From the NCBI GenBank assembly GCA_027485695.1, contig JAIXQO010000003.1, forward strand, positions 866,932 to 930,931: 64,000 bases of DNA, written 5' to 3'. Source of the stretch: Pseudomonadota bacterium (GTDB lineage Bacteria > Bdellovibrionota > UBA1018). Shown piece after piece: positions 1 through 64,000 of this stretch. Positions within the stretch are counted from its first letter, which is position 1, and every line of letters begins with the position of its first letter. The notes under the pieces were generated by a model. That model was not told where the DNA came from and ran no database searches. It was given only the letters and a program-made list of their open reading frames with translations. The translations under genes and the position numbers were made by a program.

Positions 1-83
1 GTACTCCAGTGATGAATCGCATCTGAGGACCCCTCTGGTAAGAGGATCTCACGAATCGGAAACAACAGAAACCCTGCGATCTT

Positions 84-1211
84 GTGAAACGAGTTCTCGC
101 TGGAGGACCCTTCTACAGATTGACTATAGTATCGCCTATGAAATTAGGGGCCAACCCGAAACGATCGGCTGTCATTTTTTCGCCGGACATTGCGTCTCTG
201 GATCGTGCAGACTTACAGCAGCTTTTCTTGGATTGGATATCTAAATTCGACTTTTCACGAATTTCTGGGCGTTCTGAGGAGATCGCGCTTCGTAGTTTTT
301 ACAATCAGGCGAATTCAGTTGCTCCGGAGCTCGGACGGCCCGAACGCCTCGATTTTTTCGGAGTGCTTGATCGCTCCGCATTTCTCAACTTTCCGATCAC
401 CATGGGAATGGGAGGCGATCAGGGGTATGAGGCACTCGCCGTTCTCTCGCTGAAGTGTGGAAATCGAGAGCCTTTTGCCGGTCCGTTCGGCTACCTGCGC
501 GATCTTCGTATTCAAGGTGGCTCACGTTGTTTCGCGCGTTGGAGAAGAATCTATCGATCACTTCTGGAGCACGAAGAATTATTTAGCGAGCGGTTCGGTT
601 TTCGCGGTTTCTATACCTTGGTTGCTAGTAACAATGAACGGTGGCGCGACTCGTTACCGCTCCTCGAGTCCTATGGAATTCACTACAATGAATTCGGACG
701 GCTAAACGAATACGTCGTTCCACCCTATGAAGGTGATCGGACGTTCGCGGATTGTTCCATCGAATCGTTAGAGAGCGAGCCGGAGGGTGGAGCGCATGTT
801 TTTACGGCGTATGACCTACATGTCGAGAATTTTTCGTCATTCGAATCGTACCTTCAGTTCCAGCGCGAGTGCAGCTGGGTGCGCGCGCAAACTCCGACGG
901 GAGATTGGGTGGCGGCATGGATTTGGAATAGTTCGAATACCAAGCTCTATCCCATTGATGGTGGTAAACCACGTCATTTTTTGATCGATCTGATTTCGAA
1001 CACTTCGGCAGAGTACGGCGCCTATTTGCTCTCCGCCATTCACCGTGCCAATGGCGACTACGCACTGAGCCTACCGGGATTTCCAGGGGTAGAGCAGTGG
1101 CTCAGATTCGAGGCTTCGGTCCAAGAAAAACTCTACCACCTCTACCGAGTTGAAAAGAGTTCTCGCTCGTATGCGATTGAGCAGTTAACCGGGTTATCGG
1201 CATTTATTTAG
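84..1211 (+). CDS. hypothetical protein (375 aa), first gene of putative tailoring locus
   Basis: Long ORF with GTG start. No motif I recognise. Only 18 nt separate its stop from the next gene, which is co-directional. Confidence 0.5.
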   Translation: MKRVLAGGPFYRLTIVSPMKLGANPKRSAVIFSPDIASLDRADLQQLFLDWISKFDFSRISGRSEEIALRSFYNQANSVAPELGRPERLDFFGVLDRSAFLNFPITMGMGGDQGYEALAVLSLKCGNREPFAGPFGYLRDLRIQGGSRCFARWRRIYRSLLEHEELFSERFGFRGFYTLVASNNERWRDSLPLLESYGIHYNEFGRLNEYVVPPYEGDRTFADCSIESLESEPEGGAHVFTAYDLHVENFSSFESYLQFQRECSWVRAQTPTGDWVAAWIWNSSNTKLYPIDGGKPRHFLIDLISNTSAEYGAYLLSAIHRANGDYALSLPGFPGVEQWLRFEASVQEKLYHLYRVEKSSRSYAIEQLTGLSAFI

Positions 1212-1228
1212 GGAAACGAGGAACGCAT

Positions 1229-1978
1229 ATGATTCAAACACAAGCATTCATCCAAGAGCTCCATGGGCTGATGTGGCAAGAGTGGAGCGAAGTCATTAAG
1301 ACCAACCCCCTCATGCGCGCAGCGATGAATGGTACGGGGGACAAGCGACTTTTTGCGATCTACTTGAGCCAGGTCTATCATTTCACGCGCGAGAATCCGG
1401 TGAATCAGGCACTGGTCGCACAGAACCTTCAGAGTCATCGCTGGAAAATGGATACCGGGACTAAGGTTCGATACATGAAATTCTGTTTCCATCATGCCGA
1501 AGAAGAAGCAGGTCACGAGTACATGGCGCTCCATGATCTCAAGGCATTTGGTCTGGATGTGGAAGAAGCCACCATACCGCCGGCGCTCCCGTCGACGAGT
1601 GCGTTCATTGCGCTGGTCAGCGAGATCGCAACACAGTGGCATCCCGCCGCGCGTCTCGGTTACTCCTACTGGGCTGAGAGTTGCTATGAGATATTTCGTC
1701 CGATTGCTGGAGATCTTCAGAGTTCTTTGGGGATCAAGCCACAGGCGATGACGTTTCTTCATCAACATGGGCAGATCGATGAAAAACATGCCGAAGAAGT
1801 GAACGTCGTCTTGGGTTATGTCGTGACGAACGAAGAGGCGGCCGCATCGGTCAAACGCGCGCTCATTGAAACAATCCGATCGACGGGCGAGATTCTCGCG
1901 CAAATCCATCAGGCCTATGTTGAACTCAAGGCGGATCCTGAAAAAAGCCCCTATTCTCTGATGGCGCGCCTCGGATGA
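1229..1978 (+). CDS. heme-oxygenase-like diiron (HDO / Haem_oxygenas_2 / CADD-TenA-PqqC-fold) family protein
   Basis: Helical protein. Paired carboxylate/His motifs typical of HDO diiron sites: 'FHHAEEEAGHEYMALHDL' (ExxH) and 'LHQHGQIDEKHAEE'. Its stop overlaps the next start (ATGA) at 1975-1978. Confidence 0.55.
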   Translation: MIQTQAFIQELHGLMWQEWSEVIKTNPLMRAAMNGTGDKRLFAIYLSQVYHFTRENPVNQALVAQNLQSHRWKMDTGTKVRYMKFCFHHAEEEAGHEYMALHDLKAFGLDVEEATIPPALPSTSAFIALVSEIATQWHPAARLGYSYWAESCYEIFRPIAGDLQSSLGIKPQAMTFLHQHGQIDEKHAEEVNVVLGYVVTNEEAAASVKRALIETIRSTGEILAQIHQAYVELKADPEKSPYSLMARLG

Positions 1979-3108
1979 ATGAGCTGAACTCGATCGATGT
2001 GCTCTTCTCGCACCGCGAATACGGTGCGGCTGAGCTTGCCGTGCGATTCCGTGACCGCGTGGATGGCCCCCGGCTTAAATCCTCGCTCGGGCAAGTTTCC
2101 GAGCTCTATCCGATATTATCCGCCCGACTTGAATACGGTGAACGGACTCGTTTCGTTCCGTCAGGTGAAATCAGTTTTGATGAAGTGGACTTGTCGGCGA
2201 GCGACATGTCCCTTGAGCAGAGTACAGAGCTTGCGAAATGGGTACCCCGGGTGAAATCCGGGAGTGAGCAACTCTTGTCTATTCGGTTGCTTCGAACTCT
2301 AAACGCAGATTTCCTGCTCATCAGTTTCGCGCACGTACTGGGAGACGGGCATTCGTTGTTCCAGTGGCTCAGTACTTGGGGGCAAGCGTACGGCGGTAAG
2401 TTCCTCACTCCCTGGGAAACGGACCGAAGCCTGATCTCAACCGCCCGTTTGGCGGCATCCGCGAGCGCCGAGCCTATGGCGCTTAAAGACTTGGGTTTCA
2501 CCGGGCGAGGTGAATACCGCTCATTTGATAACTCGGAACTCGAGCGGAGTCCGCTCAGACTGATACCGGATTCTGAAATCAAAGAGATTCGTAGTCGAGA
2601 TGCCGAAGTTTCGCGGTTTGATGCGATTTCCGCCTGGATTCTTCGGGAAAAAGCTCGCGAAATCCCGCAAGCTCAAATCGTTTTTATCTGCCCGATGAAT
2701 CTGAGGTTCGTGCTTCCTGAAATTCCGATCTACTATTTTGGAAACGCAGTCAAAGCTGAACTCGCCTGGTTCGATCGCGAACGACTGCTGACGGACGACC
2801 TTGCGGACATTGCGCGAGAGATCCGCGATCTCAAGCGCCGAATGACTCCGGAGAGAGTCGCGCAGGGACTAAAAACGCTGGACGCTCTTCGCGAGACAGA
2901 AGGCGACGATGCTCTCCGCGAGCTTCGGGTGACGGAAGAAGCATCGGTGCTCATTACTGATCTGACCAAGATCCCTCAAACGATTCCTTTTGGTGAGACC
3001 GTCGTCAACGGTGTCGTCATGCTCAGTAATTATCCCCGAGCCGTGGCTCTCGTACCTAGTCGTGATGGTTTGGCATACCAGGTCTGCCGATTCGTCGGGA
3101 AAACTTGA
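1975..3108 (+). CDS. standalone condensation-domain / CoA-dependent acyltransferase superfamily protein (HxxxDG motif)
   Basis: Motif 'FAHVLGDGHS' matches the HxxxDG catalytic signature of NRPS C-domains, PapA5, WS/DGAT and BAHD enzymes. Size 377 aa. Translationally coupled to the HDO gene. Confidence 0.5.
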   Translation: MNELNSIDVLFSHREYGAAELAVRFRDRVDGPRLKSSLGQVSELYPILSARLEYGERTRFVPSGEISFDEVDLSASDMSLEQSTELAKWVPRVKSGSEQLLSIRLLRTLNADFLLISFAHVLGDGHSLFQWLSTWGQAYGGKFLTPWETDRSLISTARLAASASAEPMALKDLGFTGRGEYRSFDNSELERSPLRLIPDSEIKEIRSRDAEVSRFDAISAWILREKAREIPQAQIVFICPMNLRFVLPEIPIYYFGNAVKAELAWFDRERLLTDDLADIAREIRDLKRRMTPERVAQGLKTLDALRETEGDDALRELRVTEEASVLITDLTKIPQTIPFGETVVNGVVMLSNYPRAVALVPSRDGLAYQVCRFVGKT

Positions 3109-4372
3109 GTCGAATAGGATTTCGCGACTGAAGCGTCGTATAGGGATAGAGGTCTGTTTCCGAAATCTCCGGACTCGATAGCGTGATATCGTAAGACTCT
3201 AAAATTTCGGACAAGATCCATTTCATTTCACGAAGCGCGAAACCGCGACCGACGCAAGAGCGCGCGCCCTTACCGAATGGAATGAATGCTTCTTCGCTCC
3301 AGCGTTTTGAGTCTTGGGGCCTGAGCGGGTCAAACCTCAGCGCGTCCGGGAAAAACCGCTCCATTCGGTGCAAGAGAAACGGGCTCACGGCCACGGAATC
3401 TCCCTTTCGAATGGAAGTCTCGCCCCAGGTATCGTCGGTGAATGCCGATCGACCGAAATTGGCGATCGCAGGATAGAGCCGTAGAGTCTCGAGAATCCAG
3501 TCCTCGAGAAAAGGGGTACTGGTCCGAGCCTGGGCTTGAAATTCCGGGCGACGCGCAAATTCATAGAGCGCGAACTGAAGCACGTTCGCCGACGTATCGT
3601 GACCTGCAATCAGGAGGTTGCGAAGATCGCCTTGGAGGCCCGCGTCTCCGATTCCGGCCTCGCGGTAGCTGGCTCGTAGTGGGTGGTTTTCGGGCATTGC
3701 CTGTACAATCGATTGGATGAGTTCGACGAAGGTACCGGTGAGGTGATTAAACGCAAACGAATAGTCGCCAAATAGTCGGATCGTGAGCGGGCTTGGGAAT
3801 TTTTGCCAAAGGACGAACCGCCGAAAAATCCCGTCCAAGGCCCGGCGAAGACGATCCGTTTTGGCGCGATCATCGAGTCTGAGTAAGTAGCGTGCGAACA
3901 GCTCCAGGGCGATTCGACTCATGAGCGGGCCGATCGGTATACTGTGGGGTTCTGTCAGGACTTCACTCAGGGTGTCTCGAACATGAGCACGGAGTTCCGA
4001 CTCTCGTGAATCAATTTGGGTCAGCCCGAAGTAACGGCCGAGGAGTTTTTGACTCTGTTTCCATTCGGTGCCTTCTTTGGTCACGATGCCGTGACCCAAG
4101 ATTTTCCGGAGTCGTTCGTAGCCTGGGCTGCGTTTACCGTACTGGGACGAGTGGGTCACTAAAACGCGCTCGATCAGTTCCGGGCGCAACGGAATCCAAT
4201 GGCTGCGTTCCGGAGTGATTCTAAAAACAATCACGTCAGCACGGCTTGCGAGAATCTTCGAATAGAGCTCGGGTCGTCCCAAGCCGAGTTGAATCAAATG
4301 CCCGGTCAGGAGACGACCGCTGATCGGATCCTGTGGCCATTCTTGAATCTGCAGAGGTGTTTGCTCGCTCAT
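3056..4372 (-). CDS. cytochrome P450 monooxygenase
   Basis: I-helix 'AGHDTS', K-helix 'ETLRLYP' (ExxR), and heme-binding loop 'FGKGARSCVGRGFA' (FxxGxRxCxG). Length 438 aa. Confidence 0.9.
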   Translation of the reverse strand: MSEQTPLQIQEWPQDPISGRLLTGHLIQLGLGRPELYSKILASRADVIVFRITPERSHWIPLRPELIERVLVTHSSQYGKRSPGYERLRKILGHGIVTKEGTEWKQSQKLLGRYFGLTQIDSRESELRAHVRDTLSEVLTEPHSIPIGPLMSRIALELFARYLLRLDDRAKTDRLRRALDGIFRRFVLWQKFPSPLTIRLFGDYSFAFNHLTGTFVELIQSIVQAMPENHPLRASYREAGIGDAGLQGDLRNLLIAGHDTSANVLQFALYEFARRPEFQAQARTSTPFLEDWILETLRLYPAIANFGRSAFTDDTWGETSIRKGDSVAVSPFLLHRMERFFPDALRFDPLRPQDSKRWSEEAFIPFGKGARSCVGRGFALREMKWILSEILESYDITLSSPEISETDLYPYTTLQSRNPIRLKFSRRIGRPGMPNHHD

Positions 4373-4375
4373 AGG

Positions 4376-5896
4376 TTAGCGATCTCTGGTCAGTGGAATG
4401 GGAATGGAGTTCAGCCAGTCGAGCACGTAGAGTTTCCTGTGTTCTTGGGCCAGTGCCTCTGAATAGCATGCTACCATGAGCTCCGTACTCTGGTCCTGCG
4501 ATTCGTCGTTGGCATTGTAGCTACCGATGACGGTCACCACACCATCGACGGAATAGCTCTTAGAATGTTGGTAGCCGTCGTACGCCCACCAATGGAAATT
4601 GTCCCGTTCCATGAGCGCGCGGATGGCTTGTCGAGCGGGCTCAATTTCGGATAGCGGTGACGGTGTCAGATGCTCGGCCGCCCAAATCACGGTTGTTTCA
4701 AACGCATTTCGAGGTTTTCTCGGCATCGAATGATCATCGGTAGGGCGACGAGAGTGGTTGGTTTGCATATCCACGCGGAGGTCAGGCCGCGCGTTCGCGA
4801 TTCGGATGATGAGTCGCAGGATTTCGCGACCGACGGATGATTTTTCCGGATGATCAAAATCGACGTGGATATTGTTGTAGAAGAGATGCTTTTTCGCGCG
4901 GCTGATCAGTTCGAAGATGAAATGGAGGATGCGGCGGTCCTGTTTGCTCGCGTCTTTTTCAATCACTCGGCAAGGGGTGGTTCCCGCCTTCGTGATGGGA
5001 GCAGGTAGTGGTAATGTCTCGCCAGTCGCGGTTTTCCATCGACGAGTGAACACTTTTGCTAACTCGCGGACTGCCGGGCCTTGAATGGACAGGTGAGAGT
5101 CTCTGAGTCCGTCATTGTTCGATCGCGCAGACACTTGAGCGCCGATCAAATTATCTCCGCTCACCCAGGCGGATTTTCCGTCAATGATACCCAATTTCTG
5201 ATGGTGGATCTTGAGTGTTCCCGGTGAATAGCGGACGACCGAGATGCGCGAACGAGTGAGTCTCTCTAGGCAACCCGGATCCGTTTGAGAAAAAATCGAA
5301 TCGAGTAGAACTCTCACCGAGACGCCCGAACGTGATTTTTGTTCAAGGAGTTGAATGAGAGGCTCAGTACCGGCGTCGCAATTGAGGAGAAATGTAGAAA
5401 TCCAAATCGATTGTCGGGCCGATTGAATGAGACCGAGTCGATAACGGGAAATGTCATCGACACCGAGCACATGAACTTGGTTTCCGATCACCGGCTGTGA
5501 TCGGGTCAAAACGTTCAGATGAGATGAATAAAACCAGGTTTGGAGCTCCTCGCGAGGTGCATTTTCCAGTTCTGCCGTAAACGCTTGAAAACTGTTTTTA
5601 GACCAACTCGTTTGTCTAGTCGTTGCGATGAGAGAGCCTTGAATCGACTGGGAACTCGGGTACTGATAGCGTGCAGTAATGGCATCATAGGGCCAGGCCG
5701 AATAAGCGTTCTCCCATTTGGTCAGGGATTTTTCGCCGTGACTTTTGGCCCAGTTCTCGACTTGGGTGGAGGGGGCAATGTCGAGCGCCTGGGTTTCGTA
5801 GGCCCAGCTGAGTGAGACGAATGCGATGAGAATCACATAGGTCCACCTACGTATTGTGTTTGCGCGGGAGGGGGTGCCTCGACCGGAAAAATTCAT
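4376..5896 (-). CDS. phospholipase D / cardiolipin synthase family protein (two HKD motifs) with N-terminal signal/TM
   Basis: Two HxKxxxxD motifs: 'HHQKLGIIDGKSAWVSGDN' and 'HSKSYSVDGVVTVIGSYNAND'. N-terminal hydrophobic segment 'WTYVILIAFVSLSWAY'. Confidence 0.8.
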   Translation of the reverse strand: MNFSGRGTPSRANTIRRWTYVILIAFVSLSWAYETQALDIAPSTQVENWAKSHGEKSLTKWENAYSAWPYDAITARYQYPSSQSIQGSLIATTRQTSWSKNSFQAFTAELENAPREELQTWFYSSHLNVLTRSQPVIGNQVHVLGVDDISRYRLGLIQSARQSIWISTFLLNCDAGTEPLIQLLEQKSRSGVSVRVLLDSIFSQTDPGCLERLTRSRISVVRYSPGTLKIHHQKLGIIDGKSAWVSGDNLIGAQVSARSNNDGLRDSHLSIQGPAVRELAKVFTRRWKTATGETLPLPAPITKAGTTPCRVIEKDASKQDRRILHFIFELISRAKKHLFYNNIHVDFDHPEKSSVGREILRLIIRIANARPDLRVDMQTNHSRRPTDDHSMPRKPRNAFETTVIWAAEHLTPSPLSEIEPARQAIRALMERDNFHWWAYDGYQHSKSYSVDGVVTVIGSYNANDESQDQSTELMVACYSEALAQEHRKLYVLDWLNSIPIPLTRDR

Positions 5897-6029
5897 CGGC
5901 CGCAGGTATCATGCGGTGCATTATAAATCTAGAAAACGTCGAAACGGGCTTCTGGTCTACCTAGCGGACCGAATCGGCGTGTCGGGTGAATTTGGGCGGT
6001 GAAAGTTTGACGTTAAAAATGAGCCTATC

Positions 6030-6144
6030 ACTTGAAATGATTCATGATTTTGTCTTGTTCTTTTTTTAATCTTCCGTCACTCTTTTAAAAAGAGAAGCGA
6101 ATTCAACGGTTTATCGAAACCAACGCTTAAGGAGGATCGAAGCC
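6030..6144 (+). promoter_or_regulatory. AT-rich divergent promoter region and strong RBS (AAGGAGG) for ihfA
   Basis: AT-rich stretch 'tcatgattttgtcttgttctttttttaatcttccgtcactcttttaaaaagag'. 'aaggagg' lies 9 nt upstream of the GTG start at 6145. Confidence 0.35.
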
Positions 6145-6498
6145 GTGGCCATGACGAAAGCAGACATCGTAGAAGCCCTTTATGAAAAAGTGGGTTTCTC
6201 GAAAAAAGAAGCGTCGGATCTCGTGGAATTGGTCTTTGATACCTTGAAAACGACGCTCGCCGAGAGCGAGAAGATCAAGATCTCGGGTTTCGGCAATTTC
6301 GTCGTTCGCGAAAAACGCTCCCGCATCGGCCGCAATCCGCAAACCGGCCAAAGCATTGAGATTTCCGCGCGTAAGGTTCTGACCTTTCGCCCGAGCCAAG
6401 TGCTGCGTGCCGAAGTGAATGCCGCCCTCGAAGGCAAGACGATCGATCGTTCCACCATCATCGAGGACGATGAGGATGATGAGGATGGCGAAGATTAA
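6145..6498 (+). CDS. ihfA: integration host factor alpha-like (HU/IHF family) DNA-binding protein with acidic C-terminal tail
   Basis: 'KISGFGNFVVREKRSRIGRNPQTGQSIEISARKVLTFRPSQVL' resembles E. coli IHF-alpha ('GFGNF...RPGRNPKTGE...TFRPGQKL') more than HU. It ends with 'EDDEDDEDGED'. Confidence 0.75.
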   Translation: MAMTKADIVEALYEKVGFSKKEASDLVELVFDTLKTTLAESEKIKISGFGNFVVREKRSRIGRNPQTGQSIEISARKVLTFRPSQVLRAEVNAALEGKTIDRSTIIEDDEDDEDGED

Positions 6499-7003
6499 GA
6501 GCCGCCCCGTCGCTCCATCATCGCTTCCCATTCGATTAACCGATTCCGTTTGGGAATCTCCGGATTCAGCCGCCCCGGTCGGATCCTGGGCTGCAGATCA
6601 ACTCGTTCGCGAATTCGACCTCGAAGCCGCCCTGGATGCACTTCCTCAGAAGCTTTTTTTCAAAATCGGAGAGGTCGCTGATTTGCTCGCGGTCAAGACG
6701 TCCGTGCTTCGCTATTGGGAAAAAGAGTTCACCGGCTTAAAACCGCAAAAGTCCGAGTCCGGCCAGCGTGTCTATCGCAAGAAGGACGTCGAGACGCTGA
6801 TTTTTATTAAACATCTTTTGTATACCGAGCGGTTTTCGCTCGAAGGCGCTCGCAAGCATCTGAAGAATTTCAAGAACCGAGTTCAAGCGCGTTCCCAGAC
6901 CCCGGTTGCTGCAGAAGAAACGCCGGCAAAACGCGAAGTTCCCACCCAGGTGCGTGAGCTGCTGGATCGGCGGCTTGGGCATTTTTTTAAGTGGGTATTT
7001 TAA
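6470..7003 (+). CDS. MerR-family transcriptional regulator (start uncertain; overlaps ihfA 3' end)
   Basis: MerR HTH 'KLFFKIGEVADLLAVKTSVLRYWEKEFTGLKPQKSESGQRVYRKKDVETLIFIKHLL'. In-frame ATGs lie only at 6419, 6470, 6476, 6479 and 6485. There is no ATG/GTG/TTG between 6485 and the HTH, so the protein carries an N-terminal extension of at least 50 aa. Confidence 0.65.
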   Translation: MRMMRMAKIKSRPVAPSSLPIRLTDSVWESPDSAAPVGSWAADQLVREFDLEAALDALPQKLFFKIGEVADLLAVKTSVLRYWEKEFTGLKPQKSESGQRVYRKKDVETLIFIKHLLYTERFSLEGARKHLKNFKNRVQARSQTPVAAEETPAKREVPTQVRELLDRRLGHFFKWVF

Positions 7004-7962
7004 CGACGAGCGCGCGTGAGATTGAGGATTTTTTTCGCCAAGTTCTCACCCAAGACCTGCTCCATTTGAACAATCAGTCCCGGCGACGTGAAGTTATAGT
7101 CCGTGATCAGTCCGTCGATCAAGTCGATGGCGGCCCAGCGGATTTTCGATTGCTTCAGCCGTTTGGAGATCGCCGGTAGGGCTCGTTTTTCTTTTGCCGT
7201 CAGTGGTGCTGCTCGAACACTGCCTCCCGAATCCATGTTGATGATGGACTCTCCAGATTTTGGCAGTTTTTGGGCAAATGCGAGGAGCTTGCCGTCGATC
7301 CACCAGGTGCGCTTCTCTCCGTCCAGGATCGCAGGGCGATAGGCTTGCAGAGCTTGAGGCAGGTCCATGGTGGAGTGGAGGTCTGCTTGCGAGGCAAGTG
7401 CGTGATGGAGATCTCGAGATGAGCGGAGGATAGCGACCCCTTTGCTCTGGGCGGTATTCAGTGGTTTTAGAACCACCGTGCCGTGTTGTTTTAGAAATGA
7501 TTCCATCTCGGCTCGGTCAACCGTAATTAAGGTCGCGGGAGTGAGCTTGCGATCAAACAGGCACTCGAGTTTCTCGCTGCGAGAAAAGAGTGATTCGAGC
7601 GGATTCACGAGCTCGGTCGTGCGCTCGAGTTCGGCAAGCCGCATGAGTTGTAGCGGGAGCAAATAGGAGAGATCAACCGGTGGATCCGGGCGGTAGAAAG
7701 CCTGGGAAAATCCCGAGAGAACACTCCGTTTCGGTGCAGAAAAAACAAAACTCCCCGCATCGAGTCTGTCGGGGGCGTTCTTAAGTTCGCGGATTTCTGC
7801 CGTGAGTCTCCCTTGGTTCCAGGTGATCGTTTTGAAATCGCACCAGTGAACGGATTCGCCCTGAATACGAGCCTCTTGCATGACCCGCAGGGAGGTATCG
7901 CGAGGGTGATCGAGGGTATTCCAGGGGTCCGTGATGAAGAGGCGTTTTAGGCGTTTTCGCAT
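7000..7962 (-). CDS. gshB: glutathione synthetase (ATP-grasp)
   Basis: Collinear with E. coli GshB: 'TPATLITVDRAEMESFLKQHGTVVLKPL' vs 'TPETLVTRNKAQLKAFWEKHSDIILKPL'; 'LQAYRPAILDGEKRTWWIDGKLL' vs '[23 protein letters not shown]'; 'DYNFTSPG' vs 'EINVTSPT'. Confidence 0.85.
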   Translation of the reverse strand: MRKRLKRLFITDPWNTLDHPRDTSLRVMQEARIQGESVHWCDFKTITWNQGRLTAEIRELKNAPDRLDAGSFVFSAPKRSVLSGFSQAFYRPDPPVDLSYLLPLQLMRLAELERTTELVNPLESLFSRSEKLECLFDRKLTPATLITVDRAEMESFLKQHGTVVLKPLNTAQSKGVAILRSSRDLHHALASQADLHSTMDLPQALQAYRPAILDGEKRTWWIDGKLLAFAQKLPKSGESIINMDSGGSVRAAPLTAKEKRALPAISKRLKQSKIRWAAIDLIDGLITDYNFTSPGLIVQMEQVLGENLAKKILNLTRARR

Positions 7963-8780
7963 TTCTTTGCGATCTCCTCGACAAAAGGTTCCAAGGACGA
8001 TCGAAGCTCGAGCGGCAAGCGCTCTAACTTTTTCCTCAGGTCTTGAAGCTGTTTTTTTGCAAGCTGTTCGACGTCGGTGCGCGAAGCGATACTGGCGATG
8101 TGAGCGAAGTCGAGGCTCTTCTCGTTCCAGTCGTCCTCAAGGTCATCGGCCAGTTGAAAGAGAATACCAATCTGGCGGCCGATCGCACCGAGTTCGCGCG
8201 TGAAATCGGCGGTTTTCTCGGATGCAACCGAGGTGAGCATGAGGCAGAGCCCGAAGAGTGCGCCGGTCTTGCGTGAAAAGATCGATTCCAGAGCCGCAAG
8301 CGAAGTGGGCGCATTCAATTCAAACTCGGCCACTTGCCCGCCGATCAACTCTCCGCCATCGATGGATTCCAGAACGATCGAGAGAAGGCGCATGCGGACC
8401 GTGTCGCTGACCGGCAGCTTAAAAAGTTCCTGGAGCGCAAGCGGAGTGAGCGCATCGCCCGCGAGGAGCGCAGTCGCCTCGCCAAAGAGTTTGTGATTCG
8501 TCGGTTTACCGCGCCTGAAATCGTCGTCGTCCATCGCAGGCAGATCGTCATGGATCAGTGTGTAGGTGTGAATGAATTCAACCAGCGCCGCAAGCGGGAA
8601 CAGTTCTCGGTCACTCAGGCCCAAGGCCAGACCGGAGGCGAAAATCAGCCGGGGCCGAATGCGTTTGCCGCCCGAGAAAACGCTGTAACGAACGGAGTTC
8701 CAGAGCGGAGCCGGAAACCGGTCTTTTTGAATCTGGAGGCGGTCTTCGAGATAGGCTTCGAAAGCGGAGGTTCGATCCAT
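7947..8780 (-). CDS. ispA: polyprenyl (farnesyl/geranylgeranyl) diphosphate synthase
   Basis: First Asp-rich motif 'LIHDDLPAMDDDDFRRGKPTNH' and second 'FQLADDLEDDW'. Its start overlaps the gspN stop (TAATG). Confidence 0.85.
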   Translation of the reverse strand: MDRTSAFEAYLEDRLQIQKDRFPAPLWNSVRYSVFSGGKRIRPRLIFASGLALGLSDRELFPLAALVEFIHTYTLIHDDLPAMDDDDFRRGKPTNHKLFGEATALLAGDALTPLALQELFKLPVSDTVRMRLLSIVLESIDGGELIGGQVAEFELNAPTSLAALESIFSRKTGALFGLCLMLTSVASEKTADFTRELGAIGRQIGILFQLADDLEDDWNEKSLDFAHIASIASRTDVEQLAKKQLQDLRKKLERLPLELRSSLEPFVEEIAKKCENA

Positions 8781-9703
8781 TAGGTATCTGGTTGTGGCAT
8801 GGATGCGTTCAAAGGGCCAATGAGTTTAAACTTGTAGCTGCCGTCTTTTTGCTTCATTTGCCCCAGAAGCGCATCGAGGAGCGAAAACGACTGCTGAAGC
8901 TTGGGAGAGAGCGAGAGCTCCACGCGGAGATTCGCATCGCTACTGTCGATGTATTGGGCGAGTTTCACGTCGCCTTTCAAGCTCACGTAGAGATCGTCAC
9001 TGGCGGCAGCGCGACCCAGTCGGAATGTCTTGATCTTGACGTTCGGTTGCGCGATTTCGATATCGATCGATCCCGTTGCCAAAGCGATTTTCGGAATTTG
9101 AAATCCTTGAATCTTGGTTTCATCAAGCGAGATGCGGCTCAGCTCCAGTCCGATCTGTCCGTTTTTCTCTTCGATTTGGATCGTACCTTTGACCTCGGCG
9201 GTGCCTTGAAGATCCGGGGATAAGAACGGCAGTACGCCGATTCGCCCGAGGTTCAATGACTCGATCTTGAGATCCGCTTCGGGTTTCTGGTTCTTGATGT
9301 AGACGGAGCCATAGATGCGGCCTTCGCCTTCTTCGAGAACAAGGTCTCCGCCGAGTTTGCCTTGAACGGCGGCGATGATCGATGGATGAAGCTCGAGTTT
9401 AGAAAAACTGAGGGCTTTTTGGGTGGCGGTCTTCAGGACTTTGACTCCGCTGAGTTCGTAATAAAGCCCGAAACCCAGCTTGATTTTGCCTTCGTCAGCC
9501 GACAGCGCATAGCCCATCGGAGCGATTTCTTGGTTGACCATGCCCAGAAGGGTAGCCGTGATCTTGGTTTGAGGAATGCGGAGTAGCGTAAAGAAAAGCA
9601 GGCAAAAAAGCGCGAAAAGCCCCCAGGAAACCGTCTTGAGGATGCGTTTAGATTTGGGTTCCTGAATTTCTTCGATCGAGATCGTATCTTCCATCAGATC
9701 CAT
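8780..9703 (-). CDS. gspN: type II secretion system protein N-like (membrane-anchored periplasmic protein)
   Basis: N-terminal TM 'VSWGLFALFCLLFFTLL'. It is the last gene of the gsp operon, directly after gspM, in the canonical position. The call rests on position and topology only. Confidence 0.5.
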   Translation of the reverse strand: MDLMEDTISIEEIQEPKSKRILKTVSWGLFALFCLLFFTLLRIPQTKITATLLGMVNQEIAPMGYALSADEGKIKLGFGLYYELSGVKVLKTATQKALSFSKLELHPSIIAAVQGKLGGDLVLEEGEGRIYGSVYIKNQKPEADLKIESLNLGRIGVLPFLSPDLQGTAEVKGTIQIEEKNGQIGLELSRISLDETKIQGFQIPKIALATGSIDIEIAQPNVKIKTFRLGRAAASDDLYVSLKGDVKLAQYIDSSDANLRVELSLSPKLQQSFSLLDALLGQMKQKDGSYKFKLIGPLNASMPQPDT

Positions 9704-9705
9704 TC

Positions 9706-10338
9706 CTACTTTTTCGGAGCTTGATAGGTGAGGAGCGAAAATTTGAGGTTCACATATCCGCTCTCATCCGGCTCGGTATCGACTTGGAGTGTCTTGACCT
9801 TGGCTGGACGTCCGCCGTTCTCGAGTTGAAAGACGAGTTTAACGAGTTGGCGTACGTTTACTTTTTTCACGTCGACATCGATCAGCTGCTCGCTGGGGGC
9901 TCCGTTTGATCCCGACTGAGCGGCTTGTTCGTTGACTTTGAGGTTCTCGGCCGCAATTCCCATTTGGGAGGCTTGCGTTTCAATGTACGCCGTCCACGGC
10001 TCGTCAGAGGCGCCCATCCCAGAGAGCGGATTGTTGTCGCGTAATCGACGAAGCTCATCTTGGGAGCGGTTGAGGTGTTTGATCAGCGCGAGTTTTTCAT
10101 CGAGTTCCGCTTGTTTGTCCGAGACCGAGCTATACATCAGGAGAGTGATGAGAACGAGGGCGGCAAACGATCCGAACACGCCCACCATCGAAGCGACTTG
10201 ACGATGTTTGGGGTCCAGTTCGTCCCATTTGGCGCGGATCTGTTGATACCAGACCTGTTCCTGGATCTTCTCTTGAAGCTGCTCGATCAGTTGAGAAAGC
10301 CTGGAGTTACTTGCCATCTTTCTTCCCTCCGGTTGCAC
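9706..10338 (-). CDS. gspM: type II secretion system protein M
   Basis: Bitopic topology: cytoplasmic N-terminus, TM 'VFGSFAALVLITLLMYS', and a periplasmic domain of about 130 aa. It follows gspL. The start may instead be the internal 'MASNSRL' methionine. Confidence 0.6.
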   Translation of the reverse strand: MQPEGRKMASNSRLSQLIEQLQEKIQEQVWYQQIRAKWDELDPKHRQVASMVGVFGSFAALVLITLLMYSSVSDKQAELDEKLALIKHLNRSQDELRRLRDNNPLSGMGASDEPWTAYIETQASQMGIAAENLKVNEQAAQSGSNGAPSEQLIDVDVKKVNVRQLVKLVFQLENGGRPAKVKTLQVDTEPDESGYVNLKFSLLTYQAPKK

Positions 10339-11956
10339 CGCTTGCAGACATGCGAAACACGAGTTTGTATTTCTTCAGTCCGTCGGCGCCGGTCACGTCC
10401 GTCATCGAATCCGTTTTGAATTGAGGGAACCGCGAGACGACGGCGTTTTTCAACCGTTCTCCTACCTGAGGAGACGCGACCCAGAACTCCATCTCAGAAG
10501 GGACTTGGCTGGTTGCAGTCGCCGAGCTTTGGGAGAATTTCATCAGATCAGTCACCACGTCGCGAGAAACGGCGGCGGAGAGATCCTTGAGAAAATCAAA
10601 AGGCGAAGAAGGATCCGGCTCCAGTAGCTTGAGGAGGCTTCGTTCCTTGTTGAGCTCGGAGTCGACGGCGCGTTTCAAACTCGAGGTGTTCGCCATGTAA
10701 TTTTTGAGAGTACCAGGGGCGATACCTGAGAAAAAATTTCGCGTCGCTTTTTCCAAGCCCGTGCTCGAGTCTTTGATCTGCGAATCGATCATCGAGGACT
10801 GGGTGAAAAGAATGATGATCGCGAGCACCATCGCGACTGAAAGCGTCTTCATCGGCTTGGCGACGAGCGATAGGTTGAGGCCGGGGCCTGAAGAGGTTCG
10901 CGCGAATTCTTTTTTGCGAAGGTTCACCAGAACGCTGCGTTCGGGGCTCGTCGCAGCAAGTGCGAGTCCAAGGGCGAGCGGGAAACGCACATCGGTTTGT
11001 TCAGAATAGGTGACCCGGCTCTCACCCAAGGAGCTGAGCGGTCTCAAGATGTGGGTCGAGATTTTCATTTCCTCCGCGAAAGTCGCGGAGAGGCCTGGCA
11101 TCAGTGCAGTGGGTCCAGCCAGGTAAATGGATCCGACACGTTGGGCGGTGACGGTTTTCGAACTCAGGTCCGCTTGCTTGACGTCGCGGATGAGTGGAGC
11201 GAGGCACTCGTAGACCGATGCCGCGAAATCGCGCTGCTCTTCGGAGACTTGCTCCATTTGAGTGATCGGAAGGACGAATCCGCTTTCGATTTTGGCTTTT
11301 TCGGCGGCTTCGATCGTTAGGTTGTAACGTTTCGAGAGTGCAATCGACATCTCGCGCGATCCCCAGGCGATCTCGCGACACAGGACAGGATTGCCCAAGT
11401 GCTGAACATAGATGGTCGTGCGTTCATGTCCAAGATTGACGAGCATGATCGGGCGATCCGTCGCCGTCAGTCCCGAAGAAATTTTTCTGAACAGAGCACG
11501 GTAGGCGGAAGCCTCCGTCGTGAGTACGTCCGGATCGACGCCAGATTCCCCGAGAAGCGCCAAATACTCGGCGACGTTCGTCTTCAAGGTCGCGGCCACG
11601 TGGATGGCCGTTTCATGGCCGACGGCGCCCAGGTTCACCCAGTCGTAAATCAAATCGTCTTCTTCGAATGGGAGGTCGTCCTCGATCTCGAAACGAACAC
11701 TGGATTGGATGGCTCTTTTGTCGCGGGTCGGAAGTTTGAGGTTCCGGAACGTGACCCGGTTGCTCTTGACGTTGGTGATGACACGGTCCGGTTTCTTTTT
11801 GAGCGAGGCAATCAGTTCGGCGGCCGCGACGGCGGGAGCGGTACCCGTCGGAACTTCGAGCTCATAGTACTCTTGTACTTCTGAGCGGCCAAAAGCCGAG
11901 TTCAGTTCAATCGCTTTGATACTGGTACTTCCAATGTCCAGTCCAAGAATTCTCAT
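10307..11956 (-). CDS. gspL: type II secretion system protein L (actin-like cytoplasmic domain + TM + periplasmic domain)
   Basis: N-terminus 'MRILGLDIGSTSIKAIEL' is an actin/ASKHA fold as in GspL/PilM. A mid-protein TM 'LSVAMVLAIIILF' is present. Position is between gspK and gspM. Confidence 0.75.
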   Translation of the reverse strand: MRILGLDIGSTSIKAIELNSAFGRSEVQEYYELEVPTGTAPAVAAAELIASLKKKPDRVITNVKSNRVTFRNLKLPTRDKRAIQSSVRFEIEDDLPFEEDDLIYDWVNLGAVGHETAIHVAATLKTNVAEYLALLGESGVDPDVLTTEASAYRALFRKISSGLTATDRPIMLVNLGHERTTIYVQHLGNPVLCREIAWGSREMSIALSKRYNLTIEAAEKAKIESGFVLPITQMEQVSEEQRDFAASVYECLAPLIRDVKQADLSSKTVTAQRVGSIYLAGPTALMPGLSATFAEEMKISTHILRPLSSLGESRVTYSEQTDVRFPLALGLALAATSPERSVLVNLRKKEFARTSSGPGLNLSLVAKPMKTLSVAMVLAIIILFTQSSMIDSQIKDSSTGLEKATRNFFSGIAPGTLKNYMANTSSLKRAVDSELNKERSLLKLLEPDPSSPFDFLKDLSAAVSRDVVTDLMKFSQSSATATSQVPSEMEFWVASPQVGERLKNAVVSRFPQFKTDSMTDVTGADGLKKYKLVFRMSASGATGGKKDGK

Positions 11957-11997
11957 GCGCGTGCACCCTCTGGCATTCTCGTGGTGTCAAAATCAGT

Positions 11998-12111
11998 ACT
12001 GAGAGATGAGAAATGGGTTCGTGAGTCCGCACCAGCGTGAAGCGTTCGCCTCGAAGAGGCGAGGGGCGGTAGGACAGGAGTCCGACGAACGAAAACATTT
12101 CTCATCTCTCA
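11998..12111 (-). ncRNA. intergenic structured element (copy 1): perfect 17-bp inverted repeat 'CTGAGAGATGAGAAATG' flanking a conserved core, in the gspL-gspK gap
   Basis: 11998-12014 is the exact reverse complement of 12095-12111. The core contains 'AGCGTGAAGCGTTCGCCTCGAAGAGGCGA' with an internal hairpin cgcctc-gaa-gaggcg. Confidence 0.45.
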
Positions 12112-13536
12112 GGATTCTCTCATAAAGGTGATTTTTAGGCCAATATTCGGCGTCGTAGTTGAGTTTGGATTTGCCGCCGCCGGGTCTTGTCCACCCGGAT
12201 TTTGGGGCTGTGCACCACTGCCGTCGGCCCCGTTTCCGCCAGCACCATTGGGGTTTGTCGTGTTGCCTTGGCGTCGGCCGGAATTGCTATCGGGTTTTAC
12301 CAGGGAGACCCAGGCCTCGATCACGCGCATGGCTTTATTGACTTCGGCGCTGACGGTGATCTTGAACGTCTCCTCATCGACGATGAAGTAAATGCCTTGA
12401 GAAGAGAATTTCTGTTTGAGTTCGGTCTCGGAGCGGCCAACGCTTCCAAACGCCTTGGCAATGTAGGTCCAGAATGCTTGAGCGTCCTTGAAGCGGTTAT
12501 CGGCTTCTTCGGAATCACGGAATTTGAAAAACTCCTCGACCTCCTCGTCGGTAACGCCTGGGAAAAGTGCACGTAGAAGAGGGGCTTCGAGCGTATTGAC
12601 GTTGATCCCGGTCGTCGGATTCGTCGTAAACAATGGTGCCAATAGCTGGTAGAGACCGTCATCAATCGGATGGATCATGCGAAGCTCGGAGACCGAGTAA
12701 AAAGGCGCACGTTTGTAAGGGATGACCTGACGACCGCTTCCGTTGCGTGGCTGGAACGAGGGGTCGATCCAACCAAAAATATTATCCATGAGCTCCTCAA
12801 TACTGAGGTCTCGGTACTCCTGGGCGAAATCGGTATCGTCTTTGAACTTCTGATTGATGGTGTTCGTGATGAACGCCGTGAGTTGCTCCCGGGCAGCTTT
12901 GGGGTCAGCCGAATTGGTCGGACTTGGATTCGGATTCGGGCGTCCGCGTGAACCGCCGCCCCCAAATCCACCGCCGCCGTCTTCGTCTTCGCGACCGCCG
13001 GCTCCTGCACTAGCACTCGGCGAAGGGGCTGGAGCTGCATAGGCGGGGAGCGCGGAGTTGATGTTCATGCGATTCGAATCGGACTCGATCGTCGCGGTGA
13101 ACCGACCCTGAAGACCGCTCTCGGTTTCGAACTTGGCAATCTCGTCCTTGGTGATGACGGGGATGCCGGGAACGTCTTTGGGGATCGGATAGGAGAACGG
13201 GAATTTCCAAACCTGTTCCAGCACCGTTGCTGGAATTGACGGCAGATTGGAGCCCTTGCCGCCCATGCCCCTGAGATTTTGATAGGCCTTGAGTCTGAGG
13301 AGGGAAATCTTAAGGCCGGTGAGCGCAAGGTAGTGAGCCTTGACCTGATCGGTGGCATCGAATGCAAGGCGCGCGTTCACTTGCGCGACGTATGTGAATT
13401 CGCTTACGAGCACCGAGAGAATCGTCACCGCCGAAAGCACCATGAATAGTGCGATCCCGGTTTCGTTCTTTTTCGGTTTGGACCGGAGGAGCGGAAAGCC
13501 CGTCCGGGCCCGCTCAATAAGTTTTTTCCAGTCCAT
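12109..13536 (-). CDS. gspK: type II secretion system minor pseudopilin K (with Gly/Pro-rich low-complexity insert)
   Basis: N-terminus 'GIALFMVLSAVTILSVLVSEFTYVAQVNARLA' is GspK-like. The ORF track extends to 13617, which would overlap gspJ by 104 nt, so I chose the internal start 'MDWKK' at 13536. Low-complexity segment 'GGREDEDGGGGFGGGGSRGRPNPNPSPTNS'. Confidence 0.7.
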   Translation of the reverse strand: MDWKKLIERARTGFPLLRSKPKKNETGIALFMVLSAVTILSVLVSEFTYVAQVNARLAFDATDQVKAHYLALTGLKISLLRLKAYQNLRGMGGKGSNLPSIPATVLEQVWKFPFSYPIPKDVPGIPVITKDEIAKFETESGLQGRFTATIESDSNRMNINSALPAYAAPAPSPSASAGAGGREDEDGGGGFGGGGSRGRPNPNPSPTNSADPKAAREQLTAFITNTINQKFKDDTDFAQEYRDLSIEELMDNIFGWIDPSFQPRNGSGRQVIPYKRAPFYSVSELRMIHPIDDGLYQLLAPLFTTNPTTGINVNTLEAPLLRALFPGVTDEEVEEFFKFRDSEEADNRFKDAQAFWTYIAKAFGSVGRSETELKQKFSSQGIYFIVDEETFKITVSAEVNKAMRVIEAWVSLVKPDSNSGRRQGNTTNPNGAGGNGADGSGAQPQNPGGQDPAAANPNSTTTPNIGLKITFMRES

Positions 13537-14377
13537 AAAAAGGCGTTCCCACATGAAGCGTGTATAGGCCGTCGAATCGAAGGCGTTGTCCTCCGATGAC
13601 TTCGATTTTGATTTCAACGAGGTCCGGATATTTTCCGTTCAGGTCGTCGTCGGTTTTTCCGTTATCCCATTTGTTCTGCCAGGATTTTTTATCGCGTCGA
13701 AAGTAGCGGAAAGTCATGGTCTTCACGCCAGGCAAGATATAATAGGCTTTTTTCCAGGTGTCTTTTTTCTCTTCGTCATCGAAGACGTTGGTGTCGACGA
13801 TCTTAACGAGCGTACGCGCGCCTTCTAAGCGGTAGTCTTCGTCTTTTTCTTCGCGAAGTTCATAGGTGACCTTGACGAATTCGCTCTCGGGACGGTCTTT
13901 GTAGAGTCGTTGATGCGAGGAAGTGATGAAACTCATCTTCTGCTCTTCGCCAACGAATCGAGAAAGCCTGACGCCGGTCTTAACGGTCGATGGGAGCCAG
14001 AAATCAGTGAGTTTTCCCAGTTCGGCGGCAGTCTCGAGTTCGTCCTGCGTGGGTGGTTGCGCTCCGGGCTGTTGTCCGAATCCACCCGGTTGACCTGGAA
14101 AACCCGGACGTTGCGGAGTTTTCGGCTTGGGGGGGAGGTAAGCGACCGGCGAAAAAAGCATGTTCAAGTCGCGCTCGACCAGTCCCATCGAGAGCCGAAT
14201 GCCGTTATAGAAATCGCCTTCGCGAATCAGCACGTCGCGCATACGAAACGTCTGGGTCATTGACTGATAGATCGCCAGACTGATGAAGATCAAAATCGTA
14301 ATCGAGATCAAAACTTCGAGAAGGGTGAAACCGGCTGTTCGTTCTCGTAGGCTTTGTTTTTTGCGCGCTGACACCAT
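13514..14377 (-). CDS. gspJ: type II secretion system minor pseudopilin J
   Basis: Prepilin N-terminus 'RERTAG|FTLLEVLISITILIFISLAIY'. I chose the internal start 'MVSARKK' (16-aa leader). The ORF track start at 14476 would give a 49-aa leader and an ATGA overlap with gspI. Confidence 0.7.
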   Translation of the reverse strand: MVSARKKQSLRERTAGFTLLEVLISITILIFISLAIYQSMTQTFRMRDVLIREGDFYNGIRLSMGLVERDLNMLFSPVAYLPPKPKTPQRPGFPGQPGGFGQQPGAQPPTQDELETAAELGKLTDFWLPSTVKTGVRLSRFVGEEQKMSFITSSHQRLYKDRPESEFVKVTYELREEKDEDYRLEGARTLVKIVDTNVFDDEEKKDTWKKAYYILPGVKTMTFRYFRRDKKSWQNKWDNGKTDDDLNGKYPDLVEIKIEVIGGQRLRFDGLYTLHVGTPFYGLEKTY

Positions 14378-14472
14378 GATGAAACTTTTTTCGACTTCCA
14401 AAAAAGCGTGATGCGTTCTCGCCGCAGGCGAGATTTTTGGGAGGATAGGAGTCCGGCAAGAAAAAAGTTTCA

Positions 14473-15018
14473 TCATGGTGTCAGACTAAATGGAGTTTCA
14501 AAATCCACCCAGTACATCGCGACCACGTAAGACTGTTCTCCTGCGCCTCGTTTCCATTTGACGGTGATCGTGATCTCTCGAATCGATTTCGAGAGGTAAT
14601 TGAAAATGACTTTGCCCATTTGCTCTTGCACGTTCGCATTCGACGAGCCGTCAGCGGGAGGTGCTTGATCTTCGGCCTCGGGATTCTGAAAAAGAGCCGA
14701 TATATTCGGGAACTCGATCTCCTTGACCTTACGTTCCCAGGAATAGTCTTGATAGGGGTCTTCGAACTGTCCCGATAGCTCCGTGCGAATCTCGCTGAAC
14801 GGTTTCCCGAGGATCTCGGCCTCAGTCATGGTCATGGCGTTTCGAGCGAGCATTCCGACGACGTTCATCTGTTTGGATTTCGCCGAAGTATTCAGGCTCG
14901 ATCGCTGGACCATGAGGATCGAGGCAAACGCGACAAGCATGATGGCCATGGCGATCATGACTTCAAGAAGCGTGAATCCTGAGCGGTTGTCGCGGAGGCG
15001 ACTCGGGAGGTGCCTCAT
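14473..15018 (-). CDS. gspI: type II secretion system minor pseudopilin I
   Basis: Prepilin motif 'NRSG|FTLLEVMIAMAIMLVAF'. Length 181 aa. 4-nt overlaps on both sides. Confidence 0.8.
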   Translation of the reverse strand: MRHLPSRLRDNRSGFTLLEVMIAMAIMLVAFASILMVQRSSLNTSAKSKQMNVVGMLARNAMTMTEAEILGKPFSEIRTELSGQFEDPYQDYSWERKVKEIEFPNISALFQNPEAEDQAPPADGSSNANVQEQMGKVIFNYLSKSIREITITVKWKRGAGEQSYVVAMYWVDFETPFSLTP

Positions 15019-15662
15019 TTTTGTGAGAAAACCTCCTCTTTGGGAATGTGCCGGTCATAGACGCGCGTGCGACCGACGATGGGTTGCACGACGAGCGTCG
15101 CTTTGTGACTGGAGTTATCTTGAAGGTGGATCATCGATTGCTCGATCATGCCGCCCGGGAAGAAGTGGATGTAGGCCTGGCCTTCAACGATCGCCTGGTC
15201 GTTTTGCTCGGTGATGACGTCCTCGAAGGAGACGCCTCGGGGCAGCGGGCGTTTGCCTTTGTTGATGCCTTTGATGATGACGAAAGATTCGGATTTTTTC
15301 TTTTCGGCTTCTTCGCGCTCTTTGAAGCTCATCCCGCGCGTGAGTCTTTCTTCGCGACGTTTGGAGTCTTCGGTGTCCATGAGGAATTGGGTCGGTCCCA
15401 TTTCAACCCAGAATTGGTTGGCCTTGATGTCAATTACGAGGCGATGAACCCGTTTGGTCATCATCGTCGTGTTGTAGGTTTCTTTGATGGTGGAGGCGAG
15501 TTCGCGAACGGAAGAGGAGAGGGAGATCTTGAATACGCCCGAGATGTTCGGGAGAGCGATGAGGCCCACGAGACCCAGGAGCGCGATCACGACGAGTAGC
15601 TCGATCAGCGTGAAGCCGGATCGACCACTGTTCGTGCGTGACCGCGCGTCCAGGAATCTCAT
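15015..15662 (-). CDS. gspH: type II secretion system minor pseudopilin H
   Basis: Prepilin motif 'GRSG|FTLIELLVVIALLGLVGLIALP'. Confidence 0.8.
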   Translation of the reverse strand: MRFLDARSRTNSGRSGFTLIELLVVIALLGLVGLIALPNISGVFKISLSSSVRELASTIKETYNTTMMTKRVHRLVIDIKANQFWVEMGPTQFLMDTEDSKRREERLTRGMSFKEREEAEKKKSESFVIIKGINKGKRPLPRGVSFEDVITEQNDQAIVEGQAYIHFFPGGMIEQSMIHLQDNSSHKATLVVQPIVGRTRVYDRHIPKEEVFSQK

Positions 15663-15666
15663 TTCG

Positions 15667-16128
15667 TTAGGTGTCCTCGGAGCTCAGATCTTTGTCGAGA
15701 TCTTCGCCTGCTTCTTTGCCGTCGGCGCCGAGCGATTTGATGACGTACTTGTTGCCGTCGCTCTCGTACATGAAGTCGTTGTTCCAGGAGTCTTTAGGAA
15801 CGGCTTTGTTCTTCATGTAGCCTTCGGGATCGTAGCTCTTGCACTCGCGACCGGTGGTTGGCTTGTGAATGAGTGCATCCAAACCTTGGTCGGTCGTCGG
15901 ATAGAATCCGCACTCGCGGCGGAAATCGTCGAGAACAACGCCCAGGTTCTTGATCTGGATCTTGGTTGAATCCACTTTTGCGCGGTTAAATTTATTGATG
16001 ACCGTTCCGCCGACGAACGTCGCCAAGATACCCAGGATCGCGATCACGATCAGGAGTTCGGTCAGGGTGAACGCTTGCGTGTTGCGAGCGACTTTGAGGA
16101 GGTTTTTCAATTTCATTTCGGTTTTCAT
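15667..16128 (-). CDS. gspG: type II secretion system major pseudopilin G
   Basis: 'AFTLTELLIVIAILGILATFV' with GspG-like length (153 aa). The -1 residue appears to be Ala rather than Gly. Confidence 0.85.
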   Translation of the reverse strand: MKTEMKLKNLLKVARNTQAFTLTELLIVIAILGILATFVGGTVINKFNRAKVDSTKIQIKNLGVVLDDFRRECGFYPTTDQGLDALIHKPTTGRECKSYDPEGYMKNKAVPKDSWNNDFMYESDGNKYVIKSLGADGKEAGEDLDKDLSSEDT

Positions 16129-16169
16129 AAACGTGTGGGTGGTTTCCTTTCTTAATACAGAGACGGGGA

Positions 16170-17405
16170 CTAGTTGATATTGCTCATATCGAGTAGAGGG
16201 AACATGACGGCCATCACGATGAAGCCGACGACGCCGCCCATGACGACGATCATCAGTGGTTCAAGTAGGGCAGTCATGCCTTCGATTCGGGCGGATACCT
16301 GCTCTTCGTAGGTTTCCGCGACGTTTTTCAGCATGTTCGGAAGTTCACCCGTTTTTTCGCCGATAGCGATCATGTGAATGACGACGGGAGGGAACTGTCC
16401 GCTCTTCTGAAGGGGGGATGCGATGGATTGACCCTCGGTGATGTTTTCGCGCGCGCTAGCGATCGCGTTTGCCATCTGGGTGTTGCCCACCAAGTTTCGT
16501 GAAATATTCATCGCCGACAAAATCGGTACGCCGGCTCCCAGTAGCGTCGACATCGTCGAAGCGAATCGGGTGACGCCGATCATTCGAACGAGCGTACCCA
16601 CGAGCGGGAGGCGGAGTTTGAACGCGTCCCACTGTGGTTTACCGTTTGGAGAATTGCTCCATCGATTGAAAAAGACGAGCCCACCAAACGCGCCTCCCAG
16701 GAGGAGCCACCAATAGCCGACCACGAAGTCACTCATATTGATGAGGACTTGGGTGATTGCGGGCATCGGCTTATTCATGCTGACGAAGATTTCTTTCATC
16801 TTCGGGATGACGAATGTGAACATCGCGATGAGAAGCAGGAACGCAACAGCCATCATGAGCGCGGGATAGGTCATGCCGGCTGCGACTTTGGAGCGAAGGC
16901 GCATCTGCGCTTCTTTGAGATCGGCAAGTTTAAGTAAGACTAGACCCAATGTGCCCGAGCTTTCGCCTGCTTCCACCATGTTCACGAAAATATTGTCGAA
17001 CACGCGCGGGTGCTTGCCGAGCGCCTTGGCGAGGCTCAGGCCCTCGTTGACGTCTTGTTTTACTTGAGCAAGCACGAGCTTGATCATCGGGTGTTCGGTT
17101 TGCTCGACCATCGCAGACAAACTCTCGACGAGCGTGATGTTGGCTTTGATCAAGCTTGCCAATTGGCGAGTCATCATCGCGACGTCCTTGACCGACGCCT
17201 TAGACGCAAAAAGCGAGTTTGCGGCTGCTTGCTCCGCTGCGCGACTTTGTTTAGACGACGCTGCCGCCGATTTCTCGGCAATCTCGAATACAGCCAGGCC
17301 CTGCTTCTTGAGCTTGAGGCGTGCGGCTTTCTGATTTTCTGAATCTACGATGCCGCGAGCAGGTTTTCCGGCGGAGTCGTAGGCTTTGTATTCGTAAATG
17401 GGCAC
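16170..17405 (-). CDS. gspF: type II secretion system inner-membrane platform protein F
   Basis: GspF/PilC family: 'MPIYEYKAYDSAGKPARGIVDSENQKAARLKLKKQGL'. Duplicated 4-helix cytoplasmic domains and 3 TM segments. Confidence 0.9.
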   Translation of the reverse strand: MPIYEYKAYDSAGKPARGIVDSENQKAARLKLKKQGLAVFEIAEKSAAASSKQSRAAEQAAANSLFASKASVKDVAMMTRQLASLIKANITLVESLSAMVEQTEHPMIKLVLAQVKQDVNEGLSLAKALGKHPRVFDNIFVNMVEAGESSGTLGLVLLKLADLKEAQMRLRSKVAAGMTYPALMMAVAFLLLIAMFTFVIPKMKEIFVSMNKPMPAITQVLINMSDFVVGYWWLLLGGAFGGLVFFNRWSNSPNGKPQWDAFKLRLPLVGTLVRMIGVTRFASTMSTLLGAGVPILSAMNISRNLVGNTQMANAIASARENITEGQSIASPLQKSGQFPPVVIHMIAIGEKTGELPNMLKNVAETYEEQVSARIEGMTALLEPLMIVVMGGVVGFIVMAVMFPLLDMSNIN

Positions 17406-17422
17406 GGTGGTTCAGTTTCTCC

Positions 17423-19138
17423 TTAAGCTTCGGCGTGCGTGGCGCGCATCAGTTCTTCGATCGTAGTGATCCCTTGTAAGACCTTGTTGATCGCGTCCTC
17501 ACGCAGTGTTTTCATCCCAGCCTGTACAGCAGCTTTTTTGATGAGACCCGCGTCCGCTTTTTTGACGATCAGCGACCGAATTTGGTCGTCGATCATCATG
17601 AGCTCGTGTGTAACCGTTCGCCCACTATACCCTGAATACGAGCAAGATGCACATCCAACTGCTTTGAAAATCGTCGCATCGGCCGGGATTTTCTGCATGC
17701 CCAGTTCCAGCTTCTCGAACTCGGTCGGCTCGTGTGGTTCTCGGCATTTAGGGCATACACGGCGGATCAGTCGTTGTGCGGCCACACCGAGGAGCGAGGA
17801 TGCCACGAGGAACGGTTCCACACCCATGTCGATGAGACGAGTCGAAACCCCGGGAGCGTCGTTGGTGTGGAGTGTGGAGAGAACCAAGTGACCAGTGAGC
17901 GAAGCTTCGATGGCGATCGTCGCGGTTTCTTTATCCCGGATCTCACCGACCATGATGACGTCGGGGTTCTGACGAAGAAAAGCACGCAAAACGCGGGCAA
18001 AGGTGAGTTCTATCTTGGAATTGACCTGAATTTGGTTGATGCCGTGAATCTGATACTCGACTGGATCTTCGACCGTCATGATGTTGCGTTCGGGCGAATT
18101 GAGTTTCGACAGGCACGCTGCGAGCGTCGAAGATTTACCGGAACCCGTCGGGCCGGTGACGAGGATGATTCCGTGCTTTTTGGAAATCAAACCTTCGATG
18201 AGATCCTTGCTCTGGATGGTGAATCCGAGCTGATCCAATGTCATGATGTTGCCCGTCTGCTGGAGAATACGCATGACGAGTCGTTCGCCGTGCGCGGCAG
18301 GGACGGTCGAGAGACGAATGTCGATGTCCTTGCCGGCGATCTTGATTTTGATGCGTCCGTCTTGAGGCAAGCGCTTCTCAGCGATGTCGAGCTGGCCCAT
18401 GACCTTGATACGCGAAGAGATGGCCGCGTGCGCTCGTTTAGGTTGGCGGATGACGTCGTAGAGCACGCCATCGACGCGGAATCGTACGACGAATTCTTTC
18501 TCGAACGGCTCGATGTGAATATCGCTCGCGTTTTCTTTGACGGCGCGGAACAAGAGCGAGTTCACGAATTTGATGACGGGCGCGTCGTCTTCGGTGGCTT
18601 CCAAGATATCGATTGGACCCTCTAGGTCCATCGCTTCTTCGAATTCCCCTTGAATTTCGGAAACGACGTTTCCGGAGTTGCGTTCATAAACGCGGTTGAT
18701 CGCGTCCTGGATCCTCATCGAAGTCGAGACGCAGATCTTGATCGGCATGCGCGTGAGCACTTGCAAATCGTCGATGATCGATTCGTTGAATGGGTCGGTT
18801 ACGCAGACAACGAGGATCTCACCATGCGTGGATTCCTCAGTCGAAAGCGGGATGACTTCTTTGGCTTTGGCGTAGTTGATCGGGATGTGCGTGACGAGTT
18901 TCGGATCGATATCGTTCGGCTTCAAGTCCTCGATGAACGGAATGCCGAGCTGAATGCAGAGCGCGCGCATGATTTCGTGCGGAAGAATCATGTTCCGACG
19001 GATCAGGATATCGCCGAGGAGTCCGCCTTCGGTCTCTTGAAGTCGCAGAGCCTCATCGAGCTGTTCTTCGGAGAGCGAAGTGTGCTTGAGAAGGATCTGT
19101 CCGAGCTTAGGTGCGGGCAGGCTGTGCGCTAAAGACAT
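17423..19138 (-). CDS. gspE: type II secretion system ATPase E
   Basis: Walker A 'VTGPTGSGKSST'. Tetracysteine zinc motif 'CPKCREP...CASC'. GspE/PilB family length (571 aa). Confidence 0.95.
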   Translation of the reverse strand: MSLAHSLPAPKLGQILLKHTSLSEEQLDEALRLQETEGGLLGDILIRRNMILPHEIMRALCIQLGIPFIEDLKPNDIDPKLVTHIPINYAKAKEVIPLSTEESTHGEILVVCVTDPFNESIIDDLQVLTRMPIKICVSTSMRIQDAINRVYERNSGNVVSEIQGEFEEAMDLEGPIDILEATEDDAPVIKFVNSLLFRAVKENASDIHIEPFEKEFVVRFRVDGVLYDVIRQPKRAHAAISSRIKVMGQLDIAEKRLPQDGRIKIKIAGKDIDIRLSTVPAAHGERLVMRILQQTGNIMTLDQLGFTIQSKDLIEGLISKKHGIILVTGPTGSGKSSTLAACLSKLNSPERNIMTVEDPVEYQIHGINQIQVNSKIELTFARVLRAFLRQNPDVIMVGEIRDKETATIAIEASLTGHLVLSTLHTNDAPGVSTRLIDMGVEPFLVASSLLGVAAQRLIRRVCPKCREPHEPTEFEKLELGMQKIPADATIFKAVGCASCSYSGYSGRTVTHELMMIDDQIRSLIVKKADAGLIKKAAVQAGMKTLREDAINKVLQGITTIEELMRATHAEA

Positions 19139-19183
19139 GGCTTAAGTTCTCGTCTCCGATTTCCTCTTACCCATTGCGTGGGG

Positions 19184-19355
19184 CTGAGAAAATGTTTTTG
19201 TTCGTCTGTACAAGCGTGACGCGTTCGACTCGAAGAGGCGATGTACAGGATTTTGAGCGCACGATGCGCGAGAAACCTGACTCTCCAGTGGAGAGTTCGT
19301 AAGCAGTATGCCTGCGAAAAGGCAGGACGTCCGGCAGGCAAAAACATTTTCTCAG
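19184..19355 (-). ncRNA. intergenic structured element (copy 2): perfect 17-bp inverted repeat 'CTGAGAAAATGTTTTTG' flanking a homologous core, in the gspE-gspD gap
   Basis: 19184-19200 is the exact reverse complement of 19339-19355. The core 'AGCGTGACGCGTTCGACTCGAAGAGGCGA' matches copy 1 at 27 of 29 positions. Extra hairpins: ctctcc-agt-ggagag and cctgc-gaaaa-ggcagg. Confidence 0.45.
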
Positions 19356-22030
19356 CCTCCGAAATCCGCTGCTGGAGGAGGCATGGGAGCTTGATCCATC
19401 GGGTATCCACCGTAGTTCGGGTCTCCGTAGTATTCCGTGCCGGGAGGAGGAAGTCCTTCTGGCATCACCGGAACTTGTCCGGGTTGAACGGGAGGAAGGC
19501 CGTTCGCCGGAGCAGCAGTTCCCATGTTACCGTCGGTCGCGCGTGTTCCCTGCTGCTGTGCTGGCGCGGAGGGTGCGCTCAGACCACCCGCCGAGGCTTG
19601 TTCGGCACGGTTGTCGATGGAGAAGTTCGTTTGCGGACGATTGTTCTTGAGAGCGTTTAAGTCCGGCAGACTGCGGATGATATCGTCGCGTTTTGCACGA
19701 TTCGTATCGTTTCCACCGACGGACGTCTCGATGAAATCGTCACGCTCTTTGAGCTTCTGATCCAGAACTGTTCGGATCTTCTCATATTGGCGAATGATCT
19801 TCGGCGTGATGAAGAGCAGGAGGTTGATCTTGTCCGATTCATCCTTGGTGGCGCGGAACAACCATCCAAGCACTGGGATATCACCCAAGAGCGGGATCTT
19901 AGAAACGGTTTTGGTTTGTTTATCGCGCGTAAGGCCGCCCATGACGACCGTATCTCCATCGGCGACGGTGATCGTAGTTTTCGCCTGGCGCGAGGTCGTA
20001 GCTAGACCGCCTTGACCGAGTGCCCCGGGAAGTTCGCGACCCGAGAAGTCTTGAAGCTTGGCTTCGATTTCGAGTCTCACGAAATTCGACATCTTATTGA
20101 TCGAAGGTTTGAGTTTGATTGAGATGCCGACGTCTTCTTTGGCGCCTGGAGTGGCTTGCTGAATACCGTTTGTGAGTGTCGTTTGAATGGTCGGGATTTT
20201 TTCGACCGAGTCAAACAATGCCTCGGTATTATCGAGGGTCAGGATTTGCGGTGTAGCGAGAACCGTTGCGTTCGAATTGGTCTGCATCGCATTGATCAGG
20301 CCCTCGACCGAGCGTACTTCGACGTTTTGTCCGCCGACATTAAAGGTCTTGGTACCGCCGGCTTTGAAACCGAGAATAGCGCCTGTGGACGAAAGGGGAT
20401 TCGCGACAAATTTCGCTAGATCTCCGTTCACGACCGATCCTAGACCGTTTTTCGGGCTCATGACGTTGACTGACATATCGAATTTCTTACTGAGCGACAT
20501 CTCCATGATGACGACTTCGGCGTAAACCTGGTCGCGTGGGATATCGAGGCGGTTGACGACCCGCTGAACAGTCGCGAAATCGTTCGGCGTGGCGGTGACC
20601 ACGAGCGAGTTCGTCGACTTATCAGCCGCGACCTTGATGGAGCCTTCGAAGAGCGAGGCTTGCACGGGGTTTGATCCCGTTCCACCTGCCGCACCACCGG
20701 CGCCACCTGGACGAGCAGCCGAACCGGCGGAAGAGCCGAGACCGTTCAGAGTGTTGGAGAGAGCTTCGGCGTCTGCGAACTGCAAGTAAATGACGTGAAC
20801 CTTGCCGCCGCCGATTTGTGCGGGGAGGGTTTTGTCGAGTTTCTTGACGAGGTCGCGGACCTGATCGGCACCGCGGCTGTTCGCGTGAACGATCAAGTTA
20901 TTGGTGCGTTCGTCGGCGATCACCGTATTGATGATGCCGCCTTCTTTGGTCTTGCGAGCCGTGAATCGCGATCCACCTGAACCAGGGAAACGCGGGCCCG
21001 CAGAAGGTCCAGCCGCATTGCCCGGAATGAGTGTATCCACCAGTTTCGCGAGTTCGGCGGCCGAAGCGAATTTAACCGGGATGACTTCGATGCCGGCGTC
21101 GTAGCCCTCGACGTCCAAGATGTCGAGGAGCTTGGAGAGCTTGGCGATGTTTGAACCAGTGTCGGTCACGATGACCGTGTTGGTTTGTTCATAAGGAATG
21201 ATCCGCGAGTTCGCTGGCATGAAACTTCGGAAGTTACGAGCGACTTCGTCGGCGGACAAGTACTTGAGGCGGAATAGGCGAGTGATCAGGGCATCGGAGT
21301 CCGGAGATTTTGCGCCCGTGAACGTGCGGAGCTGTTTATCTCGCGCATCGCGTTGGCGAGCGATCCGGATGAATTTGCCCGAAGGAATGAGGGCAAAGTT
21401 CGTCATATCCAGGGCCGTCAAGAATGCTCTCCAGGCTTCGCGAACCGTGATCGGTGAATTCGAAATAATAGAGATCTTGCCTTTGACGTCCTTATCGAGA
21501 ATGAAATTCTTGCCCGTCAATTTGCCGAGTGCTTTTGCGATATCGAGAATATCGGCATCGGGAAAATTGAAATCGGTGATGAGTTCGTTGGAACCGGAGC
21601 CACCTTCGTCATCGACCATGGCATAGGGTTGAGCGGCGCTTCGAGGGCCCTCGTTCACGATGCCTTTTTGGCTGCCGCCGATTTGAATTCCACCACCACC
21701 GCCACGATTCGAAGCGGTGTCGTAGGAAACGCCGCCTCCGCCCCCGGCACTACCGCCGCCATCTCGAGGCGGAAGTTGGGAGTTGCCGTAGTCCATCTCA
21801 AAATCTTCGTCATCTTCGTCGAAAAAAGGCTGGCCTGGCTGAGACGGCGGGGCAGCGTATGGATTATTAAAAGATTTTCCGCCTGGTTGAAATCCCGCCG
21901 GCGGGTCAATCGCATGTGCAGGGCTCGAGAGGAGAACAATGATCGCGGTGAGGGAGACGAAGAGAATCGCGCCCCCCAGGCATCGGATGCATTTCAAGTT
22001 TTGTTCAGTCGGTTCCATACGCGTCTCCAA
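19352..22030 (-). CDS. gspD: type II secretion system secretin D (long Gly-rich low-complexity N-terminal region)
   Basis: Secretin C-domain 'VVMGGLTRDKQTKTVSKIPLLGDIPVLGWLFRATKDESDKINLLLFITPKIIR'. Signal peptide present. N0-N3 region interrupted by Gly-runs 'GGGSAGGGGGVS...NRGGGGGIQIGG'. Confidence 0.9.
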   Translation of the reverse strand: METRMEPTEQNLKCIRCLGGAILFVSLTAIIVLLSSPAHAIDPPAGFQPGGKSFNNPYAAPPSQPGQPFFDEDDEDFEMDYGNSQLPPRDGGGSAGGGGGVSYDTASNRGGGGGIQIGGSQKGIVNEGPRSAAQPYAMVDDEGGSGSNELITDFNFPDADILDIAKALGKLTGKNFILDKDVKGKISIISNSPITVREAWRAFLTALDMTNFALIPSGKFIRIARQRDARDKQLRTFTGAKSPDSDALITRLFRLKYLSADEVARNFRSFMPANSRIIPYEQTNTVIVTDTGSNIAKLSKLLDILDVEGYDAGIEVIPVKFASAAELAKLVDTLIPGNAAGPSAGPRFPGSGGSRFTARKTKEGGIINTVIADERTNNLIVHANSRGADQVRDLVKKLDKTLPAQIGGGKVHVIYLQFADAEALSNTLNGLGSSAGSAARPGGAGGAAGGTGSNPVQASLFEGSIKVAADKSTNSLVVTATPNDFATVQRVVNRLDIPRDQVYAEVVIMEMSLSKKFDMSVNVMSPKNGLGSVVNGDLAKFVANPLSSTGAILGFKAGGTKTFNVGGQNVEVRSVEGLINAMQTNSNATVLATPQILTLDNTEALFDSVEKIPTIQTTLTNGIQQATPGAKEDVGISIKLKPSINKMSNFVRLEIEAKLQDFSGRELPGALGQGGLATTSRQAKTTITVADGDTVVMGGLTRDKQTKTVSKIPLLGDIPVLGWLFRATKDESDKINLLLFITPKIIRQYEKIRTVLDQKLKERDDFIETSVGGNDTNRAKRDDIIRSLPDLNALKNNRPQTNFSIDNRAEQASAGGLSAPSAPAQQQGTRATDGNMGTAAPANGLPPVQPGQVPVMPEGLPPPGTEYYGDPNYGGYPMDQAPMPPPAADFGG

Positions 22031-22034
22031 AGTC

Positions 22035-23228
22035 TTACCGAATCAGGTAACTAAAATTGTTCATTTTGCCGCCGCGGCGGACGCAGAGTTCGAGGTTGCT
22101 CTTGGTCTTGAGGCTAGCGAGAAGTTCAAACGCCTTGCCGGCGTCATTGATCGGATCGCCGTCGACGCCGCAGAGGATGTCGTTATCTTTGAGGCCGAGT
22201 TTGTCGTAGATAGAGCCCGGTACGATCTGGATGAGTTTGAATCCGGAGGGTACGCCGTTTTCTAGATGAGGGACGGCACGAGCTTCGGTGAGAATCTTGT
22301 TTAAATCAGAGAGGGCCTTGTCAATTTCCGTACGCGACACATTGAATTGGCTCGGGGAGAGTTGTTCGATACCGCCACCAGCCGGACCGCTGGCGGTCGT
22401 TTTCTTGGAGAGCGAGATCGAGTTTTGTTCGCCTTCGGGGAGATCGACGAACTCGCGTTTGCCTGTCGCTTTGTTCAAGAAGATGACTTTGTAAGGCTCG
22501 ATCGCAAGAATCTTGGCTTTGCCTGGAATTTCGTCGTCGATTCGAACCGGGTAAACGACATTCTCGTTACGGTCTTCGATCGTTGCCACCGAACGTAGTT
22601 CGTTCCTGAGCACCAATGTTCCAATCAGGTTAAAAGGGAGCGAGGTTTTGACCGGAACATTGTTCTGGTCCATCGGTCCACCCGGCAAATCGTCGCCTGG
22701 AATCAGTCCTTTGTTATTGAAAAGGTTGCGCGTGATGATGATCTGGTAGTCGGTCAGTGCCCGACGTTTGATAGTGCTTCCGCCGCTGGAGCGAAGTGAG
22801 CGAGCGGCCGGCGGTTCTGGGATGAGTCGCTCGATGAAAATCGAAAAGAGTCCCGCCGCCAAATAGGTGACTAAGAGAATCGCAAGGATGAGGGTAGCGA
22901 ATTGAAGCGTGTCCGCATTAAAAGAGAGCCCACGTCCACCCGCAAGAACCGCGGCGCCGCCGCCGAGACTGAGGTTCGGGCGACGAATGTTCGCCATCGT
23001 TTTATGGATGCGCGCACGCAGGGTTTTCGTCAGTGTGCCTTCGCGATCGGGTCCGGGGCGGTCGGTATAGTCGGCGTTGGATTTTTTTCGACCGATACCG
23101 CGCAAGCGCTCGCCGAACGAAGAGAATCGTTCTTTGAGCTTTGCTTTCCAATTCGGTTTTTCTTCAAACGGTAGATTGCCGGCCATCTCAGTGAGGGCTA
23201 GGAGCAAGCCCAGTGCCAGCACGATCAA
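22035..23228 (-). CDS. gspC: type II secretion system protein C (TM + HR domain + C-terminal PDZ)
   Basis: N-terminal TM 'FATLILAILLVTYLAAGLFSIFI'. C-terminal PDZ-like 'KLGLKDNDILCGVDGDPINDAGKAFELLASL'. It is the first gene of the operon. Confidence 0.75.
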   Translation of the reverse strand: MIVLALGLLLALTEMAGNLPFEEKPNWKAKLKERFSSFGERLRGIGRKKSNADYTDRPGPDREGTLTKTLRARIHKTMANIRRPNLSLGGGAAVLAGGRGLSFNADTLQFATLILAILLVTYLAAGLFSIFIERLIPEPPAARSLRSSGGSTIKRRALTDYQIIITRNLFNNKGLIPGDDLPGGPMDQNNVPVKTSLPFNLIGTLVLRNELRSVATIEDRNENVVYPVRIDDEIPGKAKILAIEPYKVIFLNKATGKREFVDLPEGEQNSISLSKKTTASGPAGGGIEQLSPSQFNVSRTEIDKALSDLNKILTEARAVPHLENGVPSGFKLIQIVPGSIYDKLGLKDNDILCGVDGDPINDAGKAFELLASLKTKSNLELCVRRGGKMNNFSYLIR

Positions 23229-23289
23229 ACGATTCGTGCGATCTAAGTTGATCTAAGTCGAATCATACCAATGAGTTATCGATAGTCAG

Positions 23290-23390
23290 TGGATTGTCGG
23301 CTCTGCAATTGGCTGGAGGGCTTTGACAATTTGTCAGGGTATGCAAATCACAAACCCCCTGTTTCGACAAATTGTCCAAACAGGGGGTCG
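23290..23390. promoter_or_regulatory. T2SS operon upstream region with three GACAA/TTGTC palindromic sites
   Basis: 'tgacaatttgtca' (23324-23336) and 'gacaaattgtc' (23366-23376) are perfect palindromes. A third half-site 'attgtc' lies at 23293. The region is 60-140 nt upstream of the gspC start. Confidence 0.35.
23341..23387 (-). terminator. hairpin terminator downstream of the repeat-protein gene
   Basis: 10-bp perfect stem ccccctgttt/aaacaggggg (23355-23387) enclosing the palindrome above. On the minus strand it is followed by TTTGTGATTTG. It sits 30 nt past the stop of the 23414-24571 gene. Confidence 0.5.
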
Positions 23391-23413
23391 AATGAAATCC
23401 GTTCAATTTTCCT

Positions 23414-24571
23414 TTAACGACGACGGGACGAAGGGAATAGATCCTCTCGGAGTGTCCAATCGACGGGGCCTTGGCTGAAGAACTGCGCCGTCCATTTTTG
23501 AACTTTGAGCGAGCTATTCGGTCGTTTGTAGCCCGAAACCCGGTGCATACGACGATGGGTTTCAAAAGAGATCTCATGGAAATCCATCCAGGCCTGGCGG
23601 TAGGGTTTCATCGTATCCACTGACTTGTCGTCATGGAGTACCAGGTCGAAGATGTGTGGCTTGTCGGTGCTCGACAACTGCAGTGTGAACTCGCCGGGAT
23701 TAAACCAGTTGATCACTTGTCTTGGACGGCGATCTTTCGAACTCAAATCGATTCCGACGTCGTAGCTCTGAGGAATGCCGAGCATATCGTAAGCTTCAGG
23801 ACCGATCTCTTGCTCGAATGCCTCCAGTGAAATGCTGATTCGATCGTACTCGGTCTTAGACTTCATCAGTTCCCAATAGAGCTCTTTGTCGAGCGTTCGA
23901 ACTTCTTTGAGTACTGCGTTCAAGATATCCTCGCGGGTGAGGCTCGGATTCCAGAGGCGTGCTTCACGATGAAGAATCTCGCGCGCGAAGGTCTCATCGT
24001 GCGGTTCAAGTTCATGAGTTTCGAGGTATTCCATGACGTAACCGCCGTTACCGGTTTTGTCGCCAAACTCTTGATCACGAGATCGTGAATCATCGCCATC
24101 CATCCCGTTACCGGTCTTATCGCCGCGAACACCCTCGGTGTTCTCTCGGTCAATTCCGTTACCGGTTTTGTCTCCGAAACTGTTCCCAGTCTTGTCTCCG
24201 AAACTGTTCCCAGTCTTGTCTCCGAAACTGTTCCCGGTCTTGTCTCCGAAACTGTTCCCGGTCTTGTCTCCGACACCGTTCCCAGTCTTATCTCCGACAC
24301 CGTTCCCAGTCTTATCTCCGACACCGTTCCCAGTCTTATCTCCGACACCGTTCCCGGTCTTGTCTCCGAAACTGTTCCCAGTCTTATCTCCGAAACTCTT
24401 TGTGCCTGGTTGAGACGATTCGCCTTCGTGACGTTTACGTCGAGAAGAGTCAGATTTTGCGGTGCTTTTGGTTGCATCGGTGGAGCGATTCTTGGGTCTA
24501 TCGCCTGCGTATACTCCAGTCGTGAGGACCAGAAACGCGCTGACTATGATCAGATGAACGGGGTGATTCAT
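23414..24571 (-). CDS. secreted protein with about 13 tandem 8-aa repeats (FGDKTGNS/GVGDKTGN) and a conserved C-terminal domain
   Basis: Signal peptide 'MNHPVHLIIVSAFLVLTTGVYA'. Repeat array 'GDKTGNSFGDKTGNGVGDKTGNGV...'. C-terminal globular domain of about 230 aa. Confidence 0.75.
   Translation of the reverse strand: MNHPVHLIIVSAFLVLTTGVYAGDRPKNRSTDATKSTAKSDSSRRKRHEGESSQPGTKSFGDKTGNSFGDKTGNGVGDKTGNGVGDKTGNGVGDKTGNGVGDKTGNSFGDKTGNSFGDKTGNSFGDKTGNSFGDKTGNGIDRENTEGVRGDKTGNGMDGDDSRSRDQEFGDKTGNGGYVMEYLETHELEPHDETFAREILHREARLWNPSLTREDILNAVLKEVRTLDKELYWELMKSKTEYDRISISLEAFEQEIGPEAYDMLGIPQSYDVGIDLSSKDRRPRQVINWFNPGEFTLQLSSTDKPHIFDLVLHDDKSVDTMKPYRQAWMDFHEISFETHRRMHRVSGYKRPNSSLKVQKWTAQFFSQGPVDWTLREDLFPSSRRR
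24045..24415 (-). repeat. perfect 24-bp in-frame tandem repeat array (core 24177-24410), units 'gtctccgaaactgttcccagtctt' / 'atctccgacaccgttcccagtctt'
   Basis: About 10 perfect and 4 degenerate 24-nt units are visible directly in the sequence. They create artefactual + strand ORFs (24085..24525, 24138..24413). Confidence 0.95.
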
Positions 24572-24574
24572 AAC

Positions 24575-25369
24575 CTAATTTTCCTTGCGTTTCTGAGTGA
24601 GGGGAAACAGCTGCATCGAGAGTCGGTAGACTTCGCTGCGATTCCCGGTTTCCATCAAATCAGATAGTTCGTCTTGGAAACGGCGGATACGTTCTTTGGC
24701 AATGGCCATTTTGGAGGGGTCGATCGCCATGGTGATCGTCGAAAAGTCTCGTTCATCGATTTCGCGTTCATTGAGGGCGTTTTTGGCGAGGTCGAGGTTT
24801 TCTTCGTAACATTTACGAAGGGACAAATCGACGATGTCATCCGAAGTGCGAACAGACTTCGTATCGCGAAGAAGGGCGCCATCGTCCGTTCGGCGAATCA
24901 AGCCAAGTTCCAAAAGACGAGACATGACTTCGGAAACTCGGTGGGTCGAGACGCCGAGTCGACGAGCGATCCACTCTTGGTCCGATTGGAAATCAGAGCA
25001 ATTCATCAATGATAAAAGGGCGTAGTGTTCCCACTCGGCGATCATGCGGAATTGTGCCGCCGAAAGCGCGAGGTAACGTGCTTCGTAGACGGCTTCCTCA
25101 ACGGTGAGTTCCATCCGGCGTTTTTCTGGGAAAAGCGAGAGCAGGTCGGCGCGCTCTTGTGGATCCGGAATGAGTTTCAGGGTAATTCGCTCAGCGAGAT
25201 CCTTTGAAACAGTTCGTTTTCCGTTCATGATCAGGCTCAGGGCTCCAGCGTTGATCCCGATGCGCTTGGAGTAAGCGCGGAGGGAAAATCTCGGATTGGC
25301 CAGCTGGATCTCGTACAGTTTCTTGCGGAGGGTTTGTTGGAGGGCGAGTTGTTCTTTCATGAAACGCAC
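24575..25369 (-). CDS. HTH-domain protein (XRE-like N-terminal HTH; resembles the TIGR02147 Fibrobacter/Bdellovibrio paralogous family)
   Basis: 'LRAYSKRIGINAGALSLIMNGKRTVSKDLAERI' is a helix-turn-helix. Size 264 aa. The family assignment is from memory and is uncertain. Confidence 0.55.
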   Translation of the reverse strand: MRFMKEQLALQQTLRKKLYEIQLANPRFSLRAYSKRIGINAGALSLIMNGKRTVSKDLAERITLKLIPDPQERADLLSLFPEKRRMELTVEEAVYEARYLALSAAQFRMIAEWEHYALLSLMNCSDFQSDQEWIARRLGVSTHRVSEVMSRLLELGLIRRTDDGALLRDTKSVRTSDDIVDLSLRKCYEENLDLAKNALNEREIDERDFSTITMAIDPSKMAIAKERIRRFQDELSDLMETGNRSEVYRLSMQLFPLTQKRKEN

Positions 25370-25576
25370 TGTAAGCGGTCATGAAACATTTTTCAATAAA
25401 CATTAGGTAACAAATCGTTTCCAACGATGAAACACCTGAAACCCCTCATGATTTGTATCACTGTCTATTTGTTTTACAGGTGGGGATTTCACGCTGTAGA
25501 CGCACCGTCCACGCAAACTGCGGGTGAGTGATAACTCCTGATCATAGACCGATCGATCCTCTGATAAGTTATTTTC

Positions 25577-26779
25577 ATGAGTTTATTTAAAATCACGCTG
25601 ATCGCCGTGGTGGCGCAAGTCTTGATCTCGAGCGCGAACGGGTATGCGCTGCCAGATTCTGGATTCGTGCCCATTGGACGCGGGTTTAAGAATGGGCACG
25701 AGACGCTGCACCTGGTGTCGGTCGGACGGCGCGACATCGATGGATACCGTGGTTTCGATCGAGTACAATTCTACTATCAGAACTCCTCGACCGGCGAAAA
25801 AGCACTGATGGGTCCTTCGGTTTATTTGTTTGGCGATTTATTGCAGTCATCGGACGCAAAAAAAGTCGAAGATCAGCTCCAGAGTTTCTATGACGCCAAT
25901 GGCCTAAAACGCGGTCGTGGCGGCGCCAACTACCTTGCGGTTACTTCGATGGTCTATCGTGACTTTTTTCGCGGTGAACTAGACGCGGAGGATGTCCTAG
26001 GCCTCGGCCTCATCTTGTACGTCACGGGCATGGTGATGAAGAACGCCACTGCCGAGCATTTTGATGTGAAACTCGACAACCTGGGTTTCGCTTTTATTGC
26101 CGCCGCTCCGCTCGCAGTGGATCTGGTGTTCGCGCCTTTTCGGTGGATCGTTTCACAACTGTCGTCTCGTGAGCGTTTCAATTACATGAAGTCCGGGGAG
26201 TTCAAACCGCTCCGCGAGGTGGCGCTTGAGAACTGGGGATTAAGAGCCCATCGTTTGCGCTCCAGAGTGTTCAGTACGCTCAAATCTGAGCTCATCAACG
26301 CGGGTACTGACTCACTTTTTGATGAGATTCCACGCGGTAGTTTCGATTGTGGCGTTGAACGGATCCGTTTCGTGACCAGTGAGCGACTCGCTCGTGAGGT
26401 CGCGCGCGAAAACCGCCGGGGCTCAAGAGGTACGGACAATCCGTGGCACCGCTATCCTTATGCGTGGGAATCGCGCGGATTTGCTCGCGAGGAACTGCTG
26501 AGCAATACGAGTCTCGAGCTGAAACATCAGGGCGCCTGGAGGATCGACGGAAATTTCGATTTCGAGCAGACTGCAGGCGAAAAAAACGCCGAGAAGGTTT
26601 GCCTGTCGGTCGCGCTAGATCATCCGAGCCGGGCGCAGCCGTTGATCACAAAACTCTGTGCAAAGGCGGAATCGTCGTACGAGAACGCGTACCCGATCTA
26701 TCAAACCATGCAGTCTCTCGCTCAGCAGTGGTCAGCCCGGATCCCGGGCGGCCTGTCTTGCGTTGAAAATCAGCGGTAA
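25577..26779 (+). CDS. secreted hypothetical protein (400 aa)
   Basis: Signal peptide 'MSLFKITLIAVVAQVLISSANGYA'. No recognisable catalytic motif. Confidence 0.6.
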   Translation: MSLFKITLIAVVAQVLISSANGYALPDSGFVPIGRGFKNGHETLHLVSVGRRDIDGYRGFDRVQFYYQNSSTGEKALMGPSVYLFGDLLQSSDAKKVEDQLQSFYDANGLKRGRGGANYLAVTSMVYRDFFRGELDAEDVLGLGLILYVTGMVMKNATAEHFDVKLDNLGFAFIAAAPLAVDLVFAPFRWIVSQLSSRERFNYMKSGEFKPLREVALENWGLRAHRLRSRVFSTLKSELINAGTDSLFDEIPRGSFDCGVERIRFVTSERLAREVARENRRGSRGTDNPWHRYPYAWESRGFAREELLSNTSLELKHQGAWRIDGNFDFEQTAGEKNAEKVCLSVALDHPSRAQPLITKLCAKAESSYENAYPIYQTMQSLAQQWSARIPGGLSCVENQR

Positions 26780-26796
26780 GAAAACTCCAGAGGCGG

Positions 26797-27645
26797 TCAA
26801 TCACGCACGCGTTTCAGCTGGTGGGAATCGATCGTGGAGATCGTCGCTTTTGCAGTCGTGGGGGCAAGCGTTGGAGCATTCGCTAATGCGATTTGTGTGA
26901 TGCCCGTCGGTAGTCCGAGCGACCAGAACTGAGTGCCCCGAACGTTGACGGTGAGGCGATTGAAGGGGGTTCTATCTGCGGTTTCTAGTTTAAATCTGCC
27001 CGGGCCTTTGCGCACGACTTGAATATCGAGTTGGCGGAGATCCGTTTTGGTCAGATTCTTCTGAGCTAAGTAAGTCAGTTCTAGTCGTCCGCCCGTTTTG
27101 CGGGAAAAATCAGCTCCTGTCTTAATCATGATCGCGGGTGTTCCACCGGGAAGTTCAATCAGTTTCAGTCCGTCGCTCAATTCTTCGAGCCGCAGCCCGA
27201 TGCAACGATAGCCGAGCTTGCGGTCTACGATGAAACGATTGCGCTCCAGGTTTACGCGGGTTCCGCCCGATATCTCCTCTAAATTGTGGCAGTAGATCAT
27301 GACATCGATTTCGGATTGGTTCGCTTGCAGACGGTAGGCGAGAAACCCGCCGTAGCCGTTCATTTTCGTGTCGGAAGGGTTTGCGTAGAGGTCGACGAGC
27401 AGATTTGCCCGGCGATCGATTAGGGACGAAGGAGTGCCTGTGCTCGAGTGGGCGGGAGAAGTTTCGAGACTTTCGGCCTCGTCGCCGGGTAGTTCATCTA
27501 GGTTCCATATCGTGGAACTTGAACTCGGCTCGCGACTCGCCGGAATGTTTACTCGCTCAATGACCTGTAGTGTTAGCCAGGTGCATAGAAATCCGAAAAA
27601 AGCGCTCAAAGAAAAGCTGCGTAATTCTTTGATTTTAGGGGACAT
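26797..27645 (-). CDS. membrane-anchored/secreted hypothetical protein
   Basis: Internal start 'MSPKIKELRSFSLSAFFGFLCTWLTL' is preceded by 'gagagg' 8 nt upstream. The ORF track begins at 27753 with 36 more residues. Confidence 0.5.
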   Translation of the reverse strand: MSPKIKELRSFSLSAFFGFLCTWLTLQVIERVNIPASREPSSSSTIWNLDELPGDEAESLETSPAHSSTGTPSSLIDRRANLLVDLYANPSDTKMNGYGGFLAYRLQANQSEIDVMIYCHNLEEISGGTRVNLERNRFIVDRKLGYRCIGLRLEELSDGLKLIELPGGTPAIMIKTGADFSRKTGGRLELTYLAQKNLTKTDLRQLDIQVVRKGPGRFKLETADRTPFNRLTVNVRGTQFWSLGLPTGITQIALANAPTLAPTTAKATISTIDSHQLKRVRD

Positions 27646-27889
27646 TTCTCTACCTCTCGCGATGGTCTGCCAATCCACTGATCGGAGGGGTGTAGAATAT
27701 GTAACGCTATGTGTCAATGTTTTGAATGAGTGACCAGAAATTTGACAGTTCATTACGGGGTGTGTTAAAAGTTTGGCCGGTTGAACTTCGGCCTACAGCG
27801 AAAGGTTGGATTCAGACGGCTCCGGGCAGGAGCCTCTGACGCTCAAGGAGAAGTTTTGGGTCTCTTAAGTTTTCTCGGAGGTTCAGGGC

Positions 27890-28372
27890 ATGTTTAAAGT
27901 CGGCGACAGCGCGGTCTATCCAGCACACGGAGTAGCAATCGTTAAGCGAATTGATGAACGTGAAGTGGGTGGGCGAGTGAAGCAGTTCTATGTCCTCCAA
28001 GTGATCGAAACCCAAATGACCATCATGGTTCCCGTCGACAACGCTGATTCTGTAGGCTTGCGCGAGATCATCTCCGATAAAGAGGTGTCGAATGTTTATA
28101 AGATCCTGAAAAAGCGCGACGTCAAGATCGACCAAACCACCTGGAACCGTCGTTACCGCGAGTACTCGGAAAAAATCAAGACCGGTTCCGTGTACGAAAT
28201 CGCCGAAGTGCTCCGCAATCTTTTTCTTCTTCGGTCTTCCAAAGACCTTTCGTTTGGCGAGCGCAAGATGCTCGATCAAGCGAAAGCTCTCCTCGTCAAA
28301 GAAATCTCCCTCGCTCGCCAAGCTCAAGAAGACGCGATCGAAGAGGAAATTCAGACGATATTTGCTTCGTAA
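27890..28372 (+). CDS. cdnL: CarD/CdnL-family RNA-polymerase-binding transcription factor
   Basis: 'MFKVGDSAVYPAHGVAIVKRIDEREVGGRVKQFYVLQV' is the RNAP-interacting tudor-like domain of CarD_CdnL_TRCF. Length 160 aa. RBS 'ggagg' lies 9 nt upstream. Confidence 0.85.
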   Translation: MFKVGDSAVYPAHGVAIVKRIDEREVGGRVKQFYVLQVIETQMTIMVPVDNADSVGLREIISDKEVSNVYKILKKRDVKIDQTTWNRRYREYSEKIKTGSVYEIAEVLRNLFLLRSSKDLSFGERKMLDQAKALLVKEISLARQAQEDAIEEEIQTIFAS

Positions 28373-28651
28373 AAAAATCGATTCGCTTGCCGGACTCCTG
28401 TCCTCCTGAAAATCCCGCCGGTGGCGGGAACGCCTCACGCTTTTTCAGAAGTCGCGAAGTCGATTTTTTTACTCAGAGTAGATAAGTGGGCGACAGATTC
28501 ACAGGCGCTCTCCGCACTCCGGAGGAGCGCCTTTTTTTCTACTCGTCACGCAACGTCATCGGTTTCCCCTCGACATTGGGCGGTGTTTTCGTTTGAAATG
28601 CCTGTTCAACGCAATTCACTGATCTTGGTTCCCACCATGCTTGAGGGTTTC

Positions 28652-30715
28652 ATGAAATCATCCATTTTAGGACTGCTACTGATGTTGACCGCTACCGGTT
28701 CGAGCTGTGCTCACGATCAATTCCAATTTTTAGAAGAAGTCCAAGGCGCACGCGCCCTCTCTTGGGTGGATGGGCAGAACGCGCGTTCACAGGGAGTTTT
28801 GAAAAACGATCTACGCTACGCGCGCTTGGAGAATGATCTCCGCGCCATTTATCTTTCTCCGGCTCGCTTGCCGAAACCTTGGTTCGTCGGCGAGCAGCTC
28901 TATAATTTCTGGCAGGACGCGAACCATGTACGTGGGATCATCCGCCGCACGTCGATGGAGAGTTTTAAAACCGCGAATCCAACTTGGGAACTTGTGCTCG
29001 ATCTCGATGCGCTCGCGGCTTCGGAACGCGAGAACTGGGTTTATCAGAGCATGAACTGTTATGAGACGGAGCGTTGCCTGCTGTCGCTTTCGCGCGGGGG
29101 AGGGGATGCGGCCGTCATTCGTGAATTCGACCTCACCACAAAAACTTTTGTCGCGGGCGGATTTGAAATGCCCGAGAGCAAAGGCTCCGTCGACTGGATC
29201 GATCGTGATCACGTCCTGGTTTCTCCCGACCTGGGCGAAGCATCGATGACGACGTCTGGTTATCCAAGACAAGTGCGCGTCTGGACGCGGGGAGCGCGTT
29301 TTCAAGATGCGCCTCTCGTCTATGAGTCCCAAAAAGACGATGTTTATGCGGCAGGTGCCACGTATTTCCGCTCGGCCGGCAATGTGTCGGTGATTTCACG
29401 AGGCAAGACATTCTACAGTGGCGAAACGCTCATCCTGCGAAACAATACGACGCTCGAGAAAGTTCCGGTCCAAGACGACGCCATTTTTCAAGGCGTGTTC
29501 GATGGCTATGCGCTTGTATCGCTTCGCTCGCGTTGGATCACGCACGGCAAGAAATTCCAAGCTGGATCCTTGCTTGCGATTCCGCTGAACAACTTGCATG
29601 CGAAACCGGAGCTCGTCTACGAACCAAACGCGCGCTCGTCTTTGAGTCAAGTCGCGTCGACGAACGATCGTCTCTACATATTTGCGTTTGAAAACGTCCA
29701 GGGCAAACTGCTCTCGTACCGCAAGAAACAAAATCGCTGGGTGAGTGAGGCTCTCTCGCTTCCGGGTGCAGGCTCGATTGAATCGGTGAGTAATCAAGGT
29801 CGTGGGACGAAGCTCGTCGCATACTACGAGGACTTCCTGACCCCGGCGTCGCTTCTCCTGGTCGATACAGCAGCCTCGACACGTGTGGAGTCCATCAAGG
29901 CTTCGGTGCACTGGTTCGATTCCTCTCGTTATGAAGTGACCCAGAATGAATCGACGAGCGCGGACGGCACGCGCATTCCGTATTTCATGATCTCCCGCAA
30001 GGGCCTGATCTTGGATGGTAAGAACCCGACCCTTCTCTACGGTTACGGCGGATTCGAGGTCTCGATGACGGCGACGTACTCGGGAGGCTTGGGCAAAGCA
30101 TGGCTCGATCAAGGAGGCGTTTACGTGCTCGCGAATATTCGCGGAGGCGGGGAGTTCGGCCCGAGATGGCACGAGTCTGCGATCCTGAAAAATCGTCAGA
30201 AGGCTTATGACGATTTCATTTCGGTCGCCGAAGATCTGATCCAACGTCAAGTCACGACTCCTCGTCGCTTGGGCATCAAGGGCGGAAGTAACGGCGGACT
30301 CTTGGTCGGTGCGGTCATGGTGCAACGGCCGGAGCTTTTCAATGCGGTGGTTTGCGAAGTTCCTTTGCTCGACATGTTCCGCTACCACTTACTGCCGGCC
30401 GGCGCGAGCTGGATGGCCGAGTACGGAAATCCCGAAGACCCGGAAATGGCGGCAGTCATTGGCCGCTACAGCCCGTATCAAAACGTGCGTGCTGGCGTGA
30501 ACTATCCGAAGCCGTTTTTCATGACCTCGACCGCGGATGACCGCGTTCATCCAGGCCACGCTCGTAAAATGGCGGCTAAAATGGAGTCGTTTGGCGAAGA
30601 TTTTCTTTTCTTCGAAAACCGCGAAGGCGGCCACGGTGGAGCGGCGAACCTCGAGCAGAAGGTGAAAAAAGATTCGCTCAGCTTCACCTATCTCTATCAA
30701 AGACTCGTCGACTAA
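28652..30715 (+). CDS. prolyl oligopeptidase (S9A) family serine peptidase with signal peptide
   Basis: Catalytic-Ser motif 'GGSNGGLLVGAV'. C-terminal His region 'REGGHGG'. Signal 'MKSSILGLLLMLTATGSSCA' gives the chosen start at 28652. The ORF track begins at 28421. Confidence 0.85.
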   Translation: MKSSILGLLLMLTATGSSCAHDQFQFLEEVQGARALSWVDGQNARSQGVLKNDLRYARLENDLRAIYLSPARLPKPWFVGEQLYNFWQDANHVRGIIRRTSMESFKTANPTWELVLDLDALAASERENWVYQSMNCYETERCLLSLSRGGGDAAVIREFDLTTKTFVAGGFEMPESKGSVDWIDRDHVLVSPDLGEASMTTSGYPRQVRVWTRGARFQDAPLVYESQKDDVYAAGATYFRSAGNVSVISRGKTFYSGETLILRNNTTLEKVPVQDDAIFQGVFDGYALVSLRSRWITHGKKFQAGSLLAIPLNNLHAKPELVYEPNARSSLSQVASTNDRLYIFAFENVQGKLLSYRKKQNRWVSEALSLPGAGSIESVSNQGRGTKLVAYYEDFLTPASLLLVDTAASTRVESIKASVHWFDSSRYEVTQNESTSADGTRIPYFMISRKGLILDGKNPTLLYGYGGFEVSMTATYSGGLGKAWLDQGGVYVLANIRGGGEFGPRWHESAILKNRQKAYDDFISVAEDLIQRQVTTPRRLGIKGGSNGGLLVGAVMVQRPELFNAVVCEVPLLDMFRYHLLPAGASWMAEYGNPEDPEMAAVIGRYSPYQNVRAGVNYPKPFFMTSTADDRVHPGHARKMAAKMESFGEDFLFFENREGGHGGAANLEQKVKKDSLSFTYLYQRLVD

Positions 30716-30729
30716 CGATTTTTGAATTC

Positions 30730-30772
30730 AAAAAAAATGAAACGGGCGGCTCGGGAATTTCCCGTCCGCCCG
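30730..30772 (-). terminator. rho-independent terminator for the 30782-34252 gene (also placed to terminate the convergent peptidase gene)
   Basis: GC-rich hairpin acgggcgg...ccgcccg (30743-30772). On the minus strand it is followed by an 8-nt T-run, the complement of a30-a37. Confidence 0.6.
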
Positions 30773-30781
30773 ATCAAATGC

Positions 30782-33700
30782 CTATTTTTTCTGCACCCGA
30801 TAGAGTTTGTTTCCTGCCAGGATCACCAATGAGCCATCCGGCTGTTCCACGATTGAGCGGATGGCGTCCTTCTTCAGCAAGCTTTTCAGATTGAGCGTAA
30901 ATTCTGGAATCACCTTTTCAGAGGGCAAGCGTTCAAACGTCGAATCAGCTCGGTAAAAGCGAATGATCTGGTCGTCTCCCGCCAGCGCCACTTGGCCGTT
31001 TTTAAGCGCAACCAAGGAACTCTCGATCCACTTGACTCCGGGGATCTCGACTGCTTTTGAAATTCCACGATTGGCTGAACCGAAAAACAGTTTTCCGCTC
31101 TCGCTGAAAACAGCGATGGAATCCGTTGGAAACAGGATGCGAGCTGATTTCCCTAAAAAGCTCTCATTCCCCCGAGGTTCAGCCGTTCGGATAAAACGAC
31201 CTTCGAGATCGCTGAATGCAAGTCCAGGTTTTCCTGGGAACACCACGGTTGATCGTCCGATTTGTGTCGGCAGTGAGCCCTCGAGAGAATATCCAGGTAT
31301 TGATGTCACCGATTCTCCTTGGACATCTGTTTCGGGCTGTTTACGAATCTGCGCAATAACGGCCTCATTTCTTGGATAGTTTGTCCCTGAGACCAGTGCT
31401 AGATCGGATTTAGTAAACACAAATTTCGATTTGGCGTATCGAGCGGTACCCGGATTGATCGCATTGGAGAGTCTCGGAGGATTGCCCTCATAGATAAGAA
31501 TAGCGCCGGCCTTATTAGTCGCCAGTACCTCGCTGTCGTTAGGAAATACTGTGAGCGTCTCTCGCACAATATCGCCGTTGAAATTAATCTCAGGTGCTAA
31601 AAATTTGAACGAAGTCGTGTTGGTTTTTACTCCAAAAAATAATGGCGGATTTCGCTTAAAGTTAAAGGTGTTTTTGATTCTTCTGATATCAGACGGCTTT
31701 TTCGGGTCAATGGAGACCAACTCAGAGCCGTTTGCGATGACGAAAGTTCCATCTTGAAGAGCCAGTGTTGAGAAAGTGGTGCTGAGGCTTCTCGAAGACT
31801 CTAGCGCTAAAACGGTCATTTTTTGGCCTTCTGGTGAATAGAGAACCCAGTTACTGTCACTGTCTTTCACAATAAAGTAGCCCTCGTCATTGATGATGAG
31901 TTCGGCCCGTTGATCAAGTTCGGTAGCAGTAGATACGATGGTCGGAGTTTCAAAACGAAGAGGAGAAATCACGGGCTTAGGGCGATCAATGACCGGAGCC
32001 ACCGTCCGAGCTTTGAAACTGACTGTGTTTTTGGAAGGTGTGCCGAAAGGGGAGCTTTTTTTGTCGGTTGCGGCACTTCGGTAATTCAATTCAATTTGAG
32101 TGAGGCCGAGTCCTGGGTCTGTATTGCCTTGAGTTGGTTTCTTCGGTGTGAATTCCAGTTTAAAATCTGCAATTTGAAAATTACGAGAGTTTTTCGAAAG
32201 GATCTTCGAGAGTTCCTCTAAGAGTTCAGGTGACATTCGAATCGACGTCAAGAGATCGTATTCATCCTCAAAGGATAGTCCAGGTTCTACGCGAATCAAA
32301 AAACCTGAAGCAGTGCCCTTAAAAAAGCGTACTCGCAGCTGATCACTCGGCAGGCTGCCCGGAACCACGCGGATGTTTTGGAAGATAGCAGCTAACTGTG
32401 ATTTCAAGCTGGTTTCGATGAGGGCGGCAGGGGGTTTATTCAGTGTTCTTTGTTTATAGTCCAAACGATAGTCCCGTACGTCACTGGGGTCGCCCTTGGA
32501 AGTTTCGATCGTAAATCGAGGCTTGCGAGTCGTGGGGGATTTCGGAGCTTTGGGTTGTATAACGCCGCCGAGATATTTGGCTAAATCTTGGGTTCTGGGA
32601 GCATTGTTGAACAGAGATACGACGTTCGCATCCACCCCTCGGAGATCTGCGTCTGTGACCAATCGTCCAGCCGCAGGAGCAGTGAAATAGATGTTGAGAT
32701 CTTTTCCATAGAGTGGGCCAGCTGCACTGCAGACCAAGCGTTTTCCCAGTGTTGACCCTCTTCTTGGGTTACTGAATGGTTTGAGTACGTCTGATTCGCG
32801 GTAACTATTCAGCGTCCCAAATGCGCGTCCGCGCAAATCCTTGGGTGTGAGATTACTTAGGAGCTCAGGATTGCCATCTTGAAATCCTGTGGCCACAATC
32901 ACGCGGTCGAACTCTTGAACCGAATCATCATTAAATTTAACCTGAAGTTTCCCGCTAGGAAGGCGAGTGACTGAAATGGCTTTTTTCGTGACCGGTTTTA
33001 AGACCTCGGATTTTACTCCACCGATGATCGGTCCCGAGTATCGAGAGCGAAGGGAATTGAGTAGCTCTTCGCAGGTGGTTTTGGATTGACCGGACCAGGT
33101 GATCGACCGAGGACGACCGGTTTGAGCGGTCGATTGACCGTAACTATCTTCGGGGCCGAACCCGAGGAAATCTTCTATGACTGTATTGCCAGAGTCTCCC
33201 GCACCAATAACGAGGATATCTTGATTCGCGTACTCTTCGAATGCCTTGCCATTGGTGTTTTTGTAGCGAAAGTATCCGGTCGCGCTGTCGAACACCGATG
33301 CTTGGCTCGGATCACGTAGCGCACGTTTCCGCTCTTCGCGATAAAATGATCGAGTTGCTTCATCAAACGCGCTTAAATCGAGTTCTCTCCCGAGGCCACT
33401 GGAGACAACCAGATGATCTGTATAGAAGTACCCGGCACTGGTGGTGATTCGAAAATCAGTTGGCCAGCCGACGGTATCTTCTGGAGGGAGCAGAGCCCGG
33501 TGCTCAACGGTATAAGCTTCTGTATTGAAAACAATTGAAGACTCCCGAAGGATTCCTCGGTTGATCGTCGAAACATCGGCGAGATCCTGAGCGTCTGGAT
33601 ACCCTGCAGCTGAAAAATCAGTAATTTGGACCGGAAGTCCGGCCAGGGCATTTTGATTGCCCACTCCACGTTGCGAGATCTGATTAATCGTTCCAGGGCG

Positions 33701-34252
33701 ATTTAAGCTATTGAGACGAAACCCAGGAGTATTGAAGGTATTGGCAACTGAGGAGCTCGCCTCGATCGTCAGAGTTTTTAGATTGGGATTCGCTCGCGCA
33801 AGGTTGTAATCGAATACAACACCTTGCGGGCCGGCGCCCAGAGTGATGATGTCATAGACCTGGGCGTCCATGTCGATTTGCCCCCGTTTGGTTGCATCGG
33901 CGACGCGTAACTTGATCTGATCGGAAATGATTCTCAAGTCTTGAAGCAGAGCTCGGACCATTTCCTTACGAGATTTTTTGTCTTTGATGAACGGAACGAA
34001 AAACTGTCGAATACTGTAGTCCTGGCTATTCGGCGGAATGCCGTAGGTATCGGACTTACTGAATGTAGCCAAATTGTCGTTAATTCCCCACGCGGCGTAG
34101 GGGTCACGTAAGAGCCAATCGGCCGTTGCCTGGGTGCAGTCTCCCAGTTCAATCGGTGGATCTGCGGTGAGAGCAGGGCTCGCAAACAGCAGGGAGACCA
34201 GGACGTAAATGGCGAGTTTTACTCGTGCGAAATGGCGAATCGGGCGTTCCAT
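30782..34252 (-). CDS. large exported multidomain protein: N-terminal two-dinucleotide-binding flavoprotein (FMO/N-hydroxylase-like) module + C-terminal beta-rich domain
   Basis: Signal/TM 'VKLAIYVLVSLLFASPALTA'. 'DIITLGAGPQGVV' (GxGxxG), 'DILVIGAGDSGNTV' (second GxGxxG) and 'RVIVATGFQ' (ATG motif) occur in the order seen in class B flavin monooxygenases. The C-terminal ~600 aa is repeat/beta-strand rich. Confidence 0.6.
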   Translation of the reverse strand: MERPIRHFARVKLAIYVLVSLLFASPALTADPPIELGDCTQATADWLLRDPYAAWGINDNLATFSKSDTYGIPPNSQDYSIRQFFVPFIKDKKSRKEMVRALLQDLRIISDQIKLRVADATKRGQIDMDAQVYDIITLGAGPQGVVFDYNLARANPNLKTLTIEASSSVANTFNTPGFRLNSLNRPGTINQISQRGVGNQNALAGLPVQITDFSAAGYPDAQDLADVSTINRGILRESSIVFNTEAYTVEHRALLPPEDTVGWPTDFRITTSAGYFYTDHLVVSSGLGRELDLSAFDEATRSFYREERKRALRDPSQASVFDSATGYFRYKNTNGKAFEEYANQDILVIGAGDSGNTVIEDFLGFGPEDSYGQSTAQTGRPRSITWSGQSKTTCEELLNSLRSRYSGPIIGGVKSEVLKPVTKKAISVTRLPSGKLQVKFNDDSVQEFDRVIVATGFQDGNPELLSNLTPKDLRGRAFGTLNSYRESDVLKPFSNPRRGSTLGKRLVCSAAGPLYGKDLNIYFTAPAAGRLVTDADLRGVDANVVSLFNNAPRTQDLAKYLGGVIQPKAPKSPTTRKPRFTIETSKGDPSDVRDYRLDYKQRTLNKPPAALIETSLKSQLAAIFQNIRVVPGSLPSDQLRVRFFKGTASGFLIRVEPGLSFEDEYDLLTSIRMSPELLEELSKILSKNSRNFQIADFKLEFTPKKPTQGNTDPGLGLTQIELNYRSAATDKKSSPFGTPSKNTVSFKARTVAPVIDRPKPVISPLRFETPTIVSTATELDQRAELIINDEGYFIVKDSDSNWVLYSPEGQKMTVLALESSRSLSTTFSTLALQDGTFVIANGSELVSIDPKKPSDIRRIKNTFNFKRNPPLFFGVKTNTTSFKFLAPEINFNGDIVRETLTVFPNDSEVLATNKAGAILIYEGNPPRLSNAINPGTARYAKSKFVFTKSDLALVSGTNYPRNEAVIAQIRKQPETDVQGESVTSIPGYSLEGSLPTQIGRSTVVFPGKPGLAFSDLEGRFIRTAEPRGNESFLGKSARILFPTDSIAVFSESGKLFFGSANRGISKAVEIPGVKWIESSLVALKNGQVALAGDDQIIRFYRADSTFERLPSEKVIPEFTLNLKSLLKKDAIRSIVEQPDGSLVILAGNKLYRVQKK

Positions 34253-34355
34253 ATAACGCTATCGGAAAATGGAAACGCCACCTTAAAACAAGATCTGGAG
34301 TCTGCCGCGCTCAGGCCCCGAGCGTTCCGGTTTTGACGGAGCGCTCGGGATGTTC

Positions 34356-34811
34356 CTATTCTTTTTGGACCGTCAATTGAGCGCTCCGTCGATTTCCAGA
34401 GGTTGAAATCGAAACGGTGAGGGGCGTGTAACGAGCGCTGAGTTGCTCATAGGGACGACCGTTTGCGACGAAAAAATCTCCTTTGACCATTTTCTTCAAG
34501 ACCTTGCAGTATTCGGGTCCACAGCGACCGGTCAAAACGTTGTCGACGTTGTTTTTGCCGTCTCGTTCCTGAGAAAACGCGGCCAGGCGGTAGTTCTCAC
34601 GGTCGAATAGTTCGACGTACCAAATGACGTCTGTTTGATGATTGCCGAGAAATCCGTCGGTCGAGGTTACGCAGACTTTGACGACCTCATCACCGAGCTG
34701 AATCGGTCCGAGTGTGCGAGTGGGTTGGTCGAGCGGAAAACAAAGCACAGCCATGGCAGGGCTTGCGGCGAAACTCAAAAGACACGAAGCGATCAAAGAA
34801 AACGACTTCAT
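34356..34811 (-). CDS. small secreted hypothetical protein (151 aa)
   Basis: Signal peptide 'MKSFSLIASCLLSFAASPAMA'. An imperfect 12-bp hairpin (34318-34348) lies between it and the downstream large gene. Confidence 0.55.
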   Translation of the reverse strand: MKSFSLIASCLLSFAASPAMAVLCFPLDQPTRTLGPIQLGDEVVKVCVTSTDGFLGNHQTDVIWYVELFDRENYRLAAFSQERDGKNNVDNVLTGRCGPEYCKVLKKMVKGDFFVANGRPYEQLSARYTPLTVSISTSGNRRSAQLTVQKE

Positions 34812-35017
34812 AACGCAGTTACTCCTTTGGACGAATGGAATGGGTCTTCGGAATGACTGATGGCGTTATTTTTGTACGATCGTTCAATTTTAGTGTCAAC
34901 TCATTTGTTTTAGGTCCTGTCTGTAGTATCGAGCCTGGTCGACCGTGATGTCTCATGAGGATTGCCCATGCTTCAGGGTTAAAATTCACGTCGAATTGAG
35001 TTAGTCTCTGAGCACCT

Positions 35018-36538
35018 ATGTCTCAAAAATCCAATGTTCGCGTTCGTTTCGCTCCATCTCCGACCGGATTCCTCCACGTCGGGGGGGCACGCTCCCTTTT
35101 GTTCAACTACCTCTACGCCAAGAAAACGAATGGCACCCTCGTGCTTCGCATCGAAGACACGGACCAAGCTCGTTCGACTCGCGAGAGCGAACGCATGATT
35201 TTCGAAGACATTGCCGAGATCAACTTGCCGTCGGACGAGAGTCCGATCGTCGGTGGTCCGTTCCCTCCGTATCGCCAATCGGATCGCATGAGCATTTACG
35301 CGGATCACGCGAAACAGCTCCTCGACCGCAATATGGCTTATTATTGCTTCTGCCCGGAAGAGGAACTGGGTCGTAAACGCGAACTCGCACTCAAACTCGG
35401 CAAAGTGCCTCAGTACGACGGCACCTGCGCCGGGATCACGATTGAGGACGCACGCGCTCGCTTGAAAAAAGGCGAGAAGGCGGGCCTACGTTTCCGCGCT
35501 TTCAAAAAAGATTACATCTTAAAAGATATCGTCAAAGGCGACGTCTCGTTCCAAGAAAACGTCGTGGGAGATTTCTTCATCACGCGCACGCCTCGTGAAG
35601 ACGAAAAAGAAATCGCGGACGGCATCGGCATGCCAGTCTACAATTTCTGCTGCGTGATCGACGATCACTTGATGAACATCACGCATGTCATCCGCGGCGA
35701 CGACCACCTGTCGAATACCGCGCGCCAACTTCAAATTTACGATGCATTTGGCTGGGAACTCCCGACGTTCGCTCACATCGCGATGGTTTTGGGCTCTGAC
35801 CGCCAGAAGCTCTCCAAGCGGAATGGCGATTCGTCCGTGCACGAATACCTCGCGAATGGCTACCTCCCGCAGGCCTTGCTCAATTTCCTCGTGCTCCTCG
35901 GTTGGTCGACAGGTGCGGAGATCAAAACCGCGAGCGGTCACCCGGAACTCTTCACGATGGAAGAGATGATTTCTCTTTTCGATTTGAAAGGTCTTCAGAA
36001 ATCTCCAGCCGTTTTTGACGTGACGAAACTTCAGTGGATGAACTCGCAGTATATGCGTTCGCTCCCACTCGACGAAATCTACACACGTGGCCTGCGCTTC
36101 TTGGAAGCTGAATTCGGCGTCGATCACGTCGCCGCAAAATCTCAAGAGTGGCTGAAGCGCGTCGTGGACTTGGTCCGTGGAGAATCCACGTTGCTCTCCG
36201 ATCTTCCGAAGAACATCCGTCCTTATTTCACGGGCGATGCAGGCACCGAGGCCGAAGCGGCAGAGCTCCTCAAGAAGCCTGAGTCTGCAGCGGTTATTGG
36301 CGCGGTCGAAGCTTCGCTTGCCGAGCTCGCCGAGCCGATTACTTCGGAATCGATCGACGCATTCCAGAAAAAAGTCGGCGAGAAATCCGGCGCCAAGGGC
36401 AAGGGTCTCTTCATGCCGATGCGTGCGATTTTGACGGGTAAAACCCACGGACCAGAACTGAAGAAGTCATTGCCGCTTTTCACGAAGCAGCAGCTGATGG
36501 CTCAAGTTCAAACCCGAAAGGCGCAATCGCTGACATGA
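35018..36538 (+). CDS. gltX: glutamyl-tRNA synthetase
   Basis: HIGH region 'PSPTGFLHVGGAR'. KMSKS equivalent 'KLSKRNGD'. Length 506 aa. Confidence 0.92.
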   Translation: MSQKSNVRVRFAPSPTGFLHVGGARSLLFNYLYAKKTNGTLVLRIEDTDQARSTRESERMIFEDIAEINLPSDESPIVGGPFPPYRQSDRMSIYADHAKQLLDRNMAYYCFCPEEELGRKRELALKLGKVPQYDGTCAGITIEDARARLKKGEKAGLRFRAFKKDYILKDIVKGDVSFQENVVGDFFITRTPREDEKEIADGIGMPVYNFCCVIDDHLMNITHVIRGDDHLSNTARQLQIYDAFGWELPTFAHIAMVLGSDRQKLSKRNGDSSVHEYLANGYLPQALLNFLVLLGWSTGAEIKTASGHPELFTMEEMISLFDLKGLQKSPAVFDVTKLQWMNSQYMRSLPLDEIYTRGLRFLEAEFGVDHVAAKSQEWLKRVVDLVRGESTLLSDLPKNIRPYFTGDAGTEAEAAELLKKPESAAVIGAVEASLAELAEPITSESIDAFQKKVGEKSGAKGKGLFMPMRAILTGKTHGPELKKSLPLFTKQQLMAQVQTRKAQSLT

Positions 36539-38058
36539 GTGTCAAGACGCCGCGCCCGTTCCATGTCGTGAATTCCAAAGGCCACGTTCGCGAGGCTTTT
36601 CAGCCGATTACGCCGGGTAAAGTCACGCTCTATTCGTGCGGGCCAACGGTTTATGGATTGATTCACATCGGGAACTTGCGAGCGGCGATCACTGCGGATC
36701 TTTTTTACCGAACGTTGAAGAAGTTCGGTTACGAAGTGAATTTCATCCGCAACTACACGGACGTCGACGATAAGATCATCCAAAAAGCGGCGTCCGAAAA
36801 CTCCACCTCTGATTTGATCGCCAAGAAATATATTTCCGAAGTCGAACGTGATTATCTGGCGGCAGGATTGGCAGAACCCACTCGTAAGACGCTCGTCACC
36901 GATCATATGCCCGAGATTATTTCGATGATCGAGTCGATCATTAAAAACAATCACGGCTACGTAGCGGATGACGGTGAGGTGTTGTTCTCGGTGGAGAGCT
37001 ACGAACGCTACGGATCACTCTCGGGCAAAAAAAAGGAAGACCTCCTCGAAGGCATGGGTCACCGAGTCGCTGTGACAGACAAGAAAAAGTCCGGCCTCGA
37101 TTTCACTCTCTGGAAACCCGCAAAACCGGGCGAGCCCTCGTGGGATAGCCCTTGGGGCAAAGGTCGCCCGGGGTGGCACATCGAGTGCTCGGCGATGTCT
37201 TCCAAGTGGTTTGGTCCCAGCATGGATATCCATCATGGCGGTACGGACCTGATTTTCCCGCACCATGAAAACGAGATCGCGCAATCCGAGTGCGCTACTC
37301 ATGAGCACCCGTACGTTCGTTACTGGCTCCACTCGGCGATGCTCAACATCCAGTCCGAAAAGATGAGTAAGAGTTTGGGCAATGTCGTGACGGCTCGCGA
37401 TTTTTTGACCGAGTTCGGCGGGGAGATCACCCGCTATTTCTTGCTGTCCGTTCACTACCGATCGGTCGCTGATTTCAGCGAAGAGGCACTCGGTACGACT
37501 TACTCAAGCCTAGCACGCATCTACGAAGCCAAAGAAAAAGCTCAGGAGCTCCTCAAGCTCAAAGCTGCACTCCCAGACCCGCGCGCTGAGGCGGCGTGGG
37601 GCAGTTTCTTAAGCTCGGTCGAAAAAGCGAAAACGGATTTCCTCGATCAGATGGCGAATGATTTCAATACACCGGGCGCTCTCGCAGTGATTTTCACGCT
37701 GATCCGCGATTGGAATCGAACGATTGCCGAACCTCGCGCAACGGGAACGCCTGCGGCGGTACTCGCGGCTCAAGAATTCATCTCGTTCTTGGAGAGCGAT
37801 GTATTTGATGTCCTCGGTATTGGACGCGCAAATCCGCGTTCGGTTCTCGACCGGATTCGCGACGTAAAACTCAAGCGCTCCGGTGGCTCTGTAACTGATC
37901 GTCCGGATGAGGCTTGGATTCTGTCGCAGATCGAAGCCCGCAAGGCCGCTCGCGCGGCCAAGGATTTCGCGGCTGCCGATGATATCCGAAAAGCCATGCT
38001 CGCCAAGGGCGTTGCGATCAAGGATTCGCCGCAAGGGACGACTTGGGAATACGTTTGA
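36535..38058 (+). CDS. cysS: cysteinyl-tRNA synthetase
   Basis: 'YSCGPTVYGLIHIGNLR' (HIGH), 'KMSKSLGN', and Zn-ligand Cys/His 'HIECSAM...HHEN'. ATGA overlap with gltX. Confidence 0.92.
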   Translation: MSVKTPRPFHVVNSKGHVREAFQPITPGKVTLYSCGPTVYGLIHIGNLRAAITADLFYRTLKKFGYEVNFIRNYTDVDDKIIQKAASENSTSDLIAKKYISEVERDYLAAGLAEPTRKTLVTDHMPEIISMIESIIKNNHGYVADDGEVLFSVESYERYGSLSGKKKEDLLEGMGHRVAVTDKKKSGLDFTLWKPAKPGEPSWDSPWGKGRPGWHIECSAMSSKWFGPSMDIHHGGTDLIFPHHENEIAQSECATHEHPYVRYWLHSAMLNIQSEKMSKSLGNVVTARDFLTEFGGEITRYFLLSVHYRSVADFSEEALGTTYSSLARIYEAKEKAQELLKLKAALPDPRAEAAWGSFLSSVEKAKTDFLDQMANDFNTPGALAVIFTLIRDWNRTIAEPRATGTPAAVLAAQEFISFLESDVFDVLGIGRANPRSVLDRIRDVKLKRSGGSVTDRPDEAWILSQIEARKAARAAKDFAAADDIRKAMLAKGVAIKDSPQGTTWEYV

Positions 38059-38131
38059 AGCCGAAGCGCAGCAGTGTTGAGCCAATCCTCTGACGATTGC
38101 GAACTGCACTCGAAATCTTTAGTCTAGTGAG

Positions 38132-39424
38132 ATGAGCGTTTGGTGTCGCGGGTCCGCTTGGTTCTTGCTTTTTTGTGGTGTAGCGATTTCACCAGGCATC
38201 GTTCAAGCAACCATCACTCCCAGTATCGCTCGTCAGATCTGCGAAGTTTACGTGAAGTCTCCGGTATCGGCAGCCATTACGGAGTTCGGTCACCCGAATC
38301 CTTATGAGTCTCTGCTCTCCAAGCAATTTACTCAGAACCTTGACCGCATGGCCGTTCCGACCTTCATTATGAACGAGGTAGACGTTCCGACGATCAGGAC
38401 GCATGTTTTTGATTTTCAGATCGCGTTTATGCAGCACTATTTTAATCAAACGCCTGAACTCAAGTCGCTCTTCGAGATTCTCTACAGGAAGAACGCCTCG
38501 AGAAAAGACGTAGATCGATGGGTGACTGAGAATATTCCGGGCTATCAGTTGATCTGGCCGGACGAACTTCAATTGTTGGAAAAATCTACCCGCCAGGAAA
38601 TTCGTGAACTCTATCGACGGGTTCAAGATATTACCAAGAAATCGACGTTGGTCGGACCATCTGGATTTGTCGATTATTTGTTGTATTTTCGTCTGATCAA
38701 CTCAAAATACATCCCGATCGGGAATGATCACGATCTGTCAGTTCACTTAGCGCAATTTGCTAGTTCTAGGCAGCGAGTAATCGCCGACCAACTCAGTGCA
38801 AAAATTGTGGACGAATTTGAAAGTAACGCCGACCAACTGAAGCGTTACAGTTGGTCTCCCGAATTCCCACAGCGAATTGACGACCTACTCTCCGTTTGGG
38901 AAGCCATGCAGGAGAATCGCATCATCGCGATCCCCGATACGGATCATTTCGCGCTGATGGGAGGAGTTTTCACGGCTTTTTCTCCGAGTCATCTGCGGGG
39001 AAAATCGACGGAAAGTCAGTTTTCGGCCTATCGTTTCTTAGCCGATCGTCGACCGAAAATTGCGCTTAATCCACAAGGCGCGGATTGGGAAAAAATACGT
39101 CTGGCTTTTGTGCGGGCCGGATTTCCAAATTTCGACCTCTCTGATCTTCACTTAGTGATGTCGGAAATGAATAACGCCTACATGAAACGCGCGAGCGAGC
39201 TTCATAACCTGATGCAGTATCGTGGGAACGCCAATATCGGTACGAAACTCGATGATTGGATGGGGGGGCTACGCCAAATGAAAACCCAAAAACGCGTGTC
39301 AGAAAGGGCCTATCCCGATGAATCCTATTTACATCGACTCAGGATTGGTGACGCCGCTGCTCAAATCTTTCTCCTAGAAGAGTACCAATATGCACTCCTG
39401 GGGATGATGGCGAGAGATCTGTAG
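38132..39424 (+). CDS. secreted hypothetical protein (430 aa)
   Basis: Signal peptide 'MSVWCRGSAWFLLFCGVAISPGIVQA'. No recognisable motif. Confidence 0.55.
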   Translation: MSVWCRGSAWFLLFCGVAISPGIVQATITPSIARQICEVYVKSPVSAAITEFGHPNPYESLLSKQFTQNLDRMAVPTFIMNEVDVPTIRTHVFDFQIAFMQHYFNQTPELKSLFEILYRKNASRKDVDRWVTENIPGYQLIWPDELQLLEKSTRQEIRELYRRVQDITKKSTLVGPSGFVDYLLYFRLINSKYIPIGNDHDLSVHLAQFASSRQRVIADQLSAKIVDEFESNADQLKRYSWSPEFPQRIDDLLSVWEAMQENRIIAIPDTDHFALMGGVFTAFSPSHLRGKSTESQFSAYRFLADRRPKIALNPQGADWEKIRLAFVRAGFPNFDLSDLHLVMSEMNNAYMKRASELHNLMQYRGNANIGTKLDDWMGGLRQMKTQKRVSERAYPDESYLHRLRIGDAAAQIFLLEEYQYALLGMMARDL

Positions 39425-39990
39425 TAACCGTTGCTTGTTCGTGTCGACCCATTCTGAAAATATCTACTCAGTAGACGAAGTCTAGAGCGTTGCGTTCAAC
39501 GACTTGGTCCCGGATCGAACTGTTCACTTGAACTGTACTATTTCCACGCCTCCGTGGGAGGCGGGTAGGGAAACCAAACGACCGAATCTTCGCGCAGAAA
39601 ATTTCCCCTTCGCGGGATTCGGAAGTCGTCGATATCCGTATCAAAAAAACTCGACGCGTGTCTCGATAGAGTTTAAAAGGACGCACGTTCGCATCACCTC
39701 GCCGCTTGCGAATCAGGATCTCCAACGCGTATTCGGGGAATGGGTTGAGAAGCTGATTAACCGTAGATTCCGAATAACCAACTGATCGAAGTTCGGCGCC
39801 GGCGCGAGTAGGGATAGAAGAATGGCCAATCGGAAAATGCGCATCATTCAATATGGTTGAAGAGTGCAGCGCGTGAGTCAAGCTGTGAGTGTTGTGTCGA
39901 TTTATTGACGGAATGGCGACTGCTTTATCAGCCCACGTCCCTGGATTCCCCCACTGATCTTGCATATAGTCGAAGCACGGAGTTGCGTTC

Positions 39991-42117
39991 ATGGCCATTT
40001 TCACCGATCGAAAATTCGAACTCGCGACTCCGTTTGAGCCCCGGGGTGATCAACCTCAGGCGATCGAAAAATTGGTCGAGAACTTGGATGCAGGTAAAAA
40101 ATCCTCGGTCCTTCTCGGAGTCACCGGTTCGGGCAAGACCTATACGATGGCGAATGTCATCGCTCGTACGAATCGTCCGACGTTGATCCTCTCGCATAAC
40201 AAGACCTTGGCCGCGCAGTTGTTTTCCGAGATGCGTGAGTTTTTCCCGAATAACGCCGTCGAATATTTCGTCTCTTACTACGATTACTATCAGCCTGAGG
40301 CCTACATTCCAGGCACCGACACCTACATCGAAAAAGACTCCCAGATCAACGATGAGATTGATAAGCTCCGCCACTCGGCGACCCGAAGCTTGCTCGAGCG
40401 TAACGACGTCATCATCGTCACGTCCATTTCCTGCATCTACGGTCTCGGGAGTCCCGAGGCCTACGAAGGCATGCTCCTGTATCTTGAAGCTGGCAAAGAT
40501 GCGAATCGCCAAGATGTGCTTCGTAAGCTCGTTGAAATCCAATACGAGCGAAACGATGTGGATTTTCACCGCGGAACATTCCGGGTACGGGGCGACGTAG
40601 TTGAGATTTTCCCGGCCTACGAAGAAGAGCGTGCCATTCGCGTGGAGTTCTTCGGCGACGAAGTGGAGGCAATCTCCGAGTTCGACCCGCTTCGGGGCGT
40701 CCGGATCGCTAAGATCCCAAGAGTGACGATCTATCCGGCGAGCCATTACGTGACGTCGATCGAAAGTCGTCGAAGCGCGATGCATACGATCCGCGAAGAG
40801 CTCGGGCATCGCCTCAATGAACTGAAGAGTCAAAACAAGCTCGTCGAAGCTCAACGACTCGAGCAGCGTACGATGTTTGATCTCGAGATGATGGAGCAGA
40901 TCGGATTCTGCCAAGGCATCGAGAACTACTCGCGCCACCTGACGGGCCGTGGACCGGGCGAACCTCCTCCGACACTGATGGACTATTTCCCGAAAAATTG
41001 GCTCTTGATCGTTGATGAGAGTCACGTGTCAGTGCCACAGATCGGCGGCATGTACCGAGGCGACCGCGCGCGCAAGATGAACCTCGTCGAACACGGATTT
41101 CGATTGCCGTCTGCGCTCGATAACCGCCCGCTCAATTTTCAAGAGTGGGAGAAGCTGATCAATCAAACGGTCTACGTCTCAGCAACTCCAGGTGAGTATG
41201 AGCTGGAGAAAGCTCAAGGCGAGGTGATTGAGCAAGTGATCCGCCCGACGGGGCTCGTGGATCCGCTTGTCGAAGTTCGCCGGGCCAATACGCAAGTGGA
41301 TGATCTTTTGACGGAGATCAGAAAACGAGTCGAGCGCCAGGAACGCGTCCTCGTCACGACGCTGACCAAGAAATTCTCCGAGGACCTCACTCGGTACTAC
41401 ACGGAGCAGAAGGTGCGGGTGAAATACTTGCACTCCGACATCGATACGCTCGAGCGGATCGATATTCTGCGTGATCTGAGGCTTGGGCATTTCGATGTGC
41501 TGATCGGTATCAATCTCCTGAGAGAAGGTCTCGACTTACCAGAGGTCAGCCTGGTTGCGATTCTGGACGCCGACAAAGAAGGGTTTCTGCGTTCGGAGCG
41601 CTCTCTCATTCAGACGATCGGTCGCGCAGCTCGTAACTCAAACGGGTTCGTGATTCTCTACGCAGAGAGGATCACCGATAGCATGCGAGTGGCGATCGAC
41701 GAGACGGCTCGGCGACGCGAGATCCAGACCAGGTACAACGAAGAGCACGGCATTACCCCAACGACGGTATCGAAAGCGATCCGAGAAAACGTCGCCCCCA
41801 ATATGGGCGAAGCAGCCGCATCTGGACGCGCGGATATCGCCAAAAAAGCGCTCGGAACCGGCCGCAAGGGCGAGAAGATCCAGTCGAGCCTCTGGGCCGC
41901 AGAGAACGACTGGATGGATACGCTCTCGCTCGAGGAGCAGGCCAAAGAAGCAGGCGGCGAGTTCTTAAGCACCATCGATCAGCTCAGGTCCGCCATCAAT
42001 AAGATGGAAAAGCAGATGAAAGAAGAAGCCAAGCAACTCAACTTCGAGAAGGCTGGCGAGCTTCGCGATCGGCTTAAGCGCTTGCGTGATATTTCGGTGA
42101 AATTGGGGAGTCCTTGA
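39991..42117 (+). CDS. uvrB: excinuclease ABC subunit B
   Basis: '[12 protein letters not shown]', Walker A '[15 protein letters not shown]', the beta-hairpin region '[10 protein letters not shown]', and a C-terminal UVR domain '[16 protein letters not shown]'. Confidence 0.95.
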
Positions 42118-42268
42118 TTCGGTTTGTTTGCGGCGTTGAAATGGGCGTGTGTCGGTACGTTGACGCCTGTTTCGGGATGAGTATTTTTGGGAAGAACCAA
42201 TAACAGCTCATGATGTTGTTATTCTGCGAGAGTTGATAGAAAGTACGAATTCTGCTGAAATGTTGTAG

Positions 42269-44104
42269 GTGATTCGAAAGTATTGGACGCAAGGAAAATG
42301 CCTAGTCAGCTGGTCGTTGATCGCCTCAGGTGTAAATTCGGCGTTCGGCTACGATCTTGAATCGACCATCGAGCAATTCGAAAAATCAGCATTTTCAAGC
42401 GTATCGACGTGCGAGGAGTCGCTGTCGGCTGACAGCGTTCTATCCGAACGAAGACGTGAATTGAAATCGAAATCTCGATATGGAATCGAACAGGTTCTCG
42501 AAGCGGCGGGGCTCACTCCAGAGAAAAGAAGGCTCTATCAAGCGCGTCGTGTGGTGGGGGATTATTACGACGAAGTGCCATTGAAAACGCCAGACTTGTT
42601 CCTGAAAAGGCTCCGTTCAATTCTGACGGAAAGAGAATACTTAGATGTATCTGGGCAAATAAAGGCGTGGAATAGAAACGAGTTATCGGCATTTAATGAA
42701 CGTTTAGAAGCCCTTTTTTTTGATTTGTTTTCTGACCTCAGTAGCCGGCGATCCGAGTTGAGTCTCATTGAAATGCGCAAAGAGCTGCTGGACCTTTGTC
42801 GACTGTACTCGAATATCTTTGATCGGAGTAGTTCGGTCTACGAGCGCGCAATCTGGATCTCTCAATGGGCAAGTAAACAAGAGGATCGGGCACGTTTTGC
42901 GTATGAAACGATGCTGAGTTTTACTCGGGATCGGGAGCCAAAGCTGGTCCTGGGTTTCATGCAGGCGAACCCATTTTTTAAAGATGCAGTTCGTTTGAGG
43001 CACGATCCGACTCTCATAGTGACGACTGCTTTTGAAAAAGAGACACCTAACGCAGCAGTTGTGAGCTTTTACAGAAATATGCGCTATTCCGATGAAGCTT
43101 GGTTGGCCATGAGCGTAGACGCACGAAAAGTCATTCTGGATAAAATGAGTGATCACTTTGTATCTACGGTCTACGATACTGAGAAATTGCGGTCCACTCC
43201 AGATTACTTTGCGAATAAGCTTAAAACAGAGGGTATGGTAAGTGGACGAGTTATTTTTGAGTTCACACAAGATGGATACGCAATTTCTCCAACTGCGACG
43301 ATTCGTCGTATTGAAGAAGTCGCAAAGATTACCAACGAGACTCACTCCTTTCATGGCCATATCGTCGGAGAAGTTCCCAGCTCGGATCCACAAGAGTTCT
43401 TGAAATTCGATGCGTGGTTTAAAGATGCTAACTGGCAGCTCATGTTTCAAGGATTTGAAGAAGGGCTTTTTCCAAATAAATACACTCAAATTAAAAAAAC
43501 AAGTTATTGGGAAACATTTGGTGACGCTGCCGAGAACAAGTTTCTTACGTTGGGCTATAGGACTGGTATCTATGGAAACGCTCGAACACCCGGCTATATT
43601 AAGGTCGGCTTGGAACTTCGAGATCCTACCCGAAAAATCGCTCGATGGGATGGGTTGATCCAACGGATAGCGGAAGTGATTGCTCAGCGGAAGTGGAATG
43701 TCCTGGCTGATAACTTATCGACCGGCATCAAGAGTCTCAAGATCGATGAGATCGAGTCTATACTTTGGAGCGCGGGCATCGAACAGGAGTATATGATCAA
43801 GATGCTGGTGAGCGAGGAATCAAATTCCCGTTCGATCGGCGTACCTTTGTCTAACTTTCGAGAGTTGATGATCACTAACTGGAAGAATGGAAAATCGCGG
43901 CCTATTCCCGGCGCTGTCATGGATCGTTTGGATCGGGCCAGAAAAATATATTTAGATGGCCTTGTTCATCTCAGTCGAGAAATAGCGATATTGGATCGAC
44001 GTGGTGAATCTTATTCGAGCGAAGATATTCGGAGTGCGATTCTTCACTGGGTTACCGAATGGGCTCAGCAAGCGAGGCCAGCTGAAATTTTTTCGGCGCT
44101 ATGA
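42269..44104 (+). CDS. exported hypothetical protein, paralog A of a tandem pair (611 aa)
   Basis: Shares long collinear blocks with the next gene: 'REPKLVLGF..PFF..AVR...DPTLIVTT.FEKET', 'HSFHGHIVGEVP', 'GLELRD.TRK'. Confidence 0.65.
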   Translation: MIRKYWTQGKCLVSWSLIASGVNSAFGYDLESTIEQFEKSAFSSVSTCEESLSADSVLSERRRELKSKSRYGIEQVLEAAGLTPEKRRLYQARRVVGDYYDEVPLKTPDLFLKRLRSILTEREYLDVSGQIKAWNRNELSAFNERLEALFFDLFSDLSSRRSELSLIEMRKELLDLCRLYSNIFDRSSSVYERAIWISQWASKQEDRARFAYETMLSFTRDREPKLVLGFMQANPFFKDAVRLRHDPTLIVTTAFEKETPNAAVVSFYRNMRYSDEAWLAMSVDARKVILDKMSDHFVSTVYDTEKLRSTPDYFANKLKTEGMVSGRVIFEFTQDGYAISPTATIRRIEEVAKITNETHSFHGHIVGEVPSSDPQEFLKFDAWFKDANWQLMFQGFEEGLFPNKYTQIKKTSYWETFGDAAENKFLTLGYRTGIYGNARTPGYIKVGLELRDPTRKIARWDGLIQRIAEVIAQRKWNVLADNLSTGIKSLKIDEIESILWSAGIEQEYMIKMLVSEESNSRSIGVPLSNFRELMITNWKNGKSRPIPGAVMDRLDRARKIYLDGLVHLSREIAILDRRGESYSSEDIRSAILHWVTEWAQQARPAEIFSAL

Positions 44105-44159
44105 GTGATCTTGATGGGCGCCATTTCAATGGCGCTCGATCTTATTAGGACGCTGAAAC

Positions 44160-46028
44160 TTGAAACATTATCTCCAACCGTGCTTTCATTTGATGATGGC
44201 GCGACAGCGCAAATTACTCTTGGCATTATGGCTATCATTAAACTTGCTGCTATGTTCGTCCAAGATTTCTGTCGCCTACGACTGGGAAAGCGGCACGTTA
44301 GATGAGTTGGATCGTTCGGCGCTTTCTCCACTCTCCGGATGCGAGGAGGCGATCCTTAGTTCTGAAACAGTCCTGAGGGTTCGCCAGGCGGCGCGGTTAG
44401 AGGCTCGCCGTGACCTCGAAAAAGTATTGGAATCAGCGGGGCTCCCTCCCGAAATCAGAAATCAATATCGAGCAGCTCGAGTAAACGCTCGATCAGAGAG
44501 CCTATTTGGCGCGGTTTTTTCTTGGGCGAGCTTCAATCGGGAGATTCAGGCGGTCCTGACGGATCGCGAGTTTGCACTCGTTTCAGGTGTCGCGAAGACC
44601 TGGAGCAATGATTTGATGAAAGAGCTCGGCCAACGGCTGATGTACGATTTTTTGGCGGATATTCAGTCTCTCAAACGCCAAAGTGAGTTTTGGAGCGTTC
44701 AAAGACAAGAGCTTGGACTCCGACAACTCATGCGGACTTATTCGTTAGTCATTGAAAAAAATACCTCGGTTTATGCTCGCGCCGCGGAGCTTGCCGCGCA
44801 AGCGACGACTGATGTGCAGGCAAGACGGGTATACGAACTTCTCCTTCGTTACTCAAGGGATCGCGAACCTAAACTCGTGCTCGGGTTTTTGGACGCAAGC
44901 CCGTTTTTTCGGGAGGCGGTTCGGTTCGAGGATGACCCGACTCTCATCGTGACCACGTCGTTTGAAAAAGAAACCTTCCAAGCAAAAATCCTCAAGTACT
45001 ATAAGCACTCAAAATTCACCAACCAACAGTGGCGTTTCATGAGTGATGAGCAACGGGTAAGCGAGATCTCCGAGTTTCGAGAGCTCATCGGTTACTTGCA
45101 CGGAACCAATAAAACACCCACTGCTCCGTCATATTTCGCCGAGAACCTCAAAAGCGAAAGCATCAAGAACGGTCGACACCTTTACGAGGTCGTGCAAGAT
45201 CGCTACGCACTTACGCCGCAGGAAACCATTCGTCGTGTGCGCGAAGTCGCGGCGATCACCGGTGAAATGCATTCATTTCACGTGCATGTAGTCGGCGAAG
45301 TTCCCAAGGTATCGGAACCGGAGTTCTCACGGTTCGCGATCTGGCACTGGGAAGCCAATATTCAGAGTATGTTGCAGGGAATGGAAGAAGGACTCTTTGG
45401 TACGACGTTGACGGGCTACCCGGTGCGGCCAATTGAGGGTGGTACATTTGCTCGGTCGGATATGAATAAGCTTCTCACCGTTGGTTATCGGCGAGATATC
45501 TACGGCTATTCGCTCCGTCGTGGATTCATGAAGATTGGTCTCGAGCTTCGCGATGTCACTCGCAAATTGGAAGTTCTTTCGGATTTGATACTGAGATTTT
45601 CACGAGCGATGGCAGGCCGAATTTGGAAAAATACCGGTGTAATCTCTTACTCTTCGCTCGCCCTGCCCGATTCCAATCTGAAATTCATTTTGAGGGGGCG
45701 TGGAATCTCTGAGGAGGCGATCGATCAGTTGAGATTCACGCCGAATTATCCGGCCGTGCTGCAGCTTCCACTTCTCAACTTTCATCAAATGAGAGTGGTG
45801 GATTGGAAAACGGGTCAAATGCGCTCGATCGACGAATCCGTTTTAGCGCGTTTAGACGAAGGTCGTGAATACTACTTGAGTGGTCTAGTCGCCCTAGGTA
45901 AAGAAATCGACCAATATCGAGAAAGTGGAACTCCCGTCTCAAATGTGGAGCTCTCCAGTGCAATCAAAATGTGGCTCCAGGAATGGGCGGTGCGATACCG
46001 TCCTAGAGAAATCTATTCTGCTTATTGA
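44160..46028 (+). CDS. exported hypothetical protein, paralog B of a tandem pair (622 aa)
   Basis: Signal-like 'RKLLLALWLSLNLLLCSS'. The start may be the internal 'MMARQRK' near 44193. Paralogous to 42269-44104. Confidence 0.65.
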   Translation: MKHYLQPCFHLMMARQRKLLLALWLSLNLLLCSSKISVAYDWESGTLDELDRSALSPLSGCEEAILSSETVLRVRQAARLEARRDLEKVLESAGLPPEIRNQYRAARVNARSESLFGAVFSWASFNREIQAVLTDREFALVSGVAKTWSNDLMKELGQRLMYDFLADIQSLKRQSEFWSVQRQELGLRQLMRTYSLVIEKNTSVYARAAELAAQATTDVQARRVYELLLRYSRDREPKLVLGFLDASPFFREAVRFEDDPTLIVTTSFEKETFQAKILKYYKHSKFTNQQWRFMSDEQRVSEISEFRELIGYLHGTNKTPTAPSYFAENLKSESIKNGRHLYEVVQDRYALTPQETIRRVREVAAITGEMHSFHVHVVGEVPKVSEPEFSRFAIWHWEANIQSMLQGMEEGLFGTTLTGYPVRPIEGGTFARSDMNKLLTVGYRRDIYGYSLRRGFMKIGLELRDVTRKLEVLSDLILRFSRAMAGRIWKNTGVISYSSLALPDSNLKFILRGRGISEEAIDQLRFTPNYPAVLQLPLLNFHQMRVVDWKTGQMRSIDESVLARLDEGREYYLSGLVALGKEIDQYRESGTPVSNVELSSAIKMWLQEWAVRYRPREIYSAY

Positions 46029-46034
46029 AGAAGC

Positions 46035-47387
46035 CTAAGCCAAAATCGAAGTCAAAACCGGGGCGTTCACGGTCTCTTTGCCGTTCTTACGCCAAAGCGA
46101 TGGGTCGACATTGAATAGCGAACAAAGCGTATTTACGATGCTAGCGCTCGTGATGTAGTCGCTCAGGTTCACGGTTGGTGGTAAGTCCGTGCGCACGGTT
46201 TGACTTGCGAAATCAAATGGACGCCCCATGAGATTCAATTTCTGAGGATCGATTTTGAGGCGCGCGGGTGAGAGTGTCTCGTTCACGGTTTCGAAATCCG
46301 AGGCTCCGATCGTAAGGCCGCCGCGGATACCTTTGCCGCCGATCAAGAACGAATTGTTGTACGGATTGTGGTCCGTGCCAGTGTCATCAATCGGCCGCCC
46401 CACCTGACGATTCGTTCGTCCAAACTCTGTACCCACCAGCACCGTTGTCACATCGAGGAAACTTCGCGTGGAATCAAACGGAGTTTCGGAGAGGACCTTA
46501 AATGCAGTGACGACGCTGTCGAGGCATTTTTGTACGGTTTTGGGTGTTTGTTTTGTAGACTCCGAGTCATGCGTATCAATGGTTTGCCCGCCTGCCGTGA
46601 GCGAGAGGTACGCCGTGCGAGTTGAGTGGAGTTTCATCAAATTCATGAGACGTCCGACGTAGGCTGCGAAATTTTCTCCACCCGTGGTCACCGGATCGGG
46701 ACCGAGCTGGCCCAGTTGAGAGTGGAGTTCTGTCTGACCCGTCAAACCACCGTATAAGAGCTGAGAGCCCAGTGCCATTCGACTCGAGCCTAGGCCAACG
46801 GCCTGATAACGGTTCTTGAGCGCTTCAAAAAGCGGATTTCCCGCGACGAGCGCTTGAGAACGAGAGACACGTTCTTGGAGCGTGTTGAGGGTGGTACGTG
46901 AAAGTGGCGCGACTTTTGAGAGGTTATTGAGTGGATAGGGAATGCCTCGATTGGTGATCGAATCGAGTGGGGTCGTGTTGCCATTCAGGTGCGGCACGAA
47001 AAAACTTCCGCCAAATGGATTGCCTGAGAGCATGAGGTTCACGTTCTGTTGGTGTCCGTCGAAATCCGGGCTCATCCAGACTCCGCGAACGATCGAGAAT
47101 CGGTTTGCATAGGTGCGTAGCGGGTCAAACGCCGAGGTCACGAGTGTGTTTCCGTAAGGCACTGGCTCGACGCCGAAATTTTCCGCACGAAGTCCCGCCG
47201 CTTTGAAGGCGAGTGGTCGCGAGTCCCAAACGTGAGTGAGGTCCAAGCCGTTTGGGAAAAAGAGCATGAGAAAAAAATGCGGTTCCGGCGGGGGCGTCGT
47301 GGATGCTCCAAGAGCCGTGTTCGACGACAGAAGTGCCGGGAGCAGTGGGAGAGCCGAGAGGGTCGTGAGGAATTCTCTTCTTTGCAT
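46035..47387 (-). CDS. Tat-signal protein of the DUF1501/DUF1552 type (sulfatase/alkaline-phosphatase-like superfamily)
   Basis: Twin-arginine signal 'MQRREFLTTLSALPLLPALLS'. Length 450 aa. Last gene of a 3-gene operon. The family assignment is from memory. Confidence 0.6.
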   Translation of the reverse strand: MQRREFLTTLSALPLLPALLSSNTALGASTTPPPEPHFFLMLFFPNGLDLTHVWDSRPLAFKAAGLRAENFGVEPVPYGNTLVTSAFDPLRTYANRFSIVRGVWMSPDFDGHQQNVNLMLSGNPFGGSFFVPHLNGNTTPLDSITNRGIPYPLNNLSKVAPLSRTTLNTLQERVSRSQALVAGNPLFEALKNRYQAVGLGSSRMALGSQLLYGGLTGQTELHSQLGQLGPDPVTTGGENFAAYVGRLMNLMKLHSTRTAYLSLTAGGQTIDTHDSESTKQTPKTVQKCLDSVVTAFKVLSETPFDSTRSFLDVTTVLVGTEFGRTNRQVGRPIDDTGTDHNPYNNSFLIGGKGIRGGLTIGASDFETVNETLSPARLKIDPQKLNLMGRPFDFASQTVRTDLPPTVNLSDYITSASIVNTLCSLFNVDPSLWRKNGKETVNAPVLTSILA

Positions 47388-47393
47388 GATAGC

Positions 47394-48020
47394 CTACTCC
47401 AGAATCACGTAAGGGTTGAGAAGGATGAGAGCGAGCGCGAATCGAAGTCGATCCGTCCCATCGGTCGCGGCGCCCGGTTGCGGGAATGCAGCGACATCTC
47501 CGAGCCAAGCGGTGTATTCACTCATAGGCGCATCGAATCCTGCGAGGGATGTCCAAATCTGCGAGAGCAGCGACTCACTGAGAGGTCCTGCGACACAGCC
47601 TGATTCAAGGAGTGCGATCCATTCAGGCGTGACCACCGGATTCGGCGGACGACTCGTGGAGCCCGGGCAAAAATTCAGCTGATCTTCGACGAATCCGCTG
47701 ATCAACAAATTCCAAAGCAAAAAACTGAGCGAATTCGGTGCACCGTTTTTGATCGTGACGTCGCTATCGTAGTAACCCAAGAGTGACAAGATCGGACGAT
47801 CGGTCAGCGATTCAGAGACACCTAAGTATTGTCCGAGATCGATCCGCGTGCCGATCCCACCGATTCGATCCTGTAACATTTGCTCGTAAGGGATAAATCC
47901 TCGGTAATGAGCGGCGCGGGGATCCGGGCTCAAGGCCGATCGCGAGAGTGGCGCCGCGAGCGTCGTATGCGCTAAGCCGACGGATAAGATTAAATATAGA
48001 AAACCGATCCAGTTTTTCAT
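47394..48020 (-). CDS. small secreted hypothetical protein (208 aa), middle gene of operon
   Basis: Signal peptide 'MKNWIGFLYLILSVGLAHTTLA'. ATGA overlap with the upstream gene. Confidence 0.5.
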   Translation of the reverse strand: MKNWIGFLYLILSVGLAHTTLAAPLSRSALSPDPRAAHYRGFIPYEQMLQDRIGGIGTRIDLGQYLGVSESLTDRPILSLLGYYDSDVTIKNGAPNSLSFLLWNLLISGFVEDQLNFCPGSTSRPPNPVVTPEWIALLESGCVAGPLSESLLSQIWTSLAGFDAPMSEYTAWLGDVAAFPQPGAATDGTDRLRFALALILLNPYVILE

Positions 48021-49981
48021 TTCTGTGCCTCCCGGTCCGCCCAGAGGTAAAGAGTTTCGCGTTCTTTGGTAGGGATTTCCATTCGAAGCGGCATGCGACG
48101 AGCGGGATCCGAATGCGAGAGTCGTTGGACGATTCGAGAAAACGTCTCACGGCGAGGCACGGGGTTTCCGGCAGCGTCGCGATGCGAGAACCCGGTAGAG
48201 CCGTCGGCGAGCAGGATTTGGCGATCGAGCGCAAGTCCCGCCGCTGGTCCGGCCGAGGAGTGGCACATCACGCAGCGGCTCTGAAGCAAGCTCGAGACTT
48301 CGCAAGGGAGGCTCGGATCAGCGGTTTCTCCAGGAGCGAAGTCATAGCACTGGTTGGTCACCCGTGCGCCGTTCTTGAATGACTCACTGGTCAGGATTTT
48401 CTTCCAGACGTTTTTGAGAGCGAGGTTCGGAGTGGTTCCGTGCGAGCCACGGTCGCGAATGAATTCTCGGGTGAGGTAGTTGAGGTAGCCCGGGCTAACG
48501 GATTGATCTTCGCCCACGGAGTATTCAAATAGCCTACGAACGAAACAGCTTTTGACCTCGGGGGCCGATTTCAAAATAGCCTCCAAGTCCGCGATGGATT
48601 CGCCGTATTGGTTCAAGCTTGGGTTCGTGGTCGAGCGAACGTAGCCGACTTCGTAAGTGCGGCCAGTACCCGGCGCCGCTTTCCACTGTTGGTCATAGTC
48701 GGCCATTTTGATTTTAGCGCCGTCGGTGAATGTGAGCGTGTCCCAGTTTTTGTAATCGAAAAACCAGCGACCGAATCCGCGAAAAAACCCTGCCATGGGA
48801 TCCAGTTTGTAGTGGCAGGCAAAACACGAAGGATCGCTCCCGTGACGACCGCCTCCGGAGTGCGAACTCGGGATCTCCACTCCGACCGGAGTGAGGTCAT
48901 CGCAGAAGTAGGTCTTCAGCATATAGGCGGAACGTTTACGGTTGAAATTGGTCGAAGAATTGCCTTTGTCGGCGAAAATCTCGAACGTCGTCGTAAACGC
49001 CAATTGCTGAGCGGGCCCGCCGATGGGCGAGTAATCTATGGTTCGCAGGTCCAAGATGGAGTTCAGCGTGTAGGTACTCGGCTCAAAAGGAGCAAGCTGA
49101 GTGAAAAGCCAATCGAATGCCTGAATCGTGCGCTCGGTATCACGAACACGATCAAACCCAATCGGTGTGTTGCCACGGCAAGCGGACTGAACCGGATTCA
49201 AAAGAAAATCGTAGGTGAAGTAATTGTCGACGATCGTCCCGTCCATTCCGATTCCGTAGGCGGCGCTGAAAATACCTTTTTCGCCGGCGAGCACGGTGGC
49301 GCAGTACTGATCCCAGGTGACGTTTGTATCGGCAGCGAGTGTTCTCCAGTCCATGAACCAACCGCGAATTTCCGCATAGCGACGAGTGCGCGCCGCTTCT
49401 ACAGATTCGCCGGGATTCTGAAGTTTATCGGAAAGTTTTTTCGAGAGCGGGCGCATGTAGACAGGAGTCCGAAGGGAAACGAGCGCGTCGAAATAGTCTT
49501 TGCCGCGGAAGTACTCTTGCACCGAATGGGTCGCCACCGGCGATCCGAAAACCTTGTCGTCATAACCATCGAACGTGGCGTCCGGGCGACGGATTTCGCT
49601 CACGCGTTGACCCAGGTAAGAGAGGGTGAACATGAGGAGCGAGTTCTCAAAATCCCGCTGCCCCATCCATTCATCCAGGATGTCGTTTTCGCTCATGGTG
49701 TCCCAGCGCGTGATCGGGTCGCGCGGGCTTAAGCTTTTGCCGTTTCGTAGAATGCGCGAGGCGCGTTCCATCCAAACGCGTTTCTCATAGAGGGGATCAG
49801 TCGGTGGCACCGCGGCTGCGATCGGAAGCGTCGTGATCGATACTCGGGTTGTTCGGGGAGACAGAGTTTCCGATGGAATTCGGCGAGGAAGGGGGCGGCT
49901 GAATTCGGCAGAGTGAACGGAGCCCGAACTTATGAAAATAGCCAACAACACGAATCGCGCGCACAGCGACCAGAGCTTCAT
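48017..49981 (-). CDS. secreted protein with two CxxCH motifs (Planctomycete-cytochrome-like DUF1549/DUF1553/DUF1588-type partner of DUF1501/1552 proteins)
   Basis: Signal 'MKLWSLCARFVLLAIFISSGSVHS'. Motifs 'CFACHYKLDP' and 'CVMCHSSAGP'. Adjacent to and co-oriented with the Tat-signal gene, as is typical of these gene pairs. Confidence 0.55.
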   Translation of the reverse strand: MKLWSLCARFVLLAIFISSGSVHSAEFSRPLPRRIPSETLSPRTTRVSITTLPIAAAVPPTDPLYEKRVWMERASRILRNGKSLSPRDPITRWDTMSENDILDEWMGQRDFENSLLMFTLSYLGQRVSEIRRPDATFDGYDDKVFGSPVATHSVQEYFRGKDYFDALVSLRTPVYMRPLSKKLSDKLQNPGESVEAARTRRYAEIRGWFMDWRTLAADTNVTWDQYCATVLAGEKGIFSAAYGIGMDGTIVDNYFTYDFLLNPVQSACRGNTPIGFDRVRDTERTIQAFDWLFTQLAPFEPSTYTLNSILDLRTIDYSPIGGPAQQLAFTTTFEIFADKGNSSTNFNRKRSAYMLKTYFCDDLTPVGVEIPSSHSGGGRHGSDPSCFACHYKLDPMAGFFRGFGRWFFDYKNWDTLTFTDGAKIKMADYDQQWKAAPGTGRTYEVGYVRSTTNPSLNQYGESIADLEAILKSAPEVKSCFVRRLFEYSVGEDQSVSPGYLNYLTREFIRDRGSHGTTPNLALKNVWKKILTSESFKNGARVTNQCYDFAPGETADPSLPCEVSSLLQSRCVMCHSSAGPAAGLALDRQILLADGSTGFSHRDAAGNPVPRRETFSRIVQRLSHSDPARRMPLRMEIPTKERETLYLWADREAQK

Positions 49982-50342
49982 AGCGTCTCATCCTCAAAGG
50001 ATATCGATGGAGTGAGGGACCGCACGCCGGATCGAATCGTTTATCAGTGTTTCCGTCGGATGGTGATTTTTGTAAAGTGTGAATTCAATGGTTTCGACCG
50101 ATGACATTTCTAAGTGCGTCATGAAGGCAGAGCACCAGATTCTAAAAATCGTCTGCTGCACTGGATCGCCTACTCGTGGTCATTTGCGCTATCGAGCTCG
50201 TTCACGAGATTTTTCCGCCTATTGAACCTATGTTAAGACTCATTCGATGGATTTCGGAAAACTCTCTCCTCATACCGGCATTGATTTCTCGTTGGCAATG
50301 ACGAGTGATTTTCGTCGGAATCGCGGAAAAATAAATCGCCCG

Positions 50343-51149
50343 ATGCAGGTCTATCTCGGGTGTCCGGTCTGGCAACACCCCACCTGGATGGGGCGAGTGT
50401 TTTTGCCAGGTACACCGTCGCGGGAATTTCTATCGGTCTATTCTCGCATGTTCAACGCGGTCGAGGTGAATGCGACCTTTTACAAGATTCCCGATCCTAC
50501 ATCAGTGGAGCGTTGGGCCGATCAAGTTCCGGATGACTTTCGATTCGTCGTGAAAATACCTCGTCAGATTTCACACGATGCGGCGATATCGGCAGGAATG
50601 GGAGCACTGCGCGCATTGATCGAATCTGTCGCTCATTTCGGTGCCAAGCTCGGAATGATTTTTCTACAGCTTCCTCCGTATTTCGGTCCGGACGATCGGA
50701 GGGAGCTTGCGGCATTCTGCCGGCAGTTTCCGGAGTCGTTGAAACTCGCGATCGAGTTCCGTGATCCGCGTTGGTTCGAGAGACGTGAATTTAATCCGCG
50801 AACAGCCGAGTGGTTCGCCGAGAAGAATATTTCGCTCGTGATCACCGATACGGCGGGTAGGCGTGACGTCAGTCATGGCGTGGTCACTTCGCCGACGATG
50901 ATGGTGCGATTCTTAGGGAACGAACTTCATCCCACCGACTATGACCGCGCTCGTGCCTGGATCGATCGCTTAGGCGAATGGGCGGAATCCGGTGTACGCG
51001 AGACCTATTTTTTCATGCACCAACCGAACGAGGAGACGGCGCCCGATCTCGTAGCGTGGATCTACGACCAATTAAAAAGCGATCCGAGGTTTGCGGTTCG
51101 GTTTCAGTGGACTCCCGCACCAGTCGATGTTCAACCGTCGCTGTTTTAG
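50343..51149 (+). CDS. DUF72 (UPF0759) family protein
   Basis: 'MQVYLGCPVWQHPTWMGRVFLPGTPSREFLSVYSRMFNAVEVNATFY' matches the DUF72 N-terminus. The ORF track begins 32 codons earlier, at 50247. Confidence 0.65.
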   Translation: MQVYLGCPVWQHPTWMGRVFLPGTPSREFLSVYSRMFNAVEVNATFYKIPDPTSVERWADQVPDDFRFVVKIPRQISHDAAISAGMGALRALIESVAHFGAKLGMIFLQLPPYFGPDDRRELAAFCRQFPESLKLAIEFRDPRWFERREFNPRTAEWFAEKNISLVITDTAGRRDVSHGVVTSPTMMVRFLGNELHPTDYDRARAWIDRLGEWAESGVRETYFFMHQPNEETAPDLVAWIYDQLKSDPRFAVRFQWTPAPVDVQPSLF

Positions 51150-52003
51150 CGCCAGCGGATCGTGGGTAGTACGTAGTAGATTCGCTGGTTTTCCACCGCG
51201 GTCGTCGTGCGAACGTCCGAAAACTTCGCTCGAGCCGGTAGGCCGAGTGGAAAATTCTGATCACAGAGATGGTGGGTTTGAGCGCAGTTCGGATTGGCCT
51301 CGGGCGAGGATTTCATCGAAATGCGAAGCTTCTCGGTCGAAACATCCTGGCAGAACGGGCGACTCCGATTCAGGTCGAGTGGATCCACCGTGATCTGTTC
51401 TGCAGCGAGCGCCGTCTCGATCAAATCAATGCAAGCGCGGCGATTGGGAGAGTTCGGCGAATCGAGTCGTGAGTAGCTCGCTCCGACCGGATCCTGTTTT
51501 TGTTCGCTCTTCGCATAGAGGTAAGCTCCGAATTGCGTCGTAAACGTGCCTCCGCCGAATTGGTAGAGGAGGCTTGCAGCATCAAACGTCTGTCCGACAT
51601 GAAGCGGTCCGAGTTGGCAACTCACGCGGAGGAGCTGGGGAGACGAATCGGTTACGGATTTGAGGATGAGTCGGGTGGTGGAGGACCATCCGCCGATATT
51701 GAAACGACCGACCACTTGGTAGTCGCCGCTTAAGCGGGAAATGCCGGAGAGATCGTCGCTGGGGATGGAGCACCAACGCTCGAGGCGGGGATGGCTGCTT
51801 GAAACTGCACCATTCACGAAATAGTAGGTGCCTTGCGCCTGGGAAGTGACCTCGGTCGGGAGATCAATGCCGTTTAAGCGAATGATGGTAGAGCGGATGG
51901 GAGTTTTTGAAATCGCGAGATCCAGGCCGATTTGAGCGGGGCCCGCGGCGCTCGCCGAGGCTTGGCTAAACCCAAGGGCCAAGATGAAAACAATCAAACG
52001 CAT
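51146..52003 (-). CDS. secreted hypothetical protein (285 aa)
   Basis: Signal peptide 'MRLIVFILALGFSQASASAAG'. Confidence 0.5.
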   Translation of the reverse strand: MRLIVFILALGFSQASASAAGPAQIGLDLAISKTPIRSTIIRLNGIDLPTEVTSQAQGTYYFVNGAVSSSHPRLERWCSIPSDDLSGISRLSGDYQVVGRFNIGGWSSTTRLILKSVTDSSPQLLRVSCQLGPLHVGQTFDAASLLYQFGGGTFTTQFGAYLYAKSEQKQDPVGASYSRLDSPNSPNRRACIDLIETALAAEQITVDPLDLNRSRPFCQDVSTEKLRISMKSSPEANPNCAQTHHLCDQNFPLGLPARAKFSDVRTTTAVENQRIYYVLPTIRWR

Positions 52004-52078
52004 GAGATCTGTTTTAAATTACACATATGTAAAAAACAAGAGTGATCACGCTAGACTTAAGTTCCGGATTCCCTGGAG

Positions 52079-53671
52079 CTATTCGGATGCCTGGCTGGGG
52101 CGCCTGACCCAGGCAAAAGCACGAGTGCGGGCGGCACCCATCCAAGAGCGCTCCTGGTCGATCTGAGTTCCCGGCTGAAGGCTCATGCGAACCTCGACCC
52201 AGCGAGCAAGTCGGACGAACGGCAATCCCAAGAGTAGATAAAATCCTGCCACAAGGATACCGGTTCCCAGGAAGTCATAGTAGGTCGATGCGAGCTGACC
52301 GTAGAGTTTCGTCAGCTCGACCATCGTGATGACAGAAACGAGGGACGAGTCCTTGAGGAGAGCGATGAAATCGTTCGTGATCGGAGGAATCACGATGCGG
52401 ATTGCCTGCGGGAGAACGATGTATCGAAGCGTCTGACGACGGCCCATGCCGAGAGCGGCGGCCGCTTCGCTCTGGGCGCGGGGGACGCCCAAGATTCCCG
52501 CGCGATAGTTCTCGGATTCGCTTGCAGCGTAGTTGAGCCCAAGCCCAAGAACGGCGGCAAAAAAGGGCGAGAGTTTCAGGCCCAAGTGAGGGAGCGCGTA
52601 GAAAATGAAAAAAAGCTGGATCAGGAGCGGCGTGCCTCGAATCAACTCGACGTACGTAATGGCAAGCCATTGCATGGGCTTCGGGCCATAGAGGCGTACG
52701 AGCGCCAGAATGAGGCCAAAAAGTACGGCGACGCACATCGCGGCAACCGAGATTTCGAGCGTCGTGACGGCGCCTTTAGCCAAGATCGGCAGGAACGATT
52801 GATAGAGTTCCAAACGCTCGCCCATCGTGCGGGATCGATTCGGCTGGGTGGCGTTCAGGAAATACTCGTACATCGTCGGACCCTCGAGGGCGGGTCCAGG
52901 GTCCTTGAACGCCTTGGCCATCAGCGGATTCCAAAGCGAATAGCGATCGTAGATGCGGCGAAGTTCACCGTCTCGAACCATGTCGGCGAGCGCTTGGTTC
53001 ACCTGTGCGACGAGTTCGGGTTCATTTTTGCGAATTCCGATTCCGTAAAGGATTTCACCGATGGGTCCGCCGACCAATTCTAATTTTGGATTCGGTTTTG
53101 CCAGGTACTGCGCGATCGGAGCGTCAATGAGCACTGCGGTCACGCGACCGTGCTCGAGGTCCGCGTATGCGTTCGTCTCGGCCTCATAAGTGACGGCTTC
53201 GATGCCGCCGAATTGTTCGAGCATCCGGTGCGCGAGTGAGAATTTGAGGGTGCCGACTTTTTTACCGCGGCAGTCTTCCAGGCTTGCGATGCCCTGGGTG
53301 CCCTTGAGCACGGTGAGCTGTTGGGCAGTGATGTAGTAGGGAGTGGAGAAGGCGATTTCGCGTTTACGCTCTTCGGTGATCTCCAGGCCGTTGATGATCA
53401 AGTCATAGTTGCCGCGCTCAAGGCCAGGTACGAGACCGTCCCAGGAGTTCTGAACGAATTGACCGGGGCGTCCGAGACGTTTGGCGACTCCGTCGATGAT
53501 TTCTTTTTCAAATCCAATCAGACGCTCGGGGTTCTTGGGATCTTGGAAAACGAACGGAGCGCCGCTTTCGGTATCGGCGGCCCAACGAATCGGTGTGTCC
53601 GCGTGCGTAAGCGACGCTGATAGTGAGGCAAGGACGAAAGCTGCAAGTCGTGTTAGACCCCGGAATTTCAT
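52079..53671 (-). CDS. amino-acid ABC transporter, fused periplasmic substrate-binding domain + permease
   Basis: N-terminal signal plus a type-3 solute-binding-protein domain (about 260 aa). C-terminal His/Gln-type permease with the EAA-like region 'YVELIRGTPLLIQLFFIFYALP'. Confidence 0.8.
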   Translation of the reverse strand: MKFRGLTRLAAFVLASLSASLTHADTPIRWAADTESGAPFVFQDPKNPERLIGFEKEIIDGVAKRLGRPGQFVQNSWDGLVPGLERGNYDLIINGLEITEERKREIAFSTPYYITAQQLTVLKGTQGIASLEDCRGKKVGTLKFSLAHRMLEQFGGIEAVTYEAETNAYADLEHGRVTAVLIDAPIAQYLAKPNPKLELVGGPIGEILYGIGIRKNEPELVAQVNQALADMVRDGELRRIYDRYSLWNPLMAKAFKDPGPALEGPTMYEYFLNATQPNRSRTMGERLELYQSFLPILAKGAVTTLEISVAAMCVAVLFGLILALVRLYGPKPMQWLAITYVELIRGTPLLIQLFFIFYALPHLGLKLSPFFAAVLGLGLNYAASESENYRAGILGVPRAQSEAAAALGMGRRQTLRYIVLPQAIRIVIPPITNDFIALLKDSSLVSVITMVELTKLYGQLASTYYDFLGTGILVAGFYLLLGLPFVRLARWVEVRMSLQPGTQIDQERSWMGAARTRAFAWVRRPSQASE

Positions 53672-53686
53672 TACTTCATCTTCCTC

Positions 53687-54448
53687 TTACAAAAATTTCC
53701 TTAGGAACTGCTTGGTACGCTCGTCTTTTGGTTCGGAGAAAATCTGGTCGGAATGGCCGCTTTCGACGATCAGGCCTTCTTCCATATAAACAATGTAATC
53801 GGACGCGTCCCGCGCAAATCGCATCTCATGGGTAACGGCGATTTGAGTCATGCCGTCTTGGTCGAGTTGCTTCATGGTTTGGAGAACTTCGTCCACCAGT
53901 TCCGGGTCGAGCGCCGAAGTCGGCTCGTCATAGAGCATGACGAGAGGGTTCAGAGCTAGGGCGCGCGCGATGGCGCCGCGCTGGGATTGGCCGCCGGAGA
54001 GCTGCGATGGGAGTTTTCTCTCGTGCGCGGCTAGGCCGACCTTGGAGAGGAGCTGGCGTGCTTTTTCGATCGCCTCGTCTTTGGGCGTATCTTTCACGAT
54101 CGTCTGCGCGCAGACGATGTTGTCGAGGAGTGAGAGGTGGGGGAATAGTCGGAAGTCCTGGAAAACCATTCCGCAGTTCTTTCGGAGCGCTTGGGCTTTC
54201 TTCTCAAACTCGGTTGGGTCGATCTTTTCGCCCTTTTTGTGTTCAAGGCGCTGGTCCACGACCGTGACCGAACCTTCGTCCAGGATTTCGAGGCCGTTGA
54301 TGCAACGGAGGAGCGTCGATTTACCGCAACCGGACCGGCCGATGAAGCAAACCAGGTCGCCTTTTTGAATTTCTAAGGAAATTCCTCGGAGAACTTCGTG
54401 ACTTCCAAAGCTCTTACGGAGGTTTTCGATCGAAACGATTCCGGCCAT
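53687..54448 (-). CDS. amino-acid ABC transporter ATP-binding protein
   Basis: Walker A 'GRSGCGKST', signature 'LSGGQSQRGAIARAL', Walker B 'LYDEPTSALD'. Length 253 aa. Confidence 0.9.
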   Translation of the reverse strand: MAGIVSIENLRKSFGSHEVLRGISLEIQKGDLVCFIGRSGCGKSTLLRCINGLEILDEGSVTVVDQRLEHKKGEKIDPTEFEKKAQALRKNCGMVFQDFRLFPHLSLLDNIVCAQTIVKDTPKDEAIEKARQLLSKVGLAAHERKLPSQLSGGQSQRGAIARALALNPLVMLYDEPTSALDPELVDEVLQTMKQLDQDGMTQIAVTHEMRFARDASDYIVYMEEGLIVESGHSDQIFSEPKDERTKQFLRKFL

Positions 54449-54570
54449 ACGATCGATTTAGCTAATTTGACTCGGTTTGTCATTAAGAAAGGGGGACGAG
54501 AATAGTCCGGCTCCATTCTAGAGGCGGCTCTCACGAAAACCTAACAGAACGTCGAGTCGCAAGGGGCGAT

Positions 54571-55047
54571 TTAACCCGTTTTCGGGCCGCCACAGATCAG
54601 CGTTTTGATGTCCATTTCGAAAATGATCTCAGCCTTGTTCGGATGAATGTGTTTCAGAACCACGCCTTCGCCGAAGGTCGGATGCGCGATGCGATCACCG
54701 ATCGAGACCTGGAGTTTTGCCGAATAAGTCTGAAGCGGTCTGGAACGATGGGAGTTCATCGCATTTCTCCATTCGGTACCAACGCTGTGATCGGCTTTTT
54801 CGCCGCTGGCCGTGCGACCAGCACGGGTTTTCGGTGGAGGTGCTTTGGATGGATCGGTCACGCCTTTGGGAGCCTTGTAGAGGCGTTCACCACGGCAGGT
54901 TTTGCACTGAACCTTGATGATCTGATCGCCTTTCATCGCTACGACGGTCGCTCGCAGGTCCAGGCGACAAGAACTACAGTAGGACAGGACTTCTTCGGCA
55001 ACGCGAGCCATCGAGTGGTATCTCCGGGATAATTCAGTTAGATTCAA
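54571..55047 (-). CDS. small Zn-ribbon protein with UvrD-C-terminal-like (DUF3553-type) domain
   Basis: 'CSSCRL...CKTCRGE' is a four-Cys ribbon. The C-terminal 'GDRIAHPTFGEGVVLK' resembles the conserved GxxVxHxxFGxGxV tail of UvrD/PcrA helicases. Confidence 0.5.
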   Translation of the reverse strand: MNLTELSRRYHSMARVAEEVLSYCSSCRLDLRATVVAMKGDQIIKVQCKTCRGERLYKAPKGVTDPSKAPPPKTRAGRTASGEKADHSVGTEWRNAMNSHRSRPLQTYSAKLQVSIGDRIAHPTFGEGVVLKHIHPNKAEIIFEMDIKTLICGGPKTG

Positions 55048-55077
55048 AGGTAGAACGAATTCTTCTCACAAAACTAG

Positions 55078-56832
55078 ATGGAAGATCAAGGTCAAGCCCC
55101 CCTGAATGACCGTGCTCGATTGCTTGAGCACGCCAAAGAAGCCCCAAAAGAGCCCGGTGTCTACCTGATGAAGGACGCGGCCGGGGTGATTCTCTACGTC
55201 GGTAAGGCAAAAAACCTCAAAAACCGTTTGACCACCTACTTCAGTCGGATTCCGCATGAAATCACGCGGATTGAATTCCTCGTTCAGGGGATCCGCCGTT
55301 TCGAGGTCATCCTAACCGAGACCGAGAGCGAAGCACTCATCCTCGAGTGCACGCTCATCAAGAAGCACAAACCCAAGTACAACATCCGTCTCAAGGACGA
55401 TAAACACTATCCGTACCTGAAAATCCGGATCGAAGAGTCTTTTCCTCGCATCGAGTGGACGAGGAAAGTTAAACGAGACGGTGCCCGCTATTTCGGCCCA
55501 TTTCCCTCGGCCTGGGCGGCTCGCAATACACTCCAATTGTTGAACGAACATTTCTTGCTTCGCGACTGTTCGGATAATACCTTTCGCCATCGTTCGCGGC
55601 CATGCATTCAGTACCAAATCGGTAAATGTACCGCACCTTGCGTACTCAAGGTGAGCACGGATGAATACCGCGAACAGATTCAAGGCGCGATACAGGTGCT
55701 CGACGGCAAGAGCGATGAGCTTGAGATCGAATTGAAAAAAGAAATGACCGCCGCCGCCGAGGAAGAGCGATTCGAAGAAGCCGCGTTCTTCCGCGATCGA
55801 CTGCAGAGCCTGCATTCAGTGACCGCGATTCAGGTGGTCGATGAGTCCGGTCGTTCTCGCTACCGCGACGTCGTAGGGATCGCGCGAGATGGCGTGAACG
55901 CGCACGTTGCCGTCCTTCAGGTCCGAGCCGGAAAACTCATCGCCGTTAAGCACGTTCACGTTCAGAACTCGGATGATACGCAATTAGACTCCGAGGTATT
56001 ATCAGAGTTTCTGGCGCAGTATTACTTGCAGGCGCAGGCCGATAGCGCCGACCAAAAACGAGAGGCACAGCCGGGTGACGTTTCGCTCGACGGAGTAACG
56101 GGTCCCACCGATGTTCTCGTGAGTACTGCTCCTAATGATTTGGATCTGATCGAGAAAACGATCGGTCTCTCGGTACTGATTCCAGATACCGACGCGGAAA
56201 AACAACTCATGCAGGTCGCTCTTACTAACGCGCGCCACGCGCTCGAGCAGGCCAAGAAAACCGAGAATGGCCACGGCATTCAGGCGCTCGAGGAGATCCA
56301 GTCCAAGCTGAATCTGGAGAAAGTTCCGCTGCGGATCGAGTGCTACGACATTTCGAATTTCCAAGGTGCAGATTCGGTCGCGTCTCGTGTCGTGTTCATG
56401 GACGGTGCACCGGAAAAAACGCTCTATCGTCGTTACAAGATCAAGACCGTCGAAGGTCAAAACGATTTTGCGATGATGAAAGAGGTCTTAGGAAGGCGTT
56501 TCTCAAATGCCGAAGAGCAGTTGCCCGATCTCGTTGTCGTCGATGGTGGACGAGGGCAGTTAGCCCAAGCCGTCGATATTCTCAAGGAACTGGGGCTCGA
56601 GAGCGTTCCGACGGTTGGCCTCGCCAAAGCGCGCACAGAAAGCGATTTTCAAGCTGCAGAGGTTGAGAGCTCGCTCGAGCGGATTTTCATTCCGGGGCGC
56701 AAGAATCCCATCCCGCTCCTCCCGCATATGAAAGCCTATCAGTTACTCACACATATTCGTGATGAAGCACATCGGTTCGCGATCACTTATCACCGCAGTC
56801 TCCGCGATAAGCGCGGAATGGGGCGCGCGTAA
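55078..56832 (+). CDS. uvrC: excinuclease ABC subunit C
   Basis: GIY-YIG motif 'GVYLMKDAAGVILYVGKAKNLKNRLTTYF', UVR domain 'EERFEEAAFFRDRLQSL', and C-terminal RNase H-like and HhH regions. Confidence 0.93.
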   Translation: MEDQGQAPLNDRARLLEHAKEAPKEPGVYLMKDAAGVILYVGKAKNLKNRLTTYFSRIPHEITRIEFLVQGIRRFEVILTETESEALILECTLIKKHKPKYNIRLKDDKHYPYLKIRIEESFPRIEWTRKVKRDGARYFGPFPSAWAARNTLQLLNEHFLLRDCSDNTFRHRSRPCIQYQIGKCTAPCVLKVSTDEYREQIQGAIQVLDGKSDELEIELKKEMTAAAEEERFEEAAFFRDRLQSLHSVTAIQVVDESGRSRYRDVVGIARDGVNAHVAVLQVRAGKLIAVKHVHVQNSDDTQLDSEVLSEFLAQYYLQAQADSADQKREAQPGDVSLDGVTGPTDVLVSTAPNDLDLIEKTIGLSVLIPDTDAEKQLMQVALTNARHALEQAKKTENGHGIQALEEIQSKLNLEKVPLRIECYDISNFQGADSVASRVVFMDGAPEKTLYRRYKIKTVEGQNDFAMMKEVLGRRFSNAEEQLPDLVVVDGGRGQLAQAVDILKELGLESVPTVGLAKARTESDFQAAEVESSLERIFIPGRKNPIPLLPHMKAYQLLTHIRDEAHRFAITYHRSLRDKRGMGRA

Positions 56833-56849
56833 GGAATGTTTTAGTAAAA

Positions 56850-57365
56850 TTACTCTCTTGGAACGTAAGTGGCAGGTCTTCCGCATTTGCTCGGGTCAGC
56901 GTTCGGAAAATCTTTGAGTGCTTGGCTGATCGCGGTTGCTTGAGGTCCATCGAGTGAAAATCCATATAGAGGTGCCAGTACATCGATTTGTTTGAAGAAT
57001 TTCTCTTTGTCTTTGACGCTCTGTCGGTAGCTGACTTGTCTAACGTTTCCGAAGAACTCGTAGAGGCTCTCTCCTGATTCGTTCGTATCTACAAACGCCC
57101 CGCTTGAATCGCGGGTGACGTGCTTACGAAGGGTGATCTTCCATTCCAGGATGTAATCCGCGTCATCCGTGGATACAGTGAGCTCATAGCCTTTTTGTTC
57201 AGCGATTTCTTGGAGTTTTTCGGGGGCAAAGACACCCATGGATTTCATGTAAGCGAAGATCTTACAGGGGGCTAGAGATGCGTCACTGAATGCATCCGAT
57301 TCAGATGCCGTTGCCGACGTGCCGCTCACCAAACCGATGAGAACGAGGGATAGAAATTTTTTCAT
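56850..57365 (-). CDS. small secreted hypothetical protein
   Basis: Internal start 'MKKFLSLVLIGLVSGTSATA' is a signal peptide. The ORF track begins 25 codons upstream. Confidence 0.5.
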   Translation of the reverse strand: MKKFLSLVLIGLVSGTSATASESDAFSDASLAPCKIFAYMKSMGVFAPEKLQEIAEQKGYELTVSTDDADYILEWKITLRKHVTRDSSGAFVDTNESGESLYEFFGNVRQVSYRQSVKDKEKFFKQIDVLAPLYGFSLDGPQATAISQALKDFPNADPSKCGRPATYVPRE

Positions 57366-57478
57366 AGGAAAAGATCTATCACCAATGTGTAAAAAATAAA
57401 ACGACAGATTTTGATTGGCGTCGCTGCATTCACTCATCACTCAAGTGTCGAACTCCTCGACAGTCTCGAATAGGCTCT

Positions 57479-57510
57479 CTCCCCCTGGGAAGTGAGTTCT
57501 TCAGGGGGAG
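57479..57510 (-). terminator. hairpin terminator-like structure downstream of the 57523-57972 gene
   Basis: 9-bp stem ctccccctg/cagggggag with a 14-nt loop. It begins 13 nt past the stop codon. Its sequence resembles the hairpin at 23355 (CCCCCTG...CAGGGGG..TCGAA). Confidence 0.4.
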
Positions 57511-57522
57511 ATCGAAATGAAG

Positions 57523-57972
57523 CTATCTCAATTTGCAATTCACGTTGACGAAATGGCCGAACGATTGGGACAGGCTGGAAATGACGCGTGATCCTTTGGT
57601 GACAGCCACTGAGACAAAGTGTGGCGAGTGGGCGGTTTCCAGTGAGTTTGGAATGAATCTGGCCTTGAGAAAAATCATGCCTTGATAGAGGAGGTCAGTC
57701 TCCGGAGTGGTGCCGCGTCCCCCCGGAACATAGTCGAAGATTTGCACGTCAACTGCGCCTTTTGGGAAATCGGTGAGATCCGTAGAGGCGATTCGCACCT
57801 CAGGGGCATTTACGGTGAGTAAGGCATGTTCAATGATGATCTGATTTTTAAGACGAGCCTCGGGAGAGGAAGTATCTAGACCGACATCCGTATTGATGGT
57901 GCAATCGTAAACCTCGGCAAAACTGGTGGACGCGACCAAGCTCAAGAGAAGGGTAGTGATCAGGGATTTCAT
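57523..57972 (-). CDS. small secreted hypothetical protein (149 aa)
   Basis: Signal peptide 'MKSLITTLLLSLVASTSFA'. Confidence 0.5.
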   Translation of the reverse strand: MKSLITTLLLSLVASTSFAEVYDCTINTDVGLDTSSPEARLKNQIIIEHALLTVNAPEVRIASTDLTDFPKGAVDVQIFDYVPGGRGTTPETDLLYQGMIFLKARFIPNSLETAHSPHFVSVAVTKGSRVISSLSQSFGHFVNVNCKLR

Positions 57973-58213
57973 TCGAATTCAGTAGTGTGGACCGTTTGGA
58001 GAGTCAAGGCGATGAGGTTTCATCTGTCGCAGGAGTGAGAACACCTGGGAAACGGTAAACAGAATTCTATCGGGTTGCGCCAAAATAGAATTGTATTCCC
58101 GAGATTGTCTTCCGGACCGTGGAACCGATCGTTGACGCGTGTCTACTGAAAAGACGGACTGCGATGGTTTTTGTACGGTATTTCGGTAGGTGATCTGCTA
58201 CTAAATACAGCCT

Positions 58214-59026
58214 ATGTATTTAAAACTATCCCGGCTCTTTTTGATGCTGTGTTTTGCTCTTTCCGCTCACGCAAGCGAGGTAGAGTTTATTCCGACCGCA
58301 GAAACGCGCATCGCTCCAGGGATCGTGAGTAGCGACGACGTGATCTTGGCTCCGTTCTGCGTCAAGCCAGGCGCGAATCGGCTTTGCCAGGAGGCGATCT
58401 TCTACAAGCTCACCGCGCGCAAATCCAAGAATTCTCGGATGGTTCGTGACCGTTTCAGTTTTGAATCGATCGACAAAAAACGCGAGTACTTTGAGAACGG
58501 CAAAATCTATCAGTACACCGAAGCCTCCCGCCCCCTGTCGGGCGCTTACATCCAGAAGTCTCTGGAGCTTTTCCAGGGGAAACTGGAGCAAGCCGGATAC
58601 CGGGTGCTCAAGCCGCATTTCAAACAAGTGAATGAAAATCGAAAAGGGCTCGTCGGCCCTTGGTATAATTATCTTTGGTTCGCCCCGATCAGTGGTGGTC
58701 TCGCCGGGGGGTTCACCCGAATGGTCGTTGATTTCGGAAGTCAACGCGAAGAGTGGTCAAACCCCTTCGCCATCAAGGTGGGAATTTCGGTTGCGAGCGC
58801 TCTGCTTCTTTATGGAACCGGCGAGTCGCTCATCTTGAATGCCCGAGCAAACAAGCGATCCAAGCACTACGAGGAAAATTTGACTGATGCAGTCGAGGCA
58901 CTGTTTTCTTCGCAACAGCGTGAGCCGGTCCGCGTAAAAGACTATATCTTCCGAGATGTACTTGGATTCGTTCAGTCCGATTTTTGGGGATGGTACGCAG
59001 TCAGTCCGTCCGAGGAAGAGTTATGA
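58214..59026 (+). CDS. secreted hypothetical protein, paralog 1 of small tandem pair
   Basis: Signal 'MYLKLSRLFLMLCFALSAHA'. Shares 'C.KPG....C.E..F..L' with the next gene. Confidence 0.55.
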   Translation: MYLKLSRLFLMLCFALSAHASEVEFIPTAETRIAPGIVSSDDVILAPFCVKPGANRLCQEAIFYKLTARKSKNSRMVRDRFSFESIDKKREYFENGKIYQYTEASRPLSGAYIQKSLELFQGKLEQAGYRVLKPHFKQVNENRKGLVGPWYNYLWFAPISGGLAGGFTRMVVDFGSQREEWSNPFAIKVGISVASALLLYGTGESLILNARANKRSKHYEENLTDAVEALFSSQQREPVRVKDYIFRDVLGFVQSDFWGWYAVSPSEEEL

Positions 59027-59631
59027 TCCGGTTATCGACCATGGTTGCGTCGTTCGTTTTTGCCCTTGTTTCTTCCTCGGTGATCGCCGACGACGGTACT
59101 GAGGTTGGCATGCCGATGGGTGCGGGCGTCACCAATGGTCGGGGGCTCTACTTGCGTCCGATTTGTCTCAAGCCTGGCGAGAAGCAAGGCTGTGCGGAAA
59201 TGTGTTTTCGCCGGTTGATTCCCACTTCTGAGAAGAAAGTCGAAAACGTACGTGGCGTGCAGTTTCAACTGAGCGGGGTAGACGTCGACTACTGGAACGA
59301 AAACGATCAAAAGAAGTACAATCAACTCGTCGAGGGATTCTCAGAACAAAAAGCGCGTTCGCATCGGGTGCGTTCGGCGACGGACCCAGAGTGCTTCGGC
59401 CCGAAATTGAGCGGTGCAGCTTGGGCTCAAGTATTCGCCTGCAAAGAAATCGATCGCGATTGGCGCGACTTGATGGAGGTGTCGCTCAAGCAGGACGAGA
59501 ATTGGTTGCTCTGGTCGAATGCCGCCGTATTAAAGCGCAAGGCCTTCCGCAAATTCGCTGAGTACATCGGCGGCGATGGCTGGGATTTCCAGAGTGATCT
59601 GAAACGTTGCGGGATCATTCCGGGACGCTGA
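59023..59631 (+). CDS. secreted hypothetical protein, paralog 2 of small tandem pair
   Basis: Start 'MIRLSTMVASFVFALVSSSVIA' overlaps the previous stop (ATGA). 'ICLKPGEKQGCAEMCFRRL' parallels 'FCVKPGANRLCQEAIFYKL'. Confidence 0.55.
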   Translation: MIRLSTMVASFVFALVSSSVIADDGTEVGMPMGAGVTNGRGLYLRPICLKPGEKQGCAEMCFRRLIPTSEKKVENVRGVQFQLSGVDVDYWNENDQKKYNQLVEGFSEQKARSHRVRSATDPECFGPKLSGAAWAQVFACKEIDRDWRDLMEVSLKQDENWLLWSNAAVLKRKAFRKFAEYIGGDGWDFQSDLKRCGIIPGR

Positions 59632-59635
59632 CCTT

Positions 59636-62600
59636 TTAAGGATTGACCCATTCGGCGATGCCGTACATCGAGTTTTGGACATAGATGAAAATGAGAGAAT
59701 TGCGGCCCTCGTGATAGTGGAGCGCGTGGCCGTTACAACTGATCGTCGAGGACGGAAACGCGAGTTCCGTCTCTACGTTCGTATCGACATTGCGTTTGTA
59801 GAGTTTTCCATCCGTCGCGCAGTAGTAAATGAATGAATCGGCGCCGACTCGACGGAAATCAAATGCACGAATCCCCCTTGAGGTGGCTTCGAACGTAGAA
59901 ATCGTTCCTCCGTCATGTGGGATCGCTCGAACATTTGCTGCATCTCGGTAGGCGAGGAGCCATTGGTTGGTGACGGAGTCGTATTTGTACTGGAGCGCGA
60001 CTTCGAGTCCCATCGATCGATCGAGAAAACAGTCGGTGCCGAGTTGGTCGTTGCAAAGATTGAAAACGGGCGAAGGCGAATCCGCAGTTTTACCGTAAAT
60101 GATGGTATTGGAGTGATCGGTCGGATTAATCGTACGGATGTTATTGGCGCCGTACTGACCGCTATTAGCTGTCAGGTAGCTGATGATTCGAGTTGGACTC
60201 TGACCTGCATAACTAATTCGCCCGTTTGTCTGCACCGTCCCCGAAGGAATCACCCATCGACCCGTGCTTAAGTCTAAGTAGGAGAGTGATCCCCAGGAAA
60301 TGGTGTAGTAAAGTCGCTGGAGCGTCGGATTGACGACAAATCCGCAGGGCATTCCCCATCCGCATTCAGGAATATTGGACTGTGCGGCTACCGCGTTGTG
60401 GCCCGGGCTTCCGTGAACTCCCGTTCCGGCGACATTCACGAGATTCCCTCCGGCGAGAGGGAATTTCACCAGCTGGTGTTCGAGTTTGTTTTTGACATAA
60501 ACTTCGGTGTCTGTAGCGGCGAAATAGTTGATTTGAGAGAAGCGCGCACTGACCGGGTTTTCTCCGATTCCATAGTTCCGAGGCTGACCGGCGAGCGTTT
60601 GAACCTTGCCGTCGGCATCGATGGTCCGAATCACTCCCATATCTAGAAAATATATTTTTCCGAATTCGTTGACGTGTACAGACATGATTGTGGCAGGGCA
60701 GCTCAGTGCGGCTGTTCCATCCGCGCATCGCCCATTTTGACCGTTTCCAATCACGTTATTAAATGTATTGGTCGTGGGTTCGTAGATTCTGAGGTTGGCA
60801 CGGCTATGAGCCAGGAGGTAGAGGCGACCGTTCAGTCCGGTATAAAACGATCCGCTCCAATCAACTGCCGTACTGTGAGGCGTTTGTGCGAGTCCCGTGT
60901 TGATATCAAAATTGGTTGCAGCACTCGCGAAGTTCGGTACGTTGCTTGGTTGGCTGAGGCACTCGGTCCCAATGCCTCCACCCGATTTGCGCATGATTTT
61001 GGTGATGGAGGAGGATGCCTTGTCGTAGGCGATTCCGGTTCCGTTCATGGGACAGGTTCCGTTGTTAAACGAAGCGTACAATCCCGACATATTACCGGTT
61101 CCGAGGCCCTCTAGAGTGAGGTGTTTGACGACGGTTGCGTCCGCAAGAGTGGCTCCAGGCAAGTAGTACCAAATCTCTTTGCCGCGCTGAAAATAGATGC
61201 GCCCGTCTGGTGTCGGAGTTAGCATCAGATAGTTTGGATTGGCGCTTCCCAAGTTAAATGAACGAGCGAGTGAGCCGCTCGTGGTATTTGCTCCGCCTCC
61301 GATCAGGTGCTCGAGCGTCCAGGGGGTTTGACTGAGATTGAGTCTGAGTAGTCTTGTGAAGTCCCAGATGAGGAGGTTCCCTTGATGGTCGAGTACGATC
61401 TGCGCAAGGCTTGCGAGCGTTGCGTTTGCAGCTGTTCCTCCGACACCCGATTGCGTTCCGGTTTGAGGGATCAAGAGTCTCAGAAGTCCGTCCTCTGGGG
61501 AGACATACGCAAGCCCTTGGCCCGGATATTTATAAAAAATATAACCTTGATTGGTCACGGCAACGGCCCCGTTGTCGGCGGCATCGTTGAATCCTCCTTC
61601 GTTCGCGCCCAAGAGTAGAGCACTCCTTGCGGATCCATTGATCCCCAAGCTCGTATTGCCGGCGAGGAAACGGATGCTACCTGTGTTCAGGGCGTTCGAA
61701 GTGGAAAACACCTGTGAAACACCGCTGTCTTGGACGCGCACTTGAATCTTAAAATAGCTGCTCGTCGGTGAACCGTTCGTCCATTTAAAACAACCCGTCG
61801 CGCCACCGCTCGGTGTACATGCGCCATTTGCGCTGTTGCTCAATCCCGAGCTCGCCAAAACGAATGTGGATTCGTTCGTCGTGTAGTAAATAGAGATGTT
61901 TCCTGCGGGAATGGCTGAATTGTCTTCGATTTTCCACTGGATGAAGACGCTTGATCCGGATGGCACGGTTGTGTCCGACGAACTGAGCGGAGATGCTGGA
62001 GCATCAGAATTCGCTGCGGTTACACCTGAGATCGTGGGAGGCGGATCGGGAGTGTAGTTGATCGTATAGAAATCTTGCAGTGTCGTATCGGTTCCGGTGG
62101 AGGTGTTTCCCAGCTCGTCTCGAAACCAAATGCGGATGTCATAGGCACCGTTAATAGTACCGATTTGAAAAGGATAGTTGGAAATACTGAGACTCAGGGT
62201 GTTTGATTCCGAAATAGAGCTCAGTGTCGTCCAGCACGAATCATTCGATGGTGGCGTCGAGCTGTAGTTGTATTTCAAACAGAATGCTGCGATCGGAGTG
62301 ACGTTCGCCGTACTCTGGAAATTGAGCAGCAAGTTATTGTTACCGGTGGTCGTCAGATCGCCGACGACTCGGAGCTGAGTTGCATTCGGTGGGACAGAAT
62401 CGTAAGTGAGAGTAAGCGCGGAGGACGTTGCCGAAATGTTCCCGACCGCGTCTTTGGCCCAAGCCCTGAGAGCACGAGCTCCTTCGCTCGTGTCTGTGAG
62501 TGTAAATGCGATTCCGCCTGCCGTGGTGACACAAGATTTCCATCGGGAGTCGCCTGCAAGCGGTGCAGCGCCGTTTTCAGAAATGAGAACATGGGTGCGA

Positions 62601-64000
62601 TCCGTGCAGCTGGTGACCGTTAAGGTCGTCGCAATCGTGTTCCGTTTTTCTGTCGTCGTTGAATTCGATGAGAATGCGATGGTGGGTGGTGACGGAGCAG
62701 TCGTATCACTCGACCAAGAGTGACTAGCAGCTGTACCGGTATTACCAGCCGCATCCACGGCGCGGATCAAAACCGTGTGCGCGCCATCGGCAAGGCCGGT
62801 ATAGCTCATCGGAGAAACGCAGTCGGCGTAGCTGCCCGAATCGAGCTTGCATTCAAAACGAGCGATGCCGGAACCACCCGTGTCAGCACCCGTAAATACG
62901 AGGCTTGCCGAAGCAAGTGCAATGGCCGACGAGGGGCCCGAAGAAATAGTAACGGTCGGAGCGCTCTGATCTATTGTCCAGCTGCGTGTGGTTTCGGTTC
63001 CCGTGTTGCCGGCCGTATCGATCGCACGGACGGAGACGCTGTGAGCTCCGGTTGAAAGCGAGGTATAGGATTTGGGACTCGTGCAGGCTGAATAGGCGCC
63101 ACTATCGATCGAGCATTCGTAAGAAGCCACGGTTCCGCCACCTGAATCCGTGGCGCTGAAGGTGAGGCTCGCGCTAGTCGTATTCACGTAGGTTGCGGGT
63201 CCAGTTGAAATCGTGGTCGTCGGAGCCGTCTGATCGATGGTCCAAGACCGGCTCACCACCGAGCCCGTATTGCCAACCGAGTCGATCGCTCGAATGGATA
63301 AAACATGTGAGCCGGCAGTGAGTCCTGTGAGTCCATGCGGAGAAGTGCAAGCTGCGTAAGTCGCCGAGTTCAGAGAACACTCGTAAGATGCGACGGTCCC
63401 GCCACCCGAATCGGTTGCAGTAAATGCGACGGATGCGGTCGATGTATTCACGATGCTTGCAGGGCCAGAGGAGATCGTCGTAGTTGGGCCAATTTGGTCA
63501 ATCGTCCAGGTAAACGTTTGTGCTGCGCTCGTATTGTCGGCGCTATCAACGACCCGAATCTGAACCGTATGAGCGCCAGTTGAAAGCGCATTGATCGAGT
63601 GTGGAGAAGTGCAAGTCGCAAACGAGCCACTATCGGTTTTGCATTCAAATCGAGAGACTTCGCCGCCGCCGGAATCCGTCGCCGTAAACGTGAAACTCGC
63701 GCTCGTCGTAGCGACTAGGGCCGCCGGCGATTGGGAGACCGTCATCGTAGGTGCCGTGGTATCAATGATCCAACTATAAGAGACTGCCGTGCCCGCGTTC
63801 GAGCTTCCATCGATGGGGCGAACGAGGAACGTGTGATTGCCGGCTGAAACGCCGGAGTAAGATTGTGGAGAGCTACAAGCTGTATAGGATCCAGAGTCGA
63901 GTTTGCATTCGAAACTCGCCGCGCCCGATGAGGCGCTTGCACTGAATGTAAATGATGGGTTCGTCTGCTTGGTAATAGAATCTGGTTTCGTATTGATGGA
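59636..64000 (-). CDS. giant cell-surface protein (>1450 aa, 5' end beyond window): at least 5 tandem ~92-aa Ig-like repeats followed by a large beta-propeller-like C-terminal region
   Basis: The frame stays open upstream of the first Met to the window edge, with no in-frame stop from 63746 to 64000. The repeat 'TDSGGG.V..(Y/F)EC..DSG....C.SP.....L..G.H...(I/V)RA.D..GN' recurs in tandem. Confidence 0.7.
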   Translation of the reverse strand, partial: SINTKPDSITKQTNPSFTFSASASSGAASFECKLDSGSYTACSSPQSYSGVSAGNHTFLVRPIDGSSNAGTAVSYSWIIDTTAPTMTVSQSPAALVATTSASFTFTATDSGGGEVSRFECKTDSGSFATCTSPHSINALSTGAHTVQIRVVDSADNTSAAQTFTWTIDQIGPTTTISSGPASIVNTSTASVAFTATDSGGGTVASYECSLNSATYAACTSPHGLTGLTAGSHVLSIRAIDSVGNTGSVVSRSWTIDQTAPTTTISTGPATYVNTTSASLTFSATDSGGGTVASYECSIDSGAYSACTSPKSYTSLSTGAHSVSVRAIDTAGNTGTETTRSWTIDQSAPTVTISSGPSSAIALASASLVFTGADTGGSGIARFECKLDSGSYADCVSPMSYTGLADGAHTVLIRAVDAAGNTGTAASHSWSSDTTAPSPPTIAFSSNSTTTEKRNTIATTLTVTSCTDRTHVLISENGAAPLAGDSRWKSCVTTAGGIAFTLTDTSEGARALRAWAKDAVGNISATSSALTLTYDSVPPNATQLRVVGDLTTTGNNNLLLNFQSTANVTPIAAFCLKYNYSSTPPSNDSCWTTLSSISESNTLSLSISNYPFQIGTINGAYDIRIWFRDELGNTSTGTDTTLQDFYTINYTPDPPPTISGVTAANSDAPASPLSSSDTTVPSGSSVFIQWKIEDNSAIPAGNISIYYTTNESTFVLASSGLSNSANGACTPSGGATGCFKWTNGSPTSSYFKIQVRVQDSGVSQVFSTSNALNTGSIRFLAGNTSLGINGSARSALLLGANEGGFNDAADNGAVAVTNQGYIFYKYPGQGLAYVSPEDGLLRLLIPQTGTQSGVGGTAANATLASLAQIVLDHQGNLLIWDFTRLLRLNLSQTPWTLEHLIGGGANTTSGSLARSFNLGSANPNYLMLTPTPDGRIYFQRGKEIWYYLPGATLADATVVKHLTLEGLGTGNMSGLYASFNNGTCPMNGTGIAYDKASSSITKIMRKSGGGIGTECLSQPSNVPNFASAATNFDINTGLAQTPHSTAVDWSGSFYTGLNGRLYLLAHSRANLRIYEPTTNTFNNVIGNGQNGRCADGTAALSCPATIMSVHVNEFGKIYFLDMGVIRTIDADGKVQTLAGQPRNYGIGENPVSARFSQINYFAATDTEVYVKNKLEHQLVKFPLAGGNLVNVAGTGVHGSPGHNAVAAQSNIPECGWGMPCGFVVNPTLQRLYYTISWGSLSYLDLSTGRWVIPSGTVQTNGRISYAGQSPTRIISYLTANSGQYGANNIRTINPTDHSNTIIYGKTADSPSPVFNLCNDQLGTDCFLDRSMGLEVALQYKYDSVTNQWLLAYRDAANVRAIPHDGGTISTFEATSRGIRAFDFRRVGADSFIYYCATDGKLYKRNVDTNVETELAFPSSTISCNGHALHYHEGRNSLIFIYVQNSMYGIAEWVNP
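62640..64000 (-). repeat. tandem ~276-bp coding repeats (Ig-like domain units) within the giant surface protein gene
   Basis: Four units lie between 62640 and 63745, and at least one more between 63746 and 64000. The translated units are clearly homologous but not identical. Confidence 0.8.

Follow-up and report, generated by a model that had tools for sequence, protein, structure and literature searches.

A compact five-gene locus around a heme-oxygenase-like dimetal oxidase and its possible role in bacterial lipid tailoring

What might a bacterium make with a heme-oxygenase-like dimetal oxidase (HDO), a BAHD-like acyltransferase (AT), a cytochrome P450, a phospholipase D-family enzyme (PLD) and an orphan protein (ORF1) that are all encoded side by side? 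These genes lie in a 64,000-nt stretch of DNA from a Pseudomonadota bacterium (the window), and an earlier, sequence-only reading had described them as a putative tailoring locus, a label that we keep in the same provisional sense. The genes of this five-gene set recur together in other bacteria, and they therefore probably make an undescribed modified lipid-like molecule. Our tentative proposal, which we consider quite possible, is that the module serves to make or remodel an amphiphilic amino- or phospho-lipid that is both acylated and oxidised. We found no published description of such a module in the literature.

Gene layout and protein families

Reading the sequence of the window confirms the layout and coordinates given earlier, with 5/5 ORFs present between positions 84 and 5896 (Table 1). 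The recorded start of ORF1 (P0001, NCBI) is the ATG at 138, which gives a protein of 357 aa. The three plus-strand genes had been called translationally coupled. Strictly, this fits HDO and AT alone, since these overlap by 4 nt (ATGA), whereas ORF1 and HDO are closely spaced, with 17 nt between stop and start that contain a GAGGA Shine–Dalgarno-like site. P450 and PLD do converge on the plus-strand genes as described; the ends of AT and P450 overlap by 53 nt, and 3 nt separate the PLD stop from the P450 start. A consensus scan of the divergent region beyond the PLD start found no sigma-70-like site, so the promoter of the PLD-P450 transcript is presumed from its position. The GC content of the module is that of its flanks and thus gives no sign of recent import. 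Just 83 nt are visible 5′ of ORF1, hence the locus may extend beyond the window. The five-gene locus, whose genes were also searched against Pfam, encodes no acyl carrier protein, no acyl-activating enzyme or fatty-acyl ligase and no P450 redox partner.

Table 1. Features of the locus, in positions of the window
Feature	Position	Strand	Remarks
ORF1	84-1211	+	GTG start, 375 aa; orphan protein
ORF1 family motif GYLRDLR	489-509	+	shared family motif
HDO (heme-oxygenase-like dimetal oxidase)	1229-1978	+	249 aa; 3DDE/Sden_3740 subfamily
HDO ligand motifs	1499-1525 (ExxxH), 1661-1678 (E), 1766-1795 (HxxxDxxH)	+	EEEAGHEYM, YSYWAE, HGQIDEKHAE
AT (BAHD-like HxxxD acyltransferase)	1975-3108	+	377 aa
AT H120xxxD124 motif (HVLGDG)	2332-2349	+	HxxxD catalytic motif
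AT YFGNA motif	2731-2748	+	BAHD central YFGN-type motif
P450 (cytochrome P450, E-class)	3056-4372	-	438 aa
P450 Cys-ligand loop FGKGARSCVG	3248-3277	-	FxxGxxxCxG
PLD (HKD phospholipase D / cardiolipin-synthase family)	4376-5896	-	506 aa
PLD HxKxxxxD motifs (each HxKxxxxD...GxxN)	5150-5206 and 4514-4567	-	both intact
PLD N-terminal signal peptide or membrane anchor	5786-5845	-	signal peptide cleavable-looking
Divergent intergenic region, PLD start / IHF/HU-like gene	5897-6144	.	presumed promoter region, PLD-P450 transcript

The HDO matches PF14518 at 71 bits (cut-off 28.9; Pfam search) and its ligand motifs align with the ExxH, E and HxxxD(E)xxH motifs of MboA and BesC, in agreement with the original call of a diiron oxidase. 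Residues H51, E92/E93, H96, E150, H180, D184 and H187 are invariant in 21/21 family members of an alignment, and all six predicted metal-ligand positions (three His and three carboxylates, at E92/E93, H96, E150, H180, D184 and H187) are kept. An AF2 model (pLDDT 95.6) has an all-helical heme-oxygenase-like fold, with a TM-score of 0.83-0.89 to PDB 3DDE and of 0.71 to the Fe/Mn enzyme CADD. By sequence, 3DDE is found with a phmmer E-value of 8.8e-45 and is 36% identical (Foldseek structural alignment), and CADD is 17% identical. An 8-residue insertion (alignment columns 70-77) sets the window HDO and the two homologues nearest to it apart from 3DDE. Profile E-values against characterised HDOs are 2e-5 for MboA, 5e-4 to 0.07 for the pABA synthases and 7e-3 for BesC, while the likeness to UndA is seen by fold comparison only. 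The protein does not fall into the PqqC/TenA families; a placement there had been named as damaging to the first interpretation. We reject a TenA thiaminase or PqqC identity since there is no PF03070 or PqqC match at E up to 1, and a TenA-type catalytic Cys since the 21-member alignment has no invariant Cys; TenA and PqqC are weaker fold neighbours only. The 'PqqC' and 'TenA' labels that HDO homologues carry stem from source databases.

The HxxxDG protein had been taken to be condensation-domain-like, and this part of the sequence-only reading has to be revised. AT matches the PF02458 BAHD 'Transferase' model at 36.2 bits (cut-off 22.7), whereas PF00668 (Condensation) reaches 14 bits, below its cut-off of 30.6, and covers residues 21-128 only. 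An NRPS condensation domain is rejected on this ground and because the HHxxxDG motif is without its first His (A-H-V-L-G-D-G). The HxxxD acyl-CoA transferase superfamily includes BAHD enzymes as well as condensation domains. The PF02458 model is matched by 4/5 members of the AT family (E up to 1), including an orthologue at 39.5 bits, above threshold, from locus L013 (L-numbers denote the HDO homologue loci compared with the window). The window AT is ~60 residues shorter than the Pfam model and matches profile positions 148-407 of 434, the C-terminal two-thirds. A five-member alignment has H120, D124 and F255-G256-N257-A258 in every sequence. A clear DFGWG is missing, the matching region being TDLTKIP...PFGE with D329, P334 and F339 invariant. 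A homologous-protein search with AT returned no homologues.

The remaining minus-strand genes are as first described. The P450 has the complete signature set, AGHDTS (I-helix), ETLRL (ExxR) and FGKGARSCVG (Cys-ligand loop), and matches PF00067 at 151.6 bits. Its best PDB sequence matches include CYP102L1, CYP51, CYP4B1 and P450 BM3, the top one being an unnamed putative P450, and by sequence it resembles lipid-oxidising E-class P450s. PLD matches PF13091 in two stretches (81.7 bits) and shares both of its HxKxxxxD motifs with the orthologues of L001 and L088, as expected of an HKD enzyme. We reject it as a cardiolipin synthase equivalog: all such NCBIfam models are far below cut-off, e.g. TIGR04265 (52 bits, cut-off 290) and the ClsB model (36.6 bits, cut-off 281). 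The PLD signal peptide was absent from the earlier reading of the locus. Such signal-peptide PLDs are found in three locus types, namely the window, L001 and a different HDO locus, L015. The signal peptide predicts that PLD works outside the cytoplasm; as the other four proteins are without one, a single shared substrate is not guaranteed.

ORF1 had been described as a protein with no recognised motif that could be the scaffold-forming enzyme. The first half of this statement stands, in that Pfam has no match for ORF1, nor for any of five family members at E up to 5. The second half probably does not fit, because the N-terminal half appears to take up a GNAT-like acyltransferase fold in a structure model of low confidence (mean pLDDT 49.8), and ORF1 is thus probably a GNAT-fold acyltransferase and not a featureless scaffold enzyme. 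The conserved Q/RxxGxG/A acyl-CoA motif was not found in the family, R142-IQGGS is not kept in relatives, and hhalign of the family against neighbour families F1, F32 and F19 gave no match. There are ~5 detectable members among 1.8 billion representatives. Elsewhere these adjoin a Rieske oxygenase, in a locus that also encodes a GH3 amido synthetase and a fatty-acid desaturase.

Conservation of the module and its wider neighbourhoods

Are these genes together for a reason? The two closest HDO homologues, 54% (L001-L003) and 53% (L088) identical to that of the window, come from two other organisms, which we take as distinct because the ATs of L001 and L088 are only 40% identical to each other. 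At these loci the gene order is PLD-HDO-AT, with P450 convergent. L001 and L088 hold full-length orthologues of all four genes: PLD (30-31% identical to the window protein, full length) is the first gene of the PLD-HDO-AT operon, AT is 27-28% identical (E 4e-44 for L001), and P450 (31-33%) converges on AT with the same overlapping arrangement. The suspicion that the genes might never be syntenic in relatives is thus laid to rest for four of the families. An AT orthologue lies 3′ of HDO in L001-3, L088, L006, L007 and L013, and in the last three of these the pair occurs without any PLD. When 85 HDOs are placed in a neighbour-joining tree, the six that are linked to an AT fall into a single clade, and other clades track other partner transferases. 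The full four-gene module is found in three lineages only, and scans of metagenomes found no further copy.

A chance juxtaposition of genes without a common function would be in line with the lack of a conserved ORF1 in the closest module copies. It is close to refuted by the recurrence of PLD-HDO-AT and a convergent P450 as full-length orthologues in two other organisms, making three lineages in which the four genes stay together while their order is rearranged, by the conserved overlap of the convergent AT and P450 ends, by the 4-nt and 3-nt gene coupling, and by the monophyly of the HDO-AT pairing. Judged from these sequence comparisons, HDO, AT, P450 and the predicted exported PLD are the core of a real, vertically conserved biosynthetic module. 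The five-gene grouping itself is borne out in part. ORF1, the least conserved of the five, is absent from L001 and L088, and ORF1-like genes are found directly 5′ of HDO in two Bacteriovorax-type loci, L013 (in the order ORF1-like, HDO, AT) and L091 (ORF1-like then HDO).

The 3DDE-type HDO subfamily was matched in 246 stretches of species-representative genomes, with hosts that include the Pseudomonas fluorescens group, Corallococcus and many Bdellovibrionota. A LuxI/FeeM-like N-acyltransferase is next to HDO in at least 53 of 85 loci. Other neighbours are fatty-acid desaturases, BtaA-like DUF3419, hexapeptide acyltransferase, sulfo- and glycosyltransferases, alpha-oxoamine synthase, AMP-ligase, a KS-ACP-aminotransferase-C protein and an Asp/Asn beta-hydroxylase-type gene; L013 has a fatty-acid hydroxylase and PAPS synthesis genes. 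These neighbourhoods point to lipid or lipo-amino substrates and are in line with the N-acyl amino acid or modified-lipid chemistry that was guessed at first. The lipid theme derives largely from HDO clades other than the AT-linked clade.

One could also suppose that the HDO is a housekeeping enzyme, e.g. a CADD-like self-sacrificing p-aminobenzoate synthase, with functionally unrelated neighbours. CADD is its best-characterised structural neighbour (TM 0.71), the pABA synthases are weak profile matches, and in L005 thymidylate synthase and DHFR lie ~7 kb from HDO. We consider this very improbable, given an identity to CADD of merely 17%, profile E-values of 5e-4 to 0.07, and a four-gene synteny conserved at 27-54% identity. 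Moreover, the transferase to which the start or stop of HDO is coupled differs from clade to clade.

A possible lipid pathway and competing readings

The amphiphilic-lipid proposal can be laid out in five steps. ORF1 would acylate an amine, with acyl-CoA or acyl-ACP as the donor. This step may not be universal since ORF1 is missing from L001 and L088, and the GNAT-fold protein may be an addition to the module in this genome. The dimetal HDO would then use O2 to oxidise the resulting lipid or amino substrate. As MboA, CADD and BesC are the characterised enzymes nearest to it, we think C-H chemistry (desaturation, hydroxylation or C-C cleavage) more likely than the alternative, N-oxygenation. 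AT, with His120 of HxxxD as a general base, would acylate a hydroxyl or amine on the substrate or product of the HDO, and the P450 could hydroxylate an aliphatic chain, served by a redox partner encoded elsewhere. Finally, the signal-peptide PLD would act at the outer side of the inner membrane, where an energy-neutral phosphodiester hydrolysis or transphosphatidylation would join the product to a phosphatidyl group or free it from one.

Does the product have to be a lipid? Most characterised HDOs act on free amino acids or short peptides, and this one could do the same, with the BAHD-like and GNAT enzymes adding short acyl groups, the P450 tailoring and the exported PLD maturing, activating or detoxifying a soluble, amino-acid-derived natural product. 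The nearest characterised matches of the HDO profile (MboA, CADD-type pABA synthases and BesC) are in keeping with this, as are the extra genes of L001, a TylF-type methyltransferase and an Asp/Asn hydroxylase-type gene, and the fact that the window locus encodes neither an acyl carrier protein nor a fatty-acyl ligase. We nevertheless think a soluble product unlikely. Lipid enzymes dominate the neighbours of the subfamily (desaturases, fatty-acid hydroxylase, KS-ACP-AMT-C, LuxI/FeeM-like acyl-ACP transferases), there is no ATP-grasp enzyme, NRPS adenylation domain or peptide ligase, and the targets of HKD PLDs are phosphodiesters, which are unusual in small amino-acid products.

A lipid might, on the other hand, be scavenged or remodelled, with the exported PLD cutting environmental or prey phospholipids, and the cytoplasmic HDO, P450 and acyltransferases oxidising and re-acylating the released lipids or head groups. 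The PLD signal peptides in the window, L001 and L015 would suit such a role, many HDO loci belong to the predatory groups Bdellovibrionota and Myxococcota, and the window also contains, at a distance of 3-16 kb, a complete type II secretion operon. Yet the module is without transporter, lipase, beta-oxidation or regulator genes, its acyltransferases and GNAT enzymes are anabolic, and HDO and AT co-evolve as a pair in the PLD-free loci L006, L007 and L013, which together make scavenging a decidedly poor candidate. Our preference therefore stays with the making or remodelling of an oxidised, acylated lipid.

Relation to known systems and significance

The closest known protein is Sden_3740 of Shewanella denitrificans (PDB 3DDE), of the same HDO subfamily and with the same invariant ligand positions, a structural-genomics entry for a 'TENA/THI-4 protein, DUF with heme-oxygenase-like fold' that is without assigned function. 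Its subfamily usually has a LuxI/FeeM-like neighbour, whereas the window HDO and its two nearest homologues pair with a BAHD-like AT. MboA (the mangotoxin acetylenase), CADD and the other pABA synthases, BesC and UndA have the heme-oxygenase-like helical fold in common with the window HDO; the similarity is remote, and substrates and partner genes differ. MboA, for example, acts together with ATP-grasp ligases and with a redox partner dedicated to it (PMC13185094), neither of which is in the window locus.

In its logic (N-acyltransferase, O-acyltransferase, hydroxylases) the proposed pathway resembles aminolipid synthesis, with different enzyme families. There, a GNAT-superfamily N-acyltransferase and a second acyltransferase act in two steps, together with hydroxylases (PMC11631085). 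OlsB/OlsA ornithine lipid synthesis, with OlsE-type hydroxylases, and the FeeM/NAS long-chain N-acyl amino acid clusters follow the same logic, and in the wider HDO subfamily this likeness extends to LuxI/FeeM-like, fatty-acid hydroxylase and Asp/Asn hydroxylase-type neighbours. However, a Pfam search found no match of the window proteins to PF13444 (OlsB), PF01553 (OlsA/PlsC) or FeeM, known aminolipid pathways are without HDO, P450 and PLD, and the second acyltransferase of the window is BAHD-like. AT shares HxxxD with the BAHD/HxxxD superfamily (NRPS condensation, PapA5, chloramphenicol acetyltransferase) and a YFGN-type central motif with BAHD enzymes. With ClsA/ClsB, PLD has two HxKxxxxD...GxxN motifs and two PLDc_2 domains in common, and its best NCBIfam matches are cardiolipin synthases; it differs in its cleavable-looking signal peptide and in being operonic with HDO and an acyltransferase.

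A bolder version of the lipid proposal, which we regard as rather doubtful, is that the HDO/BAHD-like pair is an undescribed route to a new bacterial lipid class, e.g. a phosphatidyl-linked or doubly acylated oxidised amino-lipid, that the 3DDE-type HDO carries out a reaction new to HDOs on a lipid-bound substrate, and that ORF1 is the founding member of a new GNAT-like family.

As a source of unusual oxidative chemistry, HDOs are growing fast. To our knowledge, UndA is the sole characterised HDO that acts on lipid or lipo-amino substrates, and the 3DDE subfamily is still without an assigned function, its crystal structure having been released in 2008. A bacterial BAHD-like AT is also of note, as BAHD acyltransferases are described as a plant family (PMC12807277) and the plant literature calls them plant-specific. 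The window offers a compact five-gene version of the system, of <6 kb, that is expressible as one piece. If our proposal is true, solving this one locus would annotate all 246 stretches that share the subfamily, and would give a function to many 'PqqC/TenA' mis-annotations. Its product would then be a lipid or surfactant of a new class, which may matter to predatory or membrane-active lifestyles.

Layout and surroundings of the locus

The five open reading frames that a sequence-only reading had proposed were all recovered at the same coordinates, as listed in the table. ORF1 is followed after 17 nt, with a GAGGA ribosome-binding site, by a heme-oxygenase-like dimetal oxidase (HDO); the HDO stop and the start of a BAHD-like acyltransferase (AT) overlap as ATGA, and on the other strand the P450 starts 3 nt from the phospholipase D (PLD) stop. 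These junctions were read from the sequence. Their spacing and strands define two converging units, ORF1-HDO-AT and PLD-P450, and the 3′ ends of AT and P450 overlap by 53 nt. The GC content of the locus (0.50–0.55) is matched by its flanks. The window shows 83 nt 5′ of ORF1; a promoter and terminator scan did no better than on shuffled sequence, and Rfam found no RNA family at threshold in the whole 64 kb.

Features of the window (positions in window nucleotides; Pfam scores in bits, cut-offs in brackets)
Feature	Position	Strand	Match or note
ORF1	84–1211	+	recorded start ATG at 138 (P0001, its entry in the protein collection, 357 aa)
HDO	1229–1978	+	PF14518 Haem_oxygenas_2, 71 (28.9)
AT	1975–3108	+	PF02458 BAHD 'Transferase', 36.2 (22.7); PF00668 Condensation, 14 (30.6)
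P450	3056–4372	-	PF00067, 151.6 (22.8)
PLD	4376–5896	-	PF13091 PLDc_2, two stretches, 81.7 (27)
IHF/HU-like gene, then MerR-like ORF	6145–7003		
Glutathione-synthetase-like ATP-grasp gene	7000–7962		
Polyprenyl synthase	7947–8780		
Type II secretion/pilus-like run	8780–22030	-	long, co-directional
Further ORFs	8780–11956	-	resemble pilus/secretion assembly genes by eye
GspK-like gene	12109–13617	-	
GspF	16170–17405	-	
GspE ATPase	17423–19138	-	
GspD-like secretin	19352–22030	-	
1156-aa ORF	30782–34252	-	faint Thi4/FAD-type N-terminal match only
654-aa ORF	48017–49981	-	no Pfam match at E up to 1e-5

The 117-aa product of the IHF/HU-like gene has an acidic tail (EDDEDDEDGED), and the ORF after this gene carries a MerR-like helix-turn-helix; its listed start overlaps the IHF/HU-like gene by 80 nt, so the true start is probably later. 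These two calls, and those of the ATP-grasp and polyprenyl synthase genes, are judgements from sequence alone. The run of secretion genes lies 3 kb from the signal-peptide PLD; phospholipases are frequent cargo of type II secretion systems. Clustering of about 15 billion proteins at 90% identity leaves UvrB, GspE, UvrC and four of the five locus proteins as singletons, the fifth having no entry under exact look-up, and the source organism looks poorly sampled.

Family assignments of the five proteins

The HDO scores above the PF14518 cut-off and shares 36–39% identity with Sden_3740 of Shewanella denitrificans (PDB 3DDE; E 8.8e-45), a structural-genomics protein without assigned function. H51, E92/E93, H96, E150, H180, D184 and H187 are invariant in a 21-member alignment, and the motifs ExxH, E and HxxxD(E)xxH line up with those of MboA and BesC. 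The next matches of the family profile are the acetylenase MboA (2e-5), then pABA synthases/CADD and BesC. A confident AF2 model (pLDDT 95.6) superposes on 3DDE with a TM score of 0.83 and on Fe/Mn CADD with 0.71. We consider it very unlikely that the HDO is a CADD-like housekeeping enzyme with unrelated neighbours: the profile and structural matches to CADD speak for this, the conserved gene order described below against it. A TenA/PqqC identity, under which the sequence-only reading would have fallen, is rejected: the window protein has no PF03070 match, and not one Cys is invariant across the family. Where homologues are labelled TenA/PqqC, the label originates in source databases.

The HxxxDG protein had been read as condensation-like. 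This has to be revised, as the condensation profile stays below its cut-off while the BAHD profile exceeds it. H120xxxD124 and F255-G-N-A258, the latter corresponding to the 'YFGN' region of BAHD enzymes, are invariant in five family members, four of which match PF02458. No DFGWG motif is evident in the protein, and the BAHD profile stays unmatched over its N-terminal third. A word-indexed homologue search returned only the query itself.

The P450 and PLD calls both held. The best PDB sequence matches of the P450 are E-class enzymes, including CYP102L1, CYP51, CYP4B1 and BM3, the top one being an unnamed putative P450. The PLD carries two HxKxxxxD motifs and a signal-peptide-like N-terminal segment. 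NCBIfam added only sub-threshold matches for the locus, to cardiolipin synthase and a generic P450, and a cardiolipin-synthase equivalog was rejected on these scores. An exported PLD might also drive lipid scavenging or remodelling, an explanation of the module that we regard as quite unlikely.

ORF1 is a near-orphan. Pfam gave no family for it, and no Pfam model matches any member of its family. A word-indexed search among 5.8e9 clustered proteins returned only ORF1 itself, and phmmer among 1.8e9 representatives gave three matches at E about 1e-4; relatives of both ORF1 and AT were detected only via phmmer and via genes neighbouring HDO homologues. The best remote match, P0084, precedes the HDO start in locus L091 and is 66% identical to a 333-aa gene placed before the HDO in L013, a position that corroborates the weak homology. 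Two further relatives, P0085 and P0086, each adjoin a Rieske oxygenase; at P0085 the locus additionally encodes a GH3 amido synthetase together with a fatty-acid desaturase. An AF2 model from four sequences is poor overall (pLDDT 49.8), yet most of residues 20–180 reach about 60–87 with the GNAT order of strands and helices, from which we infer a possible GNAT fold. ORF1 as a diverged member of F1, the LuxI/FeeM-like neighbour family discussed below, was rejected: it does not match the F1 HMM, and hhalign against F1 and four other neighbour families (F32, F19, F2 and F36) gave probabilities of at most 6%.

Conservation of the module

The four-gene module of HDO, AT, P450 and exported PLD recurs in relatives, answering the call for a synteny check. 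The closest HDO homologue (P0005, 54% identity) lies on metagenome contigs L001–L003 in the order PLD (541 aa)-HDO-AT-like (357 aa), convergent P450, then genes for an Asp/Asn hydroxylase-type protein and a TylF methyltransferase. By BLASTP the L001 proteins are orthologous to those of the window over their full length, with 28% (AT, E 4e-44), 33% (P450, E 4e-66) and 31% (PLD, E 2e-78) identity. The second-closest (P0006, 53%), on the 4.3-kb contig L088, has the same PLD-HDO-AT order with convergent P450; L088 and L001 come from different organisms, with ATs 40% and HDOs 73% identical. The full module is known from these three lineages only, and all three keep the overlapping convergent ends of AT and P450.

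Downstream of the L001 P450 (11013–13122, minus strand) are the PF05118 Asp/Asn beta-hydroxylase-type gene, the TylF-type O-methyltransferase and a 204-aa unknown protein; the same hydroxylase/methyltransferase pair adjoins the HDO of L045. The window is without these genes, so copies of the module probably yield differently decorated products.

When species-representative genomes were scanned with the HDO alignment, 246 stretches matched and 80 loci were retained; none was the window itself, whose genome is absent from this set or masked in it, and the best match was 42% identical. The HDO has an AT homologue immediately behind it in L006 (Archangium MAG), L007 ('Deltaproteobacteria' MAG) and L013 (Bacteriovorax MAG). 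L013 has, co-directionally, CysD, CysNC, an FAD enzyme, the 333-aa gene, HDO, AT (PF02458), a fatty-acid hydroxylase and a sulfotransferase, with a glycosyltransferase, encoded on the other strand, separating the FAD enzyme from the 333-aa gene. L007, and by BLAST also L006, has both a P450 and a KS-ACP-aminotransferase-condensation protein that are transcribed divergently from HDO-AT. Metagenome scans with the AT and close-HDO alignments gave no matches; P0005 itself comes from JGI metagenomes and was missed, which points to a limitation of the pattern or collection rather than absence.

In a simple neighbour-joining tree of 85 HDOs, built without support values, all six AT-linked proteins form one clade, the window, L001 and L088 grouping beside L006, L007 and L013. 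Other clades track other partners, namely a hexapeptide acyltransferase with an RNR-like diiron protein, DUF3419, or AMT-C with a GNAT. It is established that the module has its catalytic motifs intact, is coupled in the manner of an operon and keeps its synteny, and that HDO and AT co-clade; we are highly confident that the module is real and functionally linked. Adjacency by chance is extremely unlikely beside this conserved order.

Possible chemistry and the wider HDO subfamily

We tentatively favour a biosynthetic module of lipid type. ORF1 would perform a GNAT-type N-acylation and the HDO an O2-dependent oxidation, with C-H chemistry favoured because, of the characterised enzymes, MboA, CADD and BesC stand closest to it. 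The AT would acylate from acyl-CoA, the P450 would hydroxylate the chain via an external redox partner, and the PLD would catalyse phosphodiester hydrolysis or transphosphatidylation on the periplasmic side. A membrane lipid is a substrate that cytoplasmic and exported enzymes alike could reach, which is an argument rather than evidence. The same enzymes might instead make a soluble product derived from an amino acid, with the PLD as an export-side maturation step; this seems to us rather unlikely.

Neighbours across the HDO subfamily were found by ORF calling, which is crude especially at high GC, and clustering, and annotated by Pfam, NCBIfam and PDB. The commonest, in at least 53 of the 85 loci, has about 224 aa, and its profile matches the AHL synthase TofI first (E 3e-5), followed by GNATs, which makes it a LuxI/FeeM-like N-acyltransferase. 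Others are BtaA-like DUF3419 proteins, hexapeptide acyltransferases, fatty-acid desaturases, glycosyl- and sulfotransferases, an alpha-oxoamine synthase, an AMP-ligase and the recurrent P450 family; a third signal-peptide PLD occurs at L015. What these neighbours have in common is a theme of amino-functionalised lipids and of enzymes that tailor them, in parallel with the N-acyltransferase/O-acyltransferase/hydroxylase logic of aminolipids (PMC11631085).

Several architectures recur. Halobacteriovorax/Bacteriovoracaceae MAGs (L016, L017, L020–L022, L061, L063, L089) combine the HDO with a hexapeptide acyltransferase, an RNR-small-subunit-like/rubrerythrin-like diiron protein, a LuxI/FeeM-like protein and a PD40 beta-propeller; it is unusual for so small an operon to encode two different diiron enzymes. 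In myxobacterial-type MAGs (L007 5768–9958, minus strand; also L006) one protein adjoining HDO-AT joins KS, ACP, class-III aminotransferase and condensation domains, and in Chitinophagales (family F59; L023, L030, L043, L048) an aminotransferase-condensation fusion of about 780 aa and a 359-aa GNAT lie directly upstream of the HDO. KS-aminotransferase starter modules are a known analogue, and by this analogy beta-amino fatty-acyl substrates are suggested for these loci.

In the searchable literature no description of the HDO subfamily (3DDE), its LuxI/FeeM-like or BAHD-like pairing or this gene combination was found. All locus proteins except ORF1 belong to known superfamilies, which makes this an uncharacterised specialised-metabolism locus and not a new category. 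The Pseudomonas fluorescens group (L047, L050, L057–L060, L066, L071–L077, L080, L081) has a conserved and apparently undescribed locus, at about 9300–15500 of each numbered stretch, with a LuxI/FeeM-like protein, HDO, DUF3419 (BtaA-like), alpha-oxoamine synthase (PRK07505), PaaK-like AMP-ligase and an unknown protein of 363 aa. As these strains are cultured and tractable, they are probably the easiest entry to the chemistry of the HDO subfamily.

Follow-up and report, generated by a model that had tools for sequence, protein, structure and literature searches.

The window analysed here, a 64-kb stretch of DNA, carries a T2SS operon in which two intergenic gaps hold a related structured element. 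The central cores of the two elements are alike, while the arms that flank each core differ in sequence yet pair perfectly within their own element. The first-pass annotation took such arms for the mark of a secondary structure under selection. The question raised by this locus is whether the arms evolved under selection for pairing or were made, as inverted DNA, in the course of the event that placed the element in the operon. We consider it probable that the elements are non-autonomous mobile hairpins, with arms that arise from template switching, and that they belong to a low-copy family of the Bdellovibrionota.

Copies of the element in the window

The gap between gspL and gspK is 152 nt long (11957-12108) and contains the features first attributed to it, with every position in need of a +1 shift. 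The 17-nt arms are real: CTGAGAGATGAGAAATG occupies 11999-12015 and is matched by an exact reverse complement over 12096-12112. The latter arm covers the gspK stop (TGA, minus strand, 12109-12111), and the 80-nt core (12016-12095) holds the hairpin cgcctc-gaa-gaggcg at 12047-12061. The core is matched by R1, a covariance model that we built from 12 cores. The features of copy 1 are as follows:

11999-12112: copy 1, whole element
12096-12112, minus strand: upstream arm X, native sequence, reading C-TGA-GAG-ATG-AGA-AATG on the gene strand
12016-12095, plus strand: core (R1 match at 12021-12090, 78 bits, E=3e-14), with the inner stem GTTCGT/ACGAAC
12026-12033 with 12063-12070: P2
12034-12045: invariant bulge, AGCGTGAAGCGT
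12046-12052 with 12056-12062: P3
12072-12083: P4, GGAC-AGGA-GTCC
11999-12015, minus strand: downstream arm X', perfect reverse complement of X, with no counterpart in relatives
11957-11998, minus strand: spacer Z1, 42 nt, between X' and the current gspL start (ATG 11956-11954)
11953-12105, minus strand: bridging ORF of 50 codons that begins at the ancestral gspL ATG and spans the entire element

The second element, in the gap between gspE and gspD, does carry the shared motif AGCGTGA-N-GCGTTCG-N-CTCGAAGAGGCGA, which matches twice in the 64 kb and never in 100 shuffles. Its arms are perfectly self-complementary, as described, and measure 19 nt rather than 17 (GGCTGAGAAAATGTTTTTG, 19182-19200 and 19339-19357). 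P2, the bulge, and P3 are intact in this copy, the P4 loop is gone, and ~75-89 nt of additional small perfect hairpins are present at about 19251-19339. No second copy of this internal insert was found in any sequence searched. The features of copy 2 are as follows:

19182-19357: copy 2, whole element
19339-19357, minus strand: upstream arm, reading GGC TGA GAAA ATG T followed by TTTTG on the gene strand
19201-19338, plus strand: degenerate core (R1 match at 19200-19258, 36.5 bits)
19182-19200, minus strand: downstream arm, a 19-nt perfect reverse complement
19129-19347, minus strand: bridging ORF of 72 codons, from the ancestral gspE ATG across the element

A BLAST search of the window (blastn-short) returned two copies beyond those already noted, at 14368-14484 and 28369-28472, and both were confirmed by the covariance model. 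The former occupies the gspI/gspJ junction. The latter lies between the stop of carD, assigned by Pfam, and a terminator-like stem with a T-run. Their features are as follows:

14368-14484: copy 3, whole element at the gspI/gspJ junction, 117 nt with 25-nt perfect arms
14460-14484, minus strand: upstream arm of copy 3, reading CTG ACA CCA TGA TGAAAC followed by a T-run on the gene strand
14393-14459, plus strand: core of copy 3 (R1 match at 14392-14461, 69.8 bits)
14368-14392, minus strand: downstream arm of copy 3, a 25-nt perfect reverse complement
28369-28472, minus strand: copy 4, with its core on the minus strand (R1 match at 28385-28454, minus strand, 70.3 bits)
28369-28381: first 13-nt arm of copy 4, GTAAAAAAATCGA, which contains the carD stop (TAA, 28370-28372)
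28460-28472: second 13-nt arm of copy 4, complement of the first

By the covariance model, the window holds exactly four copies, three of them strong and one, copy 2, degenerate. Of all inverted repeats in the 64-kb window, the arms of the elements figure in the top three by length and quality. A candidate fifth copy (25855-25973) was rejected as a chance inverted repeat within a coding region.

Empty junctions in related operons

The gsp operon of the window was compared with four related loci (L037, L038, L039, and P0008, the last by gene coordinates), in which GspE is 84-87% identical. Between gspD and gspE, the relatives show anything from an overlap to a 14-nt gap, against 213 nt in the window. 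The genes gspI and gspJ overlap in the relatives, apart from a 19-nt gap in L038, at the point where the window has an element of ~117 nt. Finally, gspK and gspL are separated by 3-9 nt in the relatives and by 152 nt in the window. The covariance model detected no copy over 93 kb of the relatives' loci. Since the gsp junctions are compact and free of copies in all four relatives, the three gsp copies are recent, lineage-specific insertions and not a conserved regulator of the operon. The nearest relatives are ~15% diverged, and the ancestral junctions are therefore inferred. The earlier view that the elements had not recently transposed is not supported by this comparison, as the orthologous operon is empty in all four relatives. 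An operon-specific cis-regulatory RNA is expected at a fixed position near one gene family across species, whereas the orthologous gsp operons lack the element.

The insertion points in the window share a local context. Each is found 9-14 nt past the stop of the upstream gene and is preceded by an A-rich tract (GAGAAATG, GAGAAAATGT, GATGAAAC, and AAAAAATCGA, each ending at the insertion point), which may represent a target preference.

Origin of the arms

At the three gsp sites, the arm on the side of the upstream gene is the native junction, made of the stop of that gene and the old start of the downstream gene, and the opposite arm is a perfect reverse complement of this junction that is missing from the relatives. 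First, arm X of copy 1 spans both the stop of gspK (12111-12109) and the ATG that was the ancestral start of gspL (12105-12103). On the gene strand, the window reads GAATCC TGA GAG ATGAGAA and then enters the element; the same junction is GAATCC TAG AAG ATGAGAATC in L037 and GAATCA TAA CTGT ATGAGAATA in L039. Second, the upstream arm of copy 2 includes the stop of gspD (19354-19352) as well as the ATG inferred to be the ancestral start of gspE (19347-19345), with a gene-strand junction of GGC TGA GAAA ATGT up to the insertion point; in the relatives, this stop and this start are 0-12 nt apart. Third, the upstream arm of copy 3 holds the last three codons of gspI and its stop (14475-14473), which overlaps the ancestral gspJ ATG (14476-14474). 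GspI ends in ...LTP* in the relatives, and the junction in L039 is an ATGA stop/start overlap, as in the window.

Since one arm is the native flank and the other is its copy, the differences between arms reflect inverted duplication. Each gsp arm pair is thus best described, from the sequences compared, as a local inverted duplication of the flank of the insertion site and not as a product of compensatory evolution. The proposal that differing yet paired arms reveal compensatory covariation is not supported by the same four relatives. Paired-but-different arms usually constitute strong evidence for a selected RNA structure; here, they consist of inverted local DNA, which serves as a warning for intergenic motif discovery.

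The identity of arm and target flank was demonstrated at the window's three gsp sites only. Copy 4 obeys the same rule, with the carD stop TAA inside its upstream arm. Arm sequences show no relationship among the four copies in the window and ten at other loci, and arm length ranges from 7 to 39 nt. The state of the arms varies, from perfect in L009 (39 nt) to decayed in L027, and the 76-nt copy L036a has no arm beyond its own 7-bp stem. In MAG-397, each of three copies (L003, L004, L008) adjoins a conserved module of ~170-200 nt that starts with an inverted, tRNA-3'-end-like sequence (TGGCGGAG) and is closed by AGGGATTCGA/TCGAATCCCT; the variable arms sit within a larger conserved inverted repeat. 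On account of the MAG-397 repeat, we limit the flank rule to the gsp sites. The inverted partial tRNA-Ser of L003 was dropped as proof of flank duplication because L004 and L008 share the tRNA-like module as part of the larger conserved unit. An independent empty-site comparison at L009, which lies beside tRNA-Thr, failed because the one homologue recovered for the adjacent gene (P0122, L042) is out of synteny.

The core is always central in an inverted repeat, and in MAG-397 this repeat runs well past the perfect arms. Both observations would fit a core that inserts into the loops of pre-existing palindromes, as IS1397 and ISKpn1 do with REP. The relatives' junctions are, however, short (about 0-14 nt) and non-palindromic, with no counterpart of the downstream arm, and we find this explanation barely credible.

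Direct repeats at the three gsp sites are ATGAGAA (7 nt), ATGT (4 nt), and none. Local alignment against shuffles revealed no long direct target duplication at copies 1-4 (p = 0.31, 0.05, 0.42, and 0.76, respectively). These data bear on the possibility that the elements are classical MITEs, namely deletion derivatives of an IS with conserved TIRs, mobilized by a transposase and flanked by a target-site duplication of fixed length. Like MITEs, the elements are small, multi-copy (four copies in 64 kb), non-coding by design, flanked by inverted repeats, and polymorphic for presence, as the gsp sites are empty in four relatives. The arms differ wholly from copy to copy, however, the direct repeats are irregular (7, 4, and 0 nt), no parent IS or transposase appears among the ~38 window ORFs scanned, and plasmid and phage collections gave no match. 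A MITE origin is distinctly unlikely, and on this point the original annotation, which disfavoured a plain MITE, was sound: the arms are not common to the copies and no regular target-site duplication is present.

In copies 1 and 2, the downstream arm is separated from the current start by extra spacers of 42 and 43 nt, which are accompanied by the repeated ATGAGAA and ATGT, respectively. The spacers have no other copy in any sequence searched, and any resemblance to the upstream target falls short of significance (p = 0.31 for copy 1 and p = 0.05 for copy 2).

Fold, conservation, and distribution of the core

Members of the family share a core of ~70 nt composed of a short closing stem, P2, a 12-nt bulge, P3, and P4. 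P3 is closed by T-A and C-G pairs in every copy, and P4 is GGAC-AGGA-GTCC. Public genomes and metagenomes were searched with the motif AGCGTGANGCGTTC-N(14-44)-AGGAGTCC, and the bulge AGCGTGA-N-GCGT (12 nt) is identical in every copy retrieved in this way, across several genomes. A divergent subfamily with the bulge AACCGGAGGTGT occurs in another MAG (L014, L010). The invariant bulge points to a strong sequence constraint that could reflect an RNA- or protein-binding function. Judged from its identity among copies, the bulge would have a sequence-specific partner, most plausibly a protein that acts on a folded single strand.

The core fold is real, as corroborated by covariation among 17 copies drawn from several genomes of Bdellovibrionota. 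Standard pairs are formed in 87% of cells, compared with 66% in shuffled alignments and 29-46% in slid controls. Changes on both sides occur at 20 of the 24 core pairs, compared with 11.8 in shuffled alignments and 4-12 in slid controls. The claim of a conserved secondary structure therefore holds for the core, where pairing exceeds the controls, and fails for the arms, which are inverted duplicates of the flank. Pairing is almost entirely Watson-Crick, with 331 Watson-Crick, 12 G-U, and 7 A-C pairs, and the 12 G-U against 7 A-C pairs give no convincing asymmetry by which to call a strand. Such near-exclusive Watson-Crick pairing is more in keeping with palindromy at the DNA level than with a typical structured RNA. 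Copies 1 and 2 are sisters, identical at 27 of 29 positions in the bulge and P3, yet their P2 stems differ at three pairs, all of them fully compensated. Between copies 3 and 4, the differences are compensated doublets.

True members of the family were confined to MAGs of Bdellovibrionota and to a single metagenome that has large Bdellovibrio-like contigs. The window itself is of a Bdellovibrionota/Oligoflexia-like lineage, to judge by the organisms named for its GspE homologues. Strict-motif matches number 1-4 per genome or metagenome in the public scans, and the remaining pattern matches were dismissed as chance occurrences within GC-rich genes. Outside the window, copies lie beside tRNA-Thr and tRNA-Ser, in gaps between convergent genes, between unrelated ORFs, and in tandem arrays (L022, L036). 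At the gathering score, Rfam returned nothing in the window or in nine loci except tRNAs in the loci, and at E<=10, with a whole element and bare cores, only generic hairpin noise (miRNA/snoRNA). Neither a tRNA nor a tmRNA is present in the window. The motif is absent from the viral contigs searched, and the minimal element had no match in plasmid or phage collections. The family thus appears to be an uncatalogued group of small, low-copy, mobile palindromic DNA repeats in Bdellovibrionota.

Orientation and translation across the elements

Each of the four copies in the window is flanked by genes of one direction, to which its AGCGTGA strand is antisense, and the copies in L022 and L014, between co-directional, unannotated ORFs, have the same orientation. 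GC skew is positive over the whole window, which places no origin or terminus inside it, and copies 1-3 lie on the opposite strand to copy 4 despite this constant skew. Since both strands are used under one skew, orientation tracks transcription and not replication.

On the gene strand, the reading frame set by the old start codon, which is retained, is open across the element at all three gsp sites. In copy 1, the TGA stop of the bridging ORF overlaps the current gspL ATG as ATGA. In copy 2, the bridging ORF ends with TAG 10 nt past the current gspE ATG (19138-19136). Copy 3 amounts to 39 codons that keep the GspJ frame and fall within the cleavable prepilin leader; its downstream arm brings a new in-frame ATG (ATG GTG TCA G...), and the N_methyl motif lies at aa 47-70 of the GspJ ORF (13514-14476). 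In silico deletion of copy 3 and its downstream arm leaves an in-frame GspJ in which ATG ATG AAA C is joined to CG CGC AAA ... GGT TTC ACC. Open frames occur in 21%, 5%, and 16% of shuffles for copies 1, 2, and 3, respectively, and the joint shuffle probability, a post hoc estimate that includes the in-frame length for copy 3, is roughly 6e-4. In the reversed orientation, copies 1-3 have stops in all three frames. The orientation bias would then be a form of survivorship, in which insertions that let translation flow into the downstream gene persisted.

Scans for promoters and terminators identified nothing consistent at the elements, and no terminator-like call on the gene strand was made at any copy, although an attenuator or terminator would require a GC-rich hairpin with a U-run immediately after it on that strand. 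The sole terminator-like call in the scan was P3 with a T-run, internal to copy 3 on the opposite strand. A further alternative is a small RNA encoded on the AGCGTGA strand and transcribed in antisense to the gsp genes. In its favour, this strand folds slightly more stably in all four copies, and P3 followed by a U-run resembles a terminator in copies 3 and 4. We judge it very unlikely, as no promoter-like site is present near any copy on this strand, the terminator-like feature is absent from copies 1 and 2 and from other genomes, and the G-U excess is weak (12 versus 7).

A more serious alternative is that the elements function in the polycistronic gsp mRNA as a selected cis-acting RNA, which would be a site for RNase III or other processing, stabilize the transcript as a hairpin, or draw the stop and start codons close to each other. 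Its strengths are the covariation and invariant bulge of the core, the constant orientation relative to transcription, and the position of the stems, which begin at the upstream stop and are accompanied by open frames that hint at a link with translation. Several observations nevertheless make it unlikely. The element is missing from the same operon in four relatives, the family occurs in unrelated settings (tRNA genes, convergent gaps, tandem arrays), the arms are copies of the flank, G-U pairs are very few, and Rfam offers no match even at E<=10. Moreover, if ribosomes traverse the bridging frames, they would melt the structure, and a stable sense-strand RNA fold is then an unlikely functional form. 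Secondary exaptation is possible.

A proposed mobile hairpin with copied arms

We used these observations to assemble a model in which the elements are mobile hairpins with arms copied from the target. The element proper is the core of ~70-80 nt, which would fold as single-stranded DNA or as a cruciform. As the comparison with relatives shows, copies entered three T2SS junctions that were formerly stop/start-coupled; a further copy entered a site after carD. The second arm would most likely stem from intramolecular 'snap-back' template switching during DNA synthesis, primed by the element's own hairpin. Template switching in replication generates reverse-complement copies of adjacent sequence, perfect stems in a single event, and multi-base compensatory changes (PMC8794818). 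Stems could be kept perfect, and multi-base 'compensated' changes could arise, through this process without RNA selection; it could account for the P2 differences between copies 1 and 2 and for the doublets between copies 3 and 4. In the surviving operon copies, the frame of the old start codon would relay translation into the downstream gene, through a bridging ORF at gspL and gspE and through an in-frame extension of the prepilin leader at gspJ. A simple snap-back event does not explain the spacers of copies 1 and 2 or the repeated ATGAGAA and ATGT. The ~38 window ORFs scanned include no transposase, recombinase, HUH/Y1 nickase, or reverse transcriptase.

A broader formulation can be offered tentatively: the mobile hairpin may bring no inverted repeats of its own and build them from the target, with fold-back of the hairpin priming the copying of the flank. 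Under this formulation, and again with less than even confidence, each copy would gain a unique, perfect, and growing palindrome, and copies that land in the first codons of genes with translational coupling would persist as relay ORFs or leader extensions. If true and general, target-built repeats would constitute a distinct mode of repeat element and a recurrent source of false stem covariation that mimics selected RNA. The family itself appears to be uncatalogued in Bdellovibrionota, with a strongly constrained 12-nt motif whose binder should reveal how the element moves. Three insertions in the stop/start-coupled junctions of one T2SS operon also provide a testable case of tolerance to selfish DNA with coupling retained.

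Comparison with known systems

The elements resemble several known repeat families. Rickettsia palindromic elements (RPE) are selfish palindromic repeats of ~100-150 bp that reside inside or at the start of coding regions and can be translated. The likeness is functional only: the GspJ leader is lengthened by 39 in-frame codons in copy 3, and open frames run through copies 1 and 2. RPE, reportedly described by Ogata et al. 2000, are not known to share sequence with the present family. RPE are conserved over their full length and occur in a different phylum, whereas here the central core alone is conserved and the arms are copied from the flank.

Among the options raised in the initial annotation, a repetitive extragenic palindrome family comes closest to our result. 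REP, BIME, and REPIN sequences have conserved units of ~20-40 nt, tens to hundreds of copies, and a linked RAYT gene. The elements share with REP/BIME an extragenic palindromic character, a location at gene ends and in operons, and the capacity to form hairpins in mRNA and in single-stranded DNA. They differ in their branched core of ~70 nt, low copy number, and variable arms, and the ~38 window ORFs scanned encode no RAYT or Y1/HUH domain. Correia elements of Neisseria and ERIC sequences are inverted-repeat elements of ~100-150 bp, transcribed along with their neighbouring genes and able to change how the mRNA is processed; theirs are conserved terminal inverted repeats, with a TA duplication in Correia, and the present elements have neither.

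A different parallel is provided by attC sites and the ends of IS200/IS605, which are recombination substrates that fold as single-stranded DNA. In both cases, structure is kept over sequence, and a single-stranded fold would explain the Watson-Crick-dominated covariation of the core. In attC sites, the outer ends are the conserved part and the middle varies, whereas the present elements show the opposite pattern. Neither an integrase nor TnpA (Y1) was found in the window ORFs scanned, although a partner may be encoded in another part of the genome. Strand-specific insertion tied to the lagging-strand template, as in IS200/IS605 and PATE elements, is not seen, with both absolute orientations present under a GC skew of constant sign.

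A mechanistic likeness exists with template-switch, or quasi-palindrome, mutation (Mönttinen & Löytynoja 2022, PMC8794818), in which adjacent sequence is copied as its reverse complement. Template switching is a mutational mechanism and not a family of elements; here, it is apparently nucleated, repeatedly, by a mobile hairpin core.

Clustering and internal variation of the elements

Tandem arrays of the palindromic element's core occur at two loci from other genomes or metagenomes, L022 (1619-1860) and L036 (756-972). The first holds about three cores with direct repeats of one arm between them, the second two cores about 35 nt apart, and at a third locus (L027) a full copy has an inverted core fragment beside it. 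The elements cluster and undergo local rearrangement.

The window's copy 2, at a gsp junction, contains an internal insert of its own:

19251-19339: insert of about 75-89 nt with several short perfect hairpins

These hairpins (GCGCA-CGA-TGCGC, ACTCTCCA-G-TGGAGAGT, CCTGC-GAAAAG-GCAGG and GGACGTCC) look like additional local reverse-complement duplications, and no second copy of the insert was found among all the sequences compared.

The P3 hairpin of copies 3 and 4 is followed, on the AGCGTGA strand, by the T-rich 3′ strand of P2, an arrangement resembling an intrinsic terminator that is absent from copies 1 and 2 and from the copies in other genomes:

14417-14443, antisense to the genes: terminator-like P3 and T-rich P2 strand, copy 3
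28400-28430, antisense to the genes: the same feature, copy 4

A divergent subfamily is present in the Bdellovibrionia MAG B_bin_15 (L014, 3970-4104; L010, 1-66), where the P2/P3/P4 architecture is kept and both the 12-nt bulge (AACCGGAGGTGT) and P4 differ. The inverted repeat that encloses the L014 copy is imperfect and over 70 nt long, and an AAGCGTGATGCGTTCGCC motif occurs in its own outer part.

Sequences adjoining the elements

Every element copy in Bdellovibrionales MAG-397 adjoins a conserved stretch of about 170-200 nt, here called module B:

L003, 4452-4640: module B
L004, ~957-1122: module B
L008, ~326-420: module B

Its opening sequence, TGGCGGAG, resembles an inverted tRNA 3′ end; nested hairpins lie inside the module, and the pair AGGGATTCGA/TCGAATCCCT closes it. 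Folding is strongly strand-asymmetric (-99.6 versus -76.4 kcal/mol), and neither Rfam nor ARAGORN gave a match. Module B is possibly an unannotated structured RNA or a portion of a larger composite repeat.

In the related loci L038 and P0008, carD is directly adjacent to gltX-cysS; in the window, carD and gltX (35018) lie about 6.6 kb apart, separated by a lineage-specific segment whose carD-side edge is the exact position of copy 4:

28369-34900: S9 prolyl oligopeptidase, 1156-aa ORF and 151-aa ORF

Upstream region and orientation of the T2SS operon

A palindrome with no relation to the element family lies upstream of gspC, overlapped by a second inverted repeat (TTTGACAATTTGTC/GACAAATTGTCCAA), and could serve the T2SS operon as an operator or regulatory site:

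23322-23388: near-perfect 17-nt palindrome with a 1-nt loop (ACCCCCTGTTTCGACAA/TTGTCCAAACAGGGGGT), and the inverted repeat overlapping it

Every 4-kb bin of the window (1-64000) shows positive GC skew, so the leading strand is probably the plus strand along its whole length; if so, transcription of the minus-strand T2SS operon (13 kb) would run head-on to replication.

Follow-up and report, generated by a model that had tools for sequence, protein, structure and literature searches.

In the 64,000-nt stretch of Bdellovibrionota DNA analysed here (the window), an open reading frame next to a T2SS operon encodes a predicted exported protein, hereafter the target, that contains the hexapeptide GDKTGN 12 times, largely in a tandem array of 24-nt units (Table 1). 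We think it probable, if well short of certain, that the target belongs to a two-gene module headed by a DUF4423 regulator, that its repeat is an amplified version of a signature found in other proteins encoded at the same position, and that this signature acts as an autonomous binding element displayed in a multivalent array.

Table 1. Coordinates of the target, its module and the adjoining gspC region within the window.
Feature	Position	Strand	Details
gspC	22035..23228	-	NF041515 GspC_delta, E 2e-48; Pfam T2SSC + PDZ; context, outside the module
gspC promoter match, CTGACT-16-TG-TATGAT	23262..23289	-	sigma-70-like consensus match only; start of the separate T2SS unit
Two exact palindromes, GACAA[T/A]TTGTC	23325-23335, 23366-23376	.	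second lies in the hairpin loop
Terminator-like hairpin	23353..23389	-	12-bp G+C-rich stem plus inner stem, then UUUGUGAUUUG; 24 nt past the target stop
Target CDS	23414..24571	-	385 aa; mature protein cysteine-free
C-terminal domain, residues 171-371	23459..24061	-	diverged homologue of the family N-domain
Unit 12 (FGDKTGNGGY)	24038..24067	-	canonical family position, directly before the domain
Dispersed unit 11 (RGDKTGNG)	24104..24127	-	follows the landmark G-I-D-R-E-N-T-E-G-V-R, common to L084
Contiguous array, 10 units of 24 nt (xxGDKTGN)	24152..24397	-	TRF and motif scan
Linker, residues 23-58	24398..24505	-	basic, Ser/Thr-rich, pI 10.5, 36 aa
Signal-peptide-like segment, residues 1-22	24506..24571	-	h-region LIIVSAFLVLTTGV, VYA-G site; by inspection
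TIGR02147/DUF4423 helix-turn-helix gene, first of the pair	24575..25360	-	261 aa from ATG 25360
Putative operon promoter, TTGAAA-17-TACAGT	25368..25396	-	sigma-70-like consensus match only

The target is a real gene whose product is predicted to be exported; it evolves fast and is carried by a bacterium of predatory type. Its reading frame is intact throughout and its codons are native in usage: the frame as called scores best, with a codon-usage log-odds of 0.29 compared with a mean of 0.28 over 23 genes in the window, while none of the other frames exceeds 0.03. Its start (MNHP.H) and Shine-Dalgarno sequence are also kept in a related metagenome contig, L084. Since assemblers often mishandle tandem repeats, one might imagine that the array is a collapsed or expanded artefact, or indeed that the frame is not a gene at all. 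We regard this as extremely improbable, given that the array covers only some 246 bp within a contig of 1.19 Mb, that its units carry distinguishing substitutions, that L084, an independent contig, has matching architecture, and that the correct frame gives a strong coding signal. Where the initial annotation placed a signal peptide, inspection shows a hydrophobic, signal-peptide-like segment, which reads MNHPVHLIIVSAFLVLTTGVYA followed by GD. The n-region of this segment has no K or R, and we judged it by eye and by homology, all the family homologues described below having canonical signal peptides at the matching place. The linker that comes next starts with GDRPKN, which may be what remains of a signature copy that once stood at the mature N-terminus.

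TRF reports the array at 24168-24397 with a period of 24, 9.6 copies, 94% matches and a score of 355. Counting motifs, we find 12 rather than the approximately 13 first reported, 10 of them contiguous (residues 59-140) and two dispersed (residues 150 and 170). A degenerate GDKTGN pattern likewise has 12 matches, every one inside the target frame, where 0 would be expected (100 shuffles). Although the 24-bp tandem array as such is confirmed, the perfect DNA identity once ascribed to it is not: there are seven distinct 24-mers among the 10 contiguous units, and identical sets are found only for units 3-5 and units 8-9. Nor do SF and GV alternate, as had been described; the dipeptides run in blocks instead, with SF twice, GV four times and SF four times, then GI. 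At the level of codons, five of the six third positions vary among the motifs in the window. The proposal that the array has recently expanded or contracted in frame agrees with the identity of neighbouring units and with an L084 orthologue that differs in both the number and the arrangement of units: ahead of the landmark G[IL][DE].ENT.G.R there are 10 in the window and seven, two of them degenerate, in L084. Equally, a 24-nt unit lying in frame within the coding sequence makes for length variation and not for on/off switching, as had been argued, and we rejected a phase-variable on/off contingency gene because slippage of such a unit alters length only.

Upstream of the target lies a gene whose product matches Pfam DUF4423 (E 5.9e-45) and TIGR02147 (E 6.6e-33), with 120 homologues at 39-59% identity and a further one, P0117, at 93%; its start was taken from P0002 and L084. 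Between the regulator stop and the target ATG there are 3 nt, and an AAGGA Shine-Dalgarno sequence falls within the regulator's last codons, an arrangement by which the target is predicted to be translationally coupled to the regulator gene. The putative promoter of the operon has a counterpart in L084 (TTGAAA-17-TACATT) with the same spacing. At the other end, the 121-nt region that includes the hairpin folds at -39.3 kcal/mol (z -3.7), more stably than any of 200 shuffles; a simple terminator scan did not list this hairpin, probably owing to its long loop or inner stem. The palindromes GACAA[T/A]TTGTC, which occur as exact copies nowhere else in the 64 kb (although 2.4 would be expected at no more than one mismatch, so that significance is weak), are possible candidates for an operator between the two transcription units, albeit not statistically compelling ones. 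Regulator and target thus form a self-contained two-gene module, which runs from a promoter-like site to a hairpin terminator and ends ahead of the promoter-like site of gspC.

This layout bears directly on a different account of the target, namely that it is a T2SS substrate encoded beside its machine, with the D/K/T/N-rich repeat serving as a flexible metal-, mineral- or glycan-binding stalk. The T2SS operon is indeed found downstream on the target's strand, as annotated (gspC, D, E, F, G, K and L-like), and gspC begins only 185 bp away. In addition, the signal-peptide-like N-terminus is of Sec type and the repeat is hydrophilic, with Asp, Asn and Thr residues that could ligate cations. However, the strong hairpin, with its U-tract, and a separate promoter-like site intervene before gspC, and the predicted coupling of the target is to the DUF4423 gene. 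Modules of this kind, whether orthologous or paralogous, have unrelated surroundings elsewhere. Across 80 related T2SS loci (1.2 Mb) a DUF4423 module lies within 10 kb in only two cases and at the position of the target in none, and these 80 gsp loci hold no homologue of the target. The two modules that do occur near a T2SS (L003 and L044) might be counted in favour of a link, being 3-4 kb from gspC, but they are distant relatives on the other side of carD, and the interval between carD and gspC varies. As for the stalk, no known Ca- or metal-binding repeat family matches the array. Neither co-transcription with the gsp genes nor conserved synteny is therefore apparent from the hairpin, the separate promoter-like site and the 80 loci. 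Adjacency to the T2SS operon looks coincidental, and we consider it very unlikely that the target is a T2SS substrate of this kind. Among the genome contigs searched, the best GspD match is 66% identical.

DUF4423 genes elsewhere provide a family context for the target. At all 13 of the DUF4423 loci examined, which are those with downstream sequence at hand, a gene for a signal-peptide protein directly follows the regulator gene. The two genes overlap by as much as 11 nt or lie up to 42 nt apart, neighbouring genes differ, and in relatives the pair is found in unrelated, non-syntenic places. Twelve of the 13 partners carry the signature G-[DE]-K-x-G-N-G-G: in 11 relatives it forms the mature N-terminus, at the predicted cleavage site, and in the target it forms the repeat unit. 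The remaining partner, the paralogue L003, has a degenerate signature (GGSHGGD), while that of L092 reads exactly GDKTGNGG. When used as a regular expression on 5728 ORFs, the signature retrieves nothing beyond the family, the target with its orthologue, and two GspC linkers. It is followed in the family by a domain of about 180 aa with an invariant H-E, in the context AALxxHExxx[KR], and two conserved cysteines, one after the signature and one in a G-C about 100 residues on (presumed to form a disulfide); L003, L095 and L089 lack one or both of these cysteines. The partner family has no match in Pfam, NCBIfam or PDB, and a literature search found no paper that describes the pairing of a DUF4423 regulator with an exported protein. 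Judged by their sequences, the partner proteins constitute an undescribed family in which, in Bdellovibrionota, the signature comes directly after the predicted site of signal-peptide cleavage. Predatory bacteria carry DUF4423 proteins in multiple copies, one of which is up-regulated when the cells grow inside prey (PMC12546842).

How the target relates to this family can be gauged from its C-terminal domain, bearing in mind that we defined the family here from 12 sequences (Neff 4.2) and that the homology of the target rests on them. Aligned against the family with hhalign, the domain gives a probability of 96% and an E-value of 3.7e-9 over 172 columns. In hmmsearch it scores 28.2 bits (E 4e-7 among 5681 ORFs), the next non-member following at E 0.86, and in a shuffle control the real sequence reaches 31.3 bits compared with a maximum of 16.0 in 1000 motif-keeping shuffles. 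MAFFT shows the domain to be colinear with the family. The target keeps QAWMDFHEISFETHR, so that H332-E333 (23573-23578) is aligned with the invariant H-E. Directly before the domain stands GDKTGNGG (residues 171-178), here internal and not at the mature N-terminus, and all three methods (hhalign, hmmsearch and MAFFT) align unit 12 with the GEKAGNGG/GDKTGNGG of the family. Both family cysteines are absent, the aligned positions being Y/L and D-R, and the variable C-terminal extension of the family is missing. We take residues 171-371, on the strength of these alignments, to be a diverged, cysteine-less and truncated member of the family. Because the target contains such a member, and because the family signature matches the repeat unit, the repeat can be read as an amplified family signature, a link that the initial annotation did not draw.

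Single-sequence searches are blind to this relationship. The C-terminal domain had been described as conserved and about 230 aa long; its length is closer to 210 aa, and its homology is seen at the profile level only. When 1.84 billion representatives were searched exhaustively with phmmer, the C-terminal 210 aa as query recovered nothing except the protein itself, and a word-indexed homology search with the same segment had no match. The word-indexed search with the full protein also recovered only the query, with repeat words probably swamping the 8000 candidates. PDB sequence searches, whether with the domain or with the family profile, returned noise, and AlphaFold2 without an alignment produced unusable models (pLDDT 34 for the full-length protein, 37 for the domain only and about 33 over the array).

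Given these results, might the target simply be a decaying, lineage-specific paralogue heading for loss, with the array a neutral and disordered expansion by slippage? The failure of single-sequence searches to detect a homologue, the lack of structure seen by AlphaFold2, and the loss of both cysteines and the C-terminal extension could all be understood in this way. The same is true of a comparison with L084, where a regulator 93% identical to that of the window is followed by the target orthologue with its different unit count: in the linker, 26 of 60 residues (43%) are identical between the two proteins, next to a regulator conserved at 93-95%. To the extent that the losses and the diverged linker fit relaxed constraint, they also count against our preferred reading. 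Three observations argue against decay. First, codon usage remains native, and the frame is intact through at least the first 140 codons in two lineages whose flanking DNA differs by 12-17%. Second, the H-E and the colinear domain have been kept. Third, the seven intact GDKTGN motifs of L084 vary at all six third positions (on average 3.1 of 6 differ between pairs) and yet encode the same amino acids, which decay does not predict. Neutral decay is, in our view, rather unlikely. Within the window array, an appearance of motif conservation could come from gene conversion between units, but this applies much less to L084. In each copy the six signature residues stay constant against a background of drifting synonymous sites and spacer dipeptides, and the signature therefore looks like a short linear element that acts autonomously in recognition or binding.

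Amplification of the signature, the interpretation we prefer, might have come about as follows. To judge from the sequence, the 24-bp repeat would have arisen by in-frame tandem duplication of the signature codons, spreading outward from the canonical copy (unit 12) to give 12 copies, and recent slippage or unequal recombination would have homogenised the 5' units and shifted copy number between lineages. On this view the array would amount to a disordered, flexible and multivalent display on a degenerated domain, its length tuning valency and reach; the ligand of the signature could be a partner protein, a component of the cell envelope or a cation. Expression of the target would presumably go with that of the co-transcribed DUF4423 regulator, which possibly also controls it, and not with the T2SS operon. 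The role assigned to the signature in this scheme is pure inference, and it must be set against the fact that other members have a single, N-terminal signature, which may need a free N-terminus or a fold, in which case internal copies would be inert. A more far-reaching idea, and one that we think quite unlikely to be right, is that G-[DE]-K-x-G-N-G-G at the mature N-terminus is a hitherto unrecognised short linear sorting or attachment tag on exported proteins of Bdellovibrionota, hard-wired to DUF4423 regulators in a widespread module, and that the target is its multimerised autonomous variant. Such a tag could serve in outer-membrane translocation, in anchoring to the envelope or the prey surface, or in cation-dependent docking, and the target would then show that it works autonomously.

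By itself the repeat protein would be no more than a curiosity of one lineage, but following its repeat led to a tightly conserved and apparently undescribed pair in Bdellovibrionota, a TIGR02147/DUF4423 DNA-binding protein and, in predicted translational coupling with it, an exported protein whose N-terminal signature is sharply conserved. The pairing offers a concrete first target gene for each DUF4423 regulator, and the repeat-expanded variant a natural handle on what the signature binds. The analysis also does away with a tempting but unsupported annotation, that of a T2SS substrate by position.

How does the target compare with repeats and systems already known? In line with the initial view that its repeat belongs to no described family, no family in Pfam, NCBIfam, PHROG or PADLOC reaches cut-off with the target, the motif strings were absent from a literature search, and scans of viral contigs for the repeat pattern had no match. 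The copper-binding octapeptide of prion proteins (PF03991) resembles the repeat in its period of 8 and its Gly-richness and gives a weak Pfam match (E 1.4e-4), but at 22.3 bits this stays under the gathering score of 32, and the target repeat is devoid of His and Trp; we rejected it as a likeness of composition and period only. RTX and other Ca-binding or solenoid repeats were rejected as well (the period is 8, not 9, and no described model matched), as was a collagen-like repeat, whose period would be a multiple of three residues. For the domain, a PLA2-like Ca-loop/HD was considered and rejected, and so was a zincin HExxH, the second His not being conserved and the family motif being H-E-x-x-x-[KR]. 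The identical hexapeptide GDKTGN does occur in an 8-residue tandem repeat (QGGDKTGN) in a fungus-like, Ser/Thr-rich secreted protein encoded on the metagenome contigs L081-L083. That protein is of eukaryote type and mucin-like, with its repeats at the C-terminus and no flanking sequence in common with the target, and the likeness is one of convergence.

A parallel is provided by bacterial surface and secreted proteins of the VNTR type, such as the alpha C / Rib family and the staphylococcal SD-repeat proteins, in which slipped-strand mispairing or unequal recombination changes the number of in-frame repeats. As in these proteins, the length of the unit in the target can be divided by three, neighbouring units are identical or almost identical, copy number depends on lineage, and the repeat is flanked by a signal peptide, here a putative one, and a folded domain. 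The target differs in that its unit has 8 aa and derives from a family signature rather than from a domain or dipeptide, that it has no cell-wall anchor, and that its host is a Gram-negative member of the Bdellovibrionota. Close in organisation, too, are the TIGR02147/DUF4423 (PF14394) pairs of Fibrobacter and Bdellovibrionota, with which the target shares the partner position, the signature, a colinear domain and the H-E. Compared with the other DUF4423 partners, it has lost the cysteines and the C-terminal extension, has a basic linker of 36 aa, and is alone in carrying the signature not once but in 12 copies.

Twelve GDKTGN hexapeptides are found in the translation of the repeat-protein ORF (hereafter the target), ten of which fall in back-to-back xxGDKTGN octapeptides spanning residues 59-140, with the other two at residues 150 and 170. 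At the DNA level, Tandem Repeats Finder reports a single 24-nt array of 9.6 copies with 94% matches and zero indels, and a degenerate GDKTGN pattern occurs 12 times in the 64 kb, every time inside the target (0 expected from 100 shuffles). The initial annotation was largely correct in what it observed, but had counted about 13 repeats, some 10 perfect at the DNA level, with SF and GV in alternation. Beyond the count, two details need amending: the ten array units comprise seven distinct 24-mers, identity being limited to units 3-5 and units 8-9, and the variable dipeptide runs in blocks (SF twice, GV four times, SF four times). Other ORFs across the array, on both strands, are by-products of the repeat. 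The target itself is a real gene: outside the repeat, the C-terminal part reaches 0.29 bits per codon when measured against the codon usage of 23 confident genes of the window (mean 0.28, range 0.12-0.43), the remaining five frames score far lower, GC by codon position is like that of neighbouring genes, and local G+C (~51%) is unremarkable. By inspection, its N-terminus (MNHPVHLIIVSAFLVLTTGVYA/GD) resembles a cleavable signal peptide with an n-region devoid of Lys and Arg.

Coordinates of features in the window and on related contigs
Feature	Position	Strand	Remark
Target ORF	23414-24571	-	385 aa
24-nt array	24168-24397		within target
orf400 and orf318	25577-26779 (+), 26797-27753 (-)		variable-interval ORFs
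carD/cdnL	27890-28369	+	window
carD-gspC interval	23228-27890		window
Strong hairpin, then UUUGUGAUUUG	23353-23389		24 nt past target stop
Palindrome GACAA[T/A]TTGTC	23325-23335, 23366-23376		two exact copies
Direct repeat	23240-23258		upstream of annotated gspC start
Candidate gspC start	~23186		ATG
L081 (eukaryote-type contig)	2786-2875		octapeptide repeats
L084 (orthologue contig)	676-1040		N-run and ParA/MinD-like segment
L085 (module contig)	6801-7826, 7924-8946		tandem partners
L093 (module contig)	130-327, 3388-3858		phage-type genes
L095 (module contig)	144-830, 1169-1963		tandem DUF4423 genes

Searched on its own against 5.8 billion proteins with a word-indexed method, the full-length target retrieved only itself. 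Its C-terminal 210 residues had no match in a word-indexed search and matched only themselves when phmmer was run exhaustively against 1.84 billion cluster representatives, and nothing in Pfam, NCBIfam, PHROGs, PADLOC or PDB rose above threshold. AlphaFold2 run without an alignment returned no usable model (pLDDT 34 and 37). An identity as Prion_octapep was rejected (22.3 bits against a cut-off of 32), the match reflecting period and glycine content only. A literature search for the motif strings likewise found no paper, in agreement with the earlier remark that the repeat was not recognised as a described family.

The gene directly upstream is unambiguously a TIGR02147/DUF4423 helix-turn-helix regulator (Pfam PF14394, E 5.9e-45; TIGR02147, E 6.6e-33). 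Its stop codon lies 3 nt from the target ATG, and the target's Shine-Dalgarno sequence, AAGGA, falls within its last codons. More than 120 proteins are homologous to the regulator at 39-59% identity, and a metagenome fragment (P0117) reaches 93%. In 13 of the 13 loci having downstream sequence (the window, 10 regulator-homologue contigs, and paralogous modules in L003 and L044, two T2SS loci of relatives), a partner gene encoding 283-541 aa comes next after the DUF4423 gene, in the same orientation; the two overlap by up to 11 nt or lie up to 42 nt apart. Flanking genes vary among loci, so the pair acts as a self-contained two-gene module. The partner proteins in the relatives have a canonical signal peptide and no match in Pfam, NCBIfam or PDB, and they carry a family signature at the mature N-terminus (following the slash): A/GEKGGNGG, A/GEKAGNGG, A/GGKAGNGG, A/GDKGGNGG and, on contig L092, G/GDKTGNGG, which is exactly the repeat unit of the target. 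They further share a Cys soon after the signature, a G-C some 100 residues farther on, an invariant H-E within AALxxHExxx[KR], and a variable C-terminal region. The module can be duplicated locally: L085 has two tandem partner paralogues behind a single DUF4423 gene, and L095 two tandem DUF4423 genes ahead of one partner. On L093, genes of phage type (with ORF6N and Phage_pRha domains) lie on either side of it, a hint that prophages may carry some copies along. The only paper we found to mention DUF4423 reports the proteome of B. bacteriovorus, with Bd3700 up during growth in prey (PMC12546842).

Profile comparisons show that the target domain is homologous to this partner family, of which the target is a diverged member. 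A profile built from 12 sequences of the family N-domain could be aligned with target residues 171-371 over 172 columns (hhalign probability 96%, E 3.7e-9), and in an hmmsearch of 5681 ORFs the target was the top non-member (28.2 bits, E 4e-7; runner-up E 0.86). Its 31.3 bits compare with a maximum of 16.0 over 1000 shuffles that preserved GDKTGNGG, so the similarity exceeds that of the motif alone. The alignment is colinear, target GDKTGNGG-YVMEY corresponding to family GEKAGNGG-VVFEC, TREDILNAVLKEVRTLD to TREEIIKNTLADFLRVD, RQVINWFNP to RQIVNWIED, and AWMDFHEISFE to AALILHEVIYE. It places unit 12 at the canonical position of the signature; units 1-11 are extra copies upstream, behind a basic, Ser/Thr-rich linker of 36 aa whose first residues, GDRPKN, are possibly what remains of the N-terminal copy once present there. 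The initial annotation missed the key point, namely that a family signature has been amplified in frame within a DUF4423-coupled module. Apart from two GspC linkers, a loose regular expression for the signature matched nothing among 5728 ORFs but family members, the target and its orthologue. The cores of units 10-12, closest to the domain, are most alike one another (GACAAAACCGGTAAC) and the 5' units are the most homogenised, a pattern that fits outward growth of the array from the domain followed by recent slippage. Compared to the family, however, the target lacks both cysteines (there are none in the mature protein) and stops ~50 residues past the H-E without a C-terminal extension. Such loss and truncation, along with fast divergence, are what we would expect under the main rival explanation, in which the target is a paralogue in decay and its array has expanded neutrally, as disordered sequence.

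An orthologue of the target lies on contig L084 (JGI 3300033569). The DUF4423 product of that contig is 93-95% identical to the window regulator, with flanking DNA at 83-88%, and after a 4-nt gap the orthologue begins MNHPIHAVMISALLTLATGAYA. Its units read, in order, SFGDKTGN SFGDSTGS GTGEQPGS HFGDKTGN AFGDKTGN GFGDKTGN GFGDKTGN, followed by GLEDENTDGFR, GDKTGN GFGDKTGN and the contig end. Ahead of the shared landmark G[IL][DE].ENT.G.R there are seven units (two degenerate) versus 10 in the window, and the arrangement past it is also unlike; copy number and arrangement therefore vary among lineages, which partly bears out the slippage-type change proposed initially. Across the seven intact cores, all six third-codon positions vary (pairwise mean 3.1 of 6) with 0 amino-acid changes, so the hexapeptide itself is under purifying selection. 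Each GDKTGN copy is conserved at the amino-acid level, the spacer dipeptide being free (SF, GV, GF, AF, HF, GI, GL, GM). Only 26 of the first 60 residues are identical between target and orthologue; the protein diverges much more rapidly than its regulator does. Decay is disfavoured by an ORF that is intact in two lineages, has native codon usage, keeps the H-E, and varies within the motif only synonymously. Note that the N-run and ParA/MinD-like segment within the L084 DUF4423 gene is probably a scaffolding mis-join, and the origin of the odd fused protein P0117.

Elsewhere, 241 million metagenome records were scanned for GDKTGN-xx-GDKTGN, which returned three contigs (L081-L083). All encode one and the same Ser/Thr-rich secreted protein of eukaryote type, whose C-terminus carries QGGDKTGN octapeptide repeats; there the hexapeptide evidently arose independently, by convergence. 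The pattern was absent from viral contigs.

Might the target be a T2SS substrate, as the initial annotation proposed from its position? T2SS genes do follow on the same strand: gspC (NF041515, E 2e-48), gspD, E, F, G, K and an L-like gene. Judging from consensus features, however, we infer that regulator and target form a transcription unit separate from the gsp operon: a sigma-70-like site precedes the DUF4423 gene, the 121-nt hairpin region behind the target folds at -39.3 kcal/mol (z -3.7; 0 of 200 shuffles as stable), and another promoter-like site lies ahead of gspC. Between target stop and that site are two palindromes 41 bp apart, the second forming the loop of the terminator hairpin; they could be an operator, albeit with weak statistics (2.4 matches expected at <=1 mismatch). 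Just ahead of where gspC is annotated to start there is a direct repeat, GATCTAAGTT x1.9, and comparison with relatives suggests that the true start may be a different ATG (MAGNLPFEEKPNWK...).

Nor is the neighbourhood conserved. A GspD scan of one genome per species, a collection outside which the source genome falls, yielded 80 loci (best identity 66%), most titled Bdellovibrionota MAGs (Bdellovibrionales, Bacteriovoracaceae or 'Oligoflexia'), and tblastn found no target-like product in them. In these relatives a divergent carD/cdnL gene lies ahead of gspC at a highly variable distance (0.26-6.2 kb); an acyl-CoA-dehydrogenase-like gene is common in this interval, and in the closest relatives (L003, L059, L063, L080) nothing lies there. 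In the window it contains orf318, orf400, the DUF4423 gene and the target, four genes in all, so the target occupies a variable spot rather than a conserved T2SS neighbourhood. The ORFs orf400 and orf318 match no family in Pfam, NCBIfam, PHROG or PADLOC; the N-terminus of orf400 is signal-peptide-like, and orf318 is weakly similar (24%) to the same-position ORF in L001 and L004. When every ORF of the 80 loci (1.2 Mb) was searched with profiles, modules turned up only in L003 and L044, both beyond carD on the far side from gspC, about the chance expectation if, as we assume, genomes carry several copies. The target may be exported by the T2SS, as may any periplasmic protein, but its position lends no support.

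Overall, we suggest that the signature would be an autonomous short recognition or binding element, and that the target would display it flexibly and multivalently on a domain that is degenerating, where slippage would tune unit number and expression would be coupled to the DUF4423 protein. These results matter chiefly for the conserved pairing of regulator and partner and for the N-terminal signature that goes with it; the target itself is a variant in an undescribed, ordinary-looking class, that of exported proteins with in-frame VNTRs.
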